From Armatimonadota bacterium (lineage in GTDB: Bacteria; Sysuimicrobiota; Sysuimicrobiia; Sysuimicrobiales; Humicultoraceae), in the NCBI GenBank assembly GCA_037443365.1, contig JBBIOM010000002.1, forward strand, positions 32,001 through 96,000: a stretch of DNA of 64,000 nucleotides. The letters are read 5' to 3'. Both the position numbers and the translations under genes were made by a program. This document shows positions 1 to 64,000 of this stretch, one piece after another. The notes under the pieces are model-generated. The model was not told the DNA's origin. It did not search any database and worked only from the letters and a program-made list of their open reading frames with translations. Numbering within the stretch: position 1 is the stretch's first letter; the number at the start of each line of letters is the position of its first letter.

Positions 1-19
1 TCGTGCATCCAGCCCTCTC

Positions 20-727
20 TCAGAACGTCTGGTTGGCCAGCGCCATCATGCCGCGGGTGTAGCGTTCGAGCATAATGGCCTGATCAGGCCGGAGCCGCGC
101 GCAGGCCCATCGCCAGTGGAACGCGATCAAATCGCCGGGGGCGGCGTCATCCATCTCGGGATCGGAGTCCAGCGTCCTCTGCACCTGCTCGGGACGCGGG
201 TCGCCGAACCCCAGACGCCCCTCCCTGATGACTATGGGCCGGTAGGAGACGATGAAGGCGCCGGGCTGGATTGCGGTGATCTCGCCGCAGCTTATCCGGC
301 ACAGGTCCAGGGCCATATCGCCATGCGGCAGGCCAGTCCGGCGCGAGACATCGAACACATGAAAGGCGTGGTGCGCCCTCGCTCCAGCAGGGGGCTTGCT
401 CACGAGCAGCTCCATTGCGGAACCACCCAACTGCCCGCGGAATCTCTCATGCAGATGACGCGCGTACAGCGTCCAGTCCACGTGCTCGAGAAGGTCGTTG
501 CCAATCCAGTACGCCTCGACAACGCCCGGATCGAACGGGTCCTTGATCCCGTTGGAGTCGGCTATAAGACGCAAGTACGGGTAGGCGCCCGCGAACGCCC
601 GCAGGTGGCGCCGCAGCGACTCGTCACCGGTCCCTTCACGAATGGAAGCGAGCAGCTCGGCGTTCGCATCTCCACCGCAGTAGCCGAGCCGGTTGGGCAT
701 GTACGCGAATCGCGAAAATAGCAACAT
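20..727 (-). CDS. DUF6390-like protein (hydrogenase-cluster-associated, function unknown)
   Basis: Motifs F.RFAYMPNRLGYCG, AFAGAYPYL, VVEAYWIGN, HHAFHVF, DLCRI, AFHWRWAC. Start placed at ATG 727; the ORF is open to 889, so the true start is uncertain. Confidence 0.65.
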   Translation of the reverse strand: MLLFSRFAYMPNRLGYCGGDANAELLASIREGTGDESLRRHLRAFAGAYPYLRLIADSNGIKDPFDPGVVEAYWIGNDLLEHVDWTLYARHLHERFRGQLGGSAMELLVSKPPAGARAHHAFHVFDVSRRTGLPHGDMALDLCRISCGEITAIQPGAFIVSYRPIVIREGRLGFGDPRPEQVQRTLDSDPEMDDAAPGDLIAFHWRWACARLRPDQAIMLERYTRGMMALANQTF

Positions 728-923
728 CCCTGCCAGGGGAGAGCGGGGTGCGCTGACGCCCGATCCCACGTCAACAAGGAGGCCGGAACGCTGGGATGAA
801 TCGCCGAGGGTTCTCATGCGAGTTGCCTCGTCCATATTACAATAAAGGTGCGCACCCGTGGGGTATCCGTTCATGAGAGGATTCGCCACAGACAGATGCC
901 CTGCGGACCGCCTACCGCGCGCC

Positions 924-1790
924 CTACCTGCCCGCGCGGCCCTGATCGGCTGCCGCAGGATTCAGCCACAGGTCGATATCTCTACCCATCGCCATCAGGC
1001 CCACCGTGGTCAGCACTATGGCTAGCGCCGGCGGAGTCGCCCACCACAGCCAGGCGTTGGTCAAGAAGAGCAACGGATATCCGAACGCCTGGTGGAGGGT
1101 CAACCCCCAGCTGACGCGTCCGGGGTCGGCCAGCCCGAGCAATCCCAGTCCGGCCTCCATGACGACGGCCCAGCGCATGGTGAGCAGGAACTTGGTGAAC
1201 AGGATCGGTGCAACCTCTGGCAGGATGGCGGTTCTCACAACCCTTGCCTCCGATGCTCCAAGCGCCCTCACCGCCGAAACGTACTCTTTTCGGACCGTCG
1301 AGAGAACCTGCGCTCGGACCACCCGCGCGTAGGCGGCCCAACTGATCACAAGGAGGGCCAATGACACCGACCAGAGCCCCGGCCCAAGAAACACAACCAA
1401 CAGCACCACAAGCGGGACGCTGGGGATCGCTAGGAACAGGTCGACCACAGCTAAGATCAGCTCTCGTCCCCGCGGAGCCATGGCCGATGCCGTGCCCACT
1501 GCGGCGGCCATGGCCGTGGAAGAGGCGGCCACCAGGAAACCCACCAGCAGCGAGGTTCGCGCGCCGTGGACGAGGTGGCTGTACAGGTCCTGGCCGAGCA
1601 CGTTGGTCCCCAGCGGCAGGCCCCTACCCGGAGGCGTCACGGGAGGACCGACGGTCAAACCGGGCGGGTTATGGGCTACCAGCGGCGCCGTCGCCGCGAG
1701 CACCACGATGACCAGGAGCAGGATCGCCCCCGACGCAGCGGTAGCGTGCCTCTGCCAGGCCCCTGGACCGAGGGTCACCCACCCCGACAT
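924..1790 (-). CDS. Peptide/nickel ABC transporter permease (DppC/NikC-like)
   Basis: LGTNVLGQDLYS, YARVVRAQVL, EYVSAVRALGAS (EAA loop), WLWWATPP; multiple hydrophobic helices. Confidence 0.9.
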   Translation of the reverse strand: MSGWVTLGPGAWQRHATAASGAILLLVIVVLAATAPLVAHNPPGLTVGPPVTPPGRGLPLGTNVLGQDLYSHLVHGARTSLLVGFLVAASSTAMAAAVGTASAMAPRGRELILAVVDLFLAIPSVPLVVLLVVFLGPGLWSVSLALLVISWAAYARVVRAQVLSTVRKEYVSAVRALGASEARVVRTAILPEVAPILFTKFLLTMRWAVVMEAGLGLLGLADPGRVSWGLTLHQAFGYPLLFLTNAWLWWATPPALAIVLTTVGLMAMGRDIDLWLNPAAADQGRAGR

Positions 1791-2752
1791 CAGGGCCCCA
1801 CGGTCCTGGGGTCAAGCCGCGCGCTGAGCAGGTCGAGCATGGTGTTAATCGTCAGCACGGCGAGGCTCGAGACCAGGAAGACCCCCTGCATCAAGGGATA
1901 GTCACGCGCGACTATGGCCTCGAATAGGAGTGATCCCATCCCAGGGTATGCGAAGACCCTCTCGACGACCGCAGCACCGGCCACTGCCGCGCCCAGTCTC
2001 AAGCCGAACAGGGTCGCCACGGGCGGCAGCGCGTTCCGCAATGCGTGCCATACGACCCGTCGCTCTGGAAGCCCCTTGGCCCTGGCGGTCGCCAGGTAGC
2101 GCTCGCCCATTACGGGGACGAGCGCGTTTCGCACCAGCAAGGCAAAAGAGGGCGCAAGCGCAGCCACTAGCGCGAGGCCGGGGAGGGTCGCATGCCAGAT
2201 AGCGTCGCCCACGGTCCGCGGCCACCCCCCCAAGTCGACGAACGGGGTGAGCGCGCCACCGGAGGGGAAGATCTGGAATCGCGAGGCAAGAAGCACTATG
2301 AGGAGCATGGCCACCAGGAACTCGGGTAGGGCCCCCACCCCCACAGAGGCGGCCATCGCAATGCGGGCGCAACGGGCACGACCATGCCAGGCCGCTGCCC
2401 AACCCAGAAGGCCGCCGAGAGCCGCGGCCATCACCACGGCCCCACCTACCAGGAACAGAGTCCATAGCAGCCGCTCCACCACCACAGCCGCAACAGGGCG
2501 GTGCGACGTAAGTGAGAAGCCCATGTCGCCTCGCACGAGCCCGGCAATGTAGCGCCCGAACTGCTCGTGCGTGGGGAGGTCCAGGTGGTAGGTCTCGACC
2601 AGCGCGCGGTATGCCGCGGCCGGCAGCAGGAGGGCGTCGTCCCCACCCGGCGCCGCCGGGCTGCCGGGCAGCAAGCGAGGCACAACGAAGTTGAGTACCA
2701 CCACGGTCAGCGCGAGCCCGGCGAAGCGCGCCAGACGCAGCGCCACGGCCAT
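1790..2752 (-). CDS. Peptide/nickel ABC transporter permease (DppB/NikB-like)
   Basis: GDMGFS, YLATARAKGL, HALRNA, VERVFAYPGMG, RDYPLMQG, LDPR. Confidence 0.92.
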   Translation of the reverse strand: MAVALRLARFAGLALTVVVLNFVVPRLLPGSPAAPGGDDALLLPAAAYRALVETYHLDLPTHEQFGRYIAGLVRGDMGFSLTSHRPVAAVVVERLLWTLFLVGGAVVMAAALGGLLGWAAAWHGRARCARIAMAASVGVGALPEFLVAMLLIVLLASRFQIFPSGGALTPFVDLGGWPRTVGDAIWHATLPGLALVAALAPSFALLVRNALVPVMGERYLATARAKGLPERRVVWHALRNALPPVATLFGLRLGAAVAGAAVVERVFAYPGMGSLLFEAIVARDYPLMQGVFLVSSLAVLTINTMLDLLSARLDPRTVGP

Positions 2753-2759
2753 CCCTGGC

Positions 2760-4283
2760 CTAGCGGGGACCTATCAGGGCGAGCTTGTTTTCGACCAACG
2801 GGATCCCGTTCATGATGCCCCCCGGGGTATCAACAGGGCGCAGCTTGCGGCTGTCATGCACCCAGTAGAACCGGCGGTAGTAAAGGGCAAGCGTGGGGAG
2901 CTCCTCGGCCAGGATCTCCTGCATCCTGACGACAATGGCGCGGCGGGCGGCCGCATCGACAGAACGGGCTTGTTCTGTGGCCAGCCGGAGGAACTCGGTG
3001 TGGTTGAACCCTGGCGACTGGCCGAAGAGGTTGGCCTCTCCCCCGGCGAACCACCTGCGCAGATAGTCCGGATCCCCGCCTGCTCCTATGTGAAAGGTCA
3101 GCGCCATCTGGAACTTCCCCTCGGAGACCAGGGCGGCGCGTGTGCGGGCGTCCACGGTCCGAACGCTGATCTCCATGCCAGCGCGCCTGAGCATATCCTG
3201 CATCACAATGACCACCGGCGACGGACTGGACAGCAGCTCGATCTGGGGCGAGCTGTAGCCGGCCGTCGCCACTAGGTTCCGCGCCTGCACCGGGTCGTAG
3301 GGGTAGCGGCGGACACGCGGCGCATACCACCTGTCGACCGGTGAGACAACGCCGGGACTTCCCGGGATGCCGGGCCCGCGCGTCATGAGCGTGGCAAGTT
3401 GGGTTCGATTGATGCCGTAGGCAACCGCCTGCCGCGCTTCCCGTCGGTCGAACGGCGGTCGGGCAAGGTTGAATATCAAGCGCGCAGTGGACAAGGGCTC
3501 GCTCTGCCACACCCGCAAGTGTGGGTGTGCCGAGAACGCTGGTACCACGTCGTAGGTATCCGCCATCGCAGCATCAATCTGACCGTTCTGCGCGGCCAGC
3601 ACCTGCCGCTCGGTGGGAATCACGGCGTAGTGGATCTCGTCGTACAGCGGCCTCCCACGGAAGTAGCCTGGATTCGCCCGGAACCGGTAGTCCCCGGCGC
3701 CGGGTCGGTAGTCGGCCAACAGATACGGACCCGTGCCGGCGGCAGTCTCGACGGATTGGGCCTTCCTGGGCTCGCGTACGTCCTTCCAGATGTGCTCTGG
3801 TATGATGGGCACGACTCCCGCGATGTCCTCGATGAACGGGGCAAAGGGCTCCGTGAGCGTGAACGTGACGGTCCGACTCCCCTCGGCCCTGACGGATTGC
3901 ACAACGCTTGTGTCGGCCCAGACGAACGGGTGCTCGCGGTAGTACTCAAAGGAGAACTGCACATCGCGGGCCGAGAAGGGCCTGCCGTCGTGCCAGCGGA
4001 TGCCAGGACGGAGCGCGAATGTGTAGCGCCTCCCGTCGGGTGACACCCGCCAGGATTCGGCCAGCCACGGTATCGCGCCGCTGCGGTCCTTCCAGGTCAG
4101 GGTGTCGTAGATCAGCGAGAGCCGCACTAGCCCGCCAGGACCCAGCGACGAGACGGCAAATGGCGTTGGAAAGCCGACGTCCGTCCACCATGCCAGCCGT
4201 AGCACCCCCGAGGGCAGCGGCCCGGCACCGGCCGGAAGGACGCAAGTTGCTGCCACGAGAAATATGGCCGCCAACATGACCAA
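2760..4283 (-). CDS. ABC transporter substrate-binding protein, family 5 (peptide/nickel)
   Basis: Hydrophobic signal-like N-terminus; PWLAESW, LRPGIRWHDG, GTGPY, RQAVAYGINR, YPYDP. Start may be CTG 4298, TTG 4283 or ATG 4277. Confidence 0.9.
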   Translation of the reverse strand: MVMLAAIFLVAATCVLPAGAGPLPSGVLRLAWWTDVGFPTPFAVSSLGPGGLVRLSLIYDTLTWKDRSGAIPWLAESWRVSPDGRRYTFALRPGIRWHDGRPFSARDVQFSFEYYREHPFVWADTSVVQSVRAEGSRTVTFTLTEPFAPFIEDIAGVVPIIPEHIWKDVREPRKAQSVETAAGTGPYLLADYRPGAGDYRFRANPGYFRGRPLYDEIHYAVIPTERQVLAAQNGQIDAAMADTYDVVPAFSAHPHLRVWQSEPLSTARLIFNLARPPFDRREARQAVAYGINRTQLATLMTRGPGIPGSPGVVSPVDRWYAPRVRRYPYDPVQARNLVATAGYSSPQIELLSSPSPVVIVMQDMLRRAGMEISVRTVDARTRAALVSEGKFQMALTFHIGAGGDPDYLRRWFAGGEANLFGQSPGFNHTEFLRLATEQARSVDAAARRAIVVRMQEILAEELPTLALYYRRFYWVHDSRKLRPVDTPGGIMNGIPLVENKLALIGPR

Positions 4284-4377
4284 CCTGACGTTAATCAGCG
4301 CGCTGGTACCTCCTGGACTACGATGGGGGTGGCCGCGCTGGCGGGGCGATCGCCGACGCAGTGCTGCAGGGCTCAGT

Positions 4378-4596
4378 TCACGCCTGCTGCAGCTCCTCCC
4401 AGATCTCGACTATCTTGGCGGCCTCTTCGGCGTCGACCTCACGAATCGCCGCCCCGTATGCTACGATCACGTAGTCGCCCGGCCCTAACCCTTCGATAAG
4501 GGCGGTGCTTATCGTGCGCACACCCTCAGGGCCCTCTGCCAAGGCCTGATTGGAGGCGAGCATCTCGGTTATGCGGTACGGAAGCGCAAGGCACAT
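4378..4596 (-). CDS. hypC: HypC/HupF-family hydrogenase maturation chaperone
   Basis: N-terminal MCLALP and GDYVIV..G.AI..VD.EEA; 72 aa. Start at ATG 4596 rather than the ORF-track start of 4716. Confidence 0.85.
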   Translation of the reverse strand: MCLALPYRITEMLASNQALAEGPEGVRTISTALIEGLGPGDYVIVAYGAAIREVDAEEAAKIVEIWEELQQA

Positions 4597-4733
4597 GGCT
4601 CTCGGTGAAGTATCGCACATCCTCCCGGGGTGAAAGCAATACCCTGCCCGGCTGGGTGACGGCGCAGTCTCCGCATCGGTTGTCCGACGGGGGGTGAGGA
4701 GTGTCTGCGCCGCCACCTGCGCCGGGATTGCCC

Positions 4734-5444
4734 TTACCGCGGTGCGGTCTCCCAGACGCGGGAGTAGCTCGAGTACCGACGCTTGCCCCTGGTCGCGTCC
4801 GATTCGGACGGAGGAGCGGCGAGGTGCAGCACCGGGAACCCTCCTTCGCTCAGCGCCTCCACGAGGTGCAATGGGTACGGGGTGGCGACGCGCACGACGG
4901 CCAGGCGTCGGTCGCGCTGCTCGTAGGTGGCCAGCGAGTCGAGAGGGACGCCGGCGGCCTCGGCGATGGCCGCGAGTCCGGCGATGGCATTGGCGCGGCC
5001 CGCGAGATCCACCACCAGCCGCGCGCCCCCCCTGCGCAGGCCTGTAAGATCAATGAACGCCTCAAAGACGTCGCTCTCGGTGACGACACCCAGCAGCGCT
5101 CGTCTCTCCACAACCGGAAGCCCGCCGATCTTCTCGCGGCGCATTATCACCGCGGCCGCCTCTATGGGCGCGTCGGGGCCTATCGTCATCGGGTTCGGGC
5201 TCATGATCTCGCGTACCGGGGTCCGCTCGAGGAAGGCGGCGGCCGCCTCCGCATCCACCCCGGCGACGAGGGCGGGCTGGGCGCGCATCAAGTCGGTCCA
5301 GGTGACAATCCCCACGAGCCGGCCTCGCTTCAGCACCGGGAGCCGGCGGATCCCAAGCCTGCGCATCGTGCCGACGGCATCGGCCAGAGAAGCGCCGGTC
5401 TCCACCGTGATTGCCGGCGAGCTCATCCGGTCGCGAATGAGCAT
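4734..5444 (-). CDS. CBS-pair + ACT domain protein (AcuB-like)
   Basis: MLIRDRMSSP, IRRLPV, LVGIVT, KIGGLPV, GVVTESD, followed by an ACT-like C-terminus. Confidence 0.85.
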   Translation of the reverse strand: MLIRDRMSSPAITVETGASLADAVGTMRRLGIRRLPVLKRGRLVGIVTWTDLMRAQPALVAGVDAEAAAAFLERTPVREIMSPNPMTIGPDAPIEAAAVIMRREKIGGLPVVERRALLGVVTESDVFEAFIDLTGLRRGGARLVVDLAGRANAIAGLAAIAEAAGVPLDSLATYEQRDRRLAVVRVATPYPLHLVEALSEGGFPVLHLAAPPSESDATRGKRRYSSYSRVWETAPR

Positions 5445-5491
5445 GGCACCCAGTCACCGCCGTTTCGGCCGCGTCATGTGCGGCTGGCTTC

Positions 5492-5519
5492 ATCGTAGAA
5501 GAGCCCTTGGGCGGAGCAA
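5492..5519 (-). promoter_or_regulatory. Putative sigma70-type promoter for the CBS-ACT gene
   Basis: Minus strand TTGCTC-N16-TACGAT in the intergenic gap. Confidence 0.4.
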
Positions 5520-5564
5520 TAGGGTTTTGGACCTATCTTGCCCTCGCTTGAGTGTGCGAGCGCC

Positions 5565-6020
5565 TCAGGGGTTCTTGCGCGCGGTCATGATGGACAGGGC
5601 CAGCAGGACCACCCAGAGCGCTGCGCTCAACGCGCACCACGCGCAGACCGCCTGGAGTACGACCACCTGCAGCCAGGTCAGGTAGGCGGAGAAGGCCGTC
5701 CCAAAGACCGCCAGGCCGACAAGCGCCGGGGACGCCCAGGAGCGGGCCGGCGGGCGCAGGGAGGCAGCGACGGCCACGAAGACGACCGCCGCGTACATCA
5801 GGAGCCCAAAGGCGGCGTTTGGGATTCCGAGGAAGCGTGCGAAGGAGCTGGCGGCGACCTCTTCGCACGCGCCGACAAGGCATACGGGCGGGGCGTTACG
5901 GACCGAGCCAATGAGCAGGTACCCCGAGACGACCGCCCCGGCAACCGCCACCGCCACCGCGGCCGTCCAGGCGCCTCCGCTGGCGCGCCCGACGGGCAGG
6001 CGGCGGGTCCTAGCGCCCAC
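5565..6020 (-). CDS. Vitamin K epoxide reductase (VKOR) family membrane protein
   Basis: Loop cysteines C...C (CLVGAC), V..S.FA.FLGIPNA, CAWC redox motif, four hydrophobic segments. Confidence 0.9.
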   Translation of the reverse strand: MGARTRRLPVGRASGGAWTAAVAVAVAGAVVSGYLLIGSVRNAPPVCLVGACEEVAASSFARFLGIPNAAFGLLMYAAVVFVAVAASLRPPARSWASPALVGLAVFGTAFSAYLTWLQVVVLQAVCAWCALSAALWVVLLALSIMTARKNP

Positions 6021-6666
6021 GCGCGGCCTCGATGGCAGCGCGGAACACCTCCACGGGCTGGGCGCCCACGATCACGCGACCGCCCACGAAGCTTGTTGGC
6101 GTGCCCTGCACGCCCCGCCTCAAGCCCTCGTCTCGCTCGGCTTCCACGCGGGCGCGCATCTGCCCGCTGCGCAGGCAGCGCGCGAACACGCCCGGGTCGA
6201 GGCCCGCCTCGCGCGCGGCGGACTCGAGATCCGCCAACCCGCGCAGCTCACCTTTGGGCAGGCGCGCGAAAAGGGCTCCATGGTACGCCCAGAACTTGCC
6301 CTGATCGGCAGCGCAAAGGCTGGCCTCGGCCGCCTGCTCGGAGGGCGGGCCTCCCACAGGAAACTGCTTGAACACGATCCGCACGACCCCGGTGTTGACG
6401 TACTCGGAAACGATGAGCGGCTCTATCGACTCGGCGAGTACGCCGCAGTACTTGCAGCGGAAGTCCGAGAAGACTTCCATCGTGACCGGCGCGTCGGGGC
6501 GCCCGCGTGCCGAGCCGGTGGATGCCTCCGGCGTCGGGCGTGCCGGAACTACCGCCTCCGGTGCCGCGGTCTTCCAGTGGATCACGGCCGCGGCCACAGC
6601 ACCGGCGACGGCACCGACGACGATTGCGATCCACATGCCTCGCCGGGTTCGGGTGCGAGATCTCAT
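6010..6666 (-). CDS. DsbA-family thioredoxin-fold protein, N-terminally anchored
   Basis: GRPDAPVTMEVFSDFRCKYC, QGKFW, GVQGTPT, GAQP. Start at ATG 6666 overlaps the usp stop (ATGA). Confidence 0.9.
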   Translation of the reverse strand: MRSRTRTRRGMWIAIVVGAVAGAVAAAVIHWKTAAPEAVVPARPTPEASTGSARGRPDAPVTMEVFSDFRCKYCGVLAESIEPLIVSEYVNTGVVRIVFKQFPVGGPPSEQAAEASLCAADQGKFWAYHGALFARLPKGELRGLADLESAAREAGLDPGVFARCLRSGQMRARVEAERDEGLRRGVQGTPTSFVGGRVIVGAQPVEVFRAAIEAARGR

Positions 6667-7118
6667 GATGGCCTGGGTCCCCTGACGGTGAATACCGGGA
6701 TCTCGGCGTGGCGGACCACGTGTTCCGCCACGCTTCCAAACAGCAGGTGCGCAAGGCCGGTACGGCCGTGCGTGCCCATCACGATCAGATCGGCGCCGAC
6801 TTCCCCGGCAACCGAGAGGATCTCGTGCCGAGGCGTCCCCTCCCGGATAATGGGGGTCGCACCCGGCACGCGCCCGGCCATGGCCGCCATCTCGGTGCGC
6901 GCCTCCTCGCGCATCTGCTCCAGCAGCGATTCCGGGGGAGGAGGAACCATGACACCGCCCGGACCGCCCATTATGGCGCTCACCGAGACGTCCACCACGC
7001 TCAGGAGAACGATCTTCGCGCCGAATGCGCCAGCGATGGCGACCGCCCACTCGACCGCGGCAGCGGAGCCGGTCGAGAAATCAACCGGTACCAGGATGGT
7101 GTTGATGCGTGGCGGCAT
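6663..7118 (-). CDS. Universal stress protein (UspA family)
   Basis: ILVPVDFS, ADLIVMGTHGRTG, LFGSVAEHVVR. Confidence 0.95.
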   Translation of the reverse strand: MPPRINTILVPVDFSTGSAAAVEWAVAIAGAFGAKIVLLSVVDVSVSAIMGGPGGVMVPPPPESLLEQMREEARTEMAAMAGRVPGATPIIREGTPRHEILSVAGEVGADLIVMGTHGRTGLAHLLFGSVAEHVVRHAEIPVFTVRGPRPS

Positions 7119-7151
7119 GCCTGCACCTCCGGGACACGCTCACGTGACCGT

Positions 7152-7180
7152 ATTCTAGCAGAGATAACCGGGTGTCGCAC
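7152..7180 (-). promoter_or_regulatory. Putative extended -10 promoter for usp-dsbA-vkor
   Basis: Minus strand GTGCGA-N17-TAGAAT with a TGn extension (TGCTAGAAT); GGAGG upstream of the usp ATG. Confidence 0.5.
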
Positions 7181-7187
7181 CGCCGAT

Positions 7188-8408
7188 CTACACCGGTGCC
7201 AGCAGAACCTTGACGGCGCGGTGCCGCCGCTTGTCGAGCGCGACCTCTAGCGCGCGTGCGAACTCGGTCAGGGGAAACCGGTGCGTGATAAGGGGCCGCA
7301 GGTCCACGCTGCCGGAAGCCAGCATCTCCATGGCCAGGTCCATTGACCGGACCGCGCGGCCGTCCACGTGCTCGCTCGCGTAGGCAAAGCCCCCGTGAAT
7401 GGCGATCTCGCGCAGCCAGACGGGAGTCCAGTCCACGCCCCGCGGAACCGCCGCCAGCCCAAGCAGGACGACGCGGCCGCCGGGCCGTGTCAGGCGGAGC
7501 GCATCGGCGATGCTGCGTCCCGTTCCCACGCACTCCAGTGCGGCGTCCACGCCGCCCGTCAGCACCGGCGGGCCCAGCATGGGTCTGAGCAACCTGGATC
7601 CCACAAGCGAGGCGATCTCGCGGTAGTGGGCGTTCCCTGCCGGGGCGATTACCGCCGAGGCGCCCAGGCGGCGCGCCAGTTCGGCCTGATGCGGGTAGCG
7701 CGCGAGGACCACGACGCGTGAGCCCGGACGCAGCGCCCTCAGCGCGGCCACCGCGGCCAGCCCGATCACCCCTGCGCCGGCCACCAGAACCGTGGCCCCC
7801 TCCGGCGGCACGAACCTCAGGATGGAGTGCACCGCCACGGCCAGGGGTTCCGCCAGAACCGCCTGCTCGTCGGAGACGTGCGCAGGAACTGAGACCAGCT
7901 GCGACCTGTGCGCCACCATCACCTCGCCCCATGCTCCGCCCGTATCGCGGCAGGCACCCTGCCCGAGTCCCGGTGATACGCAACCCTCGGTGAATCGGCC
8001 GCAGAGGTTGTAGTCGCCCCGCGCGCAGGCCGGGCACAGGTCAGCGAAGCCCCGCGCCTCACACCCCAGCACCGGCTCCACCACGACGCGGCTGCCCACT
8101 GCCACGCCGGCGTCGGGGCCGGCCTCCGCCACCACGCCCACGCCCTCGTGCCCGATGACGAACGGCATCGAGGAGTAGACCGTGGTGTACGGGCTCGTCT
8201 CGAGGAGCACCACGTGCAGATCGCTGCCGCAGACGCCGCCCAGGTGCACGCGCACCTTGACCCAGTCGGCTCCGGGCAGGCGTGGCTCCGGGATGTCGGC
8301 GAGGCGAACCGGGCTTATGCGGCTCCAGAATGCAGGGCGCCAGAAGCGGCCGATTGCGCGCGCGGCCAGATACCTGGGGATCGTAACGTTGGAGACGACG
8401 GCCTTCAT
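7188..8408 (-). CDS. Zinc-binding medium-chain alcohol dehydrogenase
   Basis: GVCGSD, GHE, structural-Zn C..C..C......C, EPLAVA, GAGVIG, LITHRFPL. Start at ATG 8408 (MKAVV). Confidence 0.9.
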   Translation of the reverse strand: MKAVVSNVTIPRYLAARAIGRFWRPAFWSRISPVRLADIPEPRLPGADWVKVRVHLGGVCGSDLHVVLLETSPYTTVYSSMPFVIGHEGVGVVAEAGPDAGVAVGSRVVVEPVLGCEARGFADLCPACARGDYNLCGRFTEGCVSPGLGQGACRDTGGAWGEVMVAHRSQLVSVPAHVSDEQAVLAEPLAVAVHSILRFVPPEGATVLVAGAGVIGLAAVAALRALRPGSRVVVLARYPHQAELARRLGASAVIAPAGNAHYREIASLVGSRLLRPMLGPPVLTGGVDAALECVGTGRSIADALRLTRPGGRVVLLGLAAVPRGVDWTPVWLREIAIHGGFAYASEHVDGRAVRSMDLAMEMLASGSVDLRPLITHRFPLTEFARALEVALDKRRHRAVKVLLAPV

Positions 8409-8412
8409 GCGG

Positions 8413-9024
8413 CTAGGCTTCCATGCGCTCGGGCCGCACCCCTCCCAGATTGCGCCACTGCTGCGCGGTGTTGACGTTGTGCAATGTGCCCAGGCCCGGA
8501 TCTGCTGCTTCCAGTTCTCCTGCCGTGACCCTGCGCACGCGCAGCGCCGCGAGCGCGGCCCAGAGGCGCATCTCGCCATCGGCCAGGCGGGCCTCGAACA
8601 CCGGCAGGGTCCGGGTCGCGTAGACCGCGTGCAGGGGGTGCCAGCGCCCCCCCGTCCAGGGAACCGCTGCATCGAAGCCTGCCGCGAGGTCGGCCAGGAG
8701 CCGCACCGCATTCGGCGAGATGTAGGGCATGTCGCAGGCTGCCACGAACGCCCAGGGGTTCGAGGCCTCGCGCAGGCCGCTGCAGACTCCGACGAGGGGC
8801 GCCCGGAGAGGGAATCGGTCCGGAATCACCCTGGCCGGCAGGTGAGCGAAGGCCGGCGGATCCTTGGCGACGATAAGCAGTTCGGAGCAGCACTCGTCCA
8901 GGGCAGCCAGCACACGCTGGATCATTGACGTGCCGCCGACGTCGACGAAGGCCTTGTCGGTCGCCATGCGCCGGCTCCTGCCTCCGGCGAGGACTATCCC
9001 GGTGAGCGCGGGAGCGGCGCTCAC
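8413..9024 (-). CDS. mobA: Molybdenum cofactor guanylyltransferase
   Basis: GIVLAGGRSRRM..DKA, ACDMP, PLHAVY, NVNT. GTG start overlaps the upstream stop. Confidence 0.92.
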   Translation of the reverse strand: MSAAPALTGIVLAGGRSRRMATDKAFVDVGGTSMIQRVLAALDECCSELLIVAKDPPAFAHLPARVIPDRFPLRAPLVGVCSGLREASNPWAFVAACDMPYISPNAVRLLADLAAGFDAAVPWTGGRWHPLHAVYATRTLPVFEARLADGEMRLWAALAALRVRRVTAGELEAADPGLGTLHNVNTAQQWRNLGGVRPERMEA

Positions 9025-10781
9025 ACGACAGCCACCTCGCGCACGACCATGTCCGCGAGCGCTTCCAGATCGTCCCATGCAAAGGTCGGGGCCCTGCCCG
9101 CTCCCATGGCACCGGAGGCCGCATCGCACACCACCGCGACCACGCGGCCCTCCGGCAGGGGCCGGTCCTGGGCTGCTCCCTCCCGGACGACCAGGATCTT
9201 CGGGAAGGCGGATCCGCGGTATCCCTCCAGGAGCACGAGGTCTGCCGGGTGCACCCCGCCGAGCACCTGCGCCAGTGGCGGGTCGCAGGCCGAGGGCCGG
9301 CGGTGCACCGCGCCCCCAGGGCCTGCCAGCACCGTCTCCGCAGCGCCCGACCGAGCGGCCCGCCAGGTGTCTGTTCCCTCGTCATCAACCGACTGCATGT
9401 GCACGTGGTGCTTGACAAACGCGACCGCCAGCCCGCGGCGGCGCAGCAATGGGATCAGCCGCTCTGCGAGCGTGGTCTTGCCGCTCCCTGATCCGCCGAC
9501 CACGCCCAGAACCGCTGGCCGCCGCGCGCCTGCGCCGGGCAGCCCGGCAGGCGCAAGCAGCCAGACGGCAACCCGCGTGCCAGCGGGGAGTTCGGAGTCG
9601 GAGGGCTCAACCACAATCAGGGCGTTGCCCTCGCTCGCCGAGCGAAGGGTCGAGGTTCCCTGCCGGGCCAGCGGCGCAACCTCGAGGCCCGAGGTGCCCA
9701 GGACCGCTCGACCCCACAGATATCGCAGGCGCCCGGGATTCACCCGCAGACCCTTGCTGAGCGCGGCCGTCGCCACCTGCCGATGGATCTCGCCGTGCCC
9801 CATCATGGCACACAGCGCCGGGCGCACCAGCACCTCAAATGCAATGCGTGCAGCGCCAGGGGTGCCGGGGAGCGAAAACACCGGGCGCGCGCCGGCCAGT
9901 CCAAATGCCACGGGCGAGCCCGGCTTCATACGGACGCCGGCGAACTCCAACGCGACACCCAGGCGGCTAAGGGCTGCCCGCACCAGGTCGCGTTCACCCA
10001 CCGAGGCCCCGCCGCAGATCATCAGGGCGTCGGCCCGCAGCCCCTCGCGAATCCTGCCTTCAAGGGCGTCGAGGTCATCCGGCGCTATCCCCAGGCGGAG
10101 CGGCGTCGCGCCGAGCGCGGCCACCTCGGCGGCCAGGGCGTAGGTGTTGCTCTCACGCACCTGCCCCGGTCCCAGGGGGAAGCCGGCCGGCACGAGCTCG
10201 TCGCCCGTGGCCAGGATGCCCACCTCGGCGCGCTTGACCACCGGCACGGTGCCACGCCCGATCGCGGCAATCAGGGCCAGATCTCCGCCCCGCAGCGTGC
10301 GTCCGGCCTGCAAGACCGGCTCGCCCGCGCGGGCCTCTTCCCCTGCCGGAATGATGTGCCGACCGACCTCCACGGGACGCCTGAAGATCACGCGGCTGCC
10401 ACTTCGCGTGACCATCTCCTCGGGCACGACCGCGTCGGCGCCTGGCGGCACCGGCGCGCCGGTGGCGATGTCAACGGCGCCACCGGGCTCCAGGGGCAGG
10501 GGCCAGGTTTGCCCCGAGAACAGCGCGCCGACCACCTCGAGAGACACCGGCGCTGCATCACATGCCCCGGCCAGATCACTGGCGCGCACGGCTACCCCGT
10601 CCATGGCCGCGCGCGGAAAGGGCCAGAGGTCCTCGGATGCGGCAATTGCCTCGGCCAGCACACGGCCCGCGGCCTCGTGGAGCGCTACCTCCTCTGCGGG
10701 CTGCCTGCGAACGGACCGCAGGACGAGCGCGAGCGCGTCCTGCACGCTGGTGGTGGACCGGGGTGTCTCGCGCAGGGTCAA
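9021..10781 (-). CDS. moeA: Molybdopterin molybdotransferase MoeA fused to MobB
   Basis: MoeA motifs AMDG.A, IATGA.VP, ATGDEL, ESN, GGASVG, MKPG, LPG.P; C-terminal MobB P-loop VGGSGSGKTT, VKHH, GTDT, LLEGY. TTG start at 10781 with GGAG 7 nt upstream. Confidence 0.9.
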   Translation of the reverse strand: MTLRETPRSTTSVQDALALVLRSVRRQPAEEVALHEAAGRVLAEAIAASEDLWPFPRAAMDGVAVRASDLAGACDAAPVSLEVVGALFSGQTWPLPLEPGGAVDIATGAPVPPGADAVVPEEMVTRSGSRVIFRRPVEVGRHIIPAGEEARAGEPVLQAGRTLRGGDLALIAAIGRGTVPVVKRAEVGILATGDELVPAGFPLGPGQVRESNTYALAAEVAALGATPLRLGIAPDDLDALEGRIREGLRADALMICGGASVGERDLVRAALSRLGVALEFAGVRMKPGSPVAFGLAGARPVFSLPGTPGAARIAFEVLVRPALCAMMGHGEIHRQVATAALSKGLRVNPGRLRYLWGRAVLGTSGLEVAPLARQGTSTLRSASEGNALIVVEPSDSELPAGTRVAVWLLAPAGLPGAGARRPAVLGVVGGSGSGKTTLAERLIPLLRRRGLAVAFVKHHVHMQSVDDEGTDTWRAARSGAAETVLAGPGGAVHRRPSACDPPLAQVLGGVHPADLVLLEGYRGSAFPKILVVREGAAQDRPLPEGRVVAVVCDAASGAMGAGRAPTFAWDDLEALADMVVREVAVV

Positions 10782-10797
10782 GACGTGACTCCGCGGG

Positions 10798-12942
10798 TCA
10801 GGGCAGCTGCTCCGGGCAGGTCGCCACACGCACCCGCACGTCCGCCACCGCCGCACCCTCCCCCTTCGCATAGACGAACAGGGGGTTGATGTCGAGTTCC
10901 ACGACCCCAGGGCAGTCAACGGCCAGTTGGGACAAACGCAACAGACACTCGACGATGGCGTCCAGATCCGACGGTGACTCTCCGCGAACGCCCCCCAGGA
11001 TCGCCGCGGTGCGGGTCTCCTCGACCATGCGCCGGGCCCCGAGCTCCCGAATCGGCGCAAGGCGAAATGTGACATCCTTGAGGATCTCGACGTAGATCCC
11101 GCCCAGTCCAAACATCAAGACAGGGCCGAACTGCGGATCGCGGCTGATTCCCAGGATCACCTCGCGCCCCTTGCGCGCCATCGCCTGCACAAGGACCCCG
11201 TCCAGCACGGCATCGGGGTGGTGCTTCGCTATCGAGGCCAGCATTGCATCGTAGGCCCTGGACACCTCGTCCTCGGTCCGCAGGTTGAGACGCACGCCGC
11301 CAACGTCCACCTTGTGGATGATCTGTGGTGACATGATCTTCAGCGCCACGGGGAACCCGATCTCCTTCGCCCTGGCAGCTGCCTCGCGCGCGCTTGAGGC
11401 CGCGGCCCACGGCAGGAGAGGAAGCCGGTAGGCGTCGAGCAGTTCCATGGCCGAGGACTCCGACAGGAACCCCGGCCCCGCGCCCGCGACGATCTTGCGC
11501 ACGCGGTCGAGGTCCACATCACCATAGGTGACGTACTCGGTGCGAGGCCGGTCGATCCACGTGACATACCGCCTCATCGCCGCCAGCGTCCGGGCGATGG
11601 CCTCAGGGAACGGGTAGTGCGGAATCCCGGCCTCCTCGAGACGCGCCACGCCCGATTCCACCGCCAGGGCGCCGACAAACGACGCCAGAACGGGCTTGCC
11701 TGAGGCGCGTGCCCGGCGTATGACGGCGTCGGCCGCGGCCTCAACGTCGATGGTCGCCTGACGGGTCACCAGCACCACACCGGCGTCCACAGAGGGATCG
11801 CCCAGCACCGCCTCCAGGGCCCGGTCGTACCGCTTGTCGTCGGCATCGCCGATGATATCGAGGGGGTTGCCCACGTGGGCCTCGCCTGGCACCACGCTGC
11901 GCAGACTCGCGACCGTCTCCGCCGAGAACTTGCTCAGCTCCAGCCCCTGACGCACACAGGCATCGGTGGCCAGGATACCCGGACCGCCCGCATTGGTCAC
12001 GATGGCGACGCGCCCGCCCTTGGGAAGAGGTTGGCGCGAGAACGCCCCGGCGTAGTCGAACAGCTCCTCGATGCTCTCTACCCGCAGCACGCCTGCCTGG
12101 GCGAAGATGGCCTCATAGACCTGATCCGATCCGGCCAGCGATCCGGTGTGGCTCGATACCGCCCTGGCCCCGGCCGCGGTCCGGCCCGCCTTCAGCACGA
12201 GGACCGGCTTGGGAGGAGACTGCTCGCTGATCTCGCGGGCAGCCTCGATGAACCGCCTCCCCTCGCTCAGCTCCTCGACATACAGCAGGATGACCCGCGT
12301 GTCGGGGTCGCTCGCCAGCACATCGAGCAGCTCCAGTTCGGTCACGTCCGCCTTGTTGCCGAGGTTGAAGACCTTGGAGAACCCGATGTGCTTGATGCGG
12401 GCGTAGTCAAGGGCCGCCGCCGTGAGCGCGCCCGATTGCGATAGGAAGCCGATGTTACCGGCGGCAGGGATCTGCGCGGCGAAGGTGGCGTTGAGCCGGA
12501 CGTCACAAGCGGTGTTGATGACCCCCAGGCAGTTGGGGCCGATCAGGGCGAAGCCCCAGCGCGCGACGCGTTCGCGTACAAGGTCCTCGCGCTGCCGGCC
12601 CTCCTCCCCCACCTCGCGGAATCCGCCGGAGATCACGATGACCCCGCGCACGCCTGCCTGACCGCACTCGTCCAGCACTCCCGGGACCAGGGCAGCCGGG
12701 GTTATGACCACCGCCAGGTCGACCGGGTCCGGAACCTCGAGCACCGACCGGTAGGCGCGCACCCCGCTGATCGCACGTGCGGTGGGGTTCACCGGATGCA
12801 CGGCGCCCTGGAACCCTCCCGTGAGGATGTTGTGGAAGATCGCGTGCCCCACCTTGGCCGGATCGCGGGAAGCGCCGATCACGGCGATCGTCGAGGGCCT
12901 GACTATGGCCGAAAGGTCTCGGCTCGCTGGCTTCATCTGCAT
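10798..12942 (-). CDS. Acetate/acyl-CoA ligase (ADP-forming), fused alpha-beta
   Basis: CoA-binding IAVIGAS, GPNCLG, SQSG, GNKAD, SHTGSLAG (catalytic His), TNAGG, NPLD; ATP-grasp GFPVALK, HKVDVGGV, D..FGP..MFG.GG, ELDINP. No GNAT domain. Start approximate. Confidence 0.9.
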   Translation of the reverse strand: MQMKPASRDLSAIVRPSTIAVIGASRDPAKVGHAIFHNILTGGFQGAVHPVNPTARAISGVRAYRSVLEVPDPVDLAVVITPAALVPGVLDECGQAGVRGVIVISGGFREVGEEGRQREDLVRERVARWGFALIGPNCLGVINTACDVRLNATFAAQIPAAGNIGFLSQSGALTAAALDYARIKHIGFSKVFNLGNKADVTELELLDVLASDPDTRVILLYVEELSEGRRFIEAAREISEQSPPKPVLVLKAGRTAAGARAVSSHTGSLAGSDQVYEAIFAQAGVLRVESIEELFDYAGAFSRQPLPKGGRVAIVTNAGGPGILATDACVRQGLELSKFSAETVASLRSVVPGEAHVGNPLDIIGDADDKRYDRALEAVLGDPSVDAGVVLVTRQATIDVEAAADAVIRRARASGKPVLASFVGALAVESGVARLEEAGIPHYPFPEAIARTLAAMRRYVTWIDRPRTEYVTYGDVDLDRVRKIVAGAGPGFLSESSAMELLDAYRLPLLPWAAASSAREAAARAKEIGFPVALKIMSPQIIHKVDVGGVRLNLRTEDEVSRAYDAMLASIAKHHPDAVLDGVLVQAMARKGREVILGISRDPQFGPVLMFGLGGIYVEILKDVTFRLAPIRELGARRMVEETRTAAILGGVRGESPSDLDAIVECLLRLSQLAVDCPGVVELDINPLFVYAKGEGAAVADVRVRVATCPEQLP

Positions 12943-13141
12943 CACCTGCACCTCAATTCGCCGTCGCCCGGCCGGGCCCCTGGGCATGGGCCTCGCCGAT
13001 AGAACGATATAGGGCCATCGCCGTATTCTCTACCCAGGCAGGTTGGAGTGGAATTGTTGAGGAAGAGAGGTAGAGAGAATGGGGGCCGTCCATGCCCGGC
13101 AAGGTCGCCCGGGTGGAGAAGGCCTCCATGGGGGGGACACG

Positions 13142-14377
13142 GTGTTGAGCGGAGAGAAGCATTCTGCTGTGCCGGCAGGAAGTGCGCCATCCCCTGCATC
13201 ATCCGACCCGCGAGCGTCCTGGCAACAGGAGTTCAACCCCTGCATCCAGTGCGGCATGTGTGGTGGCGCCTGCCCCCTGGCCTTCGCCATGCAGTATACC
13301 CCCCGCCACTCGATCTACCTGTTGAAGGAAGGCCTGCTTGACCAGGTGCTCAAGAGCAACACCCTCTGGCTGTGCGTATCGTGCTACAACTGCACGTCAC
13401 GGTGCCCGAGCGGGCTGAAGATCACCGACGTCCTGTTCCCGGCCCTGCGCGACGCCGCGATGAGCGCGGGCCTGGCGCTCCCCTCCGAGTTCAAGAAGGC
13501 GCTGGACAACACCTACCGCTACGGGAACTCGATCGGCGAGGCCCCACGCAAGAGGATGGACTGGGCGCGGGGTGCGGGCGTGCCCGTCCCGGTCATGTCT
13601 CAGATCAAGCGGCCGGTTGAGGCGCTCTGGCTCGTCGAGTGCTATCCGACGTATCACCCGCGCAACCAGCCGCAGGCACAGGCCATGGCGCGAGTGCTGC
13701 ACGCCATGGGAGTGGACTTCGCGGTCCTGGGACCGGAGGAGCGCTGCGTAGGAGACTGCGAGCGCCTCTCAGGCGAGGCCGGGCTGTTTGAGAGCCTCGT
13801 TGAGTACAACACCGTGCTCTTCGACAAGTACGAGTACGACGAGATCATCACCTCAGATCCGCACGCGTTCAACTCGTTGAGCCGCGTGTACCCCGAGACC
13901 ACGGGCCGGCGGTTCCCCGTCCGGCACTACGTGGAGTTCCTCGCGGCCAGGCTGGACGTCCTGCGCCCGTTGCTGCAGAACCGCATCGAGGCCCGCGTGA
14001 CGTATCACGACAACTGCTGTCTGGGGCGCATGTGCGGCCTGTACGAGGCCCCGCGGGACCTGCTGCGCGCCATTCCGGGTGTCTCGCTGGTGGAGATGCC
14101 CTTTGCACGACAGAACGCCCTCTGCTGCGGGGGCGGAGGCGGAGGCATGTGGCTGGACACCGTGATCTGGCAGGCCGCGCAGGAGCGGTTGTCCGACCGG
14201 CGGATAGCGCACGCCCTGTCCGCAGGGGCGGATATCCTTGCGGTGTCCTGTCCTTTCGAGGCATCGCGTTTCGAGGACGCCCTCAAGTCCACGGGGAACG
14301 AGGGCAAGATCGTCGTGAAGGACATCATGGAGCTGCTCGACGAGTCGGCCGCAGCACGGGGAGGGATGTCTTCGTGA
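13142..14377 (+). CDS. Soluble HdrD/GlpC-like Fe-S protein (2x[4Fe-4S] + two CCG domains)
   Basis: CIQCGMCGGACP, CVSCYNCTSRCP, ERCVG, TYHDNCCLGR, CCGGGGG, SCP. Start GTG 13142 or TTG 13145. Confidence 0.85.
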   Translation: MLSGEKHSAVPAGSAPSPASSDPRASWQQEFNPCIQCGMCGGACPLAFAMQYTPRHSIYLLKEGLLDQVLKSNTLWLCVSCYNCTSRCPSGLKITDVLFPALRDAAMSAGLALPSEFKKALDNTYRYGNSIGEAPRKRMDWARGAGVPVPVMSQIKRPVEALWLVECYPTYHPRNQPQAQAMARVLHAMGVDFAVLGPEERCVGDCERLSGEAGLFESLVEYNTVLFDKYEYDEIITSDPHAFNSLSRVYPETTGRRFPVRHYVEFLAARLDVLRPLLQNRIEARVTYHDNCCLGRMCGLYEAPRDLLRAIPGVSLVEMPFARQNALCCGGGGGGMWLDTVIWQAAQERLSDRRIAHALSAGADILAVSCPFEASRFEDALKSTGNEGKIVVKDIMELLDESAAARGGMSS

Positions 14378-15144
14378 ACATAGCCGTGCTTCTGAGCATG
14401 GTCCCCGACCTTGTGGAGGAACTCGAGATCGCGCCTTCGGGCGTGGCGCTGGACACGCAGTGGCTGCGCTACCTGCTAAGCGAGAGCGACGACCACGCGC
14501 TGGAGCAGGCGCTGCTGCTCAAGGAGCGCCACGGCGGAGGGGTCACGGCGCTGGCCCTGGACCGGGGCGAGGCCGAGGAGGCGCTCTACACGGCGCTCGC
14601 GCGCGGGGCCGACGAGGCCATCAAGCTCACGGGAATCCCGGAGGAAGGGGTGGGCAAAACAGCCGCCGCCGCCATGTTCGGGGCGGTGCTGGGCGAGTCC
14701 CGGCCCGATCTCATCCTCACGGGTGTCTATGCGATTGATGACATGGACGGGCACATGGCGGGAGCGCTTGCAGGCCTGCTGGGCCTCCCGTACGTCGGCG
14801 TGACCCGGTCCGTGGATGCGCCGGAAGCGGGCAAGGTCCTGGTGCAGAAGGAGTACCCTGGCGGCCTGGCGGCAGAGATGGAGGTGGACCTGCCGGCGGT
14901 GGTGGGCGTGCTATCGGCGCCCCAGCCGCCGCGCTACGTCCCGGTGGCTCGAATCCGCGAGGCCAGGAAGACAAGGAAGATCACAGAGCGCGAGGCGCCG
15001 TCTGTCACCACGCCCGGGGGTCCAGTCGTCCGTCGGCTGTTCAAGCCGGAGCCGGCGGAGCGCGCGGAGATGATCGAGGGAACCCCAGAGGAGATGGTCA
15101 GGCAGATCGTGACGATCCTTGAGAACCGGGGGCTGGTGCGATGA
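14374..15144 (+). CDS. etfB: Electron transfer flavoprotein subunit beta
   Basis: V..VPD, D.HALEQAL.LKE, ALARGAD, DLILTG..AID, DLPAVV, PRY. GTG start overlaps the upstream stop. Confidence 0.9.
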   Translation: MNIAVLLSMVPDLVEELEIAPSGVALDTQWLRYLLSESDDHALEQALLLKERHGGGVTALALDRGEAEEALYTALARGADEAIKLTGIPEEGVGKTAAAAMFGAVLGESRPDLILTGVYAIDDMDGHMAGALAGLLGLPYVGVTRSVDAPEAGKVLVQKEYPGGLAAEMEVDLPAVVGVLSAPQPPRYVPVARIREARKTRKITEREAPSVTTPGGPVVRRLFKPEPAERAEMIEGTPEEMVRQIVTILENRGLVR

Positions 15145-16139
15145 GCGGGACAGGCCGGGACGTCTGGGTCTACGTGGAGCACCTGAAGGGCCAGGTTGCC
15201 GGGCACACCTACGAGCTCCTGGGCAAGGGGAGCGAGGTGGCAGCGGCGCTGGGCGGCCGCCTGGTCGCCGTACTGGCAGGGAGCGCGGTCCAACCCCTGG
15301 CAGCTACCCTGGGGATGGCGGAGAGCGTCCTGTGCGTCGAGGACGCCGGCCTGGCCGGGTTCACCCCGGAGGGCCACGCCACGGCGCTGCGGGCCCTGGC
15401 CGAGGGTGAACCGCCGCGCCTGGTGCTCGTGGGCGCAACCTCCGAGGGAATGGACCTGGCCGCCCTCCTGGCGGCGTGGATGCGAATCCCGCTGGTAGTC
15501 AACTGCCGGGAGATAGGGGTCGAGGGCGACCGGATTGTGGTGACCAGCCAGATGTGCGGGGGCAAGCTGCTGGGCGAGATGGAGATCGGGGACGGCATGG
15601 CGATCCTCACGGTCCTCCCCGGCGCGTTTCCGTCGCAGAAGGGCATCTCCGAGCGGACCCCGGGCGTGCGTCTCCTCGCATCGCCGGTGCCGCTGGATGG
15701 CCTGCGGACGAGGTTCACGCAGATGCTGGAACCGGAGGCCGGGGACGTTGACATCACGCGTGCTCCTGTCCTGATTGCGGTAGGACGCGGGATCCAGCGG
15801 CAGGACAACATCCCGCTAGCTGAGGCGCTGGCCATGCTCCTGGGCGGGGAGGTCTGCGCATCGCGCCCGGTCATCGATCAGGGCTGGCTGCCGCTCACGC
15901 GGCAGGTGGGCAAGTCCGGCATGATCGTCAAGCCCAAGCTCTACCTGGCGCTGGGCATAAGCGGGGCGCCCGAGCACGTGGAGGGGATGAAGGACTCCGA
16001 CCTGATCATCGCCATCAACGCCGATCCGAGAGCACCGATCTTCGACGTCGCCGACTACGGCGTAACCGAGGACATGTTCGAACTGCTGCCGGCGCTCACG
16101 GAAGAGCTCGAGAAGCGCAAGGCGCAGGGGGCGACCTGA
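15141..16139 (+). CDS. etfA: Electron transfer flavoprotein subunit alpha
   Basis: VGRG, ASRPVID.GW, RQVGKSG..VKP.LY.A.GISGA..H..GM, IAIN.D..APIF..ADYG. Confidence 0.95.
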   Translation: MSGTGRDVWVYVEHLKGQVAGHTYELLGKGSEVAAALGGRLVAVLAGSAVQPLAATLGMAESVLCVEDAGLAGFTPEGHATALRALAEGEPPRLVLVGATSEGMDLAALLAAWMRIPLVVNCREIGVEGDRIVVTSQMCGGKLLGEMEIGDGMAILTVLPGAFPSQKGISERTPGVRLLASPVPLDGLRTRFTQMLEPEAGDVDITRAPVLIAVGRGIQRQDNIPLAEALAMLLGGEVCASRPVIDQGWLPLTRQVGKSGMIVKPKLYLALGISGAPEHVEGMKDSDLIIAINADPRAPIFDVADYGVTEDMFELLPALTEELEKRKAQGAT

Positions 16140-18151
16140 TGCCCGCGCGTGAGCTCTACTGGAACGTCGCCTCCCATAAGCTCATCTACCTCGTCTTCCT
16201 ACCGTTTCTGCTCGTGTTCGTCTGGGGATGCGTGGCCGCGGTGCGGAGGTGGTCGCGGGGCGGCCCCGAGATCAGGTGGGATCACCCGTGGACAAGGCTG
16301 ACGGGGCTGATCGCCCAGGGGCTGGCGCAGCTGCGGATTCTCCGCGAGGCCTACGCCGGGCTGCTTCACGCCTCGCTCTTCTGGGGCTTCGTGATCCTGT
16401 TCGTGGCCACGTGCATGATCGTGCTCGAGGAGTACCTGGGGATCAAGACGCTCCAGGGCCCGTTCTACCTGTACTTCATGTCTCTGGTGGTGGATCTCTT
16501 CGGCGTCCTGGCCCTGCTGGGGGTCGGCATGGCGCTCGTCCGAAGATGGGTGCTCAGGCCGGCGCGCCTGAGGGAGCCCAAGCGTTCGGACCAGTACTCG
16601 ACAATGCTGGTGCTGATCTTCCTCACTCTGCTCACCGGGTTCGTGGTCGAGGGCCTGCGCATCGTCGCCACCCGGGACCCCTGGGCGCTGTGGTCACCCG
16701 GCGGGTGGGTCACCGCGCTGGCGTTCCGCGGAATGGGCCAGGACCAGCTCCAGACGCTCCACCTCGTCTCGTGGTGGGGCCACGCGGTGCTGGCCTTCGC
16801 GTTCATAGCGTACCTCCCGTTCTCCGGGGTCCTGCACCTGCTGACAGGGCCGCTCAACATCTTCTTCCGATCGCTGCAGCCCCTGGGCAGGCTCTCGGGC
16901 GCCGCAGCGCCCGCGCGCGACGGCGACCCAGCGGCCGGAAACGGCGCCCTAACACTGCAGCGGTTCACCTGGAAGCACCTGCTGGACCTGGAGGCCTGCA
17001 CCGAGTGTGGTCGCTGCCAGGCCGATTGCCCGGCGTGGTTGTCGGGAACGCCGCTCAGCCCCAAGGGACTCGTCATGGACCTGAGAGGACGTCTGCGCGC
17101 CGGGAAGCGAGGAGGGGATAGCCAGTCCATTGTCGGCGACCTGATCACCGAGGAGGTGATCTGGTCCTGCTTCACGTGCGCGGCCTGTCACGAGGCCTGC
17201 CCGGTGTTCATCGAGCCGATTCCTAAGTTGGCCGAGATGCGCCGCTATCTGGTCGGCCAGGGGAGCGTGGACAGTCTTCTTCAGGATACGCTCACTGCCG
17301 CATCCCGCTATGGCAACTCCTTCGGGCAGTCGCCCAAGATGCGTGCCAGGTGGACCCAGGGCCTGGGCGTCACGATCAAGGACATCCGCAGGGAGCCCGC
17401 CGAGTACCTTTGGTTCGTCGGCGACTTCGCCTCCTATGATCAGCAGGCCGCTCAGGCCACCCGGGCGGTCGCGAGGCTGCTGCACCTGGCTGGGGTCAAC
17501 TTCGGCATCCTCTACGACGCGGAATCCACCAGCGGAAACGACTTCCGCCGCGTCGGTGAGGAAGGTCTCTTCGAGATGATGGTGGAGAAGAACCTGGCGG
17601 CCATGCGGCGGTGCGAGTTCACAACGATCCTGACCACGGACCCGCACGCGTACAACACCCTGAAGAACGAGTATCCCTTGTTCGGGGCGACCTGGCCCGT
17701 TGTGCACTACACCGAGTTGCTGGACCGCCTCGCCCGAGAGGGCCACTTGCGTGCAGCCAGGAAGCTGGACAGGAGGGTCACCTACCACGACCCCTGCTAC
17801 CTGGGTCGCTACAACGGCGTGTTCGAGGCCCCCAGGCGCGTTCTGACAGCCCTGGGAGCCGAGGTAGTGGAGATGCCGCGCAACCGCACCCGCTCGTACT
17901 GCTGCGGTGCGGGCGGTGGGCGCGTCTGGATGAAGGAAGCGACTGGGCTGCGGGAGCGTCCTGCCGAGAGCCGCGTCCGGGAGGCAGTGGCCCTGGACCG
18001 GGTTGGGACGCTGGTGGTGGCCTGTCCCAAGGAACTCGCCATGTTCAACGACGCGGTGAAGACCGCCGGACTAGAGGGACGGCTCGCGGTCAGGGACCTG
18101 GCCGAGATGGTCGAGGAAGCAACTACCCCGGAGGTGTCTGGTCATGCGTGA
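16139..18151 (+). CDS. Membrane NarI-like (heme b) + Fe-S + CCG oxidoreductase (HdrF/FadF/EMO-like)
   Basis: N-terminal TM helices with His (LLHASLFWG, LHLVSWWGH, VLHL); ACTECGRC...CP, CFTCAAC...CP, TYHDPCYLGR, CCGAGGG. Confidence 0.88.
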   Translation: MPARELYWNVASHKLIYLVFLPFLLVFVWGCVAAVRRWSRGGPEIRWDHPWTRLTGLIAQGLAQLRILREAYAGLLHASLFWGFVILFVATCMIVLEEYLGIKTLQGPFYLYFMSLVVDLFGVLALLGVGMALVRRWVLRPARLREPKRSDQYSTMLVLIFLTLLTGFVVEGLRIVATRDPWALWSPGGWVTALAFRGMGQDQLQTLHLVSWWGHAVLAFAFIAYLPFSGVLHLLTGPLNIFFRSLQPLGRLSGAAAPARDGDPAAGNGALTLQRFTWKHLLDLEACTECGRCQADCPAWLSGTPLSPKGLVMDLRGRLRAGKRGGDSQSIVGDLITEEVIWSCFTCAACHEACPVFIEPIPKLAEMRRYLVGQGSVDSLLQDTLTAASRYGNSFGQSPKMRARWTQGLGVTIKDIRREPAEYLWFVGDFASYDQQAAQATRAVARLLHLAGVNFGILYDAESTSGNDFRRVGEEGLFEMMVEKNLAAMRRCEFTTILTTDPHAYNTLKNEYPLFGATWPVVHYTELLDRLAREGHLRAARKLDRRVTYHDPCYLGRYNGVFEAPRRVLTALGAEVVEMPRNRTRSYCCGAGGGRVWMKEATGLRERPAESRVREAVALDRVGTLVVACPKELAMFNDAVKTAGLEGRLAVRDLAEMVEEATTPEVSGHA

Positions 18152-20159
18152 GGCTCATTCCCCAAACGGCGGGCCGCGAGTCGGGGTCTACATCTGCCAC
18201 TGCGGCAGGAACATCGCCGGTATGATCGACGTGCAGCGTCTGACCGACTACGCGGCCACGCTGCCCGGTGTCGTGGTCGCGCGGGACTACAAGTACATGT
18301 GCTCAGATCCCGGCCAGCTGCTCATCCAGAAGGACATCGCGGAGCACAAGCTGGACCGGATCGTTGTGGCGGCCTGCTCGCCGCTGCTCCACGAGCACAC
18401 GTTCCGCGGCGCCACGGAGGCCGGGGGCATCAACCCGTTCTACTTCCAGATGGTGAGCCTCCGGGAGCACGCCTCCTGGGTGCACACCGATGCCGAGGAG
18501 GCGACGCGTAAGGGCCAGGATCTGGTCCGCGCCGCCGTCTGGCGGGTCATCTACCACGAGCCGCTGGAGCGGCGCCGCGTCCCGGTGAAGCCGGCTGCGC
18601 TGGTCCTCGGAGGCGGGATCGCCGGCATCCACGCGGCGCTCACCATCGCCAACGGCGGCAAGCACGTGTACCTGGTGGAGCGCGAGCCCACGATCGGCGG
18701 GCACATGGCCAAGTTCGACAAGACGTTCCCCACGCTCGACTGCGCCGCGTGCATCCTGACCCCCAAGATGACGGCGGTCAGGGCCCACCCCAACATCACG
18801 CTCTGGACGTACTCCGAGGTGGCGCAGGTTGAGGGGTACGTGGGCAACTACAAGGTCAAGGTCAAGCGCAAGCCGCGCTACATCAATGAGGAGCTGTGCA
18901 TAGGCTGCCAAGAGTGCATCCCCGCGTGCATCTACAAGGAAGCCAAGCACCCGGACGAGTTCAACCTCGGGCTGAGCAAGCGCCGCCCGATCTACATCCC
19001 GTTCCCCCAGGCGGTCCCGCAGATCGTTGTCATCGACCCTGAGACCTGCATCGAGTTCAAGTCGGGCAAGTGCAAGAAGACCTGCGTCGAGGCATGTGGA
19101 GAGCGCAACGCCATAGACTTCAAGCAGACAGAGGTGATCGAGGAGATCGAGGTCGGCGCCATCGTCCTGGCGACGGGGTTCAAGACGTTCGACGCCGGCC
19201 GCGTTCCCTACTACGGCTACGGCACCTACCCCGATGTCTACTCGGCCCTGGAGATCGAGCGCATCGTGAACGCCTCGGGCCCGACCGGGGGCGAGGTCGT
19301 CCTGCGCGACGGCCGAACGCCCGAGCGCGTCGGGATCATCCACTGCGTCGGCTCCCGCGACGAGAACTACAACGTCTACTGCTCCCGCGTGTGCTGCATG
19401 TACTCAATCAAGCTGGCACACTTGATCAAGGAGCGAACGGGGGCCGAGGTCTACAACTTCTACATTGACGTTCGTACCCCCGGGAAGGGGTTTGAGGAGT
19501 TCTACACCAGGACGCTGGCAGAGGGAGTGCACTTCATCCGCGGCAAGGTCGGCCAGGTGTCCGACTGGGCGACCGCGCCCGAGGAGAAGGGCAAGCTTGT
19601 CATACAGGTGGAGGACACGCTGGCCGGCATGATCCGGCGCATCCCGGTGGACATGGTCGTGCTGAGCCCGGGCCTCGACCCGCAGCCGGACGCGCAGGAC
19701 GTGCGAAGGATGTTCAACATCTCCTGCTCGAACGAGGGCTGGTTCCTGGAGAGGCACCCGAAGCTCGCGCCGGTAAACACGTTCACCGACGGTATCTTCC
19801 TGGCCGGCGCGTGCCAGGGCCCCAAGGACATCCCGGACTCCGTGGCCCAGGCCGGCGCGGCCGCGGCCGAGGCGTTTGCGCTCATTGACGCCGGCTACTT
19901 CGAGCTGGAGCCCACGACCGCGTACATCCTGGCCGAGGAGTGCTCGGGCTGCAAGACCTGCGTCCCACTGTGCCCGTACACGGCCATTGCCTTTGATGCC
20001 CAGACCGCCAAGGCGGTGATCAACGAGGCGCTGTGCAAGGGTTGTGGGGTCTGCGTGGCGGCGTGCCCGTCCGGATCCATCCAGCAGCACCTCTTCGATG
20101 ACAGGCAGATATACGCCGAGATACAGGGCGTGCTGGCGGGAGTGACCGCGGCTTCCTGA
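18144..20159 (+). CDS. hdrA: Heterodisulfide reductase subunit A
   Basis: VGVYICHCG, YMCSDPGQ, VAACSP, REHASWVH, GGGIAG, DKTFPTLDCAAC, CVGSRD, YCSRVCC, GACQGPKDI, C-terminal 2x[4Fe-4S]. Confidence 0.97.
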   Translation: MREAHSPNGGPRVGVYICHCGRNIAGMIDVQRLTDYAATLPGVVVARDYKYMCSDPGQLLIQKDIAEHKLDRIVVAACSPLLHEHTFRGATEAGGINPFYFQMVSLREHASWVHTDAEEATRKGQDLVRAAVWRVIYHEPLERRRVPVKPAALVLGGGIAGIHAALTIANGGKHVYLVEREPTIGGHMAKFDKTFPTLDCAACILTPKMTAVRAHPNITLWTYSEVAQVEGYVGNYKVKVKRKPRYINEELCIGCQECIPACIYKEAKHPDEFNLGLSKRRPIYIPFPQAVPQIVVIDPETCIEFKSGKCKKTCVEACGERNAIDFKQTEVIEEIEVGAIVLATGFKTFDAGRVPYYGYGTYPDVYSALEIERIVNASGPTGGEVVLRDGRTPERVGIIHCVGSRDENYNVYCSRVCCMYSIKLAHLIKERTGAEVYNFYIDVRTPGKGFEEFYTRTLAEGVHFIRGKVGQVSDWATAPEEKGKLVIQVEDTLAGMIRRIPVDMVVLSPGLDPQPDAQDVRRMFNISCSNEGWFLERHPKLAPVNTFTDGIFLAGACQGPKDIPDSVAQAGAAAAEAFALIDAGYFELEPTTAYILAEECSGCKTCVPLCPYTAIAFDAQTAKAVINEALCKGCGVCVAACPSGSIQQHLFDDRQIYAEIQGVLAGVTAAS

Positions 20160-20182
20160 GAACGATCCGACCCGCGAGTGAG

Positions 20183-20710
20183 GTGGAGATCCTGATGGAA
20201 GAGCAGAGAGTAGGGACGACGAACGGGCAGGACCCAACGATCGTGGCGTTCTTCTGCACGTGGTGCACCTACACCGCGGCGGACCTGGCCGGCACCTCCC
20301 GCATGAAGTATCCCCCAAACGTCCGGATCATCCGCGTGATGTGCTCGGGGCGGGTGGATCCGCAGTTCGTGGTCGAGGCGTTCGCTCAGGGCGCCGACGG
20401 GGTTCTGATCGGCGGCTGCCACCCCGGAGACTGCCACTACGTGGAGGGCAACTACAAGGCGCTGCGCCGGATAACGCTGCTCCGGCGAGTCCTGCGGGAG
20501 ATGGGGATCGAGGACGAGCGCCTCCGGTTGGAGTGGATCTCCGCCTCGGAGGGCGAGAAGGTGGCCCGTGTGATCCGAGAGATGGTCGAGGAGATGCGCC
20601 GTCTGGGCAGGCTCGACCTGCCCGGGAGGCGGGCACGATGGGACGCAGAGGTCCTGCCCCACGGCGGACCCACCGAGGCCGTAGCGGCCGCACCAATGGG
20701 AGGTGAGTAG
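20183..20710 (+). CDS. mvhD: Methyl-viologen-reducing hydrogenase delta subunit
   Basis: FFCTWCTY..ADLAG, MCSGRVDP, GADGV..GGCHPGDCHY, WISASEG. Start could be ATG 20195. Confidence 0.95.
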   Translation: MEILMEEQRVGTTNGQDPTIVAFFCTWCTYTAADLAGTSRMKYPPNVRIIRVMCSGRVDPQFVVEAFAQGADGVLIGGCHPGDCHYVEGNYKALRRITLLRRVLREMGIEDERLRLEWISASEGEKVARVIREMVEEMRRLGRLDLPGRRARWDAEVLPHGGPTEAVAAAPMGGE

Positions 20711-21710
20711 GATGTCGAGCCCCACGAAGCCGCAGGTCGCCTTCTACTGGTGCGCCGCGTGCGGTGGATGCGAGGAGGCGGTTGTTGACCTGGCCGACGG
20801 CATCCTGGCCGTGGTCGACGCCGTGGACATCATCTTCTGGCCGGTGGCACTCGACTTCAAGCGGAGTGACGTGGAGGCGCGCCCAGATGGATCCATCGCG
20901 GTCGCCTTCGTCAACGGCGCGATCCGCACCTCAGAGCAGGAAGAGATGGCGCATCTGCTGCGGCGCAAGGCCCAGGTCCTGATCGCGTTCGGCGCGTGCT
21001 CCCACCTGGGAGGAATCCCGGGGCTGGCCAACCTCAGCGATCGCGAGGCGATCCTGCGCGGCAGCTACGAAGAGGCGCCGTCCGTCATCAACCCGGAGGG
21101 CACCCGCCCGCAGGAGACCTGGCAGGAGAACGGCCGCATGACGACACTCCCGGCCTTTCGCGAGACCGTGCGCACGCTGGATCAGGTGGTGGATGTCGAC
21201 TACTACATCCCAGGCTGCCCTCCCACCGCGAAGCTCCTCATGGAGGCGGTCGGAGCGATCCTGGCCGGTGCCCTTCCTCCCAAGGGGAGCGTCTTGGCGC
21301 CCGACATCGCGCTGTGCGATCAGTGCCACCTGAAGGCCACCAAGCCCGACCGGCTGCTGCTGGCCAGCTTCAAGCGCCCTCACCAGGTGCTGATCGATCC
21401 TGACACCTGCCTGCTCTCGCAGGGGTTGCTGTGCCTGGGGCCGGCCACGCGCGCAGGATGCGAAGCCCTTTGCCCGAAGGGGAGCATGCCGTGCACCGGC
21501 TGCTTCGGTCCGACGTCGCGCGTGCACGATGTTGGCGCCAAACTCGTCTCCGCGCTAGGCTCTGCCGCGGACGCGAACAGCCCGGAGGCGATCGAGTCCA
21601 TCATTGCCACCATCCCCGATCCGGTGGGCACGTTCTACCGGTACTCGCTTCCTGCCTCACGGCTGCGCCGCAAGGTATCCCTGCCCACCGCGGCAGACGC
21701 GGCGCAATAG
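20703..21710 (+). CDS. mvhG: [NiFe]-hydrogenase group 3c small subunit
   Basis: WCAACGGC, AFGAC..GGIPGLAN, YYIPGCPP, CDQC, CLL..G..CLGPAT..GC...CP, PCTGCFGP. Confidence 0.92.
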   Translation: MSRMSSPTKPQVAFYWCAACGGCEEAVVDLADGILAVVDAVDIIFWPVALDFKRSDVEARPDGSIAVAFVNGAIRTSEQEEMAHLLRRKAQVLIAFGACSHLGGIPGLANLSDREAILRGSYEEAPSVINPEGTRPQETWQENGRMTTLPAFRETVRTLDQVVDVDYYIPGCPPTAKLLMEAVGAILAGALPPKGSVLAPDIALCDQCHLKATKPDRLLLASFKRPHQVLIDPDTCLLSQGLLCLGPATRAGCEALCPKGSMPCTGCFGPTSRVHDVGAKLVSALGSAADANSPEAIESIIATIPDPVGTFYRYSLPASRLRRKVSLPTAADAAQ

Positions 21711-21745
21711 TAGAAGGTCGAGGAGGACGGAGCGCGGACGACGCG

Positions 21746-23740
21746 ATGGCCGGCGCCCTGAGGAGAGTCAGAGGCAGGTACCTGCCCGGGTTTGTCTCGG
21801 CACGCGGGAACGGTGGCAGGGTACCCATAGCCACCAAGCTGATCGCAAGCTACCTGCTCATAATCGGCATCACGGTGATCGTCTTCGCGGTAGTGGGGTC
21901 GCACCTCGTCGGAACGATCATCATGTCTGAGGCGCAGGCAAGCGTTCGCAACAACCTCAACGCGGCTCGCGAGATCCTCTACGGCAGGCTGGGGCACATC
22001 AGCGACACGGTCCGGCTGTCAGCCGAGAGGTTCTTCATGAAGGATGCGCTGCTGTCCGGCGACATCCCCCGGCTCGCCGAGGAACTCGGGAGGGTAGGCC
22101 GGAGGGAACGGCTGGACGTGTTCACGCTCACCGACAGGACCGGCAAGGTCCTGGTGAGGACCGCCCCCACATATGCCGTGGGGGACGACGTGAGCCACTA
22201 CGAGGTTGTGGCAGCCGTCCTGGACGGGGGGGGGCCCGCGGCGGCCGTGACGCTGTTGTCCCCCGCGGATCTCCACAGGGAGTCACCTGCCCTCGCGGAG
22301 CAGGCGCGCTTCAAGATCGTGGAGACGCCTATGGCCGCGCCCCGGGAGGCCGCAGAAGAGGCCAGGGGCATGATGCTGATGGCGGCGTCCCCGGTCGTGG
22401 ACACCCGCGGCGAACTGCTTGGAGTGCTCTACGGCGGCACGTTGCTGAACCGCAACTTCGCGATCGTGGACAAGATCAAGCGGACTGTCTTCCAGGGGAT
22501 GGAGTACAGGGGCGAGGAAATCGGAACCTCGACGATATTCCTGAACGACGTAAGGGTCTCGACCAACGTCATGACCGCCGAAGGCACGCGTGCAGTGGGA
22601 ACGCGGATTGCACAGGACGTCTACGATCAGGTCGTTGTGGCGGGTACCCCCTGGATAGGCCGGGCCTACGTGGTGAACAACTGGTACATCACGGCCTATG
22701 AGCCAATCAAGAGCATAGGCCACAAGATCATAGGGGTTCTCTATGTGGGCGTGCTGGAGCGCAAGTACGTGGATCTCAGGAAGCGGGCGGTGTTCACGCT
22801 CCTGGCGCTGACGCTGGGGGGCGGCCTGCTGTCCATGGGCGTGTCCTACGCCATCTCGCGAAGGGTATCTGAGTCCGTGCGGCAACTCCTCTCGGCATCC
22901 AGGGAGGTGGCCGGCGGCAACCTGAACACGGCCGTCGAGATCACGACGAACGACGAGTTGCAGGAGCTGGCCGACAGCTTCAACACCATGGCCTCTGCAC
23001 TGAGGGAGCGAGACGCCCGACTCAAGGAGTACACGCGAAGGAGGGTCATGGAGTCCGAGCGGCTGGCGATCACGGGGCAACTCGCGGCCGGGGTGGCGCA
23101 CGAGCTGAACAACCCTCTCCAGGGAATCATCGCCTTCTCCAACCTGCTGCTCGAGAGGACTCCCCCCGAGGAGAGACTGCGCGAGACCCTCGCCAAGATC
23201 ATAACCCAGGCGGGGCGGTGCAGGGACATCGTGCGTGGACTGCTGGACTACGCACGGCCGGTCAAGCCTCACAAGCGCCCATCGGACGTCAACTCCATAC
23301 TTCAACAGGGAATCGCGCTTGTCGAGGGGCAGGCGCTGTTCCACAACATCCAGGTCGTCCGGGATCTCCAGGAGGGGTTGCCGCCGGCCGTCGTGGACCC
23401 CGCCCAGATCCAGCAGGTGTTCATGAACATGATCATCAACGCCGCCGAGGCGATGGACGGGGTGGGGCGATTGACGCTCGCTACGCGGGCCGAACCAGAT
23501 GGCAGGCACGTCGAGATCGCGATCGCCGACACCGGACGCGGAATCCGCCCGGAGGACATGGATAGGATATTCGACCCGTTCTTCACCACCAAGGACCAGG
23601 GGCACGGCACAGGACTCGGGCTCGCGATCAGCTTCGGCATCATCAAGGAGCACGGCGGTACGATCCTGGTGGAGAGCGAGGAAGGCAAAGGCACGTCGTT
23701 CATCGTGAGGCTGCCCGTCGGGCCCGCAGGAGAGGCGTAG
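21746..23740 (+). CDS. Membrane sensor histidine kinase (TM-Cache-TM-HAMP-HisKA-HATPase)
   Basis: Two TM helices; Cache-like STIF..DVRVSTNV...G.RAVGT, YITAYEPI; HAMP DEL.ELA.SFN.M; H-box AHELNNPL; NA.EAM, DTG.GI, FDPFFTTK, GTGLGL. Confidence 0.92.
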   Translation: MAGALRRVRGRYLPGFVSARGNGGRVPIATKLIASYLLIIGITVIVFAVVGSHLVGTIIMSEAQASVRNNLNAAREILYGRLGHISDTVRLSAERFFMKDALLSGDIPRLAEELGRVGRRERLDVFTLTDRTGKVLVRTAPTYAVGDDVSHYEVVAAVLDGGGPAAAVTLLSPADLHRESPALAEQARFKIVETPMAAPREAAEEARGMMLMAASPVVDTRGELLGVLYGGTLLNRNFAIVDKIKRTVFQGMEYRGEEIGTSTIFLNDVRVSTNVMTAEGTRAVGTRIAQDVYDQVVVAGTPWIGRAYVVNNWYITAYEPIKSIGHKIIGVLYVGVLERKYVDLRKRAVFTLLALTLGGGLLSMGVSYAISRRVSESVRQLLSASREVAGGNLNTAVEITTNDELQELADSFNTMASALRERDARLKEYTRRRVMESERLAITGQLAAGVAHELNNPLQGIIAFSNLLLERTPPEERLRETLAKIITQAGRCRDIVRGLLDYARPVKPHKRPSDVNSILQQGIALVEGQALFHNIQVVRDLQEGLPPAVVDPAQIQQVFMNMIINAAEAMDGVGRLTLATRAEPDGRHVEIAIADTGRGIRPEDMDRIFDPFFTTKDQGHGTGLGLAISFGIIKEHGGTILVESEEGKGTSFIVRLPVGPAGEA

Positions 23741-23743
23741 CAG

Positions 23744-24904
23744 GTGGAGATCAGGCCCAGGATACTCATCATAGACGACGAGGAGATCGTGCTGGACTCG
23801 TGCTGCCAGATCCTCGAGGGCTCCGGGTACGCCACCAAGACGGCGACGGATGGGGCTGCCGGCTTGCGGCAGGTGGCGGAGTTCCGCCCCGACCTCGTCT
23901 TCGTGGACCTCAAGATGCCCGGGATCTCGGGGTTTGAGGTGCTCGAGAGAATCCGGGCCCTCGACCCCTCGATTGTGGCAATCGTGATCACCGGCTACGC
24001 CACACTGGCCTCGGCCGTGGAGGCGATGCAGAAGGGCGCCTACGACTTCCTCCCCAAGCCCTTCACCCCTGACGAGTTCCGACTGATCACGCGCAGGGGG
24101 ATTGAGAAGCGGGAACTCGTCCTCGAGACGATCGCGCTCAGGCGCGAGAAGGAGTTGCTGCAGGAGAACTTCGCCGCCATCGTCTCGCATGAGCTCAAGT
24201 CGCCGCTCAACGCGGTCCAGCAGAACCTGATCCGGCTCGTGCAGGAACTGTCGGGCAAGGCCAGCGATGAACAGATGGCCCGACTTGAGAGAATGAAGCA
24301 GAGGATCAACGATCTCCTCAAGATGATCCATACATGGCTCAGGGCGATCTCCAGCGACATCGGGAGCATCAAAGAGAGCTTCGGCCCGACCTCAGTGAGC
24401 ACGGTGGTCTCCAGGGCTGTCGAGAACGTTCACCCCTATGCCGTACGGAAGGACATCGAGATCGGGGTCTCAGTTGATGAGCCGCTCGATCCGGTGCACG
24501 GGGATGAGGGCACGCTTGTCGAGGCACTGGTCAACCTGCTTGGCAACGCGATAAGATACTCGCGTTCGGGCAGCAGCGTTCAGGTTCACGCCGAGCAGCG
24601 GTCCGGTCAGATACTGATCTCGGTCCGGGACCAGGGGGTAGGCATAGCCGAGGACGAGCTGCCGTACATCTTCGGCAACTTCTACAGGGGCCGCGGGACA
24701 GGGGATGAGGCAGGGGCCGGACTGGGTCTTGCCATCACCCGGCGCATCGTCGAGGCCCACGGAGGCACGATTGGCGCGACAAGCAAGCTGGGTGAGGGCA
24801 GCACGTTCGTGATCACCCTGCCGGCGGGGAGCCCAGGAACGGGAACGCACCATACTCCGGAGGCCGGCGGACCGGAGAATCCGCAAGGGGGACACCTGAC
24901 ATGA
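23744..24904 (+). CDS. Hybrid receiver-histidine kinase (REC-HisKA-HATPase)
   Basis: ILIIDDE, DLKMPG, ITGY, DFLPKP; SHELKSPL; NAIRYS, DQGVGI, GLGLAI. Confidence 0.92.
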   Translation: MEIRPRILIIDDEEIVLDSCCQILEGSGYATKTATDGAAGLRQVAEFRPDLVFVDLKMPGISGFEVLERIRALDPSIVAIVITGYATLASAVEAMQKGAYDFLPKPFTPDEFRLITRRGIEKRELVLETIALRREKELLQENFAAIVSHELKSPLNAVQQNLIRLVQELSGKASDEQMARLERMKQRINDLLKMIHTWLRAISSDIGSIKESFGPTSVSTVVSRAVENVHPYAVRKDIEIGVSVDEPLDPVHGDEGTLVEALVNLLGNAIRYSRSGSSVQVHAEQRSGQILISVRDQGVGIAEDELPYIFGNFYRGRGTGDEAGAGLGLAITRRIVEAHGGTIGATSKLGEGSTFVITLPAGSPGTGTHHTPEAGGPENPQGGHLT

Positions 24905-25323
24905 GCCAAGCAACTCGGTTGCTGATCATTGACGACGATCCCGACTTCGTGGATGGGATCAAGTCCATTCTAGAGGGCGCGGGCTATCAGGTTGACGCGG
25001 CCTACAACCCCAGGGCCGGCCTCGAGGCGCTCAAGACCAAGCCCTACGACCTGTTGCTGCTGGACATAATGATGGGGCGGGGCGCAGAGGGGATCATGGT
25101 TGCCCGCAAGCTGCGGAAGGACCCGGTCCTGAACCAGATCCCGGTGCTCATAATCACGGGATTGCGCGAGCAGATTGCCTTCCTCTTCCCAGGCCAGCCC
25201 ATCCACCCCCACCTCCTGCCCGTGGACGAGCTGGTCGAGAAGCCTGTGGAACCGCAGCTCCTGCTGGAGAAGGTAAGCGGCCTGCTCGAGCTCGCGGCGA
25301 AGCGCAAGGCAGAGAAGAAGTAG
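24901..25323 (+). CDS. Stand-alone response regulator (REC only)
   Basis: LLIIDDD, LLDIMM, IITG, EKP; no output domain. Confidence 0.9.
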   Translation: MSQATRLLIIDDDPDFVDGIKSILEGAGYQVDAAYNPRAGLEALKTKPYDLLLLDIMMGRGAEGIMVARKLRKDPVLNQIPVLIITGLREQIAFLFPGQPIHPHLLPVDELVEKPVEPQLLLEKVSGLLELAAKRKAEKK

Positions 25324-25339
25324 CATAGGGAGAAACTCG

Positions 25340-25903
25340 ATGCCAGCGAAACTAACGTTCTCGAACGAGATCGTCAATCTCCTGTACAGCGCCGAGACGA
25401 ACCCGGTGCAGAGCTGCATACAGTGCGGCACCTGCTCCTCCACCTGTCCGGTAGCCGGCTTCATGGATCACTCGCCGCGCAACATCATTGCCCTCATCCG
25501 GGCCGACCTCAGGCAGCCCGTGCTCTCGAGCAACGCCTTCTGGTACTGCGCCTCGTGCTACCAGTGCACCGTGAGGTGCCCGGCGGGCATTGACATTGCG
25601 GGCATGATGTACGGCCTCAAGCGCTACTCGATGTGGAGAGCCAGCATCAGGAAGGGCACGATCGGGGCGGACTTCTCGAGGCGGTTCGCCAGGATGATTC
25701 TGAGGAACGGGAAGTCCTTCGAGCCCGCGCTTGCCACGCCGTACCTGTTCCGCTACGGCCTGAGGGACTTCCTCTACGATGCCCGCAACGCCCTGGCCCT
25801 CTTCAGGAAGGGGAGGCTGCCTCTCTTTCCCAAAAGGCTCAAGCGGGCGGCCAGGTTCCGAAGGATCCTCAGCCGGATCATCCCGATGGGGAGGGCGGCA
25901 TGA
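25340..25903 (+). CDS. hdrC: Heterodisulfide reductase subunit C
   Basis: CIQCGTCSSTCP, WYCASCYQCTVRCP. Confidence 0.9.
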   Translation: MPAKLTFSNEIVNLLYSAETNPVQSCIQCGTCSSTCPVAGFMDHSPRNIIALIRADLRQPVLSSNAFWYCASCYQCTVRCPAGIDIAGMMYGLKRYSMWRASIRKGTIGADFSRRFARMILRNGKSFEPALATPYLFRYGLRDFLYDARNALALFRKGRLPLFPKRLKRAARFRRILSRIIPMGRAA

Positions 25904-26766
25904 AGGCCTACAGTTACTACCCAGGTTGCTCGCTCGAGAAGATGGCCGCGTCCTACCACGTCTCCACCATGGAGGTTGCAGAGCGGCTCGGACTGGAGTT
26001 CAGGGAGTTGGACGACTGGAACTGCTGCGGCGCCACCGCGTACTTTCACGTCGACGAGCTTCTCGCGCACACACTGTCCGCCCGCAATCTGGCCATAGCG
26101 GAGAAGGCGGGCCTCGATATCGTAGCGCCCTGCAGCGGGTGCTACAAGAACATGTACTTCACCAACGTGCACCTCAAGGAAGATCCTGACCTCGCGGAGC
26201 ACATCAACTACGCCCTGCAGGCCGACGACCTGGAGTTCTCCGGAAGTATCCGGGTGCGGCACCTGATCGAGGTCTTCGTACAGGATGTGGGACTGGAAGA
26301 GATACGGAAGCAGGTCACCAATCCGCTGAACGGCCTTCGCGTGGCGCCCTACTACGGGTGCCAAGTGGTCCGACCGCAGAAGGACCGGGAGGACGTGGAG
26401 CATCCCAGGTTCTTCGAGGATCTGCTCTCCGCCGCGGGCGCCACTCCCATAGACTACCCGCTGAAGCTGCGGTGCTGCGGCGGCTCCCTGATCGTGACCA
26501 GCCGAAAGGCGGCGCTGACCATGGTGCGCGACCTGCTCGAGAACGCGGTGGATCGCGGCGCCGAGGTGGTAGCCACCACCTGCCCGCTCTGCCAGCTCAA
26601 CCTCGAGTGCTATCAGCGCCACGTGAACAGCGAGTTCGGCACCAATCTGTCCATACCGATCCTGTACTTCACGCAGTTGCTCGGGCTTGCTATGGGCGTC
26701 CCCGCGAAGCGGCTGGGCATAGGTACGGAGCTGGTGGTGCCCTCATTCGCCGCTGCGCGTTCCTAG
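25900..26766 (+). CDS. hdrB: Heterodisulfide reductase subunit B
   Basis: YYPGCSL, DWNCCGA, PCSGC, YYGC, CCGG, CPLCQLNL, YFTQL. ATG 25900 overlaps the hdrC stop. Confidence 0.95.
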   Translation: MKAYSYYPGCSLEKMAASYHVSTMEVAERLGLEFRELDDWNCCGATAYFHVDELLAHTLSARNLAIAEKAGLDIVAPCSGCYKNMYFTNVHLKEDPDLAEHINYALQADDLEFSGSIRVRHLIEVFVQDVGLEEIRKQVTNPLNGLRVAPYYGCQVVRPQKDREDVEHPRFFEDLLSAAGATPIDYPLKLRCCGGSLIVTSRKAALTMVRDLLENAVDRGAEVVATTCPLCQLNLECYQRHVNSEFGTNLSIPILYFTQLLGLAMGVPAKRLGIGTELVVPSFAAARS

Positions 26767-26832
26767 GACAAGGGCGACGGGGTGACTTCGGCAACAGAAG
26801 CAGCACAGATGCCGCGAGAAAGGACCCGGTGA

Positions 26833-28374
26833 GTGAAGATGACCAAGAAGATCTCAGAGGCCGCACAGCAGGCATGGGAAGCGGGCAAGGAGCGTGCAGA
26901 CCAGGCCTACAGCCAGCGACGCCGGGTGGTGATCGACCCGATCACGCGCCTGGAAGGGCACGGCAAGATAGACATCTTCCTGGACGAGGCAGGAGAGGTG
27001 GAGCGCGCCTACTTCCAGGTGCCGGAGCTGCGGGGATTTGAGACCTTCAGCCGCGGCCGCCCCGCGGAGGACATGCCTCAGATCACCTCGCGCATATGCG
27101 GGGTCTGCCCGCTCGCTCATCACATGGCATCGGCCAAGGCGCTGGACGACCTCTACAAGGTGGATCCCCCGCCGGCGGCCAAGAAGATCCGCGAACTCGA
27201 CTACTCGCTCTTCATGGTCGAGGACCACGCGCTGCACTTCTACTTCCTGGGCGGCCCGGACTTCGTGGTAGGCCCCACCGCGCCCAAGGCGCAGCGCAAC
27301 GTGCTGGGGGTCATCGGCGCCGTCGGGGTCGAGGTCGGCAAGCAGGTCATCGCGATGCGCCGTGCGCTGCGCGATCTGGAAACCTACCTGGGAGGCAAGA
27401 CCATCCACCCGGTGATGGGGCTCCCCGGCGGCGTGGCCAAGGGCATCGCCCCCGATGACCTCCCCCGCTTCAAGGAGGTGGCGGCCAACGCGGTGGAGTT
27501 CGCCAAGTTCACGCTCGACGTGTTCCGCAAGGTGGTGCTGGCGAACCCCGACTACGTCCGCCTGATCACATCCGACGCCTATACCCACCGTACCTACTAC
27601 ATGGGCATGGTGGACTCCAACAACAGGGTCAACTTCTATGACGGGCTGATTCGAGTGGTGGACCCGTCCGGGAAGGAGTACGCGAAGTTCAAGCCGCAGG
27701 ACTACCTGGACTACGTCGCGGAGCAGGTGGAGCCGTGGAGCTACATCAAGTTCTGCTACCTCAAGCCGGTTGGGTGGAAGGGCTTCGCCGACGGCCCGGA
27801 CAGCGGCGTCTACGCGGTGGCACCCCTGGCGCGCCTCAACGCCGCCGACGGCATGACGACGCCGCTGGCGCAGCAGGCCTACGAGGAGTTCTACGCCACG
27901 CTGGGCGGGAAGCCGGTGCACCACACCCTGGCCAACCACTGGGCCCGGGTGATCGAACTGCTCTACGCCGCCGAGCGCCTTGTGGAGCTTACCAATGACC
28001 CCGAGATCACGAGCACAGAACTGCGCGTGCTGCCCACAAGGGAACCATCGGTTGGCGTCGGTGTTGTGGAGGCGCCCCGGGGCACGCTGATCCACCACTA
28101 CGAGACGGACAAGCAGGGGCTCATAACCAGGGCCAACCTGATTGTCGCCACGCAGAACAACGCGGCGCGCATCGCGATGTCCGTGGACAGCGCCGCCAAG
28201 GGGGTCATCCACAAGGGCCAGGTGGACGACGGCCTCCTCAACATGGTCGAGATGGCCTTCCGTGCCTACGACCCCTGCCATGGATGCGGTACGCACTCCC
28301 TGCCTGGGGAGATGCCGCTCGTGGCATCGATCTACAACAGCGACGGAGAGCTCGTGCGTCAGATAAGGCGATGA
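26833..28374 (+). CDS. mvhA: [NiFe]-hydrogenase group 3c large subunit
   Basis: IDPITRLEGHG, ELRGFE, L1 RICGVCP, EAPRGTL.HHY, L2 RAYDPCHGCGTH followed by a cleavable C-terminal tail; all ligands are Cys. Confidence 0.95.
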   Translation: MKMTKKISEAAQQAWEAGKERADQAYSQRRRVVIDPITRLEGHGKIDIFLDEAGEVERAYFQVPELRGFETFSRGRPAEDMPQITSRICGVCPLAHHMASAKALDDLYKVDPPPAAKKIRELDYSLFMVEDHALHFYFLGGPDFVVGPTAPKAQRNVLGVIGAVGVEVGKQVIAMRRALRDLETYLGGKTIHPVMGLPGGVAKGIAPDDLPRFKEVAANAVEFAKFTLDVFRKVVLANPDYVRLITSDAYTHRTYYMGMVDSNNRVNFYDGLIRVVDPSGKEYAKFKPQDYLDYVAEQVEPWSYIKFCYLKPVGWKGFADGPDSGVYAVAPLARLNAADGMTTPLAQQAYEEFYATLGGKPVHHTLANHWARVIELLYAAERLVELTNDPEITSTELRVLPTREPSVGVGVVEAPRGTLIHHYETDKQGLITRANLIVATQNNAARIAMSVDSAAKGVIHKGQVDDGLLNMVEMAFRAYDPCHGCGTHSLPGEMPLVASIYNSDGELVRQIRR

Positions 28375-28823
28375 GCCGCGACGGGCTGCTCGTCCTAGGC
28401 ATCGGCAACGACCTGCTGGGGGACGACGCCGTGGGCTTGCTGGCCGCCGAAGCCCTGCGGGACGAGGGCCTGCCGGTCAGAACAGGGGTGCGGTCGGGCC
28501 TGGCCCTCCTGGATGAGGTCGTCGGGGCCCGCCGCGTCCTGGTTGTGGACAGCCAGTCCACCGGAGGGCTCCCGGGGGCGATCTGCGAGTTCTCCCTGGA
28601 GCCCTGTTCCCTCCGCAGCCCGTCGGCGCACTACATCGGTTACGGCGAGGCACTGGCAATAGGCGCCGCCGTGGGGCTGGAGATGCCGGAGGAAATCCGC
28701 GTGGTGGCGGTGGAGCGCACGCCCGAGATATGCATCGGGGCCGAGCTGTCCGAGCCGGTGCGCGCCGCCCTGCCGGCCCTGGTGGCGCGTGCCCGGACCG
28801 TAATCAGGGAGTGGCTCTGCTGA
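28371..28823 (+). CDS. Hydrogenase maturation protease
   Basis: LGIGNDLLGDDAVG, VVDS, SAH, ELSEPV. ATG 28371 overlaps the mvhA stop. Confidence 0.92.
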   Translation: MSRDGLLVLGIGNDLLGDDAVGLLAAEALRDEGLPVRTGVRSGLALLDEVVGARRVLVVDSQSTGGLPGAICEFSLEPCSLRSPSAHYIGYGEALAIGAAVGLEMPEEIRVVAVERTPEICIGAELSEPVRAALPALVARARTVIREWLC

Positions 28824-29379
28824 AGGCCTTCTTCCCCTCGGCGTAGAGATCTCCCCCGAACGCGTCGTTGACCACGATGGCGGGGAAGTCTGCCACCTCG
28901 AACCGGAAGAGCGCTTCCGGGCCGAGATCCTCGTAGGCGACCACCTCGGCGCGCGTGAAGCATCGCGCCAGCAGGGCCCCGGCGCCGCCGGTCGCGGCCA
29001 TGTAAACCGCCCGATGCTTCGCCATGGCCTCCAGGACGGGCCTAGAGCGGTAGCCCTTGCCGATCATCCCCTTCAATCCATGGGCCATGAGCACGGGGGC
29101 GTAGGTGTCCATTCGGGTGCTGGTGGTCGGCCCTGCTGACCCGATCACCTGGCCGGGCTTCGGAGGCGTGGGACCCACATAGTACACTATCTGGCCGCGC
29201 AAGTCGGCGGGCAGCGCCTCGCCGCGCTCGAGCGCCTCCACCAGGCGCTTGTGCGCGGCGTCCCTCGCGCCGTAGATCACGCCGCTGATCAGCACGAGAT
29301 CCCCTGCGCGGAGTCCTTCCACGATCGCGTCGGTCCAGGGCGTGGTGAGTCGCTTCGGGTTCATGGTTGCCATCTCCAT
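28804..29379 (-). CDS. Class I fumarate hydratase / Fe-S hydro-lyase beta subunit
   Basis: LRAGD.V..SG, ARDAAHKRL, YYVGP, GPTTSTRM, MIGKG, DLGPEA. Confidence 0.92.
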   Translation of the reverse strand: MEMATMNPKRLTTPWTDAIVEGLRAGDLVLISGVIYGARDAAHKRLVEALERGEALPADLRGQIVYYVGPTPPKPGQVIGSAGPTTSTRMDTYAPVLMAHGLKGMIGKGYRSRPVLEAMAKHRAVYMAATGGAGALLARCFTRAEVVAYEDLGPEALFRFEVADFPAIVVNDAFGGDLYAEGKKAFSRATP

Positions 29380-29383
29380 CGCC

Positions 29384-30226
29384 TCAGAGTTCGGCGCGAG
29401 CCACGCGCGCCGCGTGACACTGCAGGTTCACGGCCACCGGCAGGCTGACGATGTGGCATGGGTAGACCTCGACGCGCACATCCAGCGCGGTGGCCAGGCC
29501 CCCGTACCCCATAGGGCCCACGCCCAGCGAGTTGATCGCCGCCAGGAGTTCCTCCTCCATGCGGGCGTAGTATGGGTCCGGGTGGCGCTCTCCCGCCTTC
29601 CGTATCAGGGCTCGCTTGGCAAGGAAGCCGACGGTGTCGAAGGTGCCGCCGATCCCCACGCCAACAACCACGGGCGGGCAGGCGTTGGGCCCCGCCTTCT
29701 CCACGGTCTCGATCACGAAGGCACGCACACCGGCCTCACCGTCCGCTGGGGTCAGCATGGTCATCCGACTCATGTTCTCGGCCCCGCCGCCCTTGGGCAG
29801 GAGGGTCATGCGCAGGCGATCGCCCGGGACCAACTCGATGTGCACCACGGCAGGGGAGTTGTCTCCGGTGTTCCGGCGCCGCAGCGGGTCAGCCACCATC
29901 GACTTCCGCAGGAACCCCTCCGTGTACCCGCGCCGAACGCCTTCGTCCAGCGCGTCGCGCAGCGACCCGCCGGTCACGCAGACCTGGTCGCCCAACTCAA
30001 CGAACACAAACGCCGTCCCGGTGTCCTGGCAGATGGGCACGGCCTCGGTCGCGGCTATCCTGTTGTTCTCAAGGATCTCGTCCAGCACGCGCTGCCCGAG
30101 TGTTGAGGGTTCGCGTTCCCGGGCGGAGCGAAGCAGCGAGAGCACATCCCCCCCCAGGTAGACGTTGGCATCAATGCACAGCCGCCTTGCGGCTTCTGCT
30201 ACGTCCTGGTACTGGATCGTCCGCAT
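29384..30226 (-). CDS. Class I fumarate hydratase / Fe-S hydro-lyase alpha subunit
   Basis: PICQDTG, LRKS.V.DP, NTGDN.P, KGGG.EN, ACPP..VGVGIGG, G.GPMG.GG, CHIVSLPVAVN.QCHA. Start ATG 30226. Confidence 0.92.
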   Translation of the reverse strand: MRTIQYQDVAEAARRLCIDANVYLGGDVLSLLRSAREREPSTLGQRVLDEILENNRIAATEAVPICQDTGTAFVFVELGDQVCVTGGSLRDALDEGVRRGYTEGFLRKSMVADPLRRRNTGDNSPAVVHIELVPGDRLRMTLLPKGGGAENMSRMTMLTPADGEAGVRAFVIETVEKAGPNACPPVVVGVGIGGTFDTVGFLAKRALIRKAGERHPDPYYARMEEELLAAINSLGVGPMGYGGLATALDVRVEVYPCHIVSLPVAVNLQCHAARVARAEL

Positions 30227-30281
30227 GTCCCCCTCCGTCCTCTCCGACCATGGTCGTCTGCGCTCGGCACCCGCGCAGAGG

Positions 30282-33176
30282 TCACGTCTCGCCTCCGGCA
30301 GTGCCAGCGCGTTCGGCGCGCAGGCGTTCCAGCCGCACCGCCGCGAACTTGAACTCAGGCGTCTTGGCACCGGCATCCAGGCCGTCGGCGTGTGTAAGCA
30401 GGTTGGCCGCGGCCTCGCGGAAGTGGAACGGCATGTAGATCATGCCCTGCGGCACGACATCCCCCACCCTTGCCTGGACGCGAACGCTGCCGCGCCGGCT
30501 GCTAACGAGGCACGCCTGACCATCGCGCACGCCCGCGCGTGCGGCATCCTCGGGGTGGATCTCGGCGTAGGCCCTCGGTTCGCGCCAGTCCAGGGGCGCG
30601 GCGCGCCGCGTCATGGGCCCGCCGTTGTAGTGGTACAGCATACGACCCGTGGAGAGCACGAGCGGGTAGGTCTGGTCGGTGGGCTCGAACGGGGGTGCCG
30701 GAGAGGTCGCGTGGAACCGCCCCCTGCCCCGCGAGAACTGCCCCTCGTGCAGGTACACCGTTCCAGGGTGCTCACTGGAGGTGCAAGGCCACTGCAGCCC
30801 CACCTTCTCAAGCCGATCGTGCGTGATGCCGCCGAAGATCGGGCAGAGCGCGGCCACCTCGCGCATGATCTCGGCCGCTGAGTTGTACTCCCAGCGCAGC
30901 GGGCGGCGCAGTCTCTTGCCCAACCGCTTCCCAACCTCGCAGAGAATTTCCCAATCGGGCCGGGCCTCGCCCGGGGCGGCCGCAAACGGGCGAACGAGCT
31001 GCACCCGCCGCTCAGTGTTGGTGAAGGTTCCGCTCTTCTCGGCGAACGACGCCGCGGGCAGGACCACGTGCGCCAGTTGGGCGGTCTCGGTCAGGAAGAT
31101 CTCCTGCACGACCAGGAACTCGAGCGAGCGCATGGCCCGCTCCATCAAGGTGGCATCGGGGTTGGTCATCATGAGGTTCTCGCCCATGATGTACATCGCC
31201 CGAATCCTCCCGTCGGCGGCGGCACGGATCATCTCGATGAAGGTAAGCCCGGGCCTATCGGGCAGGGTCAGTTCGCGGCCGGCCCTGGATCGGCGCTCCC
31301 CCCAGGCGCGCGCGAACTTGGCGCGCACCGCGGGGTCGGAGACCTGCTGGTAGCCGGGGTAGACGTTGGGCAGCGAGCCCATGTCGCAGCCACCCTGCAC
31401 GTTCACCTGCCCCCGCAGCGGGTTGACCCCGGTAGAGAGGCGGCCGATCTGCCCGGTCACCATGGCCAGGTTGGCCAGCGTCTTGACCAGCTCGGTGCCG
31501 TTGGAGCGTTCCGTTATGCCCATCCCGTAGAGGATCGTTGAAGCCCCGCGCCTCGTCGTGTTCGCGGCCTCTTCCGCAGTGACCCGGCGCAACCCCAGCG
31601 CATACATCCGGGCTGCCTCGACGATCTGCTCGGCGGGCACCCCGCAGGCCGCCGATGCGGCCTGCGGGGTCCAGGCCTCCAGGGATTGGGCAAACACGTC
31701 GAAGCCCTCAGTGCGGGCGGCGATGAACTCCCGGTCGAGCCAGCCGTTGGTCACAATCGCGTTCAGCATCCCCAGGTACAGGGCGTGGTCGGTGCCAGGT
31801 GACGGCCGGAGGTGCAACGCAGCGTGCCGGGTGAGACTGATCCTGCGAGGGTCAATCACTATCAGCGTCGCCCCACGCCTTGTTGCGCGGACCACCTCGT
31901 AGGAGATGACCGGGTGCGCCTCGCCGGTGTTGGAACCGGTCACCAGGATGCAATCGGCATCCCTGATCTCCCGGATGCTGTTGGTCATTGCTCCACTTCC
32001 GAAGGCGGCGGCCAGACCGGCCACCGAGGGAGCGTGTCAGACCCTGGCGCAGAGATCCACGTTGTTGGTGTCCATCACCCCGCGCACCAGTTTCTGGAAG
32101 GCGTAGTTGTCCTCGTTGGTGCACAAGGCCGAGCCGATCCCGGCAAAGGAGTCGGGGCCCGATTCCCTCACGATCGCGGCCAGACGATCGGCGACCAGGT
32201 CCAGGGCGACCTCCCAATCCACCTCGACGTGCGTCTCCCCGGCAGCCGGCGGGCGGCCCAGCGGCGAACGGCCCAGCGCCGCGGGCGGAGGCGTGTCCAC
32301 GAGTCCGACGGAGTGGGCCAGATCACGCCGGACCAGCGGTCGGCGCAGCCGGTCCGGGTGTCCCACGAACCCCAGGCCGAATCGGCCCTTGGTGCAGAGG
32401 AACTCGCCGTTGGCAGGCGCGCCGTAGCCCGAAACGGACACGGCCTCGCCCCCACGAGTGGCTACCTCGATGCCGCAGCCCGTGCCGCAGTACGGGCAGA
32501 CGGTACGGGTGCGCACAAGATCCCATTCGCGTCCCTTGCCGATGCGATCCACCGGTACCAACGCCGCGGTCGGGCAGACCTGCACGCAGTTGCCACAGAA
32601 GGTGCACGGTGTCTCCACCAGGGGCGCGTCGAACGGCGTAGCCACGAGCGCCCCAAACCCGCGCTGCGCCACCTCTATCGCGCTAGCCCCAACTACCTCG
32701 TCGCAGACCCGCACGCAGCGCGTGCAGAGAATGCAGTACTGGTGATCCCGGATGAGGAAGGCGTTCTCGTCCTGGTAGAGCGTGCGCGCGATCTCCTTCT
32801 CGTGGCTGCTCTCGGCGAGACCAAACTCGTAGGCGTAGCGCTGCAGATCGCAGGCGCCGGCCTTCTCGCAGATGACGCAGTTCAGGGGGTGGTCGGACAG
32901 CAGCAGGTCGAGGACCTCGCGACGCTGCGCCGTGAGTTGTTCGCTGTGCGTGGTGACCACCATGCCGTTCTTGACGGACAGCCCGCAGCTTGGCATGGCA
33001 GCAGCGTGCCCTTCGACCTCGACCAGGCACAGTCGACAGCCACCCCAGGCAGTCAACTCTGGATGGTCGCAGAGACGTGGGATGTCAAACCCCGCCGCGA
33101 GCGCAGCCTCCAGCACGGTGGCCCCTTCTCTCGCTTCCACCGTTCGTTCGTTGATCGTCAAGGTCACCATCGCCAT
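30282..33176 (-). CDS. fdhF: Selenocysteine-containing formate dehydrogenase alpha subunit (N-terminal NuoG-like Fe-S module + Mo/W-bisPGD domain), 964 aa
   Basis: ORF-track pieces 32037..33437 and 30282..32024 share a frame and are joined by TGA 32037-32039 in NVDLCARV-U-HAPSVAGL. Also CPYCGTGC, LCTKG, PLRGQ.NVQG.CDMG, GTFTNTERR, TPEFK. Confidence 0.95.
32006..32026 (-). promoter_or_regulatory. Bacterial SECIS element
   Basis: mRNA CGGUGGCC-GGUCU-GGCCGCCG hairpin (8-bp stem with one G-U) starting 10 nt after the in-frame UGA; loop resembles the E. coli fdhF SECIS. Confidence 0.85.
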
Positions 33177-34870
33177 CACCTCAATGCCTCGCACGCCCCG
33201 GCCTGACAGTGCCGGTCCTGAACATGGGCCGCGTACTCGTCTCGAAAGTAGCGAAGCGTTGTAACAACAGGATTCGGGGCCGTGAGCCCCAGGCCGCAAA
33301 GCGAGGAGGTGCGCACGGTCTGGGCTACCTGCTCCAGCCGGCCAATATCGTCGGGCCTGGCCTCGCCACTGGTGATTCGCGTGAGTATTGCCAGCATCTT
33401 GCGGGTCCCAACCCGACAGGGCACGCACTTGCCGCAAGACTCGTCCTGCGTGAAGCTCAAGAAGTAGCGCGCCAGATCAACCATGCAAGTGGTGTCGTCG
33501 GCGACGACAAGCCCACCCGAGCCCATGATGGCTCCGGTCGCCCCCAGATCCTCATAGTCCACAGGGGTGTCGAGCATGGAGGCAGGAAGGCACCCGCCAG
33601 AGGGTCCTCCTATTTGCACGGCCTTTATGCGGCGTCCTGGGCGCGGGCCGCCTCCGATGTTCTCCACCACGTGTCGTAGCGAAGTGCCAAGCGGCACCTC
33701 TACCAGGCCGGTGTTCTGGATGGCTCCGGTCAAGGCGAACACCTTGGTTCCCCCGCTGCCGTGTGTTCCGAGGCCGGCATACCAGTCTGGGCCCCGCATG
33801 ATGATAAGCGGGATCGTGGCAAGCGTCTCGACATTGTTGATGCAGGTCGGAAGACCCCAGAGCCCGAGCTCGCTGGGGTACGGAGGACGCATGTAAGGAA
33901 CGGCCCTTTCGCCCTGGATGGATCGGATCAGGGCGGTCTCCTCTCCGGACACAAAGGCCCCTGCGCCCTCGCGCAGGTGGATCTGGTACGCGAACCGAGT
34001 CCCCAAGACCGACGGGCCAAGCAATCCCCAGGCCGTTGCCTCCTCCACCGCTCGTCTCAGCCGCCGCACGGCCAGGGGATACTCGTGCCGTACATACACG
34101 TACCCCTCCGAAGCACCGACGGCATACCCCGCAAGGAGCATTCCCTCGATGACCGCATGGGGATCTCCTTCCATGATGCTCCGGTCCATGAAGGCGCCAG
34201 GGTCACCCTCGTCCCCGTTGCAGATGATGTACTTCCGCGCTCCGGGCTGTTGACGGGTCAGTTCCCACTTCGTGCCGGTCATGAAACCGGCGCCGCCACG
34301 TCCGCGCAGGCGTGATCTGGAAACCGCTCGAATGACTTCTTCTGGGCTCATGCGAAAGAGCGCGCGGTCCAGGGCGGAGTAGCCGCCCCTGGCGAAGTAG
34401 GTCCGTATGTCCTCGGGATCTACAACCCCGCAGTTGTGCAGCGTCATTCGCCTCTGGTGGTGATAGAACGGGATGTGGCGCTCCAGGAGGTGCGCCTGGC
34501 CGGTCAGAGGGTCGTGGAAGATCAGATCCTCCGGCGGGTCTCGGCCGGCGTCAAGTCGCGCAACGAGGTCGGGGACACGCTCGGGGCGAACTCCAGTAAA
34601 CAGGAACCCGTGTGGTTCAGACCGCACCAACGGGCCTCGAGCACAGAAGCCGTGGCATCCGGTGATGCTTACGGGCGAGGAGGTTGCCCTGCCCAGGGCT
34701 TCGGCAACCTGCAGGCTGCCGTTGGATACGCATCCCGTTCCGGCGCACACCTGGAACCGCCGTGGCGTTGCGGCCACCATCTCGGCAAACAGGCGTTCAG
34801 CCCGCAGTACGGCCCCCTCCCCTCTCAAGGGCGGCGCTATGGTGGGGGCGTGACTTCCGGTCTCGTTCAT
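33176..34870 (-). CDS. NuoF/HydB-like NADH/FMN-binding subunit of the FDH complex
   Basis: N-terminal CAGTGC...GCHGFC, LRGRGGAGF, CNGDEGDPGAFMDR, GEETAL, NNVET, GGPSGG, ESCGKCVPCR, SLCGLG. Confidence 0.93.
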   Translation of the reverse strand: MNETGSHAPTIAPPLRGEGAVLRAERLFAEMVAATPRRFQVCAGTGCVSNGSLQVAEALGRATSSPVSITGCHGFCARGPLVRSEPHGFLFTGVRPERVPDLVARLDAGRDPPEDLIFHDPLTGQAHLLERHIPFYHHQRRMTLHNCGVVDPEDIRTYFARGGYSALDRALFRMSPEEVIRAVSRSRLRGRGGAGFMTGTKWELTRQQPGARKYIICNGDEGDPGAFMDRSIMEGDPHAVIEGMLLAGYAVGASEGYVYVRHEYPLAVRRLRRAVEEATAWGLLGPSVLGTRFAYQIHLREGAGAFVSGEETALIRSIQGERAVPYMRPPYPSELGLWGLPTCINNVETLATIPLIIMRGPDWYAGLGTHGSGGTKVFALTGAIQNTGLVEVPLGTSLRHVVENIGGGPRPGRRIKAVQIGGPSGGCLPASMLDTPVDYEDLGATGAIMGSGGLVVADDTTCMVDLARYFLSFTQDESCGKCVPCRVGTRKMLAILTRITSGEARPDDIGRLEQVAQTVRTSSLCGLGLTAPNPVVTTLRYFRDEYAAHVQDRHCQAGACEALR

Positions 34871-35415
34871 CGTGGTGCCTCCGCCTCCAGTACCCTGTAC
34901 ATGTCGAGAATCTCGCCTGCTCTATTCAGGCCCACCGTTCCGTGCACATTCTGATTGACCACAATGGCCGGCGCCAGGCTGCAGCACCCGATGCACGCAA
35001 CGGTCTGCAAGCTAAACATCCCATCGGGGGTGCTCTCGTCCTCCGAGATGTTCAGCTCCTTCCTCATGGCGCTCAAGATCGCGGCGGATCCGGCGACGTG
35101 GCACGCGGTGCCGCGGCACACGTGAATCGCGTAGCGCGCTGGCGCGGTGAAGCGGAACTGGTTGTAGAAGGTGGCCACGCCATACATGCGTGCCAGAGGA
35201 ACACCCAACTCGCGGGCAGCGTACCGCACGGCTCGCTCGGGAAGGAAACCGTAGCGCTCTTGAAGCGCCTGCAGCACGGAGACAACGGAATCACTGCGAC
35301 CCCGATACGGATCAAGGAGAGAAAGCAGGTCTGGTGCGGGCGGCTCGGAGAGCGGGTCGCCCAGGTATACCGTCTTGCGCGGCCGTCCAGCGGTGGTCGA
35401 AGGGGCAGTCGGCAC
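34867..35415 (-). CDS. NuoE/HydC-like [2Fe-2S] subunit
   Basis: GVATFYNQF, VCRGTAC, VACIGCCSLAP. Confidence 0.93.
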   Translation of the reverse strand: MPTAPSTTAGRPRKTVYLGDPLSEPPAPDLLSLLDPYRGRSDSVVSVLQALQERYGFLPERAVRYAARELGVPLARMYGVATFYNQFRFTAPARYAIHVCRGTACHVAGSAAILSAMRKELNISEDESTPDGMFSLQTVACIGCCSLAPAIVVNQNVHGTVGLNRAGEILDMYRVLEAEAPR

Positions 35416-35416
35416 G

Positions 35417-36340
35417 TCAGGCCCTCCCCGCCGCCCGGACTACGTTACGCATCAACAGGATGTTGGTGACCGACCCGACCCCTCCGGGCACCGGGGTAAT
35501 GGCGCCGGCAACCTGGCAGACCTCATCGAATGCCACGTCGCCCACGGTCTTGCGCTTCGGACGACCGCGTTCATCCAGCACCGGCTGGCCCGCCGAGTCG
35601 AGCACCGGCTTCATGTTGATCCCCACGTCCACGACGATCGCGCCAGGCTTGACCATCTCGGCGGTGATGAACTCGGCCTTCCCCATTGCGACGATCAGGA
35701 TGTCGGCCCTGCGCGTGTGCGCGGGCAGGGTGCCGGCCCTGAACGTGAACGAGTGCACGGTGGTGGCCGTCGCGTTCCTCTCCAGCGCCAGGAAGTAGGC
35801 GGGCTTGCCCACGATGTTGCTGCGTCCCACGATGACCAGATCCTTACCCTCGAACGCGGCCTTCGGATCCATGCCTTCGCGGGCGAAGAACCGTTCCAGC
35901 AGCACGTAGCATGCCCACGGGGTCGCCGGGTACACCGTGGGCTGCCCCAGGGCAAGCCGGCCGGCGTTGACCGCGTGGAGGCAGTCGATGTCCTTGGCAG
36001 GGTCTATCGCTTCGAGAACGGGCGCCTCGGGCATCCCCTTGGGGAAGGGCCGTAGCGGGAGAATACCGTGCACCCCCGCGTCCTGGTTGAGCGAGTGCAT
36101 GCCGCCGATCACGTCGGCGAGCGTGGACTCGGCAGGGAGCGAGACGTCCCTGTAGGCGAGCCCTATCTCGGCCGCCACGCGCTCAACCTGGCGCCGGTAC
36201 ATCTTGGCGCCGTAGTCGTCTCCGATCAGAAGCGTGGCCACGCCTGGCGTGCGCCCCGCTTCTCGCATCCTCGCGATCTCGGCCGCGACTTCGGACTTGA
36301 TCTCCTCGGCAATGACGTTCCCGTCAATGATCTTAGCCAT
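35417..36340 (-). CDS. folD: Methylene-THF dehydrogenase (FolD family)
   Basis: IIDG, IDPAKDIDC, PATP, VGRSNIVGKP, VKPGA.VVDVG, ITPVPGGVG. Confidence 0.92.
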   Translation of the reverse strand: MAKIIDGNVIAEEIKSEVAAEIARMREAGRTPGVATLLIGDDYGAKMYRRQVERVAAEIGLAYRDVSLPAESTLADVIGGMHSLNQDAGVHGILPLRPFPKGMPEAPVLEAIDPAKDIDCLHAVNAGRLALGQPTVYPATPWACYVLLERFFAREGMDPKAAFEGKDLVIVGRSNIVGKPAYFLALERNATATTVHSFTFRAGTLPAHTRRADILIVAMGKAEFITAEMVKPGAIVVDVGINMKPVLDSAGQPVLDERGRPKRKTVGDVAFDEVCQVAGAITPVPGGVGSVTNILLMRNVVRAAGRA

Positions 36341-36346
36341 CCGCGC

Positions 36347-36973
36347 TCACCCGAGCCTCTCATAGGTGATCTTCACGACCTCGTCGCGCACCGCACGTAT
36401 GTCCGCAAGGGTGGCCTGAATCCCGGCCCACAGCGGTTCGGTGAACGCGGGATCACCGATCGGTCCAAGGTTGATCTTGACGTTGAGGGCGGCGCTCTGA
36501 GCGGCCGAGTCGGCCAGCAGAGCCGCGATTGCGGCGTCGGTTATCACCTGGGGGTTGCCCTTCTCGGTCGTCACCTTGCTCCAGCGGGCGACCTCTTCGC
36601 ACAGGCGGATCACCCCGGCCGGGACCTCGGACGCCTCGCGGAGGGCCTGCTGGATCGCCGCCTTGCGGGCGGCCTTCTGTTCATCGGTGTCGCGGGGGTG
36701 CTTGTAGGCATCCATCACGCGCCGGAACGACTCGGCGTCCCTGTCAATGGCCGCGAGGAACTCGGCGCGCAGCGCTTCGGCCCTGTCCCTGGCCTGCTCC
36801 ATCTCGGCCTGGACCGCCGCGTACTTCTCGCGGCCCACCGTAAGGTTGGCCACCATGCTGACCAGGGCAGCCCCGGTAGCGCCTGTCAGGGCCGCGGCGG
36901 CTCCACCTCCTGGCTCTGGGGCTGCCGACGCCAGCTTGGCTAGGAACTCATCAATTGGCTTCTCCGGGTACAT
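36347..36973 (-). CDS. fchA: Methenyl-THF cyclohydrolase (FTCD C-terminal family)
   Basis: FL..LAS..P.PGGG.AAA, LVSMVANLT.G, D.DA.SF, GNP...D, LNV.INL. Confidence 0.9.
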   Translation of the reverse strand: MYPEKPIDEFLAKLASAAPEPGGGAAAALTGATGAALVSMVANLTVGREKYAAVQAEMEQARDRAEALRAEFLAAIDRDAESFRRVMDAYKHPRDTDEQKAARKAAIQQALREASEVPAGVIRLCEEVARWSKVTTEKGNPQVITDAAIAALLADSAAQSAALNVKINLGPIGDPAFTEPLWAGIQATLADIRAVRDEVVKITYERLG

Positions 36974-36989
36974 GGCTACCTCCCTGTTG

Positions 36990-38354
36990 TCAGATCTTGC
37001 CCGCAGAGCTGGTCAGCCCCCGCATCTGAAGCAGCGGGCGCGGATCGGTGATCAGCCCCCCGAGGCCTGCGGCCTTCTCCTGGAGACCGAACGCGATCGC
37101 CATCAATTGCGTGAAGTAGAACGCCGGCATGGGCGGAAGCCCGGCCGCGCGTGCCGCCTCCTCCTGCCTGGCGTCGAGGTTGTTGTGGCACAGCGGGCAG
37201 GCCACCGCGAGCGCCTCGGCGCCGGCCGCCTGAGCGTCGCGCAGGATGCGGCCGGTCAACTCGACCACGAGGTCCGGGCGCACTACCGCGTGGCCGGCCC
37301 CGCAGCACTCGGTCTTGTGCGACCAGGCCACCGGAACCCCGCCCAGCGCCGAGATCAACCTGTCCATCTCCATCGGATTTTCGGGCCGCGCCGCACCCGT
37401 GACCGCGGGCGGCCGCGTGAGCAGGCAGCCGTAGTAGCAGGCCACCCGGAGCCCGCGCAGCGGGTTACGCGCCTGCGCGCGGATTCCCTCGAGCCCGCCT
37501 TCGAGCAGCGTGTGCAGGATGTGCTGTACGCGCAGCCCTTCGGGCGACCGGTCAGGAGCGTCCACCTGCGCGTGACGCAGGCGGGAGAAGCAGGCGGCGC
37601 AGGGCGCCGTCACCGCGGTGTGCCCCGCCCGCGCCGCCAGGCTCAGGTTGGCCAGCGGCAGTTCCAGCGCGAGATCCGCGGAGGTCTGGTGTGCCGCCGT
37701 CGCCCCGCAGCACCGCCACGCTTCGATCTCACGCAGCCGCACCCCGAGGGCCGCGGCCACGCCGCGCGTCGAGGCATCGTATTCCCTGGCGCTGGCGTGC
37801 AGCGCGCAGCCGGGGTAGTAGGCGATCTCGCCCGGCTCCGCCCGCCGGCCCGAACGGCGGTTCGGGAGGCCGGGGATCAGCCGCAGCTTGCCGGCGCGGA
37901 ACAGCCTGAGCGCGAACCTGCTCTGGCGGAGCGGCTGGCGCATCCGCATGTTCACCTCCAGGCCTACCCCCGCCTCGAAGAGGCGCCCGAAGAGACGGAT
38001 GCTGCGGATCGCCGCCTGCGTGAAGACCGGCGCCTCGGGCACGCGCGCCGGGATGCGCCGCGATGAAGCCACGATCCTGAGCGCGTCCATGACGCGGGCC
38101 ACGTCGATCCCCTGGGGGCAGCGAGCCGTACAGGCCTGGCAGGAGGCGCACAGCCAGAAGGTGTTGCCCCGCAGCAGCCGATCGTCGAAGCCGAGCTGCA
38201 GGGCGCGCATGGCGGCATGAGGCGCCAGATCCATCTCGGCGGCCAGCGGGCATCCGCTCGTGCACACCTTGCACTGGAAGCACAGTGCGGGGTCCTGGCC
38301 GCTCTCCTGCGCGACCTCCCGTGCCAGCATCGCGCGCGTCGCTGTCTGTTCCAT
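36990..38354 (-). CDS. Fused HdrC-HdrB protein
   Basis: N-terminal CFQCKVCTSGCP and WLCASCQACTARCP, continuing in frame into YYPGC, W.CCGA, PCAAC, YYGC, ECCG, ACPLC, YFTQL. Start ATG 38354. Confidence 0.9.
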   Translation of the reverse strand: MEQTATRAMLAREVAQESGQDPALCFQCKVCTSGCPLAAEMDLAPHAAMRALQLGFDDRLLRGNTFWLCASCQACTARCPQGIDVARVMDALRIVASSRRIPARVPEAPVFTQAAIRSIRLFGRLFEAGVGLEVNMRMRQPLRQSRFALRLFRAGKLRLIPGLPNRRSGRRAEPGEIAYYPGCALHASAREYDASTRGVAAALGVRLREIEAWRCCGATAAHQTSADLALELPLANLSLAARAGHTAVTAPCAACFSRLRHAQVDAPDRSPEGLRVQHILHTLLEGGLEGIRAQARNPLRGLRVACYYGCLLTRPPAVTGAARPENPMEMDRLISALGGVPVAWSHKTECCGAGHAVVRPDLVVELTGRILRDAQAAGAEALAVACPLCHNNLDARQEEAARAAGLPPMPAFYFTQLMAIAFGLQEKAAGLGGLITDPRPLLQMRGLTSSAGKI

Positions 38355-38824
38355 CACGGGGCATCTCCGATCTTCGCCCGCCGAAGCGGCGTCGGTCCCA
38401 ACGCCGTGATGCGCTCGGTCATCTCCCGGGCTATCTCGGCGAACCGCGGGCCCTGGGCCGACGACAGGTTGAACATCTCCAGGCGCGCCCCCCCGATGCC
38501 GGCCTCGTCGAGACGCTCCTTGAGGTACCGCACACGCGCCTTGGCATGGTAGTTGCCGGCCTGGTAGTGGCACTGCCCCTCCAGGCACCCGGCCACGAAC
38601 ACCCCGTCCGCTCCTGCCTCGAAGGCGCGCAGGATGTAGATCGCGTCAATCCCGCCGGTGCAGGGCAGCAGCACGACCTTCACATTGGGCGGATACGGCA
38701 GGCGCATCACGCCTGCAAGGTCTGCCGCCGCGTAGGCGCAGTAGAAGCAGCAGAAGGCCACTATCTCAACCGAGGCCTTGGACGCCTCCGATTGCGCTGG
38801 GGCCACGGTAAGGTCAGCCGACAC
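38354..38824 (-). CDS. mvhD: MvhD-family [2Fe-2S] subunit (second copy)
   Basis: AFCCFYCAY..ADLAG, LPCTG, GADGV.VAGC..GQCHY. Confidence 0.92.
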   Translation of the reverse strand: MSADLTVAPAQSEASKASVEIVAFCCFYCAYAAADLAGVMRLPYPPNVKVVLLPCTGGIDAIYILRAFEAGADGVFVAGCLEGQCHYQAGNYHAKARVRYLKERLDEAGIGGARLEMFNLSSAQGPRFAEIAREMTERITALGPTPLRRAKIGDAP

Positions 38825-41800
38825 GCGCCCCCTCCATCTCGCCCAGCAGCGCCTCGATCTTGGCGATCATCTGATCGCGCGAGTAGTGCCCCAGGCTGAG
38901 CGCGCTGCCCGGGCACACAGACACGCAAAGGCCGCATCCCTGGCAGCGTGTGGGTTCGACGACGGCTATTCCGTCGCCGTCGAACGATATGGCGTCGTAG
39001 GCGCAGACCCGGAGGCATGTCAGGCACGTCGTGCAGCGGTCGCGATCCACCTGGGTGACGACGCCTCCGACCTCCAGGCTATCACGCCACAGCAGGGTGC
39101 TTGCCCTGGCCGCCGATGCCAGGGACTGGGCGATCGCCTCGTCCAGCAACTTGGGGTAGTGCGCGCCGCCGCAGAGGAACAGGCCTTCGCTGGCGAAGTC
39201 CGCCGGGCGCAGCTTGACGTGGGCTTCCAGGAAGAAGCCGTCGGCCGACGCCGGCACCTTGAAGATCTCCGTCAGGCCGCAGGCGCCTTCTGAGGGCACC
39301 TGAGCCGGCGCCACCACCATCAGCCCGGCATCGAGCGTGATCTCCTCGCCGAGCGCCTGGTCCCGCAGGGTAACGCGGACGGCCTCTGGAGTGCGCGTGA
39401 CTTGCGGGGGCTCATCCGGCGAGTGGCGGAACACCACGACCCCGGCCTGCCGCGCCTGCGTGAAGAGCACCTCGGATGTCCCGTAGGTCCGGATCTCGCG
39501 CGCGATGACCGTGACCGGGACCTCGGGATGGGCCCGTTTGAACGCCAGCGCGGCGGCCATGGACTGGGCGCAGCACGTGCGGCTGCAGTAGAAGGGCATG
39601 CGGTCCCAGGGGCCCGCGCAGAGCAACATGACCACCGAGGCCGGGACCTCAACGGGCGCCACAACCGGAGTGAGACGCGCCTCAAACTCTGAGAGCGTTA
39701 TCACGCGCGCATCCTCGCCGACCCCGTAGGCGGCGGGCTTCCACTCCTGCAGGCCGGTGGCGATGACGGTAACCCCGTGCGAGATGGTGTGCTCGCCGTC
39801 CGGGCCTGCCACGGTTGTCTCGAAGTTGCCGACCGTGCCGTGGGAGGACCCGATCGTGCAGCCGGTCAATACGCGCACGCGGGGATGGCTGGTTGCGCGT
39901 TCGGCCAGCTCCCTCAGCAACTCCGCGGGCGCGGTCCCCCCCCCCAGGCCAGAAGCGGTGAACGCAGCCGGCCGCCAAGCGTCTGCGACCGCTCCACCAG
40001 CGTGACCGGGAATCCCTGCTCGGCCAGGTTGAGGCTGGCGGTCAGGCCCGCGACGCCTCCGCCGATGACAAGCGCTTCGCGCCGCATCGGCACCAGCACC
40101 TTGTGAAGCGGCGACAGGCGCGCGGCGCGAGCGACGGCCGCCGTGATCAGGGCCTGCGCCTTCTCCGTGGCGCCAGCGGGATCATCGCGGTGAACCCAGC
40201 TACACTGATCGCGGATGTTGGCCATCTCGAACAGGTAGGGGTTGAGCCCGGCCTCGCGCAGCGTCTCGCGGAAGATGGGTTCGTGTGTGCGCGGGGTGCA
40301 GCTGGCCACGACCACCCTGTTCAGGTGCGCTTCGGCCACGGCCTCCTTGATGCGTATCAGGGTGTCGGCCGAGCAGGTGTAGAGGGACGTCTCGGCCAGG
40401 ACCACGCCCGGCAACGTCTTGGCATGCGCGGCCAGGCCGGCCACGTCCACGACGCCGGCGATGTTCGATCCGCAGTGGCACACGAACACCCCTATGCGCG
40501 GCTCCGGATCCAACAGCATCTCAGGAGGATAGACCTTGGCTGAGATCTGGGTCCCGCGGGCCGACCCGATGATGGCCATCGCCGCGGCGGCCGCGCCGCT
40601 GCCGTCCGTGACTGAATCTGGAATGTCCCTGGGTCCGCGGAATCCGCCGGCCACGAACACGCCGGGGCGGCTGGCCTGCATAGGCGCAGAGGGCACCGTG
40701 GCGGCGAACCCGTGCTCGTCGAGGGCTATGCGGGCGGCGCAGGCAAGGGCTGCGGCACCCTTGGGCGGGGTCAGGCCCACGGCCAGCACAACCAGGTCGG
40801 CCTGCTCCTCGCGCACTGCGCCGTTCTCCTCGACGCGGAAGTGAAGCGACCGGGTCTGTGCGTCTTCCCGAAGGGCCGCCACGCGCGTGCGCACGAACCG
40901 GATCTGTTCGCGGCTGGCCCGTTCGACGTAGGCGTCGAACCCCTTGCCGAAGGCGCGCATGTCCGCGTAGTAGACAGTGCATTCGGTGCCCGGAGCGTGC
41001 TCGCGGGCGAGTATCGCTTCCTTGGTTGCGTACATGCAGCACACCGAGGAGCAGTACCGGTTCTGCTGATCGCGCGAGCCCACGCACTGCAGGAACGCTA
41101 TGCGCTTGGGTTCGGCGCCGTCGGAGGGACGAGCAACGTGTCCCTGCGTCGGCCCCGACGCCGACAGGAGCCGCTCGAACTGCGGGCCGGTGAGGACGTT
41201 CGGGAAGCGGCCCGCGCCGTAGGCGTCGGCAAGCGCGGCGTCGAACGGCTCGATGCCAGGAGCCAGGATCACGGCGCCGACATTCAGCGTCTCCTCCCGT
41301 TCGGTCTCGGCATGGTTGATCGCCTCACGGCGGCATGCCTGCACGCAGGCCAGGCACTCGGCGCACACGCCGCAGGACAGACAGCGCGCAGCCTCAAACC
41401 GCGCCTCTTCTTCGGTCAGCCCCTCGTCCACCTCGATGAACGAGGCGCGCCTGACCTCTGCCGGGAGTTCGTGAACGCCTTGGCGCGGCTGCGGCCGTAT
41501 CTGACCGCGCGCCAGGCGGTCCTCGACCTCCTCCAGCGTGAGTCTGGCGACCTGGGGTTGCGGGTCGGCCTGCAGGAACGTTCCGCGCAGGTACGCGTGA
41601 ATGCCTTGTGCGGCCCGGCGGCCCGCGGCGATGGCGTCCACGATGTAGGCCGTGCCAGTTGCCAGGTCCCCTCCGGCGAACAAACCGGGGTAGCCCGTGG
41701 ACTGCGACTCCGCGTCCACCTGCAGCGCCCCCCAGGGCGTGGTTACGAGGCCGGGCAGATCAGAGAAGATCTCGTTCTGCGGGGCCAGGCCTATCGCGAA

Positions 41801-43984
41801 GACAATCGTGTCCGCCTCTATCAGGTGCTCGCTACCCTCGATGAGTTCGAGGTGCAGCCGCCGGTTCTCGTCGAAGTGCATGGAGCGCACCCCCCGGCAC
41901 TCCATGCCCGCGGCGCGGCCGTCCCGTTCCACGACGCGGACGAACGACGTGGAGGGATACACCCGCACGCCCTCTTCTTCGGCCGCTGCCACCTCCCAGG
42001 GGTGAGCCGGCATGGCCCCGCGCGCCTCGGGACATGCCAGGAGCACCTCGGCGCCGAGCCGCACGCATGTTCGGGCCACATCGATGCCGACGTTGCCGCC
42101 TCCCAGCACGAGCACCCGCCGACCCAGAGAGACCGGTTGCCCCAGCCGGGCGTTCTGCAGAACGTCGGTGCTGACCAGGACGCCCGGCAGATCGGCCCCA
42201 GGGATGGGGAGCTTGCGGGCCCGGTGGGTTCCGGTGGCCAGGAAGATCGCGCTGTACCCTTGCGCGAATAGCTCGCGCACGTGCGAGACGCGGCTGGAGG
42301 TGCGTATCTCGACGCCCAAGGCAGCGATTGCCGCGACCTCGCGCTCAACTATGCTCGCCGGCAACCTGTGCTCCGGGATGCCGACGCGCATCATGCCTCC
42401 CGGAACAGGCAGCGCCTCGTGGACGGTCACGCGGTAGCCCAGCACGGCCAGATCCCGGGCCGCCGTCAGCCCGGCGGGGCCTGAGCCTACAACCGCCACG
42501 CGTTCGGGGTGCGCCGGCTCCACCTGCGCCGGAGGCTCGCCCGGCCGCGCATATGCCCAGTCGGCCACGAACCGCTTGAGCGCAGCGATGTTCACGGCCC
42601 CGTCAACGAGCGAACGCGAGCAGGCGTCCTCGCACCGGTGGTTGCACACTCGGCCGCAGATCCCGGGAAACGGGTTCTCCATCTGGATCACGCGGAACGC
42701 CTCTTCGTAGCGTCCCTGGGCCACCAGCGCCACGTACCCCTGCGCCCTCTGGTGAATGGGACAGGCGTCGCGGCAAGGTGCACGCCCCCGCTTGTCAATG
42801 GCGTATGCGCCTGGAACGGCCTGGGCATAGGAGCGGTATATGGCACTGCGCGCGGCCAGCCCCGCGTTGAACTCGCTGGGCACGCCCACAGGGCACGCCG
42901 CGGCGCAGTCACCGCAGCCTGTGCAGCGGAGCGGATCCACGAAGCGGGGGCGCTGCCGTATGGTGGCGGCGAAGTCCCCGGCGCTCCCCTCCAGACTCTC
43001 CAGCTCGGCCAGCGTGTGGATCTCGATGTTAGGATGCAGCCTGACACCCGACAGCTTGGGCGACAGGATGCACATCGCGCAGTCGTTCGTGGGGAAGGTC
43101 TTGTCGAGCGTGGCCATGCGACCGCCTATGGCTGGGCCGCGCTCGACCAGGTGCACCTTGATGCCAGCGTCCGCCAGATCGAGCGCAGCCTGGATTCCCG
43201 CGATCCCGCCGCCGACCACCACGGCCGCGCCCACCACGCCGTCGCCGGTCTCCTCGGGAGGCCCGGCCGGTCTTGCCTCCTCGATCGCGGTGGCCACGCG
43301 GGCTGCCCCCCCGGGGGCCGGGCCTTCGTCGAGGTCGTCGCGCGCGGCCGCGGGCACTCGCACCATGCGGTCCAGCAGCTCGATCTGATCGGCCAGCCGC
43401 TGGCGGCAGCGCACAAGGATGTGCCGCTGATCATCGGTGAGATCGCCGGCCGTTCCCGCCAGCATCGCCTCCAGGTAGCCGGCCACCCTGGCGGCGGGAG
43501 ACCGCAGGTCGTACGTGGCCACCGCCTGCATCTGGGTCAGTCGGGCTCGCACCTGCGCCATGCGCGATTCGATGAGGTCCACTAGACCGGCCATTATGGG
43601 ATACCCGATCTCCCAGTCCAGCGATATCAACCTGCGCAGAACCGGGCCGCTGATGGCCACCAGAACCGTGGGCTCGACGCTGACCGCAGACATCGTCAGC
43701 ACAAACGGCGGCACAAGGGCAGACCATCCGAGGCTCTCGCCCGCCCCGAGCACGGACACGACGACCGACCTGGGCAGGTCCCCTTCCTGCTCCGGTGTTC
43801 GCATCTCCAGGGCCACCCGGCCCGTGTGGATCACGAAGAAGTCGCGGGCCTCGTCCCCTTCAGAGAAGATGCGCTCCCCCGGCTGGAAGGAGACAACGGT
43901 GCCCAGCGAGGCCACCAGGTCTCGGGCCGATGGGCTAAGCCCTGCGAGAAGGGCGCACCGGCCCATGGCTTCACGCTGGATCAT
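38814..43984 (-). CDS. hdrA: Giant HdrA/HdrL (cNMP + degenerate HisKA + HdrA with GltD-like NAD(P)H module + second HdrA unit), frameshifted at a G10 tract
   Basis: ORF 39914..43984: GGGIAG, DKTFPTNDCAMC, APCRDACP, CGRVC...CE.AC, VGSGPAG, GGGNVG.D, EAARCLSC, CVGSRD, YCSSVCC, IGVFVCHCG, NIRDQCSWVH, GGGVAG. ORF 38814..39920 continues with YCSRTCC, GFFLEAHVKLRP and 2x[4Fe-4S]. One extra G at 39936-39945 joins them into 1723 aa. Confidence 0.88.
39936..39945 (-). repeat. Poly-G homopolymer (G10 on coding strand) at the hdrA frameshift
   Basis: Ten consecutive C on the + strand, located where the reading frame switches. Confidence 0.95.
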
Positions 43985-45167
43985 CGGCAGATGTCTCCCC
44001 CTGCCCCACCGGCGGCGAATCGCCGGGGGGGAGTTCGACGGCGAGGGCCCGGGGTATCGAGAGCGTGAAAACCGCGCCGCTTGTCTCTCCTGGAGGCGGG
44101 CTCTCTGCCCAGATCTGACCGCGGTGGGCCTCGACGATCCTCTTCACGAGGGACAAACCCAGCCCCAACCCCTTCGACTGGGCCATCTGCCCCCTGTAGA
44201 ACTCGTCGAAGATGCGGGGCAGATCGGACGGCGCTATCCCAGCGCCGTTGTCGCGCACCTGCACCCGGATCTCATCTCCCCGGTCCAGGGCGGACACGAC
44301 GACTTCTCCGCCGGAGGGCGTAAACTTCACGGCGTTGTCCAGGAGGTTGGTAATGGCTTCCTGCATGCGCAGCGGCGCCATCAAGAGCGACGGCATGCCC
44401 CGAGGCACCAGCGCCTCCAGGCGCACTCCCTTTGCCCGGGCCGCGGCCGCCACGTTCTCCACGGCCTTCTCAATGATATCCTGCATGGATGCGACGCCCA
44501 GCTCCGCGGAGAAGTCGCCGGTCTCGATCCGGGAGACCCGCAGAAGGCTGTTGATGAGCTCGATCAGCTCCTGCACACGGATGCTGCACCGCTCCAACAT
44601 CTCTCGCTGCCGGTCAGCGACCTCCCCGGCGTAGCCGCCCAGCATCACCTGAAGGTAGCTCTCCACGGCCGCCAGGGGCGCCTTCAGTTCGTGTGACACC
44701 ATTGCGATGACGAAGCCCAGCTTGGCCCTCGCCTCCTGGAGGCGGCTTCCCACCAGCTGGGCCAGGCCGCGCATCAGGAGGGCCCCGGCCCGAGGGTCCT
44801 CGGCGATCAGTCGTTCCAGCATCTCGCGCTCGAATGCCACGACCGTCGTGGGCTGAATTGCCACGGCCGACATGGTGCGCGTGTGAGGAGGCACGAGCGC
44901 GGACCAGCCGAAGCAGTCGGGGGGACCAAGCACCGCGGCGAATGTGCGCCGCTCGCCCGCCTCGGACCTGCCGATCTGCAGGTCCATCTCGAGGGCGACG
45001 CGTCCCCGCTCAATGATGCACAGGTGTGTGGCGCCCTCCCCCTCCTCGAAGATCCGCTGCCCGGGCTCGAACGATCGCTGCTCACCCATAGCCGCCAGGC
45101 GGCGCAGAAGCGCCACGGGCAGGTCCTTGAACAGGGACGAGCGCTCCAGGGCCGCCTGGCTGGCCAT
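43971..45167 (-). CDS. Cytoplasmic histidine kinase with N-terminal cNMP-binding (Crp-like) domain
   Basis: SLFKDL, FEPGQRIFEEGE, GRV, FGWSAL; H-box SHELKAPL; NAVKFT, DNGAGI, IFDEFY, GLGLGL; no TM helix. Confidence 0.92.
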   Translation of the reverse strand: MASQAALERSSLFKDLPVALLRRLAAMGEQRSFEPGQRIFEEGEGATHLCIIERGRVALEMDLQIGRSEAGERRTFAAVLGPPDCFGWSALVPPHTRTMSAVAIQPTTVVAFEREMLERLIAEDPRAGALLMRGLAQLVGSRLQEARAKLGFVIAMVSHELKAPLAAVESYLQVMLGGYAGEVADRQREMLERCSIRVQELIELINSLLRVSRIETGDFSAELGVASMQDIIEKAVENVAAAARAKGVRLEALVPRGMPSLLMAPLRMQEAITNLLDNAVKFTPSGGEVVVSALDRGDEIRVQVRDNGAGIAPSDLPRIFDEFYRGQMAQSKGLGLGLSLVKRIVEAHRGQIWAESPPPGETSGAVFTLSIPRALAVELPPGDSPPVGQGETSADDPA

Positions 45168-45168
45168 G

Positions 45169-46053
45169 CTACTCCACTCCCGGAGCCGCCAGGCCGCCGG
45201 CCTCGAGCACGCGCGGCAGCAGGTGATCCCATCCCATGGCCATCAGGTGGATGCCCTGGCACAGCGGCCGCAGTTCCCGGATCAGCCCGGCGGCCACGCC
45301 CACGCTGGCCTCCTGGCGGTCCTTGGCTGTCTCCATGATCTCGATGAGGCGGCCGGGAACGTGCACGCCCGGGACATTCCGGTTCATGAACCGGGCCATA
45401 CCGGCGGACTTCAGCATGATGATGCCTGCCAGTACCGGCTTGCCCACGGGCCGGGCGGCTTCCATGAAGCGGGCGAAGCCGTCCGGGTCGAAGATGGCCT
45501 GGGTCTGGAAGAAGTCGGCGCCGGCCTGAGCCTTCTTCGCCATCTTGAGCAGTTGGGGCTCAACCGGATCCGCGCCCGGGCTGACGACCGCGCCCAGGAG
45601 GAACTCGGGGGCGCCGTCCAGTTGCTTCCCCGCCATGTCCTGCCCCTGCTCCAGCCCGACCGCGGCGCGCAGCAGGGAAACCGAGTCCAGGTCGAACACG
45701 GGCTTGGCCTGCGGGTGGTCACCAAGCTTCACGTGGTCTCCCGTAAGGCACAGCACGTTCTCGATGCCCAGCGCCGCCGCGCTCAGGAGATCCGACTGCA
45801 GCGCAATCCGGTTTCTGTCGCGGCAGGTGACCTGGAAGATGGGCTCGAGGCCCCGCTCCCGAAGCATGTGGCAGAGCACCAGCGAACCCAGGCGCATCAC
45901 CGAGCTCTGCTGGTCGGTGACGTTGAACGCCTGCACCCGTCCCCGCAGGCGCTCGGCTTCCTGAATGGCTCCTGCCACGTTGATTCCCTTGGGCGGGGAG
46001 GCCTCGGCCGTCACCACGAACCGGCCTCCGGTCAGGGCCTCTCGCAGGGTCAT
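45169..46053 (-). CDS. metF: Methylene-THF reductase catalytic subunit (copy 2)
   Basis: VTAE.SPPKG, NVTD, TCRDRNRIALQSD, LCLTGDH, VFDLDS, AGADFFQTQ, GIHLM. Confidence 0.93.
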   Translation of the reverse strand: MTLREALTGGRFVVTAEASPPKGINVAGAIQEAERLRGRVQAFNVTDQQSSVMRLGSLVLCHMLRERGLEPIFQVTCRDRNRIALQSDLLSAAALGIENVLCLTGDHVKLGDHPQAKPVFDLDSVSLLRAAVGLEQGQDMAGKQLDGAPEFLLGAVVSPGADPVEPQLLKMAKKAQAGADFFQTQAIFDPDGFARFMEAARPVGKPVLAGIIMLKSAGMARFMNRNVPGVHVPGRLIEIMETAKDRQEASVGVAAGLIRELRPLCQGIHLMAMGWDHLLPRVLEAGGLAAPGVE

Positions 46054-46475
46054 GGCGTCTCAGAGCCTCCCTCGGACCGGCCGCGGCGTGCCAGCAGCTT
46101 CTCCACCCTTTCTAGGAGCAGGCCCGGAGGAGCGGGCTTGTCGAGATAGTCCTCTGCCTCCAGGCTGAGCCCTGCGCTGACCGGAAGGCCGGACTCCCCG
46201 TGGCGCTCGGCGAACGAGGTGAGCATGATGACAGGCACCGAGGAGAGCACCGGGTCGCGCTTCAGCTCCTCGCAGACCGTGAAGCCGTCCTTGAACGGCA
46301 TGATCACGTCCAGGATGATCAGGTCGGGCGGATCCTCGCGCGCCAGACGCAGCCCCTCAACGCCATCCAGCGCCGCGGTCACCCGATAGTTGCGGCTCTC
46401 CAGCACCGTCCGGGTGGTCTCGACCAGGTCCGGGTCATCGTCAATGAGCAGAATGCGCTCCTGGGTCTTAGCCAA
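46050..46475 (-). CDS. Stand-alone response regulator (REC only)
   Basis: ILLIDDD, PDLIILDVIMP..DG, MLTS, DKP. TTG start at 46475 with GAGGTG upstream. Confidence 0.9.
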   Translation of the reverse strand: MAKTQERILLIDDDPDLVETTRTVLESRNYRVTAALDGVEGLRLAREDPPDLIILDVIMPFKDGFTVCEELKRDPVLSSVPVIMLTSFAERHGESGLPVSAGLSLEAEDYLDKPAPPGLLLERVEKLLARRGRSEGGSETP

Positions 46476-46479
46476 GGTC

Positions 46480-46896
46480 CTACACCTCTCCGGGGTTGCC
46501 CGATCGCTTGCCGCGCCTGTCCAGCACCTTGCGGACACGATGCAGCAGATCCACCGGCCGCACCGGCTTCTCGACATAGTCGTCCACGTCCATGGCCAGC
46601 CCGGCCTCGAGTTCGTACCTGCGCCGGCTGGCCTCTTCGCCCACGGCAGAGAAGATCACAATCGGAATGGTCGCCCAGCGGGGTTTCTCCTTCAGGGCCC
46701 GCACCACGGCGTATCCGTCCATCCTGGGCATCATCATGTCCAGGATGATCAGGTCGGGGGCCTCCCGGCGTATGCACTCGAGCCCCTGCTCGCCGTCGGG
46801 GGCGGTCTCGACACTGTAGCCAGCAGCCTCCAGTACCATCCGGACCGCCACGGTGATATCCTGATCGTCGTCCACCACCAGGATCCGAGGTTGCAT
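46480..46896 (-). CDS. Stand-alone response regulator (REC only)
   Basis: ILVVDDD, PDLIILDMMMP.MDG, FSA, EKP. Confidence 0.92.
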   Translation of the reverse strand: MQPRILVVDDDQDITVAVRMVLEAAGYSVETAPDGEQGLECIRREAPDLIILDMMMPRMDGYAVVRALKEKPRWATIPIVIFSAVGEEASRRRYELEAGLAMDVDDYVEKPVRPVDLLHRVRKVLDRRGKRSGNPGEV

Positions 46897-46928
46897 TCAG
46901 GCCAGCCCTCCTTCTCACGCCTGTTGCG

Positions 46929-47846
46929 TCATATCAGCGGCCGAGGCAGAAGCCCGGCCCTCTCCGCCAGAACGGGGACGACCTCTTCCCACCCCACGGC
47001 CATGATGTGCACACCCCGCACGCCTGGTATGTCGCGCACGGCGTCAATGATGTCCACCGCGATGGCCATTCCCTCGGCCTTGGGATCCGAGGCATCTTCC
47101 ATGCGCGAGACCACGCCGTCAGGAACGACAATGCCGGACACGTAGTCCCGCATGTAGCGCGCCATACCAACCGATTTCAGGGGCACGATTCCGGCCAGGA
47201 TCGCCGTCTTCTCGTGCAGCCCCCGCGCCCTGACCTGGGCCATCCAGCGCGCGAAGATCTCGAGATCATATACGGCCTGCGTCTGTATGAAGCTGGCGCC
47301 CGCGCGCACCTTCTTCGCCAGGCGCACCACCCGGTATGGAAGCGGGTCGGCGAACGGGTTGGCCGCGGCCCCGATGAACATCGAAACGTCGCCGGTGAAC
47401 TCATCGCCACTCTGGAACCTGCGCGCATCGCGCATGCCGGCCAGCACCTGTATCAGCTGGATCGAGTCGAGATCGAAGACGTTCTTGGCCCCCGGGTGGT
47501 TGCCGAACTGCTGGTGGTCCCCGCTCAGGCACAGGAAGTTGCGCACTCCGGCCCCCACGGCACCCAACACGTCCGACTGCAGCGCCAGGCGGTTCCGGTC
47601 GCGGCACGTCATCTGCATCACGGGGTCCAGACCCATGCGGCGCAGATGGATCGCGCAGGCCAGGCTGGACATGCGCACGATCGCGGTCTGGTTGTCGGTC
47701 AGATTGATGGCGTCACAGCAGTGCCGGAGGATCTCGGCCTTGCGCTCCACGACGCCCAGGTTCGTGCCCTTGGGCGGGCCCAGCTCGGCGGTCACAGCGA
47801 ACCGCCCAGCGGCCAGCACGACCTCCAGGTTGCTGCCCGCGGGCAT
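46929..47846 (-). CDS. metF: Methylene-THF reductase catalytic subunit (copy 1)
   Basis: VTAELGPPKG, NLTDNQ, TCRDRNRLALQSD, LCLSGDH, VFDLDS, AGASFIQTQ, GVHIM. Confidence 0.93.
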   Translation of the reverse strand: MPAGSNLEVVLAAGRFAVTAELGPPKGTNLGVVERKAEILRHCCDAINLTDNQTAIVRMSSLACAIHLRRMGLDPVMQMTCRDRNRLALQSDVLGAVGAGVRNFLCLSGDHQQFGNHPGAKNVFDLDSIQLIQVLAGMRDARRFQSGDEFTGDVSMFIGAAANPFADPLPYRVVRLAKKVRAGASFIQTQAVYDLEIFARWMAQVRARGLHEKTAILAGIVPLKSVGMARYMRDYVSGIVVPDGVVSRMEDASDPKAEGMAIAVDIIDAVRDIPGVRGVHIMAVGWEEVVPVLAERAGLLPRPLI

Positions 47847-47851
47847 GGCCG

Positions 47852-48529
47852 CTACACCTCCTCCTCGACCATCTCGCGCAGGTCAGGCCGCGTGATGCGG
47901 CGCGGCCCGCCGGAGTGGCTCGCCTTCCAGTCCCGGGCCGGGATGATCTCCTCGAGCTGGTCCAGGCGTCCCTGCGCTTCCAGGCGCTCGTGGATCAGAA
48001 CCCAGGCGCAGGGATTGTCTACCGACAGCTCGCAGTGCCCATCCTGGGGCCCTCCGCAGGGGCCGTTCAGGAGGCTCTTGGCGCACCTGGCCACCGGACA
48101 GATCCCTCCGGTGCGGTGCAGGAGGCAATCACCGCAGGCCATGCACCGCTCACCCCATATCCCAGGGGCCTCGGTCAGCCCCATGAAGGCGGTGTTGAGC
48201 CCAGGCAGCGCGATCACACCTCCGTAGCGCTCCCCTATTCCCTGCACACCCACCCCGCATCCCAGGGACAGCACGGCATCGGCCCGGCGCACCGCCTCGC
48301 CGACCTGATCCAGGAACTCCCACTCGCACTGCCGCTGAACCACGGCCTCCCCGATCTCGACCTCTGGGCCCAGCACCGAGCGCAGCGCGGTGGCCACCAC
48401 GGCGACTTCCTTCTCTCCCCCGGCAAAGCAGACAGTCGTGCACGTTCCGCAGCCGAGCACCAGGAGGCGGCGGAACCCGCTCACCATCTGCCGGATCTCG
48501 TCCAGGGGCTTCTGTTGTGCAACAATCAC
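47852..48529 (-). CDS. metV: Methylene-THF reductase Fe-S subunit MetV (copy 1)
   Basis: MIVAQQKP, GCGTC..VC..GG, RQCE, GCGVGVQ, C..CG.C....GGICP..RC.K.LLNGPCGG, CE...CAW. Confidence 0.92.
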   Translation of the reverse strand: MIVAQQKPLDEIRQMVSGFRRLLVLGCGTCTTVCFAGGEKEVAVVATALRSVLGPEVEIGEAVVQRQCEWEFLDQVGEAVRRADAVLSLGCGVGVQGIGERYGGVIALPGLNTAFMGLTEAPGIWGERCMACGDCLLHRTGGICPVARCAKSLLNGPCGGPQDGHCELSVDNPCAWVLIHERLEAQGRLDQLEEIIPARDWKASHSGGPRRITRPDLREMVEEEV

Positions 48530-48545
48530 GGCCAGACCGCCTTCC

Positions 48546-49415
48546 CTATACGGCCAGCGCTTGGATCACCGGCCGGACCTCCACCAGGTGCCTTCCGAAC
48601 CCCAAGCGTCGCGGACTCGCTCCCAGCGCGAGCGCGGTCAGTTGAGTGAAGAACACCACCGGGAGGGGACGCTCGAACCCCGCCCTGGCGGACGTGGCGC
48701 CCTGCAGCAGATCCAGGTTGAGCTGGCACAGCGGACAGGCAGTGGCCAAGCAGTCGGCGCCCGCTCGGTGGGCCTGCTCCAAGATGCGGCCAACCAGATC
48801 CGCGGCAAGATCGGGCGCCGTGGCGGCCAGGCTGGCGCCACAGCACCAGGTCCTCCCCTGCCACTCGACCACGTCGGCCCCACACGATCCGAGCACGCGC
48901 TCCATGATCCTCGGGTTCTCCGCATCGTCTATCCCACCACACCTGGGCACGCGCACGAGCAGGCAGCCGTAATAGCACGCCACCTTCACTCCTGCCAGAG
49001 ACCGCCGGACCCGCGCGGAGAGGTCGATCTCGTCCAGGACCGAGAGCAGGTGCCGCACCCGGACCCCACCGCCGTAGGCGAGGCCCGCCTGCGCGGCTGC
49101 CTGCGCCGCCTCCGCCGAGGCGCCAAGCTCGTGCTCTGCCTGAACCAGCCTGTGGTGACAGGCGGCGCACGCGGTCAGCACGTCGGTCCCGCGGGCCTGG
49201 GCAATCGCTAGGTTGCGGGCGGGCAGCAGGACCGCCAGGTCCGCGTCCACGAAGTGGGCCGAGCTGGCGCCGCAGCAGTTCCAATCCGGCAGTTCCTTCA
49301 CCTGCATCCCCAGGGCGCGCAGCGTCTCACGCACGGAATCCAGATAGGGGGAGCCGGTGCTCTGCAATGAACAGCCCGGGTACAAGGCGAGCGGCCTGGC
49401 CGGCGCATTCTGCAT
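48546..49415 (-). CDS. hdrB: Heterodisulfide reductase subunit B
   Basis: LYPGCSL, DWNCCGA, ACAAC, YYGC, CCGA, ACPLCQLNLD, FFTQL. Start ATG 49415. Confidence 0.93.
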   Translation of the reverse strand: MQNAPARPLALYPGCSLQSTGSPYLDSVRETLRALGMQVKELPDWNCCGASSAHFVDADLAVLLPARNLAIAQARGTDVLTACAACHHRLVQAEHELGASAEAAQAAAQAGLAYGGGVRVRHLLSVLDEIDLSARVRRSLAGVKVACYYGCLLVRVPRCGGIDDAENPRIMERVLGSCGADVVEWQGRTWCCGASLAATAPDLAADLVGRILEQAHRAGADCLATACPLCQLNLDLLQGATSARAGFERPLPVVFFTQLTALALGASPRRLGFGRHLVEVRPVIQALAV

Positions 49416-49987
49416 CAGCGCCCACCCCCCTTGCCGGTCGTCCGGAACAGGCGGCGGACCTCTTTGCGCCCCCGCACGAGGTGGGGCAGCAGCGCAAGCC
49501 GGCGGTGCCGCACCAGCGCCAGGCCCGTGGCCAGGTCCTGCCGGAGGCGTCCCTGCTGCAGGCTGTGCCCGGCCGAGAGCAGACCCTCGTGGGCCCGACC
49601 GAACATCCACACGGTGCGCAGGAACCACCGGTGGAATCCGAGGATGCCCGCCCTGGGGGGAGGCCCTCCCCTGGCCAGGGAGGCCTGCCGCACCGCGTCC
49701 ATCACCCGGGCGACGTCAATCCCGTTCGGGCACCGGATGGCGCAGGTCTCGCACGCCACGCACAGGTAGGGCGCCGCGGCTTCGAGGACACGCTCCCGGA
49801 GGCCCAACTGCACCGCCTTCATCAGGCGGCTCGGAAGGATGTCCATCGCATGAGCCAGCGGACAGCTCCCGGTGCAGACCCCGCACCCGTAGCAGAGCCG
49901 CACGCGCTCCCCGCTGGCCGCCTCTATGGCCAGCGGCCAGGAGGAATCCCGCGGGGACGGCTGCGTGGGCGCCTCATGCTGGGGCAT
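49415..49987 (-). CDS. hdrC: Heterodisulfide reductase subunit C
   Basis: CYGCGVCTGSCP, CVACETCAIRCP. Confidence 0.9.
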   Translation of the reverse strand: MPQHEAPTQPSPRDSSWPLAIEAASGERVRLCYGCGVCTGSCPLAHAMDILPSRLMKAVQLGLRERVLEAAAPYLCVACETCAIRCPNGIDVARVMDAVRQASLARGGPPPRAGILGFHRWFLRTVWMFGRAHEGLLSAGHSLQQGRLRQDLATGLALVRHRRLALLPHLVRGRKEVRRLFRTTGKGGGR

Positions 49988-51794
49988 GCGATGCCACCTT
50001 CAGGGAGTCGTGCGGCGCATTGAGAAGCGCGCTCATCCTGTGCCAATCGACCGGGGCCAGCGAGGCAACCTGGATTGACTCGGGATCGAGGCCGAGCGTC
50101 CCTGCCAGCGCGCGGGCACGGTCCACCATCCTGCGGGCCGAGGCCGGCCCCACCAGGTGCTCACAGCTCCGATCGTAGCAGCCGCAGAGAAGGACACGCC
50201 GCGCCCCGGCAGCCAGCGGCCGCACGCAGTGAATCGGCTCCAGCCGCCCCAGGCAGGGCACCGGGACAACCAGCACGGACGCGGGGTAGGACAGGCGCAG
50301 CCGTCCCATGGCCCCAAGGGTGGGAACCGCGGAGTTGACGCAGGCAAGCACGACCGTCACGGCCCCGCCCAGAAAGGGGCCCTGCATCAGCGCGTCGATC
50401 TCGGCCAGGAGCCGGCGGTTGGGGCTCTCCGCGACCTGGATCGCTCCGGCAGGACAGGCCGCTGCGCACACCCCGCACCCCTGGCATGCTGCCGGCAGCA
50501 CCCGCATGCTTCCGCCCAGAGCCGTGGTCACGGCCTGGTGAGGGCACAGACGCAGGCATGTCAGGCAGAAGGCACACTTCTCGGTGTCGATGCACGCACG
50601 CCCCGCGATCGCCAGCGTGCCCGGAGCAGCCACGGCGAGCGCGGCCATGGCCGCTGCCTCTCCCTGGCGTGCCGCCTGGACGGCGGTGTACGGGCCGCGC
50701 GCGCCGCCGATCAGGAACACGCCGTTTCGCTCGGTCGCTATGGGCTCCAGGAAGATGCGCTCCCTGGGTGCCCAACCGCCCTGCCGGGGCGCCACGCCGA
50801 GTGCGTCCGCCAGTCTGCGCGCGCCCTGGCGAGTGGCCGCGGCGCCGCCAAGTATCGCATCCACGGTCTCGGTGACAGGGCCCAGCCCAGGCACGTCGGC
50901 GGTGACCACCCATTCGCCGTCAACCTCGCAGACCTGGGGTGGTGCGGCCTCCACGCGGATGAACGTGACTCCCTGCCCCCGCGCCTCGGTGTAGAGTTCC
51001 TCCAATCCGGGTCCGGCAACTCCCATGTCGCGAAAGAGCACGAGCACGCGGCACCCGCAGTCCCGCACCAGGTGCAGGGCGGCCTGCAGCGTTGACTCGG
51101 TCTGTGAGGGCCAGGGATCGCCGTCCAGCAGAAAGGCCACCCTCCTGCCGAACGGGAACTCGGGCAGACCGGGAGATGCGTCGCCGGCCGCGATCACGGC
51201 GCCCACCGTGTGGCGCTCGCTTCCCTCACCGGTCCGGAGCGTGGCCTCGAACTCGCCCGCCTGCCCAACAAGGCGCTCGAGCGTTCCCGCGGCCGGCACC
51301 ACCTCGCAGCCCAGCTCCTCGAGGCGCGCCGCCGCTGCCCCGGAGCCCGGCCCGGTTCCAACCAGCAGCACCCGCCCCGTGGACGTGATCTCGGAGCAGG
51401 CCGCAGGAGGTTGGCCGGCGGCGACGCCGGCCGCGCCCGCGGCCACCATCCTCTGCGCCTTGGCCGTGGCCTGGTCAGGTCGCGGGTGAACCCATGCACA
51501 CCCTTCCCTCACATCTACAAGACAGGCACGGTGTCCTGCTACCCCTGCACCTTCGAGCACTTCCGCGAGCGCCTGCGTCGCGGACGGGATCCCGCATGCC
51601 GCCACCACCAGGCCGTCGGATGCGGTCTCGCGAAGCCAGGCAGCGACGCGCATCCGGCCCGGGCCTGAGCAGAAGTCGTGCGTGATCAGGGCCGAGGCGA
51701 ATCCTGGGGCCGAGGCGATGCGCTCAGGCGCAATGCGGCAGCACAGCGTACCGCCGCATGTGCATACGACCAGGGCCGTCCGCGCGGCGCTCAT
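49974..51794 (-). CDS. Divergent HdrA-like protein fused to a C-terminal MvhD domain (QmoB-like architecture)
   Basis: VCTCGG, FCS, VAAC, VREGCAWVH; degenerate GTGPGSG; CAFCLTC...CP, CQGCGVC...CP; MvhD-like LACVNSA, VPCLGR, GC...C.H. Start ATG 51794. Confidence 0.8.
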   Translation of the reverse strand: MSAARTALVVCTCGGTLCCRIAPERIASAPGFASALITHDFCSGPGRMRVAAWLRETASDGLVVAACGIPSATQALAEVLEGAGVAGHRACLVDVREGCAWVHPRPDQATAKAQRMVAAGAAGVAAGQPPAACSEITSTGRVLLVGTGPGSGAAAARLEELGCEVVPAAGTLERLVGQAGEFEATLRTGEGSERHTVGAVIAAGDASPGLPEFPFGRRVAFLLDGDPWPSQTESTLQAALHLVRDCGCRVLVLFRDMGVAGPGLEELYTEARGQGVTFIRVEAAPPQVCEVDGEWVVTADVPGLGPVTETVDAILGGAAATRQGARRLADALGVAPRQGGWAPRERIFLEPIATERNGVFLIGGARGPYTAVQAARQGEAAAMAALAVAAPGTLAIAGRACIDTEKCAFCLTCLRLCPHQAVTTALGGSMRVLPAACQGCGVCAAACPAGAIQVAESPNRRLLAEIDALMQGPFLGGAVTVVLACVNSAVPTLGAMGRLRLSYPASVLVVPVPCLGRLEPIHCVRPLAAGARRVLLCGCYDRSCEHLVGPASARRMVDRARALAGTLGLDPESIQVASLAPVDWHRMSALLNAPHDSLKVASHAPA

Positions 51795-52993
51795 CCCAGA
51801 CCCTCCAGAACCCGAAGCGCGGCCCCCGCGGCACGGAGCCCATCCCCGATGGCCTCTGGGATGCTGGCCGGGCCCCCACACGCGCCGGCCGCCACGATGC
51901 CTGGAGCAGAACCCGACGCCGGTCTCTCAACCAGCGGCGGCGCGCCCGCGGCTGCCGCCGCAGCATCCATGCCCACCGCCAGAACCACCAGATCGAACAC
52001 CCCCTGGCGCCTTGCGGCGGTGGCGACATCCTCGTATACAAGCATCAGCCCCTCGGGCTCGCCGAGCACCTCCGCAGGGATACCGCGCACAAGGCGGATC
52101 TCTGGAGGCAGGTCATCGAACAGCCGGGCGACCCCTGGGGCTGCTCGCTGCAGATCCATGTAGAAGAGCGTGACCTCAAGGCCCGGCATCTCACGCGCCA
52201 TGCGGCTGGCCAGGCGCAGCACGGTGGGACAGCATACCTGAGAACACCATCCCCTGCCGGCGGCCAGGTCCCTGGAGCCGACGCAGTGGATCATGGCCAC
52301 GCGCCGGCGCGCCGGCATCAGGCGCGTCAGGTACGCGAGGCCGTGCTGCCACAGGCCCTTTTCCAGGTCCATGGTTGTGATCACGCCCGGGTGCCGGCCG
52401 TAGCCGAACTGCCCCTTGCGGGCCGCCGGGAACGGCTCGAACCCCGTGGCCAGCACCACCACGTCCGCGGTCACCAGTTCTTCGCGCTGAGAATCATCCA
52501 GCGACATGGCGTCGAAGGGGCATGCTTCACTGCAGACCGCGCATTCCTCGCCCCGGGCGCGCAGACACGCCGTGGGGTCGACAACATAAGCCACAGGCAG
52601 GGCCTGGGGGTGCGGTTGGGCTATCGCGGAGGCCGGACAAAGTTCAGCGCATCTTCCGCACCCGGTGCAGCGCGACACGTCCACGCCCCGGGGCCTGTGG
52701 GCCAGGCGAACGGCGAATTCGCCCGGCCCCCCTTCAATCCCCAGCACGCGCGTGTCCACGCTCAGCGTTATCCCGGCATCCGCGTGCACCGCCCTGGAGG
52801 CGCGAAAGGCCAGGCATACCCCGCAGAGAGTGCAGTCGGAGTCGGCCTTGCAGGCGTAGCCTGCTGCCCATCCGCCGACCGAGGGCCCCTGCTCGGCCAG
52901 CAGGACGCGAACCCCCCGGGCAGCCAGAGCCTGCGCTGCCGTAAGGCCGGCGGGCCCGGCCCCCACCACGACCGCGCTGCGTGTGTCGCTCAG
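51791..52993 (-). CDS. Short HdrA-like FAD/Fe-S protein (QmoA-like size)
   Basis: VVGAGPAG, CK..DCTLCG.C, CTGCGRC...CP, C..C..ACP, VLATGF, HCVGSRD, WCSQVCC, AGACGGP. Start proposed as CTG 52993; the ORF track gives GTG 52969. Confidence 0.82.
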   Translation of the reverse strand: MSDTRSAVVVGAGPAGLTAAQALAARGVRVLLAEQGPSVGGWAAGYACKADSDCTLCGVCLAFRASRAVHADAGITLSVDTRVLGIEGGPGEFAVRLAHRPRGVDVSRCTGCGRCAELCPASAIAQPHPQALPVAYVVDPTACLRARGEECAVCSEACPFDAMSLDDSQREELVTADVVVLATGFEPFPAARKGQFGYGRHPGVITTMDLEKGLWQHGLAYLTRLMPARRRVAMIHCVGSRDLAAGRGWCSQVCCPTVLRLASRMAREMPGLEVTLFYMDLQRAAPGVARLFDDLPPEIRLVRGIPAEVLGEPEGLMLVYEDVATAARRQGVFDLVVLAVGMDAAAAAAGAPPLVERPASGSAPGIVAAGACGGPASIPEAIGDGLRAAGAALRVLEGLG

Positions 52994-54699
52994 AACAGTC
53001 CCACCACCTTGCCTGTCTTCAAGTCGATGTCCACCCGGACGGCGGCCGGCGTCTTGGGCAGGCCGGGCATGGTGCGCATCTGCCCGCAGAGCGGGTAGAG
53101 GAACCCTGCTCCCACCGAAGCCCGGATGTCCCGCACCGTCACGCGGAAGTTCCTCGGCCGGTTCTTGAGCGCCGGGTTGTCCGACAGCGACAGGTGCGAC
53201 TTGGCCATGCAGATCGGGAGCTTGTCATAGCCCAGCTTGGTGTAGAGCTTGAGCTTGGCCTCCGCGGCCGGCTCGAAGTCCACACCGTCGGCGCCGTAGA
53301 CCCGGGTGGCGATGGTCTCGATCTTCTCGCGGATCGGCATCTCCAGCGGGTACAGGAACTCCATGGCGCCTGGGCCTTCGGCGGCCCGGACCACGGCCTT
53401 GGCAAGCTCGAGCGCGCCTTCCCCGCCGCGGGCGTGGTGATCGCTCGTGACGGCATCCAGGGCGCCTGCGGCCAGCGAGGCCTCACGCACCGCCTCGATC
53501 TCGCGCGCGGTATCGGTGGGGAAGAGGTTGATGGCCACCACGACGGGCAGGCCGTGCATCCGCATGTTCTCGATGTGCTTCTGGAGGTTCTCGCAGCCGC
53601 GCGTGACCGCCTCGACGTTCTCACTCACGAGCTCAGGCGGAAGCGGCCGGCCCGGGACCACGCGACCCACGCCTCCGTGCATCTTGAGGGCCCGGATGGT
53701 TGCCACCACAACCGCCGCGTTCAGCTTGAGCCCGGAGTAGCGGCACTTGACATTGAGCATCTTCTCGGCGCCAATATCGGCCCCGAATCCGCTCTCCGTG
53801 ACCACGTAGTCGGCCACCTTGACCGCGATCTTGTCGGCGACGATGGAGTTGTTGCCGTGGGCGATGTTGGCAAACGGCCCGGCGTGCACGATGACCGGGG
53901 TGTTCTCAACGGTCTGGATCAGCGTGGGCATCAGGGCGTCCTTCAGCAGCACCGCCATGGCACCCGCCGCCTTGAGGTCCTCGGCGGTCACAGGGTCGCC
54001 GTCCTCGTTGGTGCCGATCACGATCCGCCCCAGGCGCGCCCGCAGGTCGTTCAGGTCGCTGGCCAGTGCCAGGATCGCCATCACCTCGGAGGCCACGGTT
54101 ATGTCGAAGCCGGTCGCCCGCGGCCGGCCGTCGTCCTTGGTGCCCAGGCCGATGACGATGTTGCGCAGGGCCCTGTCGCTGATGTCCATCACGCGCGGCC
54201 ACGTGATCGAGTAGGGGTCGATGCGCAACTCGTTGCCCTGCGAGATGTGGTTGTCAATCATCGCCGCGAGCAGGTTGTGGGCGACACCGACCGCGTGAAT
54301 ATCCCCTGTGAAGTGGAGGTTGAAGTCCTCCATGGGGACAGCCTGCGAGTAGCCGCCACCGGCGGCGCCGCCCTTGATGCCGAAGGTTGGCCCCATCGAG
54401 GGCTGGCGGAGGGTGTTGATGGTCTTGTGACCGAGCTTGTTGAGCGCCATCCCAAGGCCGATCGCGGTCGTGGTCTTGCCCTCCCCCAGCGGCGTCGGCG
54501 TGATAGCGGTGACCATGACGTACTTGCCGCTCGGACGGGCGTCCAGGCGATCCATCACGTCGAGATGTACCTTGGCCTTGTACTTCCCGTACATGTCCAG
54601 GTCGTCCTCGGTAAGGCCCAGACGCTTCGCGATCTCAAGAACCGGAAGAAGCCTGGCCTCCTGGGCAATCTCAAGGTCGCTTCCGATCTTTCTGCTCAT
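52990..54699 (-). CDS. fhs: Formate--tetrahydrofolate ligase
   Basis: TAITPTPLGEGKTT, RQPSMGP.FG.KGGAAGGGY.Q, NLHFTGD, HAGPFANIAHG, TESGFGAD.G.EK, TMPGLP. Start ATG 54699. Confidence 0.97.
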   Translation of the reverse strand: MSRKIGSDLEIAQEARLLPVLEIAKRLGLTEDDLDMYGKYKAKVHLDVMDRLDARPSGKYVMVTAITPTPLGEGKTTTAIGLGMALNKLGHKTINTLRQPSMGPTFGIKGGAAGGGYSQAVPMEDFNLHFTGDIHAVGVAHNLLAAMIDNHISQGNELRIDPYSITWPRVMDISDRALRNIVIGLGTKDDGRPRATGFDITVASEVMAILALASDLNDLRARLGRIVIGTNEDGDPVTAEDLKAAGAMAVLLKDALMPTLIQTVENTPVIVHAGPFANIAHGNNSIVADKIAVKVADYVVTESGFGADIGAEKMLNVKCRYSGLKLNAAVVVATIRALKMHGGVGRVVPGRPLPPELVSENVEAVTRGCENLQKHIENMRMHGLPVVVAINLFPTDTAREIEAVREASLAAGALDAVTSDHHARGGEGALELAKAVVRAAEGPGAMEFLYPLEMPIREKIETIATRVYGADGVDFEPAAEAKLKLYTKLGYDKLPICMAKSHLSLSDNPALKNRPRNFRVTVRDIRASVGAGFLYPLCGQMRTMPGLPKTPAAVRVDIDLKTGKVVGLF

Positions 54700-55385
54700 G
54701 CGGTCGCCTCCTCGACGGGTGCTTTGACGTCCTCTCGAACAACCTGCCGCGGCCGTCCGGTCGCGGCGACTGACCAGTCCTTCGGATCCATGATGACGCG
54801 CAGGGACTCCATCTCTCCCAGTGCCTGGAGCCGGTTGTAGATCAGCAGCCAGGCGCAGTCCACCGAAGCATCCACCTCGCACTTGCCGTCGCGATAACCC
54901 CCGCACGGCCCGTTCAGCAATCCCTTGGAGCAGCGCGCTATCGGGCAGATTCCGCCCGTCCGATCAAGAACGCACTCGCCGCACCCGCGGCAGCGCTCGG
55001 CCCACACCCCAGGCTGAAGGGTGATACCCATGAACCTGGTGTCGAGCAGCGGGAACACACGGCGGTGGGGGAAGGTCTCGGCCATCAACTGAACCCCACA
55101 CCCGCACCCCATCGAGAACACCGCCTCGGCCGCCTCCACCTGGGGAGCCAGCGGCAGGATGAACTCTTGATCGCACTGGCGGTGCACCGTGGCCTCGATC
55201 GTCTCGACCGGAGCGCCCTGGGCGCGGCGGGCCAGCCGCGCCAGCGAGCTGAGCACGGAGACCTCGCGCTCGCCCCCGGCGAGGCAGACCGACACGCAGC
55301 TGGCGCAGCCGACGACCAGCACCCGCCCGTACGGTGCCATCATCTTGAGGACGGCCTCCAGCGGCTTCTGCTCGGCAACAATCAT
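54696..55385 (-). CDS. metV: Methylene-THF reductase Fe-S subunit MetV (copy 2)
   Basis: MIVAEQKP, GCASC..VC..GG, RQCD, GCGCGVQ, CRGCGEC....GGICP..RCSK.LLNGPCGG, CAW. Confidence 0.92.
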   Translation of the reverse strand: MIVAEQKPLEAVLKMMAPYGRVLVVGCASCVSVCLAGGEREVSVLSSLARLARRAQGAPVETIEATVHRQCDQEFILPLAPQVEAAEAVFSMGCGCGVQLMAETFPHRRVFPLLDTRFMGITLQPGVWAERCRGCGECVLDRTGGICPIARCSKGLLNGPCGGYRDGKCEVDASVDCAWLLIYNRLQALGEMESLRVIMDPKDWSVAATGRPRQVVREDVKAPVEEATA

Positions 55386-55394
55386 GGCGCCCTC

Positions 55395-56729
55395 CTATCC
55401 CGCCCGGAGCGCGGGGGTGGCGGCCAGGTGGGCGAGCACCGGGCCGGCCACGTGGAACGAGCCGGTCACACAGACAACATCCTCGGGGGAAGCGGCTTCG
55501 AGCGCGCACTCGAGCGCGCCTACCGGGTCCTCCACGATGCGAACGTCGGAAACGCCTGCGCAGAACGCGAGCGCCACGTCGGCCGGCGGCAGCGCCCGGT
55601 CGTCGTCGGCCCTTGTCGCGACCACGACCGAGGCCCTGGGCGCGATGATGCGGGCGATGCCCGACAGGTCCTTGTTGCCGAGCACCCCGATCACCAGCAC
55701 GACACGGCGCCCCGAGAAGACCTCGTCCAGCACGCCGCGCAGCGCCCTGAAGGAGACGGCGTTGTGCGCCACGTCCACTATCAGCGTGGGGCGCCACGGC
55801 CGGACCACCTCGATCCGCGCGGGCCAGCGCAGGCCGGCGAGACCTGCCCGCACCGCCTCCTCGCCGACCGCAAACCCGGCGCCGGCAAGCCCCTCGGCCG
55901 CGCCGATGGCCGTCGCCGCGTTGAGGGCCTGATGCCGCCCGAGAAGCGGTATGGCAAGGTCCCGGTAGGAGCGCAGCCCTCCGCTGACGGTGACCCTGAT
56001 CCCCGCCATCGAGGAGCTAAGCGTCCGGTAGCGGATCTCGCGGCCCACCCTGACAAGCGTGGCACCCCTGCCGGCGGCGGCCTGCTCGATCACCTCTCTG
56101 GCCGCCTCCGCCTGCGGAACGGTCACGGCCAGGCCGCCGGGGCGGATGATCCCGGTGTCCTCCTCCGCGATGCGCCGGAGGCTGTTGCCCAGCAGGTCGG
56201 TGTGGTCGTACCCCACCGTGGTGATGACCGAGACGAGCGGGTTCACCACGTTGGTGGCGTCCAGCCGCCCCCCGATGCCAACCTCCACGACGGCCAGGTC
56301 CACGGCCTGCCGCGCGAAGTGCATGAACGCGACCGCGGCCGAGGCGTCAAAGTAGGTCGGAGGCCAGCCCGGGCCGCCCTGCCCGCGATCGATCGCATCG
56401 CGCACCTCGGCCACGAGGAGGGACAGGTCACCCTTCGATATCAGCTCGCCGTTCGTGCGCACACGCTCCCTGAAGTCCACCAGGTGAGGCTTGGTGTAGA
56501 GGCCTACCCGGTGGCCGGCCGCCTGCGCCATCGCGGCGATCATCGCGGCCGTGGAGCCCTTGCCCTTCGTTCCCGCAACGAGCACCGCGGGGAATCGCTG
56601 CTCGGGGTCCCCGAGCAGTTCGCAGAGGCGCCGCATGCGCTCCAGCTTGACGGGCGTGTACGGAGCCGGCTGAGAGAACCGGCCGGCTATCAGCCCGTTG
56701 AGATAGGCGATCGACTCCTCGTAGTTCAT
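55395..56729 (-). CDS. folC: Folylpolyglutamate synthase / dihydrofolate synthase
   Basis: VAGTKGKGST, GLYT.PHL..FRER, EVGIGGRLDATN, DHTDLLG, HQ..NA, WPARIE, DVAHN, TGSF. Confidence 0.95.
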   Translation of the reverse strand: MNYEESIAYLNGLIAGRFSQPAPYTPVKLERMRRLCELLGDPEQRFPAVLVAGTKGKGSTAAMIAAMAQAAGHRVGLYTKPHLVDFRERVRTNGELISKGDLSLLVAEVRDAIDRGQGGPGWPPTYFDASAAVAFMHFARQAVDLAVVEVGIGGRLDATNVVNPLVSVITTVGYDHTDLLGNSLRRIAEEDTGIIRPGGLAVTVPQAEAAREVIEQAAAGRGATLVRVGREIRYRTLSSSMAGIRVTVSGGLRSYRDLAIPLLGRHQALNAATAIGAAEGLAGAGFAVGEEAVRAGLAGLRWPARIEVVRPWRPTLIVDVAHNAVSFRALRGVLDEVFSGRRVVLVIGVLGNKDLSGIARIIAPRASVVVATRADDDRALPPADVALAFCAGVSDVRIVEDPVGALECALEAASPEDVVCVTGSFHVAGPVLAHLAATPALRAG

Positions 56730-56744
56730 CCCGGCTCCCGGCCG

Positions 56745-57530
56745 CTAGCCAGTCCGCACCTGTAGGTAGTTGTCGCAGTAGATCTCCCGGTTGAGGAGCA
56801 CGTTGGCGGTCCGCAGCGCATCCATCAGCTCCTGATCGAGCGGGTCCAGGATGGCTGCGTCCAGACCCATGGCCATGGCCATCGTCAGGAAAGTGCGATT
56901 GACCAGGCCGCGGTTGGGCGCGCCCTGGGAGACGTTGCTCAACCCGACGATGATGTGCGGGGTGGGCTCGCACAGTGACAGGAACGACGGGATCGCCCGC
57001 AGGGCTTCAGGGCCCTGCGCCTGTGCGGCGTTCACCGGCAGCACGATCGGGTCCAGGTACAGCCGATCGGTCGGCAGGCCCGCCTCCATGGCCCGCGCAA
57101 CGATGTTGAGCGCGATCTCGGCGCGCGCCTGCGCGTTGCGCGGGATGCCGCGCTCGTCAATCGTGAGGCCTATCAACCCGGCGTTGTGCTCCACCGCCAG
57201 CGGCAGCAGCGCGTCGAGCTTCTCCGCCGCGCCTGTCGTGGAGTTGATGATGGCGGGACGCCGGCACGCGCGCAGCCCCGCGGCGATCACCGCCGGCTTG
57301 GGGCTGTCGAGCGAGAGCGTGGCATCCACGGCGTCCTGGACGGTCTCCACCAGCCAGGTCATCACCTCTGCCGGGTCCTCGCCCGTGGGCCCGGTGTTCA
57401 GGTCCAGGGCGTTGGCCCCGGCGCTCACCTGCCTCCTGGCCAGGTCGGCGATCGCGGCCGTGTCGCGCTCGCGTATCGCGCGGGCCACCGATCGAAACAT
57501 CCCGTTGATCCGCTCACCCACGATGTACAT
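56745..57530 (-). CDS. acsE: Methyl-THF:corrinoid Fe-S protein methyltransferase
   Basis: IVGERINGMF, AGA.ALD.N.GP, LSLDS, IINS, DP..LPV, GLSNVSQ, GLDAAI. Confidence 0.92.
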   Translation of the reverse strand: MYIVGERINGMFRSVARAIRERDTAAIADLARRQVSAGANALDLNTGPTGEDPAEVMTWLVETVQDAVDATLSLDSPKPAVIAAGLRACRRPAIINSTTGAAEKLDALLPLAVEHNAGLIGLTIDERGIPRNAQARAEIALNIVARAMEAGLPTDRLYLDPIVLPVNAAQAQGPEALRAIPSFLSLCEPTPHIIVGLSNVSQGAPNRGLVNRTFLTMAMAMGLDAAILDPLDQELMDALRTANVLLNREIYCDNYLQVRTG

Positions 57531-57544
57531 CTGGCTCCTCCTTG

Positions 57545-58516
57545 TCAGGTCGTGGCCGCGCAGAGGTCGGCGATAGCGCGCCTCGTAGCCGCCACGGCTT
57601 CGGGATGCATGAGCACAAGGATGTCCGTCCCGGCCAGCAGGAAGGAGGTGGCCGTGATCGTCTCCCAGGCCGGCCCGCGCCGGGCCTCCGATCCCCAGAC
57701 TGGCTGCGCGGATGCGGGCAGCTTGGCCTCCTTGGCCTTCCAGGACTCCTCGGCCGAGAGGGTAAGCATGGGCTGCGCCAGCATCCTGTCGCCCTGCAGG
57801 CCTGCTATGCGAATCCGCTCCATGATCGAGTACTCGTACTCCAGGCCGTAGCCCAGCGAGGCGTTCCCCGGATGGATCACGATCCGGTCAGGAGAAAGCC
57901 CCATCTCGGTGATGAGGATGTTGAGCTGCTTCTGGATGTTGACGTCAATCGGCGATTCGGAGAGAACCGCATGCCCGTCAGCCAGGCAGGAGACCACCAG
58001 TGTCTTGTAGTTCTCCGGAGAGGCCACGCCGATCAGGCACCGCTCGCCCCGAGTCGCCTCGGTCACGCGCGGCCAGACCTCGTTGTCCTTGTCGGCCTGC
58101 CCGCAGCCCAGAATGATCAGGGGCACGGGCACGGCCTCCAGCACCGACCGCACCGTGGCGACCGCGGCGTCCGGAGAGGCGTCGAGGACGTCGGGGTGCG
58201 TGCTGTTCAGGCGGAGGCAGATCAGCCCCGCCCCGTAGGCCTCCACGCACTTGCGCGCCCAGGCCGCGGGCGAGCCCATGACATCGCCCAGCTGCGACTT
58301 GAGGGCTTCGGGCCAGTCCTCAGGCACCGCGTCCAGCACCTCCATCGCCACAACCGGGGGGTTGGGGCTGCGAGCATCCCCCGGAAGGAACGGCAGCGCG
58401 GCGTGCCCTCCCACGGTCACGGTGTGGGTGCGCGTGCCGCCCTCCGCGGGCGTGGCACCGAGCGTCACGGAGAAGATCTTGCCAGGCCAGGTCTCTCGCA
58501 CCAGCTCAACGGTCAC
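57545..58516 (-). CDS. acsD: Corrinoid Fe-S protein small subunit
   Basis: VGG..ALPF, P.VAMEV.D, DP-type AWA.KC, SPIDVN..KQLN, LGYGLEY.YS.MERIR, WE..TA, HP. GTG 58516 has GGAGG at suitable spacing. Confidence 0.93.
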   Translation of the reverse strand: MTVELVRETWPGKIFSVTLGATPAEGGTRTHTVTVGGHAALPFLPGDARSPNPPVVAMEVLDAVPEDWPEALKSQLGDVMGSPAAWARKCVEAYGAGLICLRLNSTHPDVLDASPDAAVATVRSVLEAVPVPLIILGCGQADKDNEVWPRVTEATRGERCLIGVASPENYKTLVVSCLADGHAVLSESPIDVNIQKQLNILITEMGLSPDRIVIHPGNASLGYGLEYEYSIMERIRIAGLQGDRMLAQPMLTLSAEESWKAKEAKLPASAQPVWGSEARRGPAWETITATSFLLAGTDILVLMHPEAVAATRRAIADLCAATT

Positions 58517-59138
58517 CTGAATCACCCTCCTTGCGTATGCGGTTGACTGCTGCCACCAGCCGCCGCGTCGTATGCTCAGCCAGCGCGGTGAGCACCTCGG
58601 CATCGAGGTACCCTCGAACCGACGAGTCGAACACCACCGAGACGCTGGGCGCGAACTCCTCATCGCCCTTCCACATGAGGTACGCCACCGGAACCCTGGG
58701 AAGCGCCGGAATGCAGACCGAGACATCGCCCTGCCCGAGCGGTTCGCCGCCGAGTTCCCTGCCGGCCTCAAGCAACAGCGAAGGATCCGGGCCGAAGGCG
58801 CGAAGGATCGGCGAGACGACCCGGCCGCGGAACGAGGCCAGGTATCCCGGGCCGCCTGGAAGCTGCTCGAACGAGATCCACCTGCCCTCTTGTGGGCCCC
58901 CGGTGGCCTCGAGCAGGTAGAGCAGCAACAGGATGGCGACGCCCACTTCGGCGGGCTGGCCCTCTGCGTCCAGCACGACGCCCTCCGGGTGGGCTATCGT
59001 ATAGTCGCGCCCAACGCACCGCAGCCCGATCAGATTCGGGCCAAGCAACTCTGCGCCGCTGCGGGCGACGAGCGAGTCCACGGCGTGAGCGCCGATCTTG
59101 ACGCGAAGCCCGTCGTAGGTCCCTTGATAGATGCTCAT
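58506..59138 (-). CDS. DUF3786-family protein (acs-cluster associated)
   Basis: ILLLLYL, WISF.QLPGG, F, ALPRVP...W.GDEEF, FD; located between acsF and acsD. Confidence 0.8.
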   Translation of the reverse strand: MSIYQGTYDGLRVKIGAHAVDSLVARSGAELLGPNLIGLRCVGRDYTIAHPEGVVLDAEGQPAEVGVAILLLLYLLEATGGPQEGRWISFEQLPGGPGYLASFRGRVVSPILRAFGPDPSLLLEAGRELGGEPLGQGDVSVCIPALPRVPVAYLMWKGDEEFAPSVSVVFDSSVRGYLDAEVLTALAEHTTRRLVAAVNRIRKEGDSGDR

Positions 59139-59902
59139 CGCCGCGCCGCCTCCGGCAGGCCGACCTCCGCCAGGATCTCGGCAACCGCCCGCGCGGCCGG
59201 GGAGTCGTCCGGTAGTTCCAGCAGAGGCCGGCCCTCCAGTTCGTAGGCCGCGACCAGCGGGTCCTCGGGCACCACCCCGCCCAGGCGGATACCTCCCTCG
59301 CCGAAGACGCGCTCTACCGCCACGGGGACCGCGGACGCGCGGTTGACGACGAGCGCGATCTCCCTGACCGAGAGACCGAGCTCCTGCACGAGGTCCTGGA
59401 TGCGCCGCGCGGCCTTCACCCCGGCCAGGCTGGGGTCGCTGACTATCAGGAGCAGCCCGACGTCGCGCGTGGTGCGCCGGCTGAGATGCTCCATCCCGGC
59501 CTCGTTGTCCATGACGACGAAGGGGTAGCCGCCCATGAGGCGGTCCAGGTAGTCGCGCAGCAAATGGTTGGCCGCGCAGTAGCAGCCCGCGCCCTCCGGC
59601 CTCCCCATCACGATCAGGTCGACGCCCTCCCCCTCGGCCAGGCAGTCCTCGAGGTGGTACTCCAGGTAGGTCGCGCGCGGAAGGTTGCCGGGCACTTCGC
59701 GCATCCCGCGGGTCTCGTGCAGCACGTCGGAGATCGCCCGGTTGGGCCGCAGCCCCAGCGCCGCGTCCAGGTTCGTGTTCGGATCTGCATCCACGGCGAG
59801 GATTGGGGTTCTTCCTGTGCGGCGCAGCGCTCGAATGACCAGCCCTGCCATGGTCGTCTTACCCGTTCCGCCCTTGCCGGCCACCGCCAACACAAACGGC
59901 AT
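59135..59902 (-). CDS. acsF: CooC/AcsF nickel-insertion ATPase
   Basis: AVAGKGGTGKTT, AVDADPN.NL, MGRPEG.GCYC, DNEAGMEHLSR. Confidence 0.93.
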   Translation of the reverse strand: MPFVLAVAGKGGTGKTTMAGLVIRALRRTGRTPILAVDADPNTNLDAALGLRPNRAISDVLHETRGMREVPGNLPRATYLEYHLEDCLAEGEGVDLIVMGRPEGAGCYCAANHLLRDYLDRLMGGYPFVVMDNEAGMEHLSRRTTRDVGLLLIVSDPSLAGVKAARRIQDLVQELGLSVREIALVVNRASAVPVAVERVFGEGGIRLGGVVPEDPLVAAYELEGRPLLELPDDSPAARAVAEILAEVGLPEAARR

Positions 59903-59915
59903 CCTCGCGCCCTCC

Positions 59916-61835
59916 TCAGTCCTGCCTGCCCAGCTGCGCGCAGGCGCGGGGGAACCTCGTGCAGTCCGTGTGCGGGAGGAACGTGGCCGAGACGTATTCC
60001 TCCATGAAGCCGGCGTCGGTGCTGAGTTCCCGGTAGGTCATCTTCGCCGCCACATCGGCGGCCCGGCGCCAGGTCTCATGGGAGAGCAGCGCCATCTTGG
60101 AGCCGGCCACCGACCCGTTGCCTATGAAGGTCACGCGCTCTACCGGCACATCAGGCAGCAGGCCGATGAGGATGGCCTTCGAGATGTCGAGGTAGGTGCC
60201 GAAGCCGCCCGCCACATAGATGCGCTGGATGTCGCGGATGTCGATGCCCAGCCGCCGGGTGAGGAGCGAGCCGCCGGCGTAGACCGCGGCCTTCGCCCTC
60301 AGGAGGTTCTCGATGTCCGCCGAGGTCAGAACGATGTCGCGCCCCGCGGCGCTCTCCTGGGCCGGGACGATCACCGCCTCAAGGCCGTCCGGGCCCTGGC
60401 GCACCACGGGCGCATCGGGCCGCAGCCGGCCAGCCCGGTCCAGGTACCCTGCCGCGAGCAGCTCCGCGAGGAGGTCAACCAGGCCCGAGCCGCAGATGCC
60501 CCTGGGCCTTCTGCCTCCAACCGTGGACCAGGAGAGCCCTCCATCGGGATTCACCTTCACGCGCTGCACCGCCCCCATGGCCGCGCGCATCCCCCAGGTG
60601 ATGCCACCCCCTTCAAACGCCGGGCCGGCTGAGCAGGCGCAACACACGAGGAAGTCGCGGTTTCCCACAACGGTCTCGCCGTTGGTGCCCACGTCAACCA
60701 GCATGCCGAGCTCGTCGGCTTCATCCAGGCCGGCGGCCAGCACATCGGCGGTGATGTCCCCTCCCACATAGCTGCTGACCCCGGGCATCCAGAAGACCGC
60801 CCCGTGGGGATTCACGCGCAGCCCAACCTCGGCGGCGTGGAAGACCGGGGGTACGGAGATCACCGGGATGTAGGGGTCCCGTCGTATCTCGGTCGGGGGA
60901 AGTCCAAGGAAGAGGTGCAGCATCGTGGTGTTGCCCGCCAGCACAACGCCGACGATCTCGTCTCGAGAGGCGCCCTGCGCCTGCGCGAGCCCGCCGATCA
61001 GCGCGTTGGCCCCGTCCAGCGCGGCGTCCCTCAGCCTCTGGAGCCCACCTGGCTCGTCGGCGTGAACGATGCGCGAGATCACGTCATCTCCGTAGGTGGC
61101 CTGCCGGTTGAGCGCGGCCGCGGCTCCCAGCGTGGCTCCGCTCGCCAGGTCGACCAGGTGCGCCACGATCGTGGTGGTGCCCACGTCCAGTGCCACGCCG
61201 TACAGCCCGGACGCGGCAGCGCCGGGCCGCAGCGCGACGAGACCGTGGGTGCCGTCCGTACGTGCCAGCACCGCGGTGACCTCCCAGTTGGCGTCACGCA
61301 TCACCTGTGGCGCCGCGCGGAGCACCTCAAGGGGAACAACGAGGTCCTGGATGCCGCTGATCCGCCGCAGCTCACGGGTCAGGCGGCCGAGGTCGCTCAG
61401 GTTGTCATGGATGGTCGGCTCCGGCAGTTGCAGCGGAAGGGCGAACACCAGGGGATCGGCGGGAGCCGGGGCGGCGTACTCCGGAGGCCTGCCCACGGCC
61501 TCCTCGGGGGTCGGAACGAACAAGCCATTCCTCTCGGCCCCGGTCAGGATCTGCTCGCCCTCCAGCCGGGAGAGCTCGGAGACATCCACGGTGACGTCGC
61601 CGGTTATGCGGCAGAGGCAGGCCAGGACCTCCCCGCCGCCAGGGATGCGGCCGCCCTCCTCGACCTCGGCCCCGCCCGCAACGATCCGAACCCGGCACCT
61701 CCCGCAGATGCCTCTCCCGCCGCAGACGCTGTTCAGCGCGATCCCGGCCGCGAACGCCGCGTCCAGGATGGTCTGCCCTGGCTCGGCCGCGACGGCGCCC
61801 GCATCCGGCTGGAATCTGACGATAGGCGCAGGCAC
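59916..61835 (-). CDS. acsV: Corrinoid reductive activator (RACo; [2Fe-2S] + ASKHA)
   Basis: CGG.G.CGRC...LAC, DVGTTT, N.Q..YG.DVISR, GNT.M.H, YVGGD, DVGTNGE, AGPAFEG, GICGSG, AGGFG, GN. Start GTG ~61835. Confidence 0.92.
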   Translation of the reverse strand: MPAPIVRFQPDAGAVAAEPGQTILDAAFAAGIALNSVCGGRGICGRCRVRIVAGGAEVEEGGRIPGGGEVLACLCRITGDVTVDVSELSRLEGEQILTGAERNGLFVPTPEEAVGRPPEYAAPAPADPLVFALPLQLPEPTIHDNLSDLGRLTRELRRISGIQDLVVPLEVLRAAPQVMRDANWEVTAVLARTDGTHGLVALRPGAAASGLYGVALDVGTTTIVAHLVDLASGATLGAAAALNRQATYGDDVISRIVHADEPGGLQRLRDAALDGANALIGGLAQAQGASRDEIVGVVLAGNTTMLHLFLGLPPTEIRRDPYIPVISVPPVFHAAEVGLRVNPHGAVFWMPGVSSYVGGDITADVLAAGLDEADELGMLVDVGTNGETVVGNRDFLVCCACSAGPAFEGGGITWGMRAAMGAVQRVKVNPDGGLSWSTVGGRRPRGICGSGLVDLLAELLAAGYLDRAGRLRPDAPVVRQGPDGLEAVIVPAQESAAGRDIVLTSADIENLLRAKAAVYAGGSLLTRRLGIDIRDIQRIYVAGGFGTYLDISKAILIGLLPDVPVERVTFIGNGSVAGSKMALLSHETWRRAADVAAKMTYRELSTDAGFMEEYVSATFLPHTDCTRFPRACAQLGRQD

Positions 61836-61860
61836 TACGCCACCACTTCCACACGGTTCC

Positions 61861-63219
61861 TCAACTGCTGGCTGCGGCGCTTGCAGCCTTCCATTGCGTG
61901 CGCATGAAGGCCGGAATGCCCGCCGATTCGCGCGGCCCAACCATGATCTGCCAGCCACTCAGCTCCTCGAGCTTGCCGCTGAGGGCCGCTATCCCACCGG
62001 GAATCACCGCGCGGCGGTGGCCGACGCGGTCGGCGATTTGCGAGTCCGCGATCGCCTTGGCGATTGACTCGGCGTTGAACTTGTCGGCCGCCCAGGCGGT
62101 CATCACGGATTGGCCTTCGGTGTTCACCACCACGACCCAGGCCGGCGTCCGGCTGGTCTCGGTATCGGCTTCCACCGTGAAATAGGTCAGCGAGAAGTTG
62201 GTCGTGACCAGTACCGGCGAGGCGTCGTCGGGTGTCCCGACGGTATGGATGCCCGGCTCCACCTGAATCGGCTTCTGCGGGTCGGTGTATATGTTCTGGC
62301 GAGCGGTGACCAGTGCCAGCGCCTGCCAGGGCTCCAGTTCCTCGGTCACCACCAGGGCCGCGTACTTGCAGACGTACGCGCACGCCTGCACGAGATGGTC
62401 CAACGGGTCGTCGGCGGTGGCGAACGCCATCGCAGGATACCCCAGCGGCCGGAAGGTCTTGCGCAGCGCCAGGCGCCGGATCTGCGTGAGATCCTGCAGC
62501 GTCGCCGCAGGCGTCCTGGCCCCGCTATCAATGACCAGGTCGCTGACCCCGGCGGCGGCGATGCGCGCCGTAAGGTCGGCCAGCTCGTCGAGGTTACCCC
62601 CGCGCACAGCCAGCGGGCAGCCGCAGCTCTTGGCGAGCTTTGCCATCGCCTCCCAGTTCTCGGCGGTCGCCGCGTAGAGCAGCGGCCGGTTCGCCCGGAC
62701 GGCGGAGGCGGCCGCGCCGAGCGCTTCGATCGAGGGGCTCACAAGGAGCAGGGCAAGACCCATCTCGTCGGCCAGCCTGGCCGCTGCCGCGAACCGCTCG
62801 GGCTCGCCGGTGGCGTCTTCGAGCGCAACCATCTCGATGCGCACGTGCTGGCCGACGCGATCGAACTGAAGCGCCTGGACGCGCTGGAAGGCCGCGCGCA
62901 GCTCCTCCGCGGAGCGGTCGGTGCGGACGCGCACGGCCACGGCCGTCGGGTGATAGAAGGTCTCCTCGTGCCGGAACAGCACCGTCTCCTTCCCCATGAC
63001 GATGCACTGCTTCTCGGGCCCGACGCTGACCAGCCGTATGGGCGGCGCTGCCGCGCCGGCCAGTGTGGCCTTGGTGTCTTCGCTGGCGTACGGGCAGGCG
63101 TCAATGGCCACCTTCTTGGTGGCCAGCTGCATGGCGAACGCCAGGCAGGTGGGGAAGGCGCACTCCCCGCAGTTCGTCTTGGGCAGGAGCTTGTAGATGT
63201 CAAGCGCTGTGAGCGGCAT
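61861..63219 (-). CDS. acsC: Corrinoid Fe-S protein large subunit
   Basis: IYKLLPKTNCGEC.FPTCLAFA...CPY, ETV.FRHE, NIYTDPQKP, TTNFSLTYF.V, SV.TAWAA.KF, VGP.E. Confidence 0.96.
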   Translation of the reverse strand: MPLTALDIYKLLPKTNCGECAFPTCLAFAMQLATKKVAIDACPYASEDTKATLAGAAAPPIRLVSVGPEKQCIVMGKETVLFRHEETFYHPTAVAVRVRTDRSAEELRAAFQRVQALQFDRVGQHVRIEMVALEDATGEPERFAAAARLADEMGLALLLVSPSIEALGAAASAVRANRPLLYAATAENWEAMAKLAKSCGCPLAVRGGNLDELADLTARIAAAGVSDLVIDSGARTPAATLQDLTQIRRLALRKTFRPLGYPAMAFATADDPLDHLVQACAYVCKYAALVVTEELEPWQALALVTARQNIYTDPQKPIQVEPGIHTVGTPDDASPVLVTTNFSLTYFTVEADTETSRTPAWVVVVNTEGQSVMTAWAADKFNAESIAKAIADSQIADRVGHRRAVIPGGIAALSGKLEELSGWQIMVGPRESAGIPAFMRTQWKAASAAASS

Positions 63220-63233
63220 CGTGTCTTGACCCC

Positions 63234-64000
63234 CTATAGCAACGCTGGCATCTGGAGCGCCGGGTGACCCACTCGCTCCAGGTGTGCGACGAGTTCCTCG
63301 ACCGTCGTGGCCATTGTCTCATCCGCGATCTTGTCCACAAAGCCTTCGTCGCCGATGTCCTTGGCCCGGACCGCGAGCTTCTCGCGAAGGGCGTCCTTCA
63401 GCTCCTTGGGCATCCACACCAGGCGTTGCAGCCCGCCGTCGGCCGGGATGAACTTGCGGCTGGCCATGTACAGGCGCCCAACCCCCAGGAAGCCCGGAGT
63501 CTGAACGCCTCCGCCCACCATGCCCGCCAGCGTGCTGAAGGTCATGCCCAGCGGTGTGAGGCCAGCAAACTCCCGGTTGACGATGATGACACCGTTCGCC
63601 TCGGGCACCAGGCCCATGATGCACTCGAAACACCCGCACGACGTCATCGGCGAGTGAATCATCGAGTAGAGACTAACCTGCTCTACCGTCTTGTTGGTCT
63701 TGTTGTAGACGAAGGCGTTGATGCCCTCGTACATTCCAAGGTTGGCGTCCAGGCACGCGCCCTTCTCGATCGGCTGGTTGGGACCCGCGGAGTTGATCTC
63801 GTAGCTGGCCTTCCCGTCAAGCCAGTTGTAAGCGCCGCACAGACCAAGCCGCTCCGGCGAGATTACGCAGACGTGGTTGGGCGCGTAGGACTGGCAGAGG
63901 GTGCAGGAGTAAAACACGTCCACCGTCTCATCGGTCATGCCGGCCACGCGCGCGTCGCGCTCGTCCCAGACCTTGCGGGCTTCCTCGATGATCTGCGAAA
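63234..64000 (-). CDS. acsB: Acetyl-CoA synthase, C-terminal part (gene extends beyond the window)
   Basis: FYSCTLCQS.AP.HVC..PER.GLCGA, PMTSCGCFEC, GG.QTPGF.G, KF..ADGG..R.VWMPK. Confidence 0.96.
   Translation of the reverse strand, partial: SQIIEEARKVWDERDARVAGMTDETVDVFYSCTLCQSYAPNHVCVISPERLGLCGAYNWLDGKASYEINSAGPNQPIEKGACLDANLGMYEGINAFVYNKTNKTVEQVSLYSMIHSPMTSCGCFECIMGLVPEANGVIIVNREFAGLTPLGMTFSTLAGMVGGGVQTPGFLGVGRLYMASRKFIPADGGLQRLVWMPKELKDALREKLAVRAKDIGDEGFVDKIADETMATTVEELVAHLERVGHPALQMPALL

Follow-up and report, generated by a model that had tools for sequence, protein, structure and literature searches.

The genes described here all lie on the reverse strand of a 64,000-nucleotide stretch of DNA, referred to as a whole as the window. 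At the upstream end are two stand-alone receivers, RR2 (46480..46896; 138 aa; Pfam Response_reg, E 2e-26), in which the acidic pocket and the Lys are conserved, and RR1 (46050..46577; Response_reg at residues 42-158), whose true start is probably near 46463 and for which an output domain was not found with Pfam. They are followed by MetF1, a methylene-THF reductase (45169..46053; Pfam MTHFR, E 2e-37) that is syntenic in all related loci and stands directly upstream of a histidine kinase (43971..45167; 398 aa) and a giant HdrA-like ORF, HdrL (39914..43984; 1356 aa). By Pfam, the kinase is composed of a cNMP-like sensor, a HisKA domain with His159 (codon 44691-44693) and a HATPase_c domain. As the kinase and HdrL genes overlap by 14 nt (43971-43984), both proteins are probably co-translated.

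Downstream of HdrL, an HdrD-like subunit (36990..38588) carries two CCG domains and 4Fe-4S (Fer4) by Pfam, with HdrB- and HdrC-like matches in NCBIfam. In the window, no MvhD match was found in the 226-nt gap between these two genes, the place where an MvhD-like ORF stands in loci devoid of the kinase; the HdrA next door (49974-51881) has a fused MvhD domain, and a second MetF/HdrA-type module, of the Hdr-coupled kind, adjoins at 46929-51881. HdrL stands, with MetF and the HdrD-like subunit, in a methyl-branch locus of the Wood-Ljungdahl pathway. The Hdr-coupled methylene-THF reductases of acetogens are MetFV-HdrCBA-MvhD assemblies, which likewise link MetF to HdrA-type flavoproteins in this pathway, although the available parts of both reports mention neither a kinase-derived N-terminal module nor a two-component system between metF genes (PMC9430772, PMC8760232). 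The electron partners of MetF-type reductases are, according to the same available text, still debated (PMC8760232).

The body of HdrL (39914..43234) comprises, by Pfam, the HdrA Rossmann and Fer4 domains, a GltD-like NAD(P)H insert at about residues 400-800 (Rossmann, Fer4, Fer4_20 and Pyr_redox_2 in residues 401-788), the remainder of HdrA and the beginning of a second such unit, so that HdrA and an NAD(P)H-binding GltD-like part meet in one polypeptide, as an HdrL-type fusion. For an orthologue (P0004), the NCBIfam scores for HdrA2 (905 bits, cut-off 1100) and for a GltD-type protein (494 bits, cut-off 516) were both below their cut-offs, as was that of the HdrA model. HdrL was defined as a large HdrA/glutamate-synthase fusion in Desulfobacterium autotrophicum HRM2, and the available text on that organism shows the same two parts in one soluble polypeptide with Hdr-type partners, but describes no sensor or DHp module (PMC2702500). 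The HRM2 hdrL genes are followed by mvhD, some of them beside dsr (PMC2702500), whereas the neighbours here are metF and the gene for the HdrD-like subunit; any orthology to HdrL1-3 is putative.

The HdrL ORF stops at 39914 after a frame shift at a G10 homopolymer (39936..39945), where the window has 2 nt more than its congeners; the frame would be kept with G8 or G11. The G10 was reproduced at depth 32 in the Logan contig of the probable source run, and the further contigs X2-X4 do not span these positions. Because of this frameshift, the ORF has only 1356 aa, compared with 1695-1738 aa in the orthologues. HdrL continues in another frame (38814..39935), collinear with the single ORFs of 1695-1738 aa of its relatives, with the second HdrA unit and two C-terminal 4Fe-4S motifs (Pfam Fer4, residues 290-341 of a 368-aa ORF). 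Since the gene is frameshifted in this genome, the copy in the window may lack full function.

The N-terminal module of HdrL

The N-terminus of HdrL had been described, in a sequence-only reading of this DNA, as a paralogous copy of the sensor and DHp of the neighbouring kinase, and this was borne out: residues 1-237 of HdrL aligned to residues 1-235 of the kinase with 93/240 identities (39%), 59% positives and only 8 gap positions (BLASTP, E 9e-43). All coordinates in that reading were likewise correct, including the 14-nt overlap and the codons of His159 and of Tyr158 (TAC, 43511..43513), the HdrL residue aligned to it at the phospho-acceptor position. The copy occupies residues 1-215 (43340..43984) and is referred to below as the module. 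It has no ATPase domain and is followed, as had also been read, by a linker and then by a Rossmann FAD motif from residue ~254 (Pfam). With Pfam at E <= 0.01, cNMP_binding was found in both proteins and HisKA and HATPase_c in the kinase alone; HATPase_c had no match in the window's HdrL (P0001) or in any of the six modules scanned. When the module was scanned alone, HisKA scored 16.6 bits at residues 149-207, below the 26.9-bit gathering cut-off, as did two of five orthologous modules (18.7-24.8 bits). A DHp hairpin homologous to HisKA is nevertheless present, as seen from the alignment to the kinase with few gaps and from model helices at residues 124-175 and 184-208. In its own genome (2.2 Mb, 97.7% complete), the copies in HdrL and in the kinase are the only two of the module.

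An AlphaFold2 model of the module (mean pLDDT 90.6) shows a barrel, one continuous helix and a hairpin. The beta-barrel, of the CRP/PKA type (residues 28-112, 43649..43903), contains the pocket cassette GWSALVPPFVLTMSA and matched PF00027 with 51.1 bits (cut-off 27.5; 46-53 bits in all six modules scanned). The top Foldseek matches of the module were the CNB domains of GlxR, CRP and PKA (E 5e-11 and weaker), and the ESM Atlas gave only a cNMP+HisKA fragment cluster, at 0.90. According to DSSP on the model, the continuous helix (residues 124-175, 43460..43615) is a CRP C-helix running into DHp helix 1, whereas DHp helix 2 (residues 184-208, 43361..43435) carries an invariant QRHIL..CR.RL in the alignment of modules. 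Many polar residues of the DHp, spread over all faces of its helices, do not vary (R161, R166, E172, Q186, R187, H188, R194, R196 and Q200). The flexible P/A/G/E-rich linker that follows (residues 213-250, 43235..43348; 20% P, 19% A and 18% G; pLDDT < 50 from residue 212) is unconserved, with 22-51 residues in the 18 of 19 rows in which it was measurable, which argues against a rigid allosteric coupling of the module to the enzyme.

With the ~390-aa cNMP-like-HisKA-HATPase kinases, the family to which the neighbouring kinase belongs, the module shares a GWSA pocket motif, the continuous C-helix plus DHp and an AG..QR..L.RC hairpin; it differs from them in the absence of an ATPase domain, in the variable His, in nine DHp positions fixed otherwise and in having an enzyme as its C-terminal partner. 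Residue by residue, 12 sites are conserved in module and kinase but differ between them, and nine of these are in the DHp, four of them hydrophobic swaps (L164A, M189I, V197L and I204L). DHp helix 1 of the kinase is almost invariant throughout its family, whereas that of the module departs from it at +3, +6, +8 and +14 from the His. The concentration of differing sites in the DHp (9/12) is more easily understood for an interface that was re-specified than for one that is shared.

The two paralogues have most in common in the pocket cassette: region 81-100 has nine positions that are conserved and identical in both, and none that is conserved but different. Its mean conservation is 0.84, with 0.76-0.89 in the other seven regions. 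In CNB domains, a Glu and an Arg of the phosphate-binding cassette normally contact the cyclic nucleotide. In the HMMER alignment to PKA RI-alpha, they correspond to Trp87 and Leu96 of the module; the Arg is kept in six kinases of genus g1 only and is no general feature of that family of kinases. As the cassette is without the two residues that hold cyclic nucleotides, the pocket could be empty.

Spread, origin and selection of the fusion

Within the phylum Ca. Sysuimicrobiota/CSP1-3, 11 of 94 genomes have a fused HdrL; it was also found in 11 further clusters of proteins, drawn from NCBI, JGI, ENA and Logan, and at 7 metagenome loci that represent 4 distinct lineages. In the 10 other genomes of the scan, the module starts at residue 1 of one ORF, and its N-terminal residues are conserved from position 1. 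A long HdrA fusion was not among the best 150 of 3195 matches of the module to protein representatives (E <= 1e-3), a set in which a plain HdrL probably stands for the fused cluster. Four sequencing runs of one study contain the stretch, in each case as contigs only, with no RNA run listed among them. The junction itself, whose continuity the sequence-only reading had left to be verified, is crossed unchanged by a 10,648-nt contig made with another assembler from the probable source run, which spans 40214-45300 with zero differences. A chimeric assembly or a mis-called start joining two genes, conceivable for a metagenome-assembled draft that is found as a whole stretch only in its probable source run, is refuted by this contig, by the conserved N-terminus and by the recurrence of the one-ORF fusion in independent assemblies, and has practically no likelihood left; with it goes the possibility that the fusion is unique to this assembly. 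An apparent truncation of the kinase in G033/L002 proved to be a scaffold gap of Ns and no deletion.

In the tree, the 19 module sequences are monophyletic (100/100) and sister to the clade of neighbour kinases (94/91); 18 other representatives of cNMP-HisKA kinases fall outside, and a 19th (P0018) falls inside the kinase clade. Among the best 120 homologues of the HdrL body, PF00027 was found in 12, and the other 108 are plain HdrL proteins of 1207-1604 aa, most of about 1480-1600 aa. Close relatives show every intermediate, from the plain enzyme (MetF followed by plain HdrL, in genus g5) through kinase with plain HdrL (in G034, in the order RR2-RR1-MetF-kinase and then HdrL) and kinase with fused HdrL to fused HdrL alone. 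The backbone of the HdrL-body tree is unsettled, with a 'fused' group at 67/83 and the plain sequences of g5 and G034 undecided as to a place inside or outside it. A secondary loss of the module is therefore possible, and the polarity of gain and loss rests on the 108 plain outgroup proteins. Judged from these sequences, one domain duplication put the sensor and DHp of the kinase onto the N-terminus of HdrL.

Neutral drift of the fusion, which had been named as a condition that would undo its meaning, does not apply, as both domains of the module are under purifying selection. Over 13 pairs, the barrel had a dN/dS of 0.07-0.30, the DHp one of 0.07-0.37 and the body of the enzyme one of 0.09-0.14; the linker (11 usable pairs) was about neutral, at 0.35-2.94. 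Two genera of this uncultured phylum have kept the fusion under selection.

The kinase adjoins HdrL in 8 of the 11 fused genomes of the phylum scan and also at the metagenome locus L077. In the three remaining genomes (G004, G006 and G007) and in two metagenome lineages (L079/L080 and L081/L082), MetF abuts the fused HdrL, and neither kinase nor receivers were found in the 1.3-11.5 kb upstream (for L079/L080, less than 3 kb, where the contigs end). A kinase-type copy was not found elsewhere in the three genomes, and neither was an RR2 orthologue, the best match having 44-47% identity compared with 74% in G008. The module is retained at dN/dS 0.07-0.30 in these genomes and in the two metagenome lineages. 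The idea that it always neighbours a cNMP kinase is thereby contradicted, and the module is independent of the kinase.

At the phospho-acceptor position, His is present in 27/27 kinases, whereas the 19 module rows have His in 7, Tyr in 2, Phe in 6 and Ser in 4. Tyr is confined to the window, where its codon is unchanged in contigs of two samples of the same study, and to P0013. In six congeners, His is encoded by CAC or CAT; the codon is TTC (Phe) in G008 and G006 and TCC (Ser) in G004 and G007. The change from His to Tyr, whose retention by homologues the sequence-only reading had suggested checking, is no trait of the family and is peculiar to the window within its genus. As read from this alignment, the acceptor His of the module is dispensable. 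A canonical H-box, HD[LV]R[SA]PA, is found in 6/7 species of genus g1, all with the kinase and both receivers, and His is found in none of the five lineages with kinase-less loci, which represent one or two evolutionary events.

Possible roles of the module

A search of titles and abstract openings returned no relevant paper on a fusion of HdrA with a cNMP-binding or histidine-kinase part, in agreement with the earlier view that the architecture was undescribed, and the main text of the Sysuimicrobiota paper makes no mention of Hdr, MetF or histidine kinase, which its supplements may list. As far as these texts show, the fusion of a kinase sensor and DHp to HdrL is an unreported architecture. 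CNB domains fused to enzymes serve as allosteric switches; the known fusions of this kind retain the residues that bind cNMP and lack a DHp. DHp bundles are also used without autokinase activity in Spo0B and ChpT, phosphotransferases that are DHp-only or CA-degenerate but, unlike the module, depend on their His and are not part of an enzyme fusion. To our knowledge, it is essentially undescribed how HdrA-type flavoenzymes, or the methylene-THF reductase step of the Wood-Ljungdahl pathway, are controlled after translation.

The reading that we tentatively favour, without calling it probable, is that of an autonomous module on a flexible tether, which would sense, and either dimerise or dock, and so act on MetF-HdrL-HdrD. 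The module would work on its own as a tethered domain pair, in which the C-helix and DHp bundle would hold two HdrL chains together or offer a docking face of changed specificity. A small ligand, probably neither cAMP nor cGMP and probably the same one that is sensed by the kinase, would bind in the pocket that has been kept, and the ligand state would directly control how the MetF-HdrL-HdrD complex assembles or docks its partners. Where the two-component system is kept, the kinase would report the same ligand in parallel through the two output-less receivers. The sequences show the architecture of the fusion, its origin, the selection on it and its independence from the kinase; that the module dimerises, binds a ligand or affects the enzyme in any way is what we infer. 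The sequence-only reading had offered a ligand in the cNMP-like pocket as its second choice; this stays plausible because the cassette is the segment best shared with the kinase, but a cyclic nucleotide as that ligand is disfavoured by the missing contact residues.

One lineage has here carried out a natural experiment, in which the sensor and pairing domains of an operon kinase were grafted on an enzyme and kept under selection, even after the kinase was discarded. The module also represents a compact system for the re-purposing of a DHp outside phosphotransfer, and the ligand of the shared pocket could reveal the metabolite that signals the state of this step of the pathway. As a separate observation, the H-box retained in six of the seven g1 species is left unexplained by an autonomously acting module.

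It is unlikely, though worth weighing, that in the kinase-bearing species the DHp of HdrL docks a phosphorylated output-less receiver, or that its His, in g1, is a phosphotransfer station, reached from the kinase through the receiver or by phosphorylation in trans, whose state acts on the complex. According to the available part of the report on DivL of Caulobacter, Tyr550 replaces the His, DivL binds DivK~P through its DHp docking face, a form with Y550F binds as well, and the strength of binding is adjusted by the sensor domains (PMC4211667). On the same partial text, DivL resembles the HdrL module in its Tyr-bearing DHp, repurposed for binding or sensing without kinase activity, and the HdrL locus in its N-terminal sensor domains and the single-domain receivers of its circuit, but it retains its CA domain and acts in signalling as a free protein, whereas the DHp of HdrL is without CA and tethered to a metabolic flavoenzyme (PMC4211667).

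Besides this precedent, the two receivers of the operon, with intact acidic pockets and no output domain, the canonical H-box of g1 and the invariant polar residues on all DHp faces, which suggest a partner interface, speak for such a relay. Against it, genomes devoid of kinase and receivers conserve this DHp surface too, G008 has Phe and yet keeps the two-component system, and an ATPase domain is absent in cis. A non-His residue (Tyr) conserved across orthologues, as in DivL, is not found in the module (Tyr in 2/19), where receiver binding is putative; moreover, the differences at +3, +6, +8 and +14 of helix 1 make binding of the kinase's receiver not obvious. At a module divergence of 3-21%, a single His is likely to be retained in g1 by chance. 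A complex prediction with two modules (residues 1-212) and RR2 scored 0.00, with the mark at 0.32, an outcome that speaks neither for nor against a relay. The fuller version, in which the His-bearing DHp of g1 is a live station of a four-part phosphorelay and the window's Tyr variant a DivL-like sensor of the phosphorylated receiver, appears distinctly unlikely; if a phosphorelay were true, two-component phosphorylation would switch a MetF-HdrL flavin-based redox complex directly, without transcription.

Similarly unlikely is a structural relic that gives HdrL dimerisation or stability only, with no ligand and no signal. HdrA proteins work as dimers, and the absence of the cyclic-nucleotide contacts, the dispensable acceptor and the floppy linker would all suit such a role. 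However, a mere dimeriser would have no need of a 120-residue barrel held at dN/dS 0.07-0.30, the pocket cassette ranks with the best-conserved parts (0.84) and is common to the kinase, and thousands of plain HdrL proteins manage without any module.

The mechanism that the sequence-only reading had placed first, in which the dead module would form a heterodimer with the kinase next to it by way of C-helix and DHp, and dock it onto the enzyme, so that the state of the enzyme sets kinase output, or the reverse, is now quite improbable. What stands of it is that both proteins are closest paralogues with a common pocket cassette, that their genes are adjacent in eight of the eleven fused genomes and at L077, and that the 14-nt overlap makes co-translation probable. 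It is weakened by the variable acceptor (H/Y/F/S), by the purifying selection on the module that persists where the kinase is absent, and by its DHp, in which the nine differing sites with their four hydrophobic swaps, and a helix 1 that departs from the near-invariant helix of the kinase, look like a re-specification or insulation of the pairing surface.

A kinase-derived module at the head of HdrL

The genes in question are all encoded on the window's minus strand. The histidine kinase (43971..45167, 398 aa) carries a cNMP-binding-type domain (residues 31-124), HisKA (152-217, with His159) and HATPase_c (265-373), and its end overlaps by 14 nt the start of an HdrA-like protein (39914..43984, 1356 aa). 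In BLASTP, residues 1-237 of the latter were 39% identical to kinase residues 1-235 (240 columns, E 9e-43), and the matching blocks and codon coordinates of the sequence-only reading proved correct, with TAC (43511-43513) encoding Tyr158. The genome, 97.7% complete with 2.2 Mb in 69 contigs, has only these two copies of the module (HdrL residues 1-215, sensor barrel plus DHp hairpin). In HdrL a P/A/G/E-rich linker follows, and then the HdrA Rossmann/Fer4 part. Residues 401-788 (Fer4_20 and Pyr_redox_2) form an NAD(P)H insert resembling GltD, after which HdrA resumes and a second HdrA unit begins; the order comes from Pfam and, for an orthologue, NCBIfam. In architecture the protein corresponds to 'HdrL', the name given to an HdrA/glutamate-synthase fusion of Desulfobacterium autotrophicum (PMC2702500).

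The fusion is both real and recurrent. The region 40214-45300 is spanned with zero differences by a contig of 10,648 nt that a different assembler produced, and the Tyr codon is unchanged in a 253-nt contig obtained from another sample of that study. Searching long proteins with residues 1-245 gave 11 more 90%-identity clusters (P0003-P0013), which derive from NCBI, JGI, ENA and Logan. Module identity is 60-84%, and every cluster has PF00027 together with the HdrA and GltD families. The module heads a long open frame (at least 1409 aa) in 11 of the 94 phylum genomes scanned, namely 7/8 in the window's own genus (g1, window included) and 4/6 in genus g3, and seven further fused loci came from metagenomes. 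There is thus virtually no chance that the fusion is an artefact.

The 1356-aa ORF stops just past a minus-strand G10 run (39936-39945), and the HdrL continuation with the C-terminal 4Fe-4S motifs lies in another frame (38814..39920, 368 aa). In HdrL orthologues one uninterrupted ORF encodes 1695-1738 aa; at this site the congeners read TGGGGCGGCG, 2 nt shorter than the window and with the G-run interrupted, and the frame would be preserved by G8 or G11. G10 was also found in a Logan contig (second assembler, depth 32) of the probable source run only. It may be a real frameshift or a homopolymer miscall, which this contig does not tell apart because it derives from the same underlying data.

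The module's origin was traced in a maximum-likelihood tree of 46 sensor-plus-DHp segments, including 19 HdrL modules, the neighbouring kinases and 19 cNMP-HisKA-HATPase representatives drawn from a 1.8-billion-protein library. The modules formed a single clade (100/100) with a long stem (0.99). Its sister group (94/91) was the clade that unites the neighbouring kinases (100/99), and 18 of the 19 representatives fell outside, P0018 being placed within the kinase clade beside the kinase of genome G027. Among the best 120 HdrL-body homologues, PF00027 was present in the 12 fused proteins only, the other 108 being plain, 1207-1604 aa long (mostly ~1480-1600) and many from Chloroflexota. Intermediate states occur in close relatives: in genome G034, both stand-alone receivers, MetF and the kinase (RR2-RR1-MetF-kinase) are followed by a plain HdrL with a 35-residue N-terminal leader, and in genus g5 MetF is followed by a plain HdrL, the kinase being absent. 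The simplest reading of these sequences is that one duplication would have put the 5' two-thirds of the kinase onto HdrL. The HdrL-body tree joined the fused proteins at 67/83 and left the family backbone poorly supported, so that g5 or G034 may secondarily have lost the module. The G034 kinase, from another family, clusters with that of the g3 genome G008 (94/82) against taxonomy (L021/L045 versus L017/L040), and the locus may have moved between lineages.

Fold, selection and predicted role of the module

AlphaFold2 (37-row alignment, mean pLDDT 90.6) predicted a barrel at residues 28-112, then an unbroken helix (124-175) that a loop connects to a second helix (184-208), and the top Foldseek matches in the PDB were GlxR, CRP and PKA domains. 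The cassette Glu and Arg of such domains have known roles in cyclic-nucleotide binding; in an HMMER alignment with PKA RI-alpha they are replaced by Trp87 and Leu96, so the module is unlikely to bind a cyclic nucleotide. The cassette Arg is kept by six g1 kinases only and is not general in the kinase family. Nevertheless, the cassette GWSA[LV]VPP..T.SA is among the best conserved segments: at nine of its positions the two paralogues conserve one and the same residue, and at no position does each conserve a different one. The DHp accounts for nine of the 12 positions at which conserved residues differ between the paralogues (K161R, L164A, A166R, Q172E, M189I, S194R, V197L, L200Q and I204L), and its many invariant polar residues are spread over every helix face. 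This pattern suggests that the pocket function may have been kept and the DHp surface re-specified, then frozen.

Cys193 (43406-43408), in the 'RC' motif of DHp helix 2, is invariant in modules and neighbouring kinases and present in 3/18 other kinase representatives, and His188 (43421-43423, 'QRHIL') is invariant in modules and Glu in kinases. A thiol switch at Cys193 or an alternative functional histidine at 188 is conceivable.

The dN/dS values (Nei-Gojobori, 13 genome pairs) were 0.07-0.30 for the barrel, 0.07-0.37 for the DHp-like part and 0.09-0.14 for the enzyme body, compared to 0.35-2.94 for the linker (11 usable pairs), which is 22-51 residues long, unconserved and composed of 20% P, 19% A and 18% G. 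Neutral drift, contemplated in the sequence-only reading, is therefore dismissed for the module and taken to hold for the linker. The fusion is limited to two genera within a single uncultured family and is well supported as a selected feature.

A floppy, unconserved tether would be unable to transmit helical signals of the kinase type, and the module would therefore most likely be a tethered unit. It could pair HdrL chains or offer a ligand-tuned docking face without need of the kinase, which would sense the same ligand in parallel wherever the two-component system (kinase, RR1 and RR2) persists. We favour this reading tentatively, at slightly under an even chance. That the module is purely a structural relic seems unlikely.

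Each part is known already (CNB-type barrel, DHp, pseudo-kinase and HdrL), and both halves of the fusion are recorded in automatic JGI names. No published description of a kinase-derived sensor plus DHp without ATPase, N-terminal on a metabolic flavoenzyme, was found in the literature, in line with the earlier statement that no described HdrA of this kind was known.

Acceptor residue and neighbouring kinase

The acceptor position is His in 27/27 kinases; among the 19 modules it is His in seven, Phe in six, Ser in four and Tyr in two, so that the change from His to Tyr is no general trait of the homologues. The canonical H-box HD[LV]R[SA]PA (codon CAC or CAT) is found in six of seven g1 species, with TAC in the window alone; in the other clade a TAC-like Tyr is basal (P0013), followed by TTC and later by TCC. 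From this codon distribution, His was lost at least twice, by single-nucleotide steps each time. Retention of His in g1 could be chance, module divergence there being 3-21%. In G008 the two-component system is present and His is already gone, and thus the loss of His preceded that of the system. No module with His was seen without the two-component system, a pattern reflecting one or two events.

In kinase-bearing species the module might, by analogy, act as a DivL-like receiver sensor or a phosphorelay station. DivL is a precedent, in which Tyr550 replaces His and the DHp binds DivK~P, as does the Y550F form (PMC4211667). We consider this reading improbable, to about the same degree as a structural relic.

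G000, G027-G031, G033, G008 and locus L077 all have the kinase together with the two receivers; an apparent truncation of the kinase in G033 (tblastn) was discarded as a scaffold gap of Ns (L002/L012, ~2214-2330). These three genes are missing as a unit from G004, G006, G007, L079/L080 and L081/L082, where MetF1 abuts the fused gene, and the kinase is thus not a constant neighbour of the module. Elsewhere in G004, G006 and G007 (completeness 84-96%) there was no kinase-type copy, and no RR2 orthologue was found in them, the best match being 44-47% identical compared to 74% in G008. The DHp sequence of the module is near-identical with or without the two-component system. Docking of the kinase onto the enzyme, as first proposed from the shared module, is accordingly considered improbable, slightly more so than the relay reading.

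A Wood-Ljungdahl locus

The genes of this locus make up the methyl branch of the Wood-Ljungdahl pathway. In order, the window encodes formate dehydrogenase (with an in-frame TGA at its CARV_HAPS site), a NuoF-like subunit, FolD, FchA, an HdrD-like CCG protein, HdrL, the kinase, MetF1, RR1, RR2, MetF2, MetV, an HdrB/C-like protein and an HdrA-MvhD fusion. The relatives belong to Ca. Sysuimicrobiota (CSP1-3), family Humicultoraceae (NCBI taxonomy). According to the paper describing the phylum (PMC11604079), this family gained the pathway; its main text mentions neither Hdr nor MetF nor a histidine kinase.

The two MetF paralogues, 43-44% identical, stand on either side of both receivers (45169-47846). 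The single in-frame TGA of formate dehydrogenase (32037-32039; context NNVDLCARV_HAPSVAGL) lies between ORFs 32037..33437 and 30282..32024. As its position is the usual selenocysteine/cysteine ligand site, formate dehydrogenase is probably a selenoprotein, read through as a single 1051-aa chain.

The two-component system occurs solely where the MetF2-MetV-HdrBC-HdrA/MvhD module adjoins (window, L040, L044, L076 and L077), the G034 contig being too short to judge this adjacency. Where a fused locus lacks the kinase, a small MvhD-like ORF separates HdrL from the HdrD-like gene (L041 16707-17015, L042 17284-17592, L004 15225-15599, L080 6587-6889 and L081 12006-12305); the window (38589-38813) and the other kinase-bearing loci have a mere gap of ~230-250 nt there, MvhD being fused instead to the neighbouring HdrA. 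The listed RR1 ORF (175 aa) shares 98 nt with the end of RR2. Its receiver domain begins at about residue 39 and orthologues align from there onward only, so that the true start is probably internal to the listed ORF, past the stretch 46463-46577.
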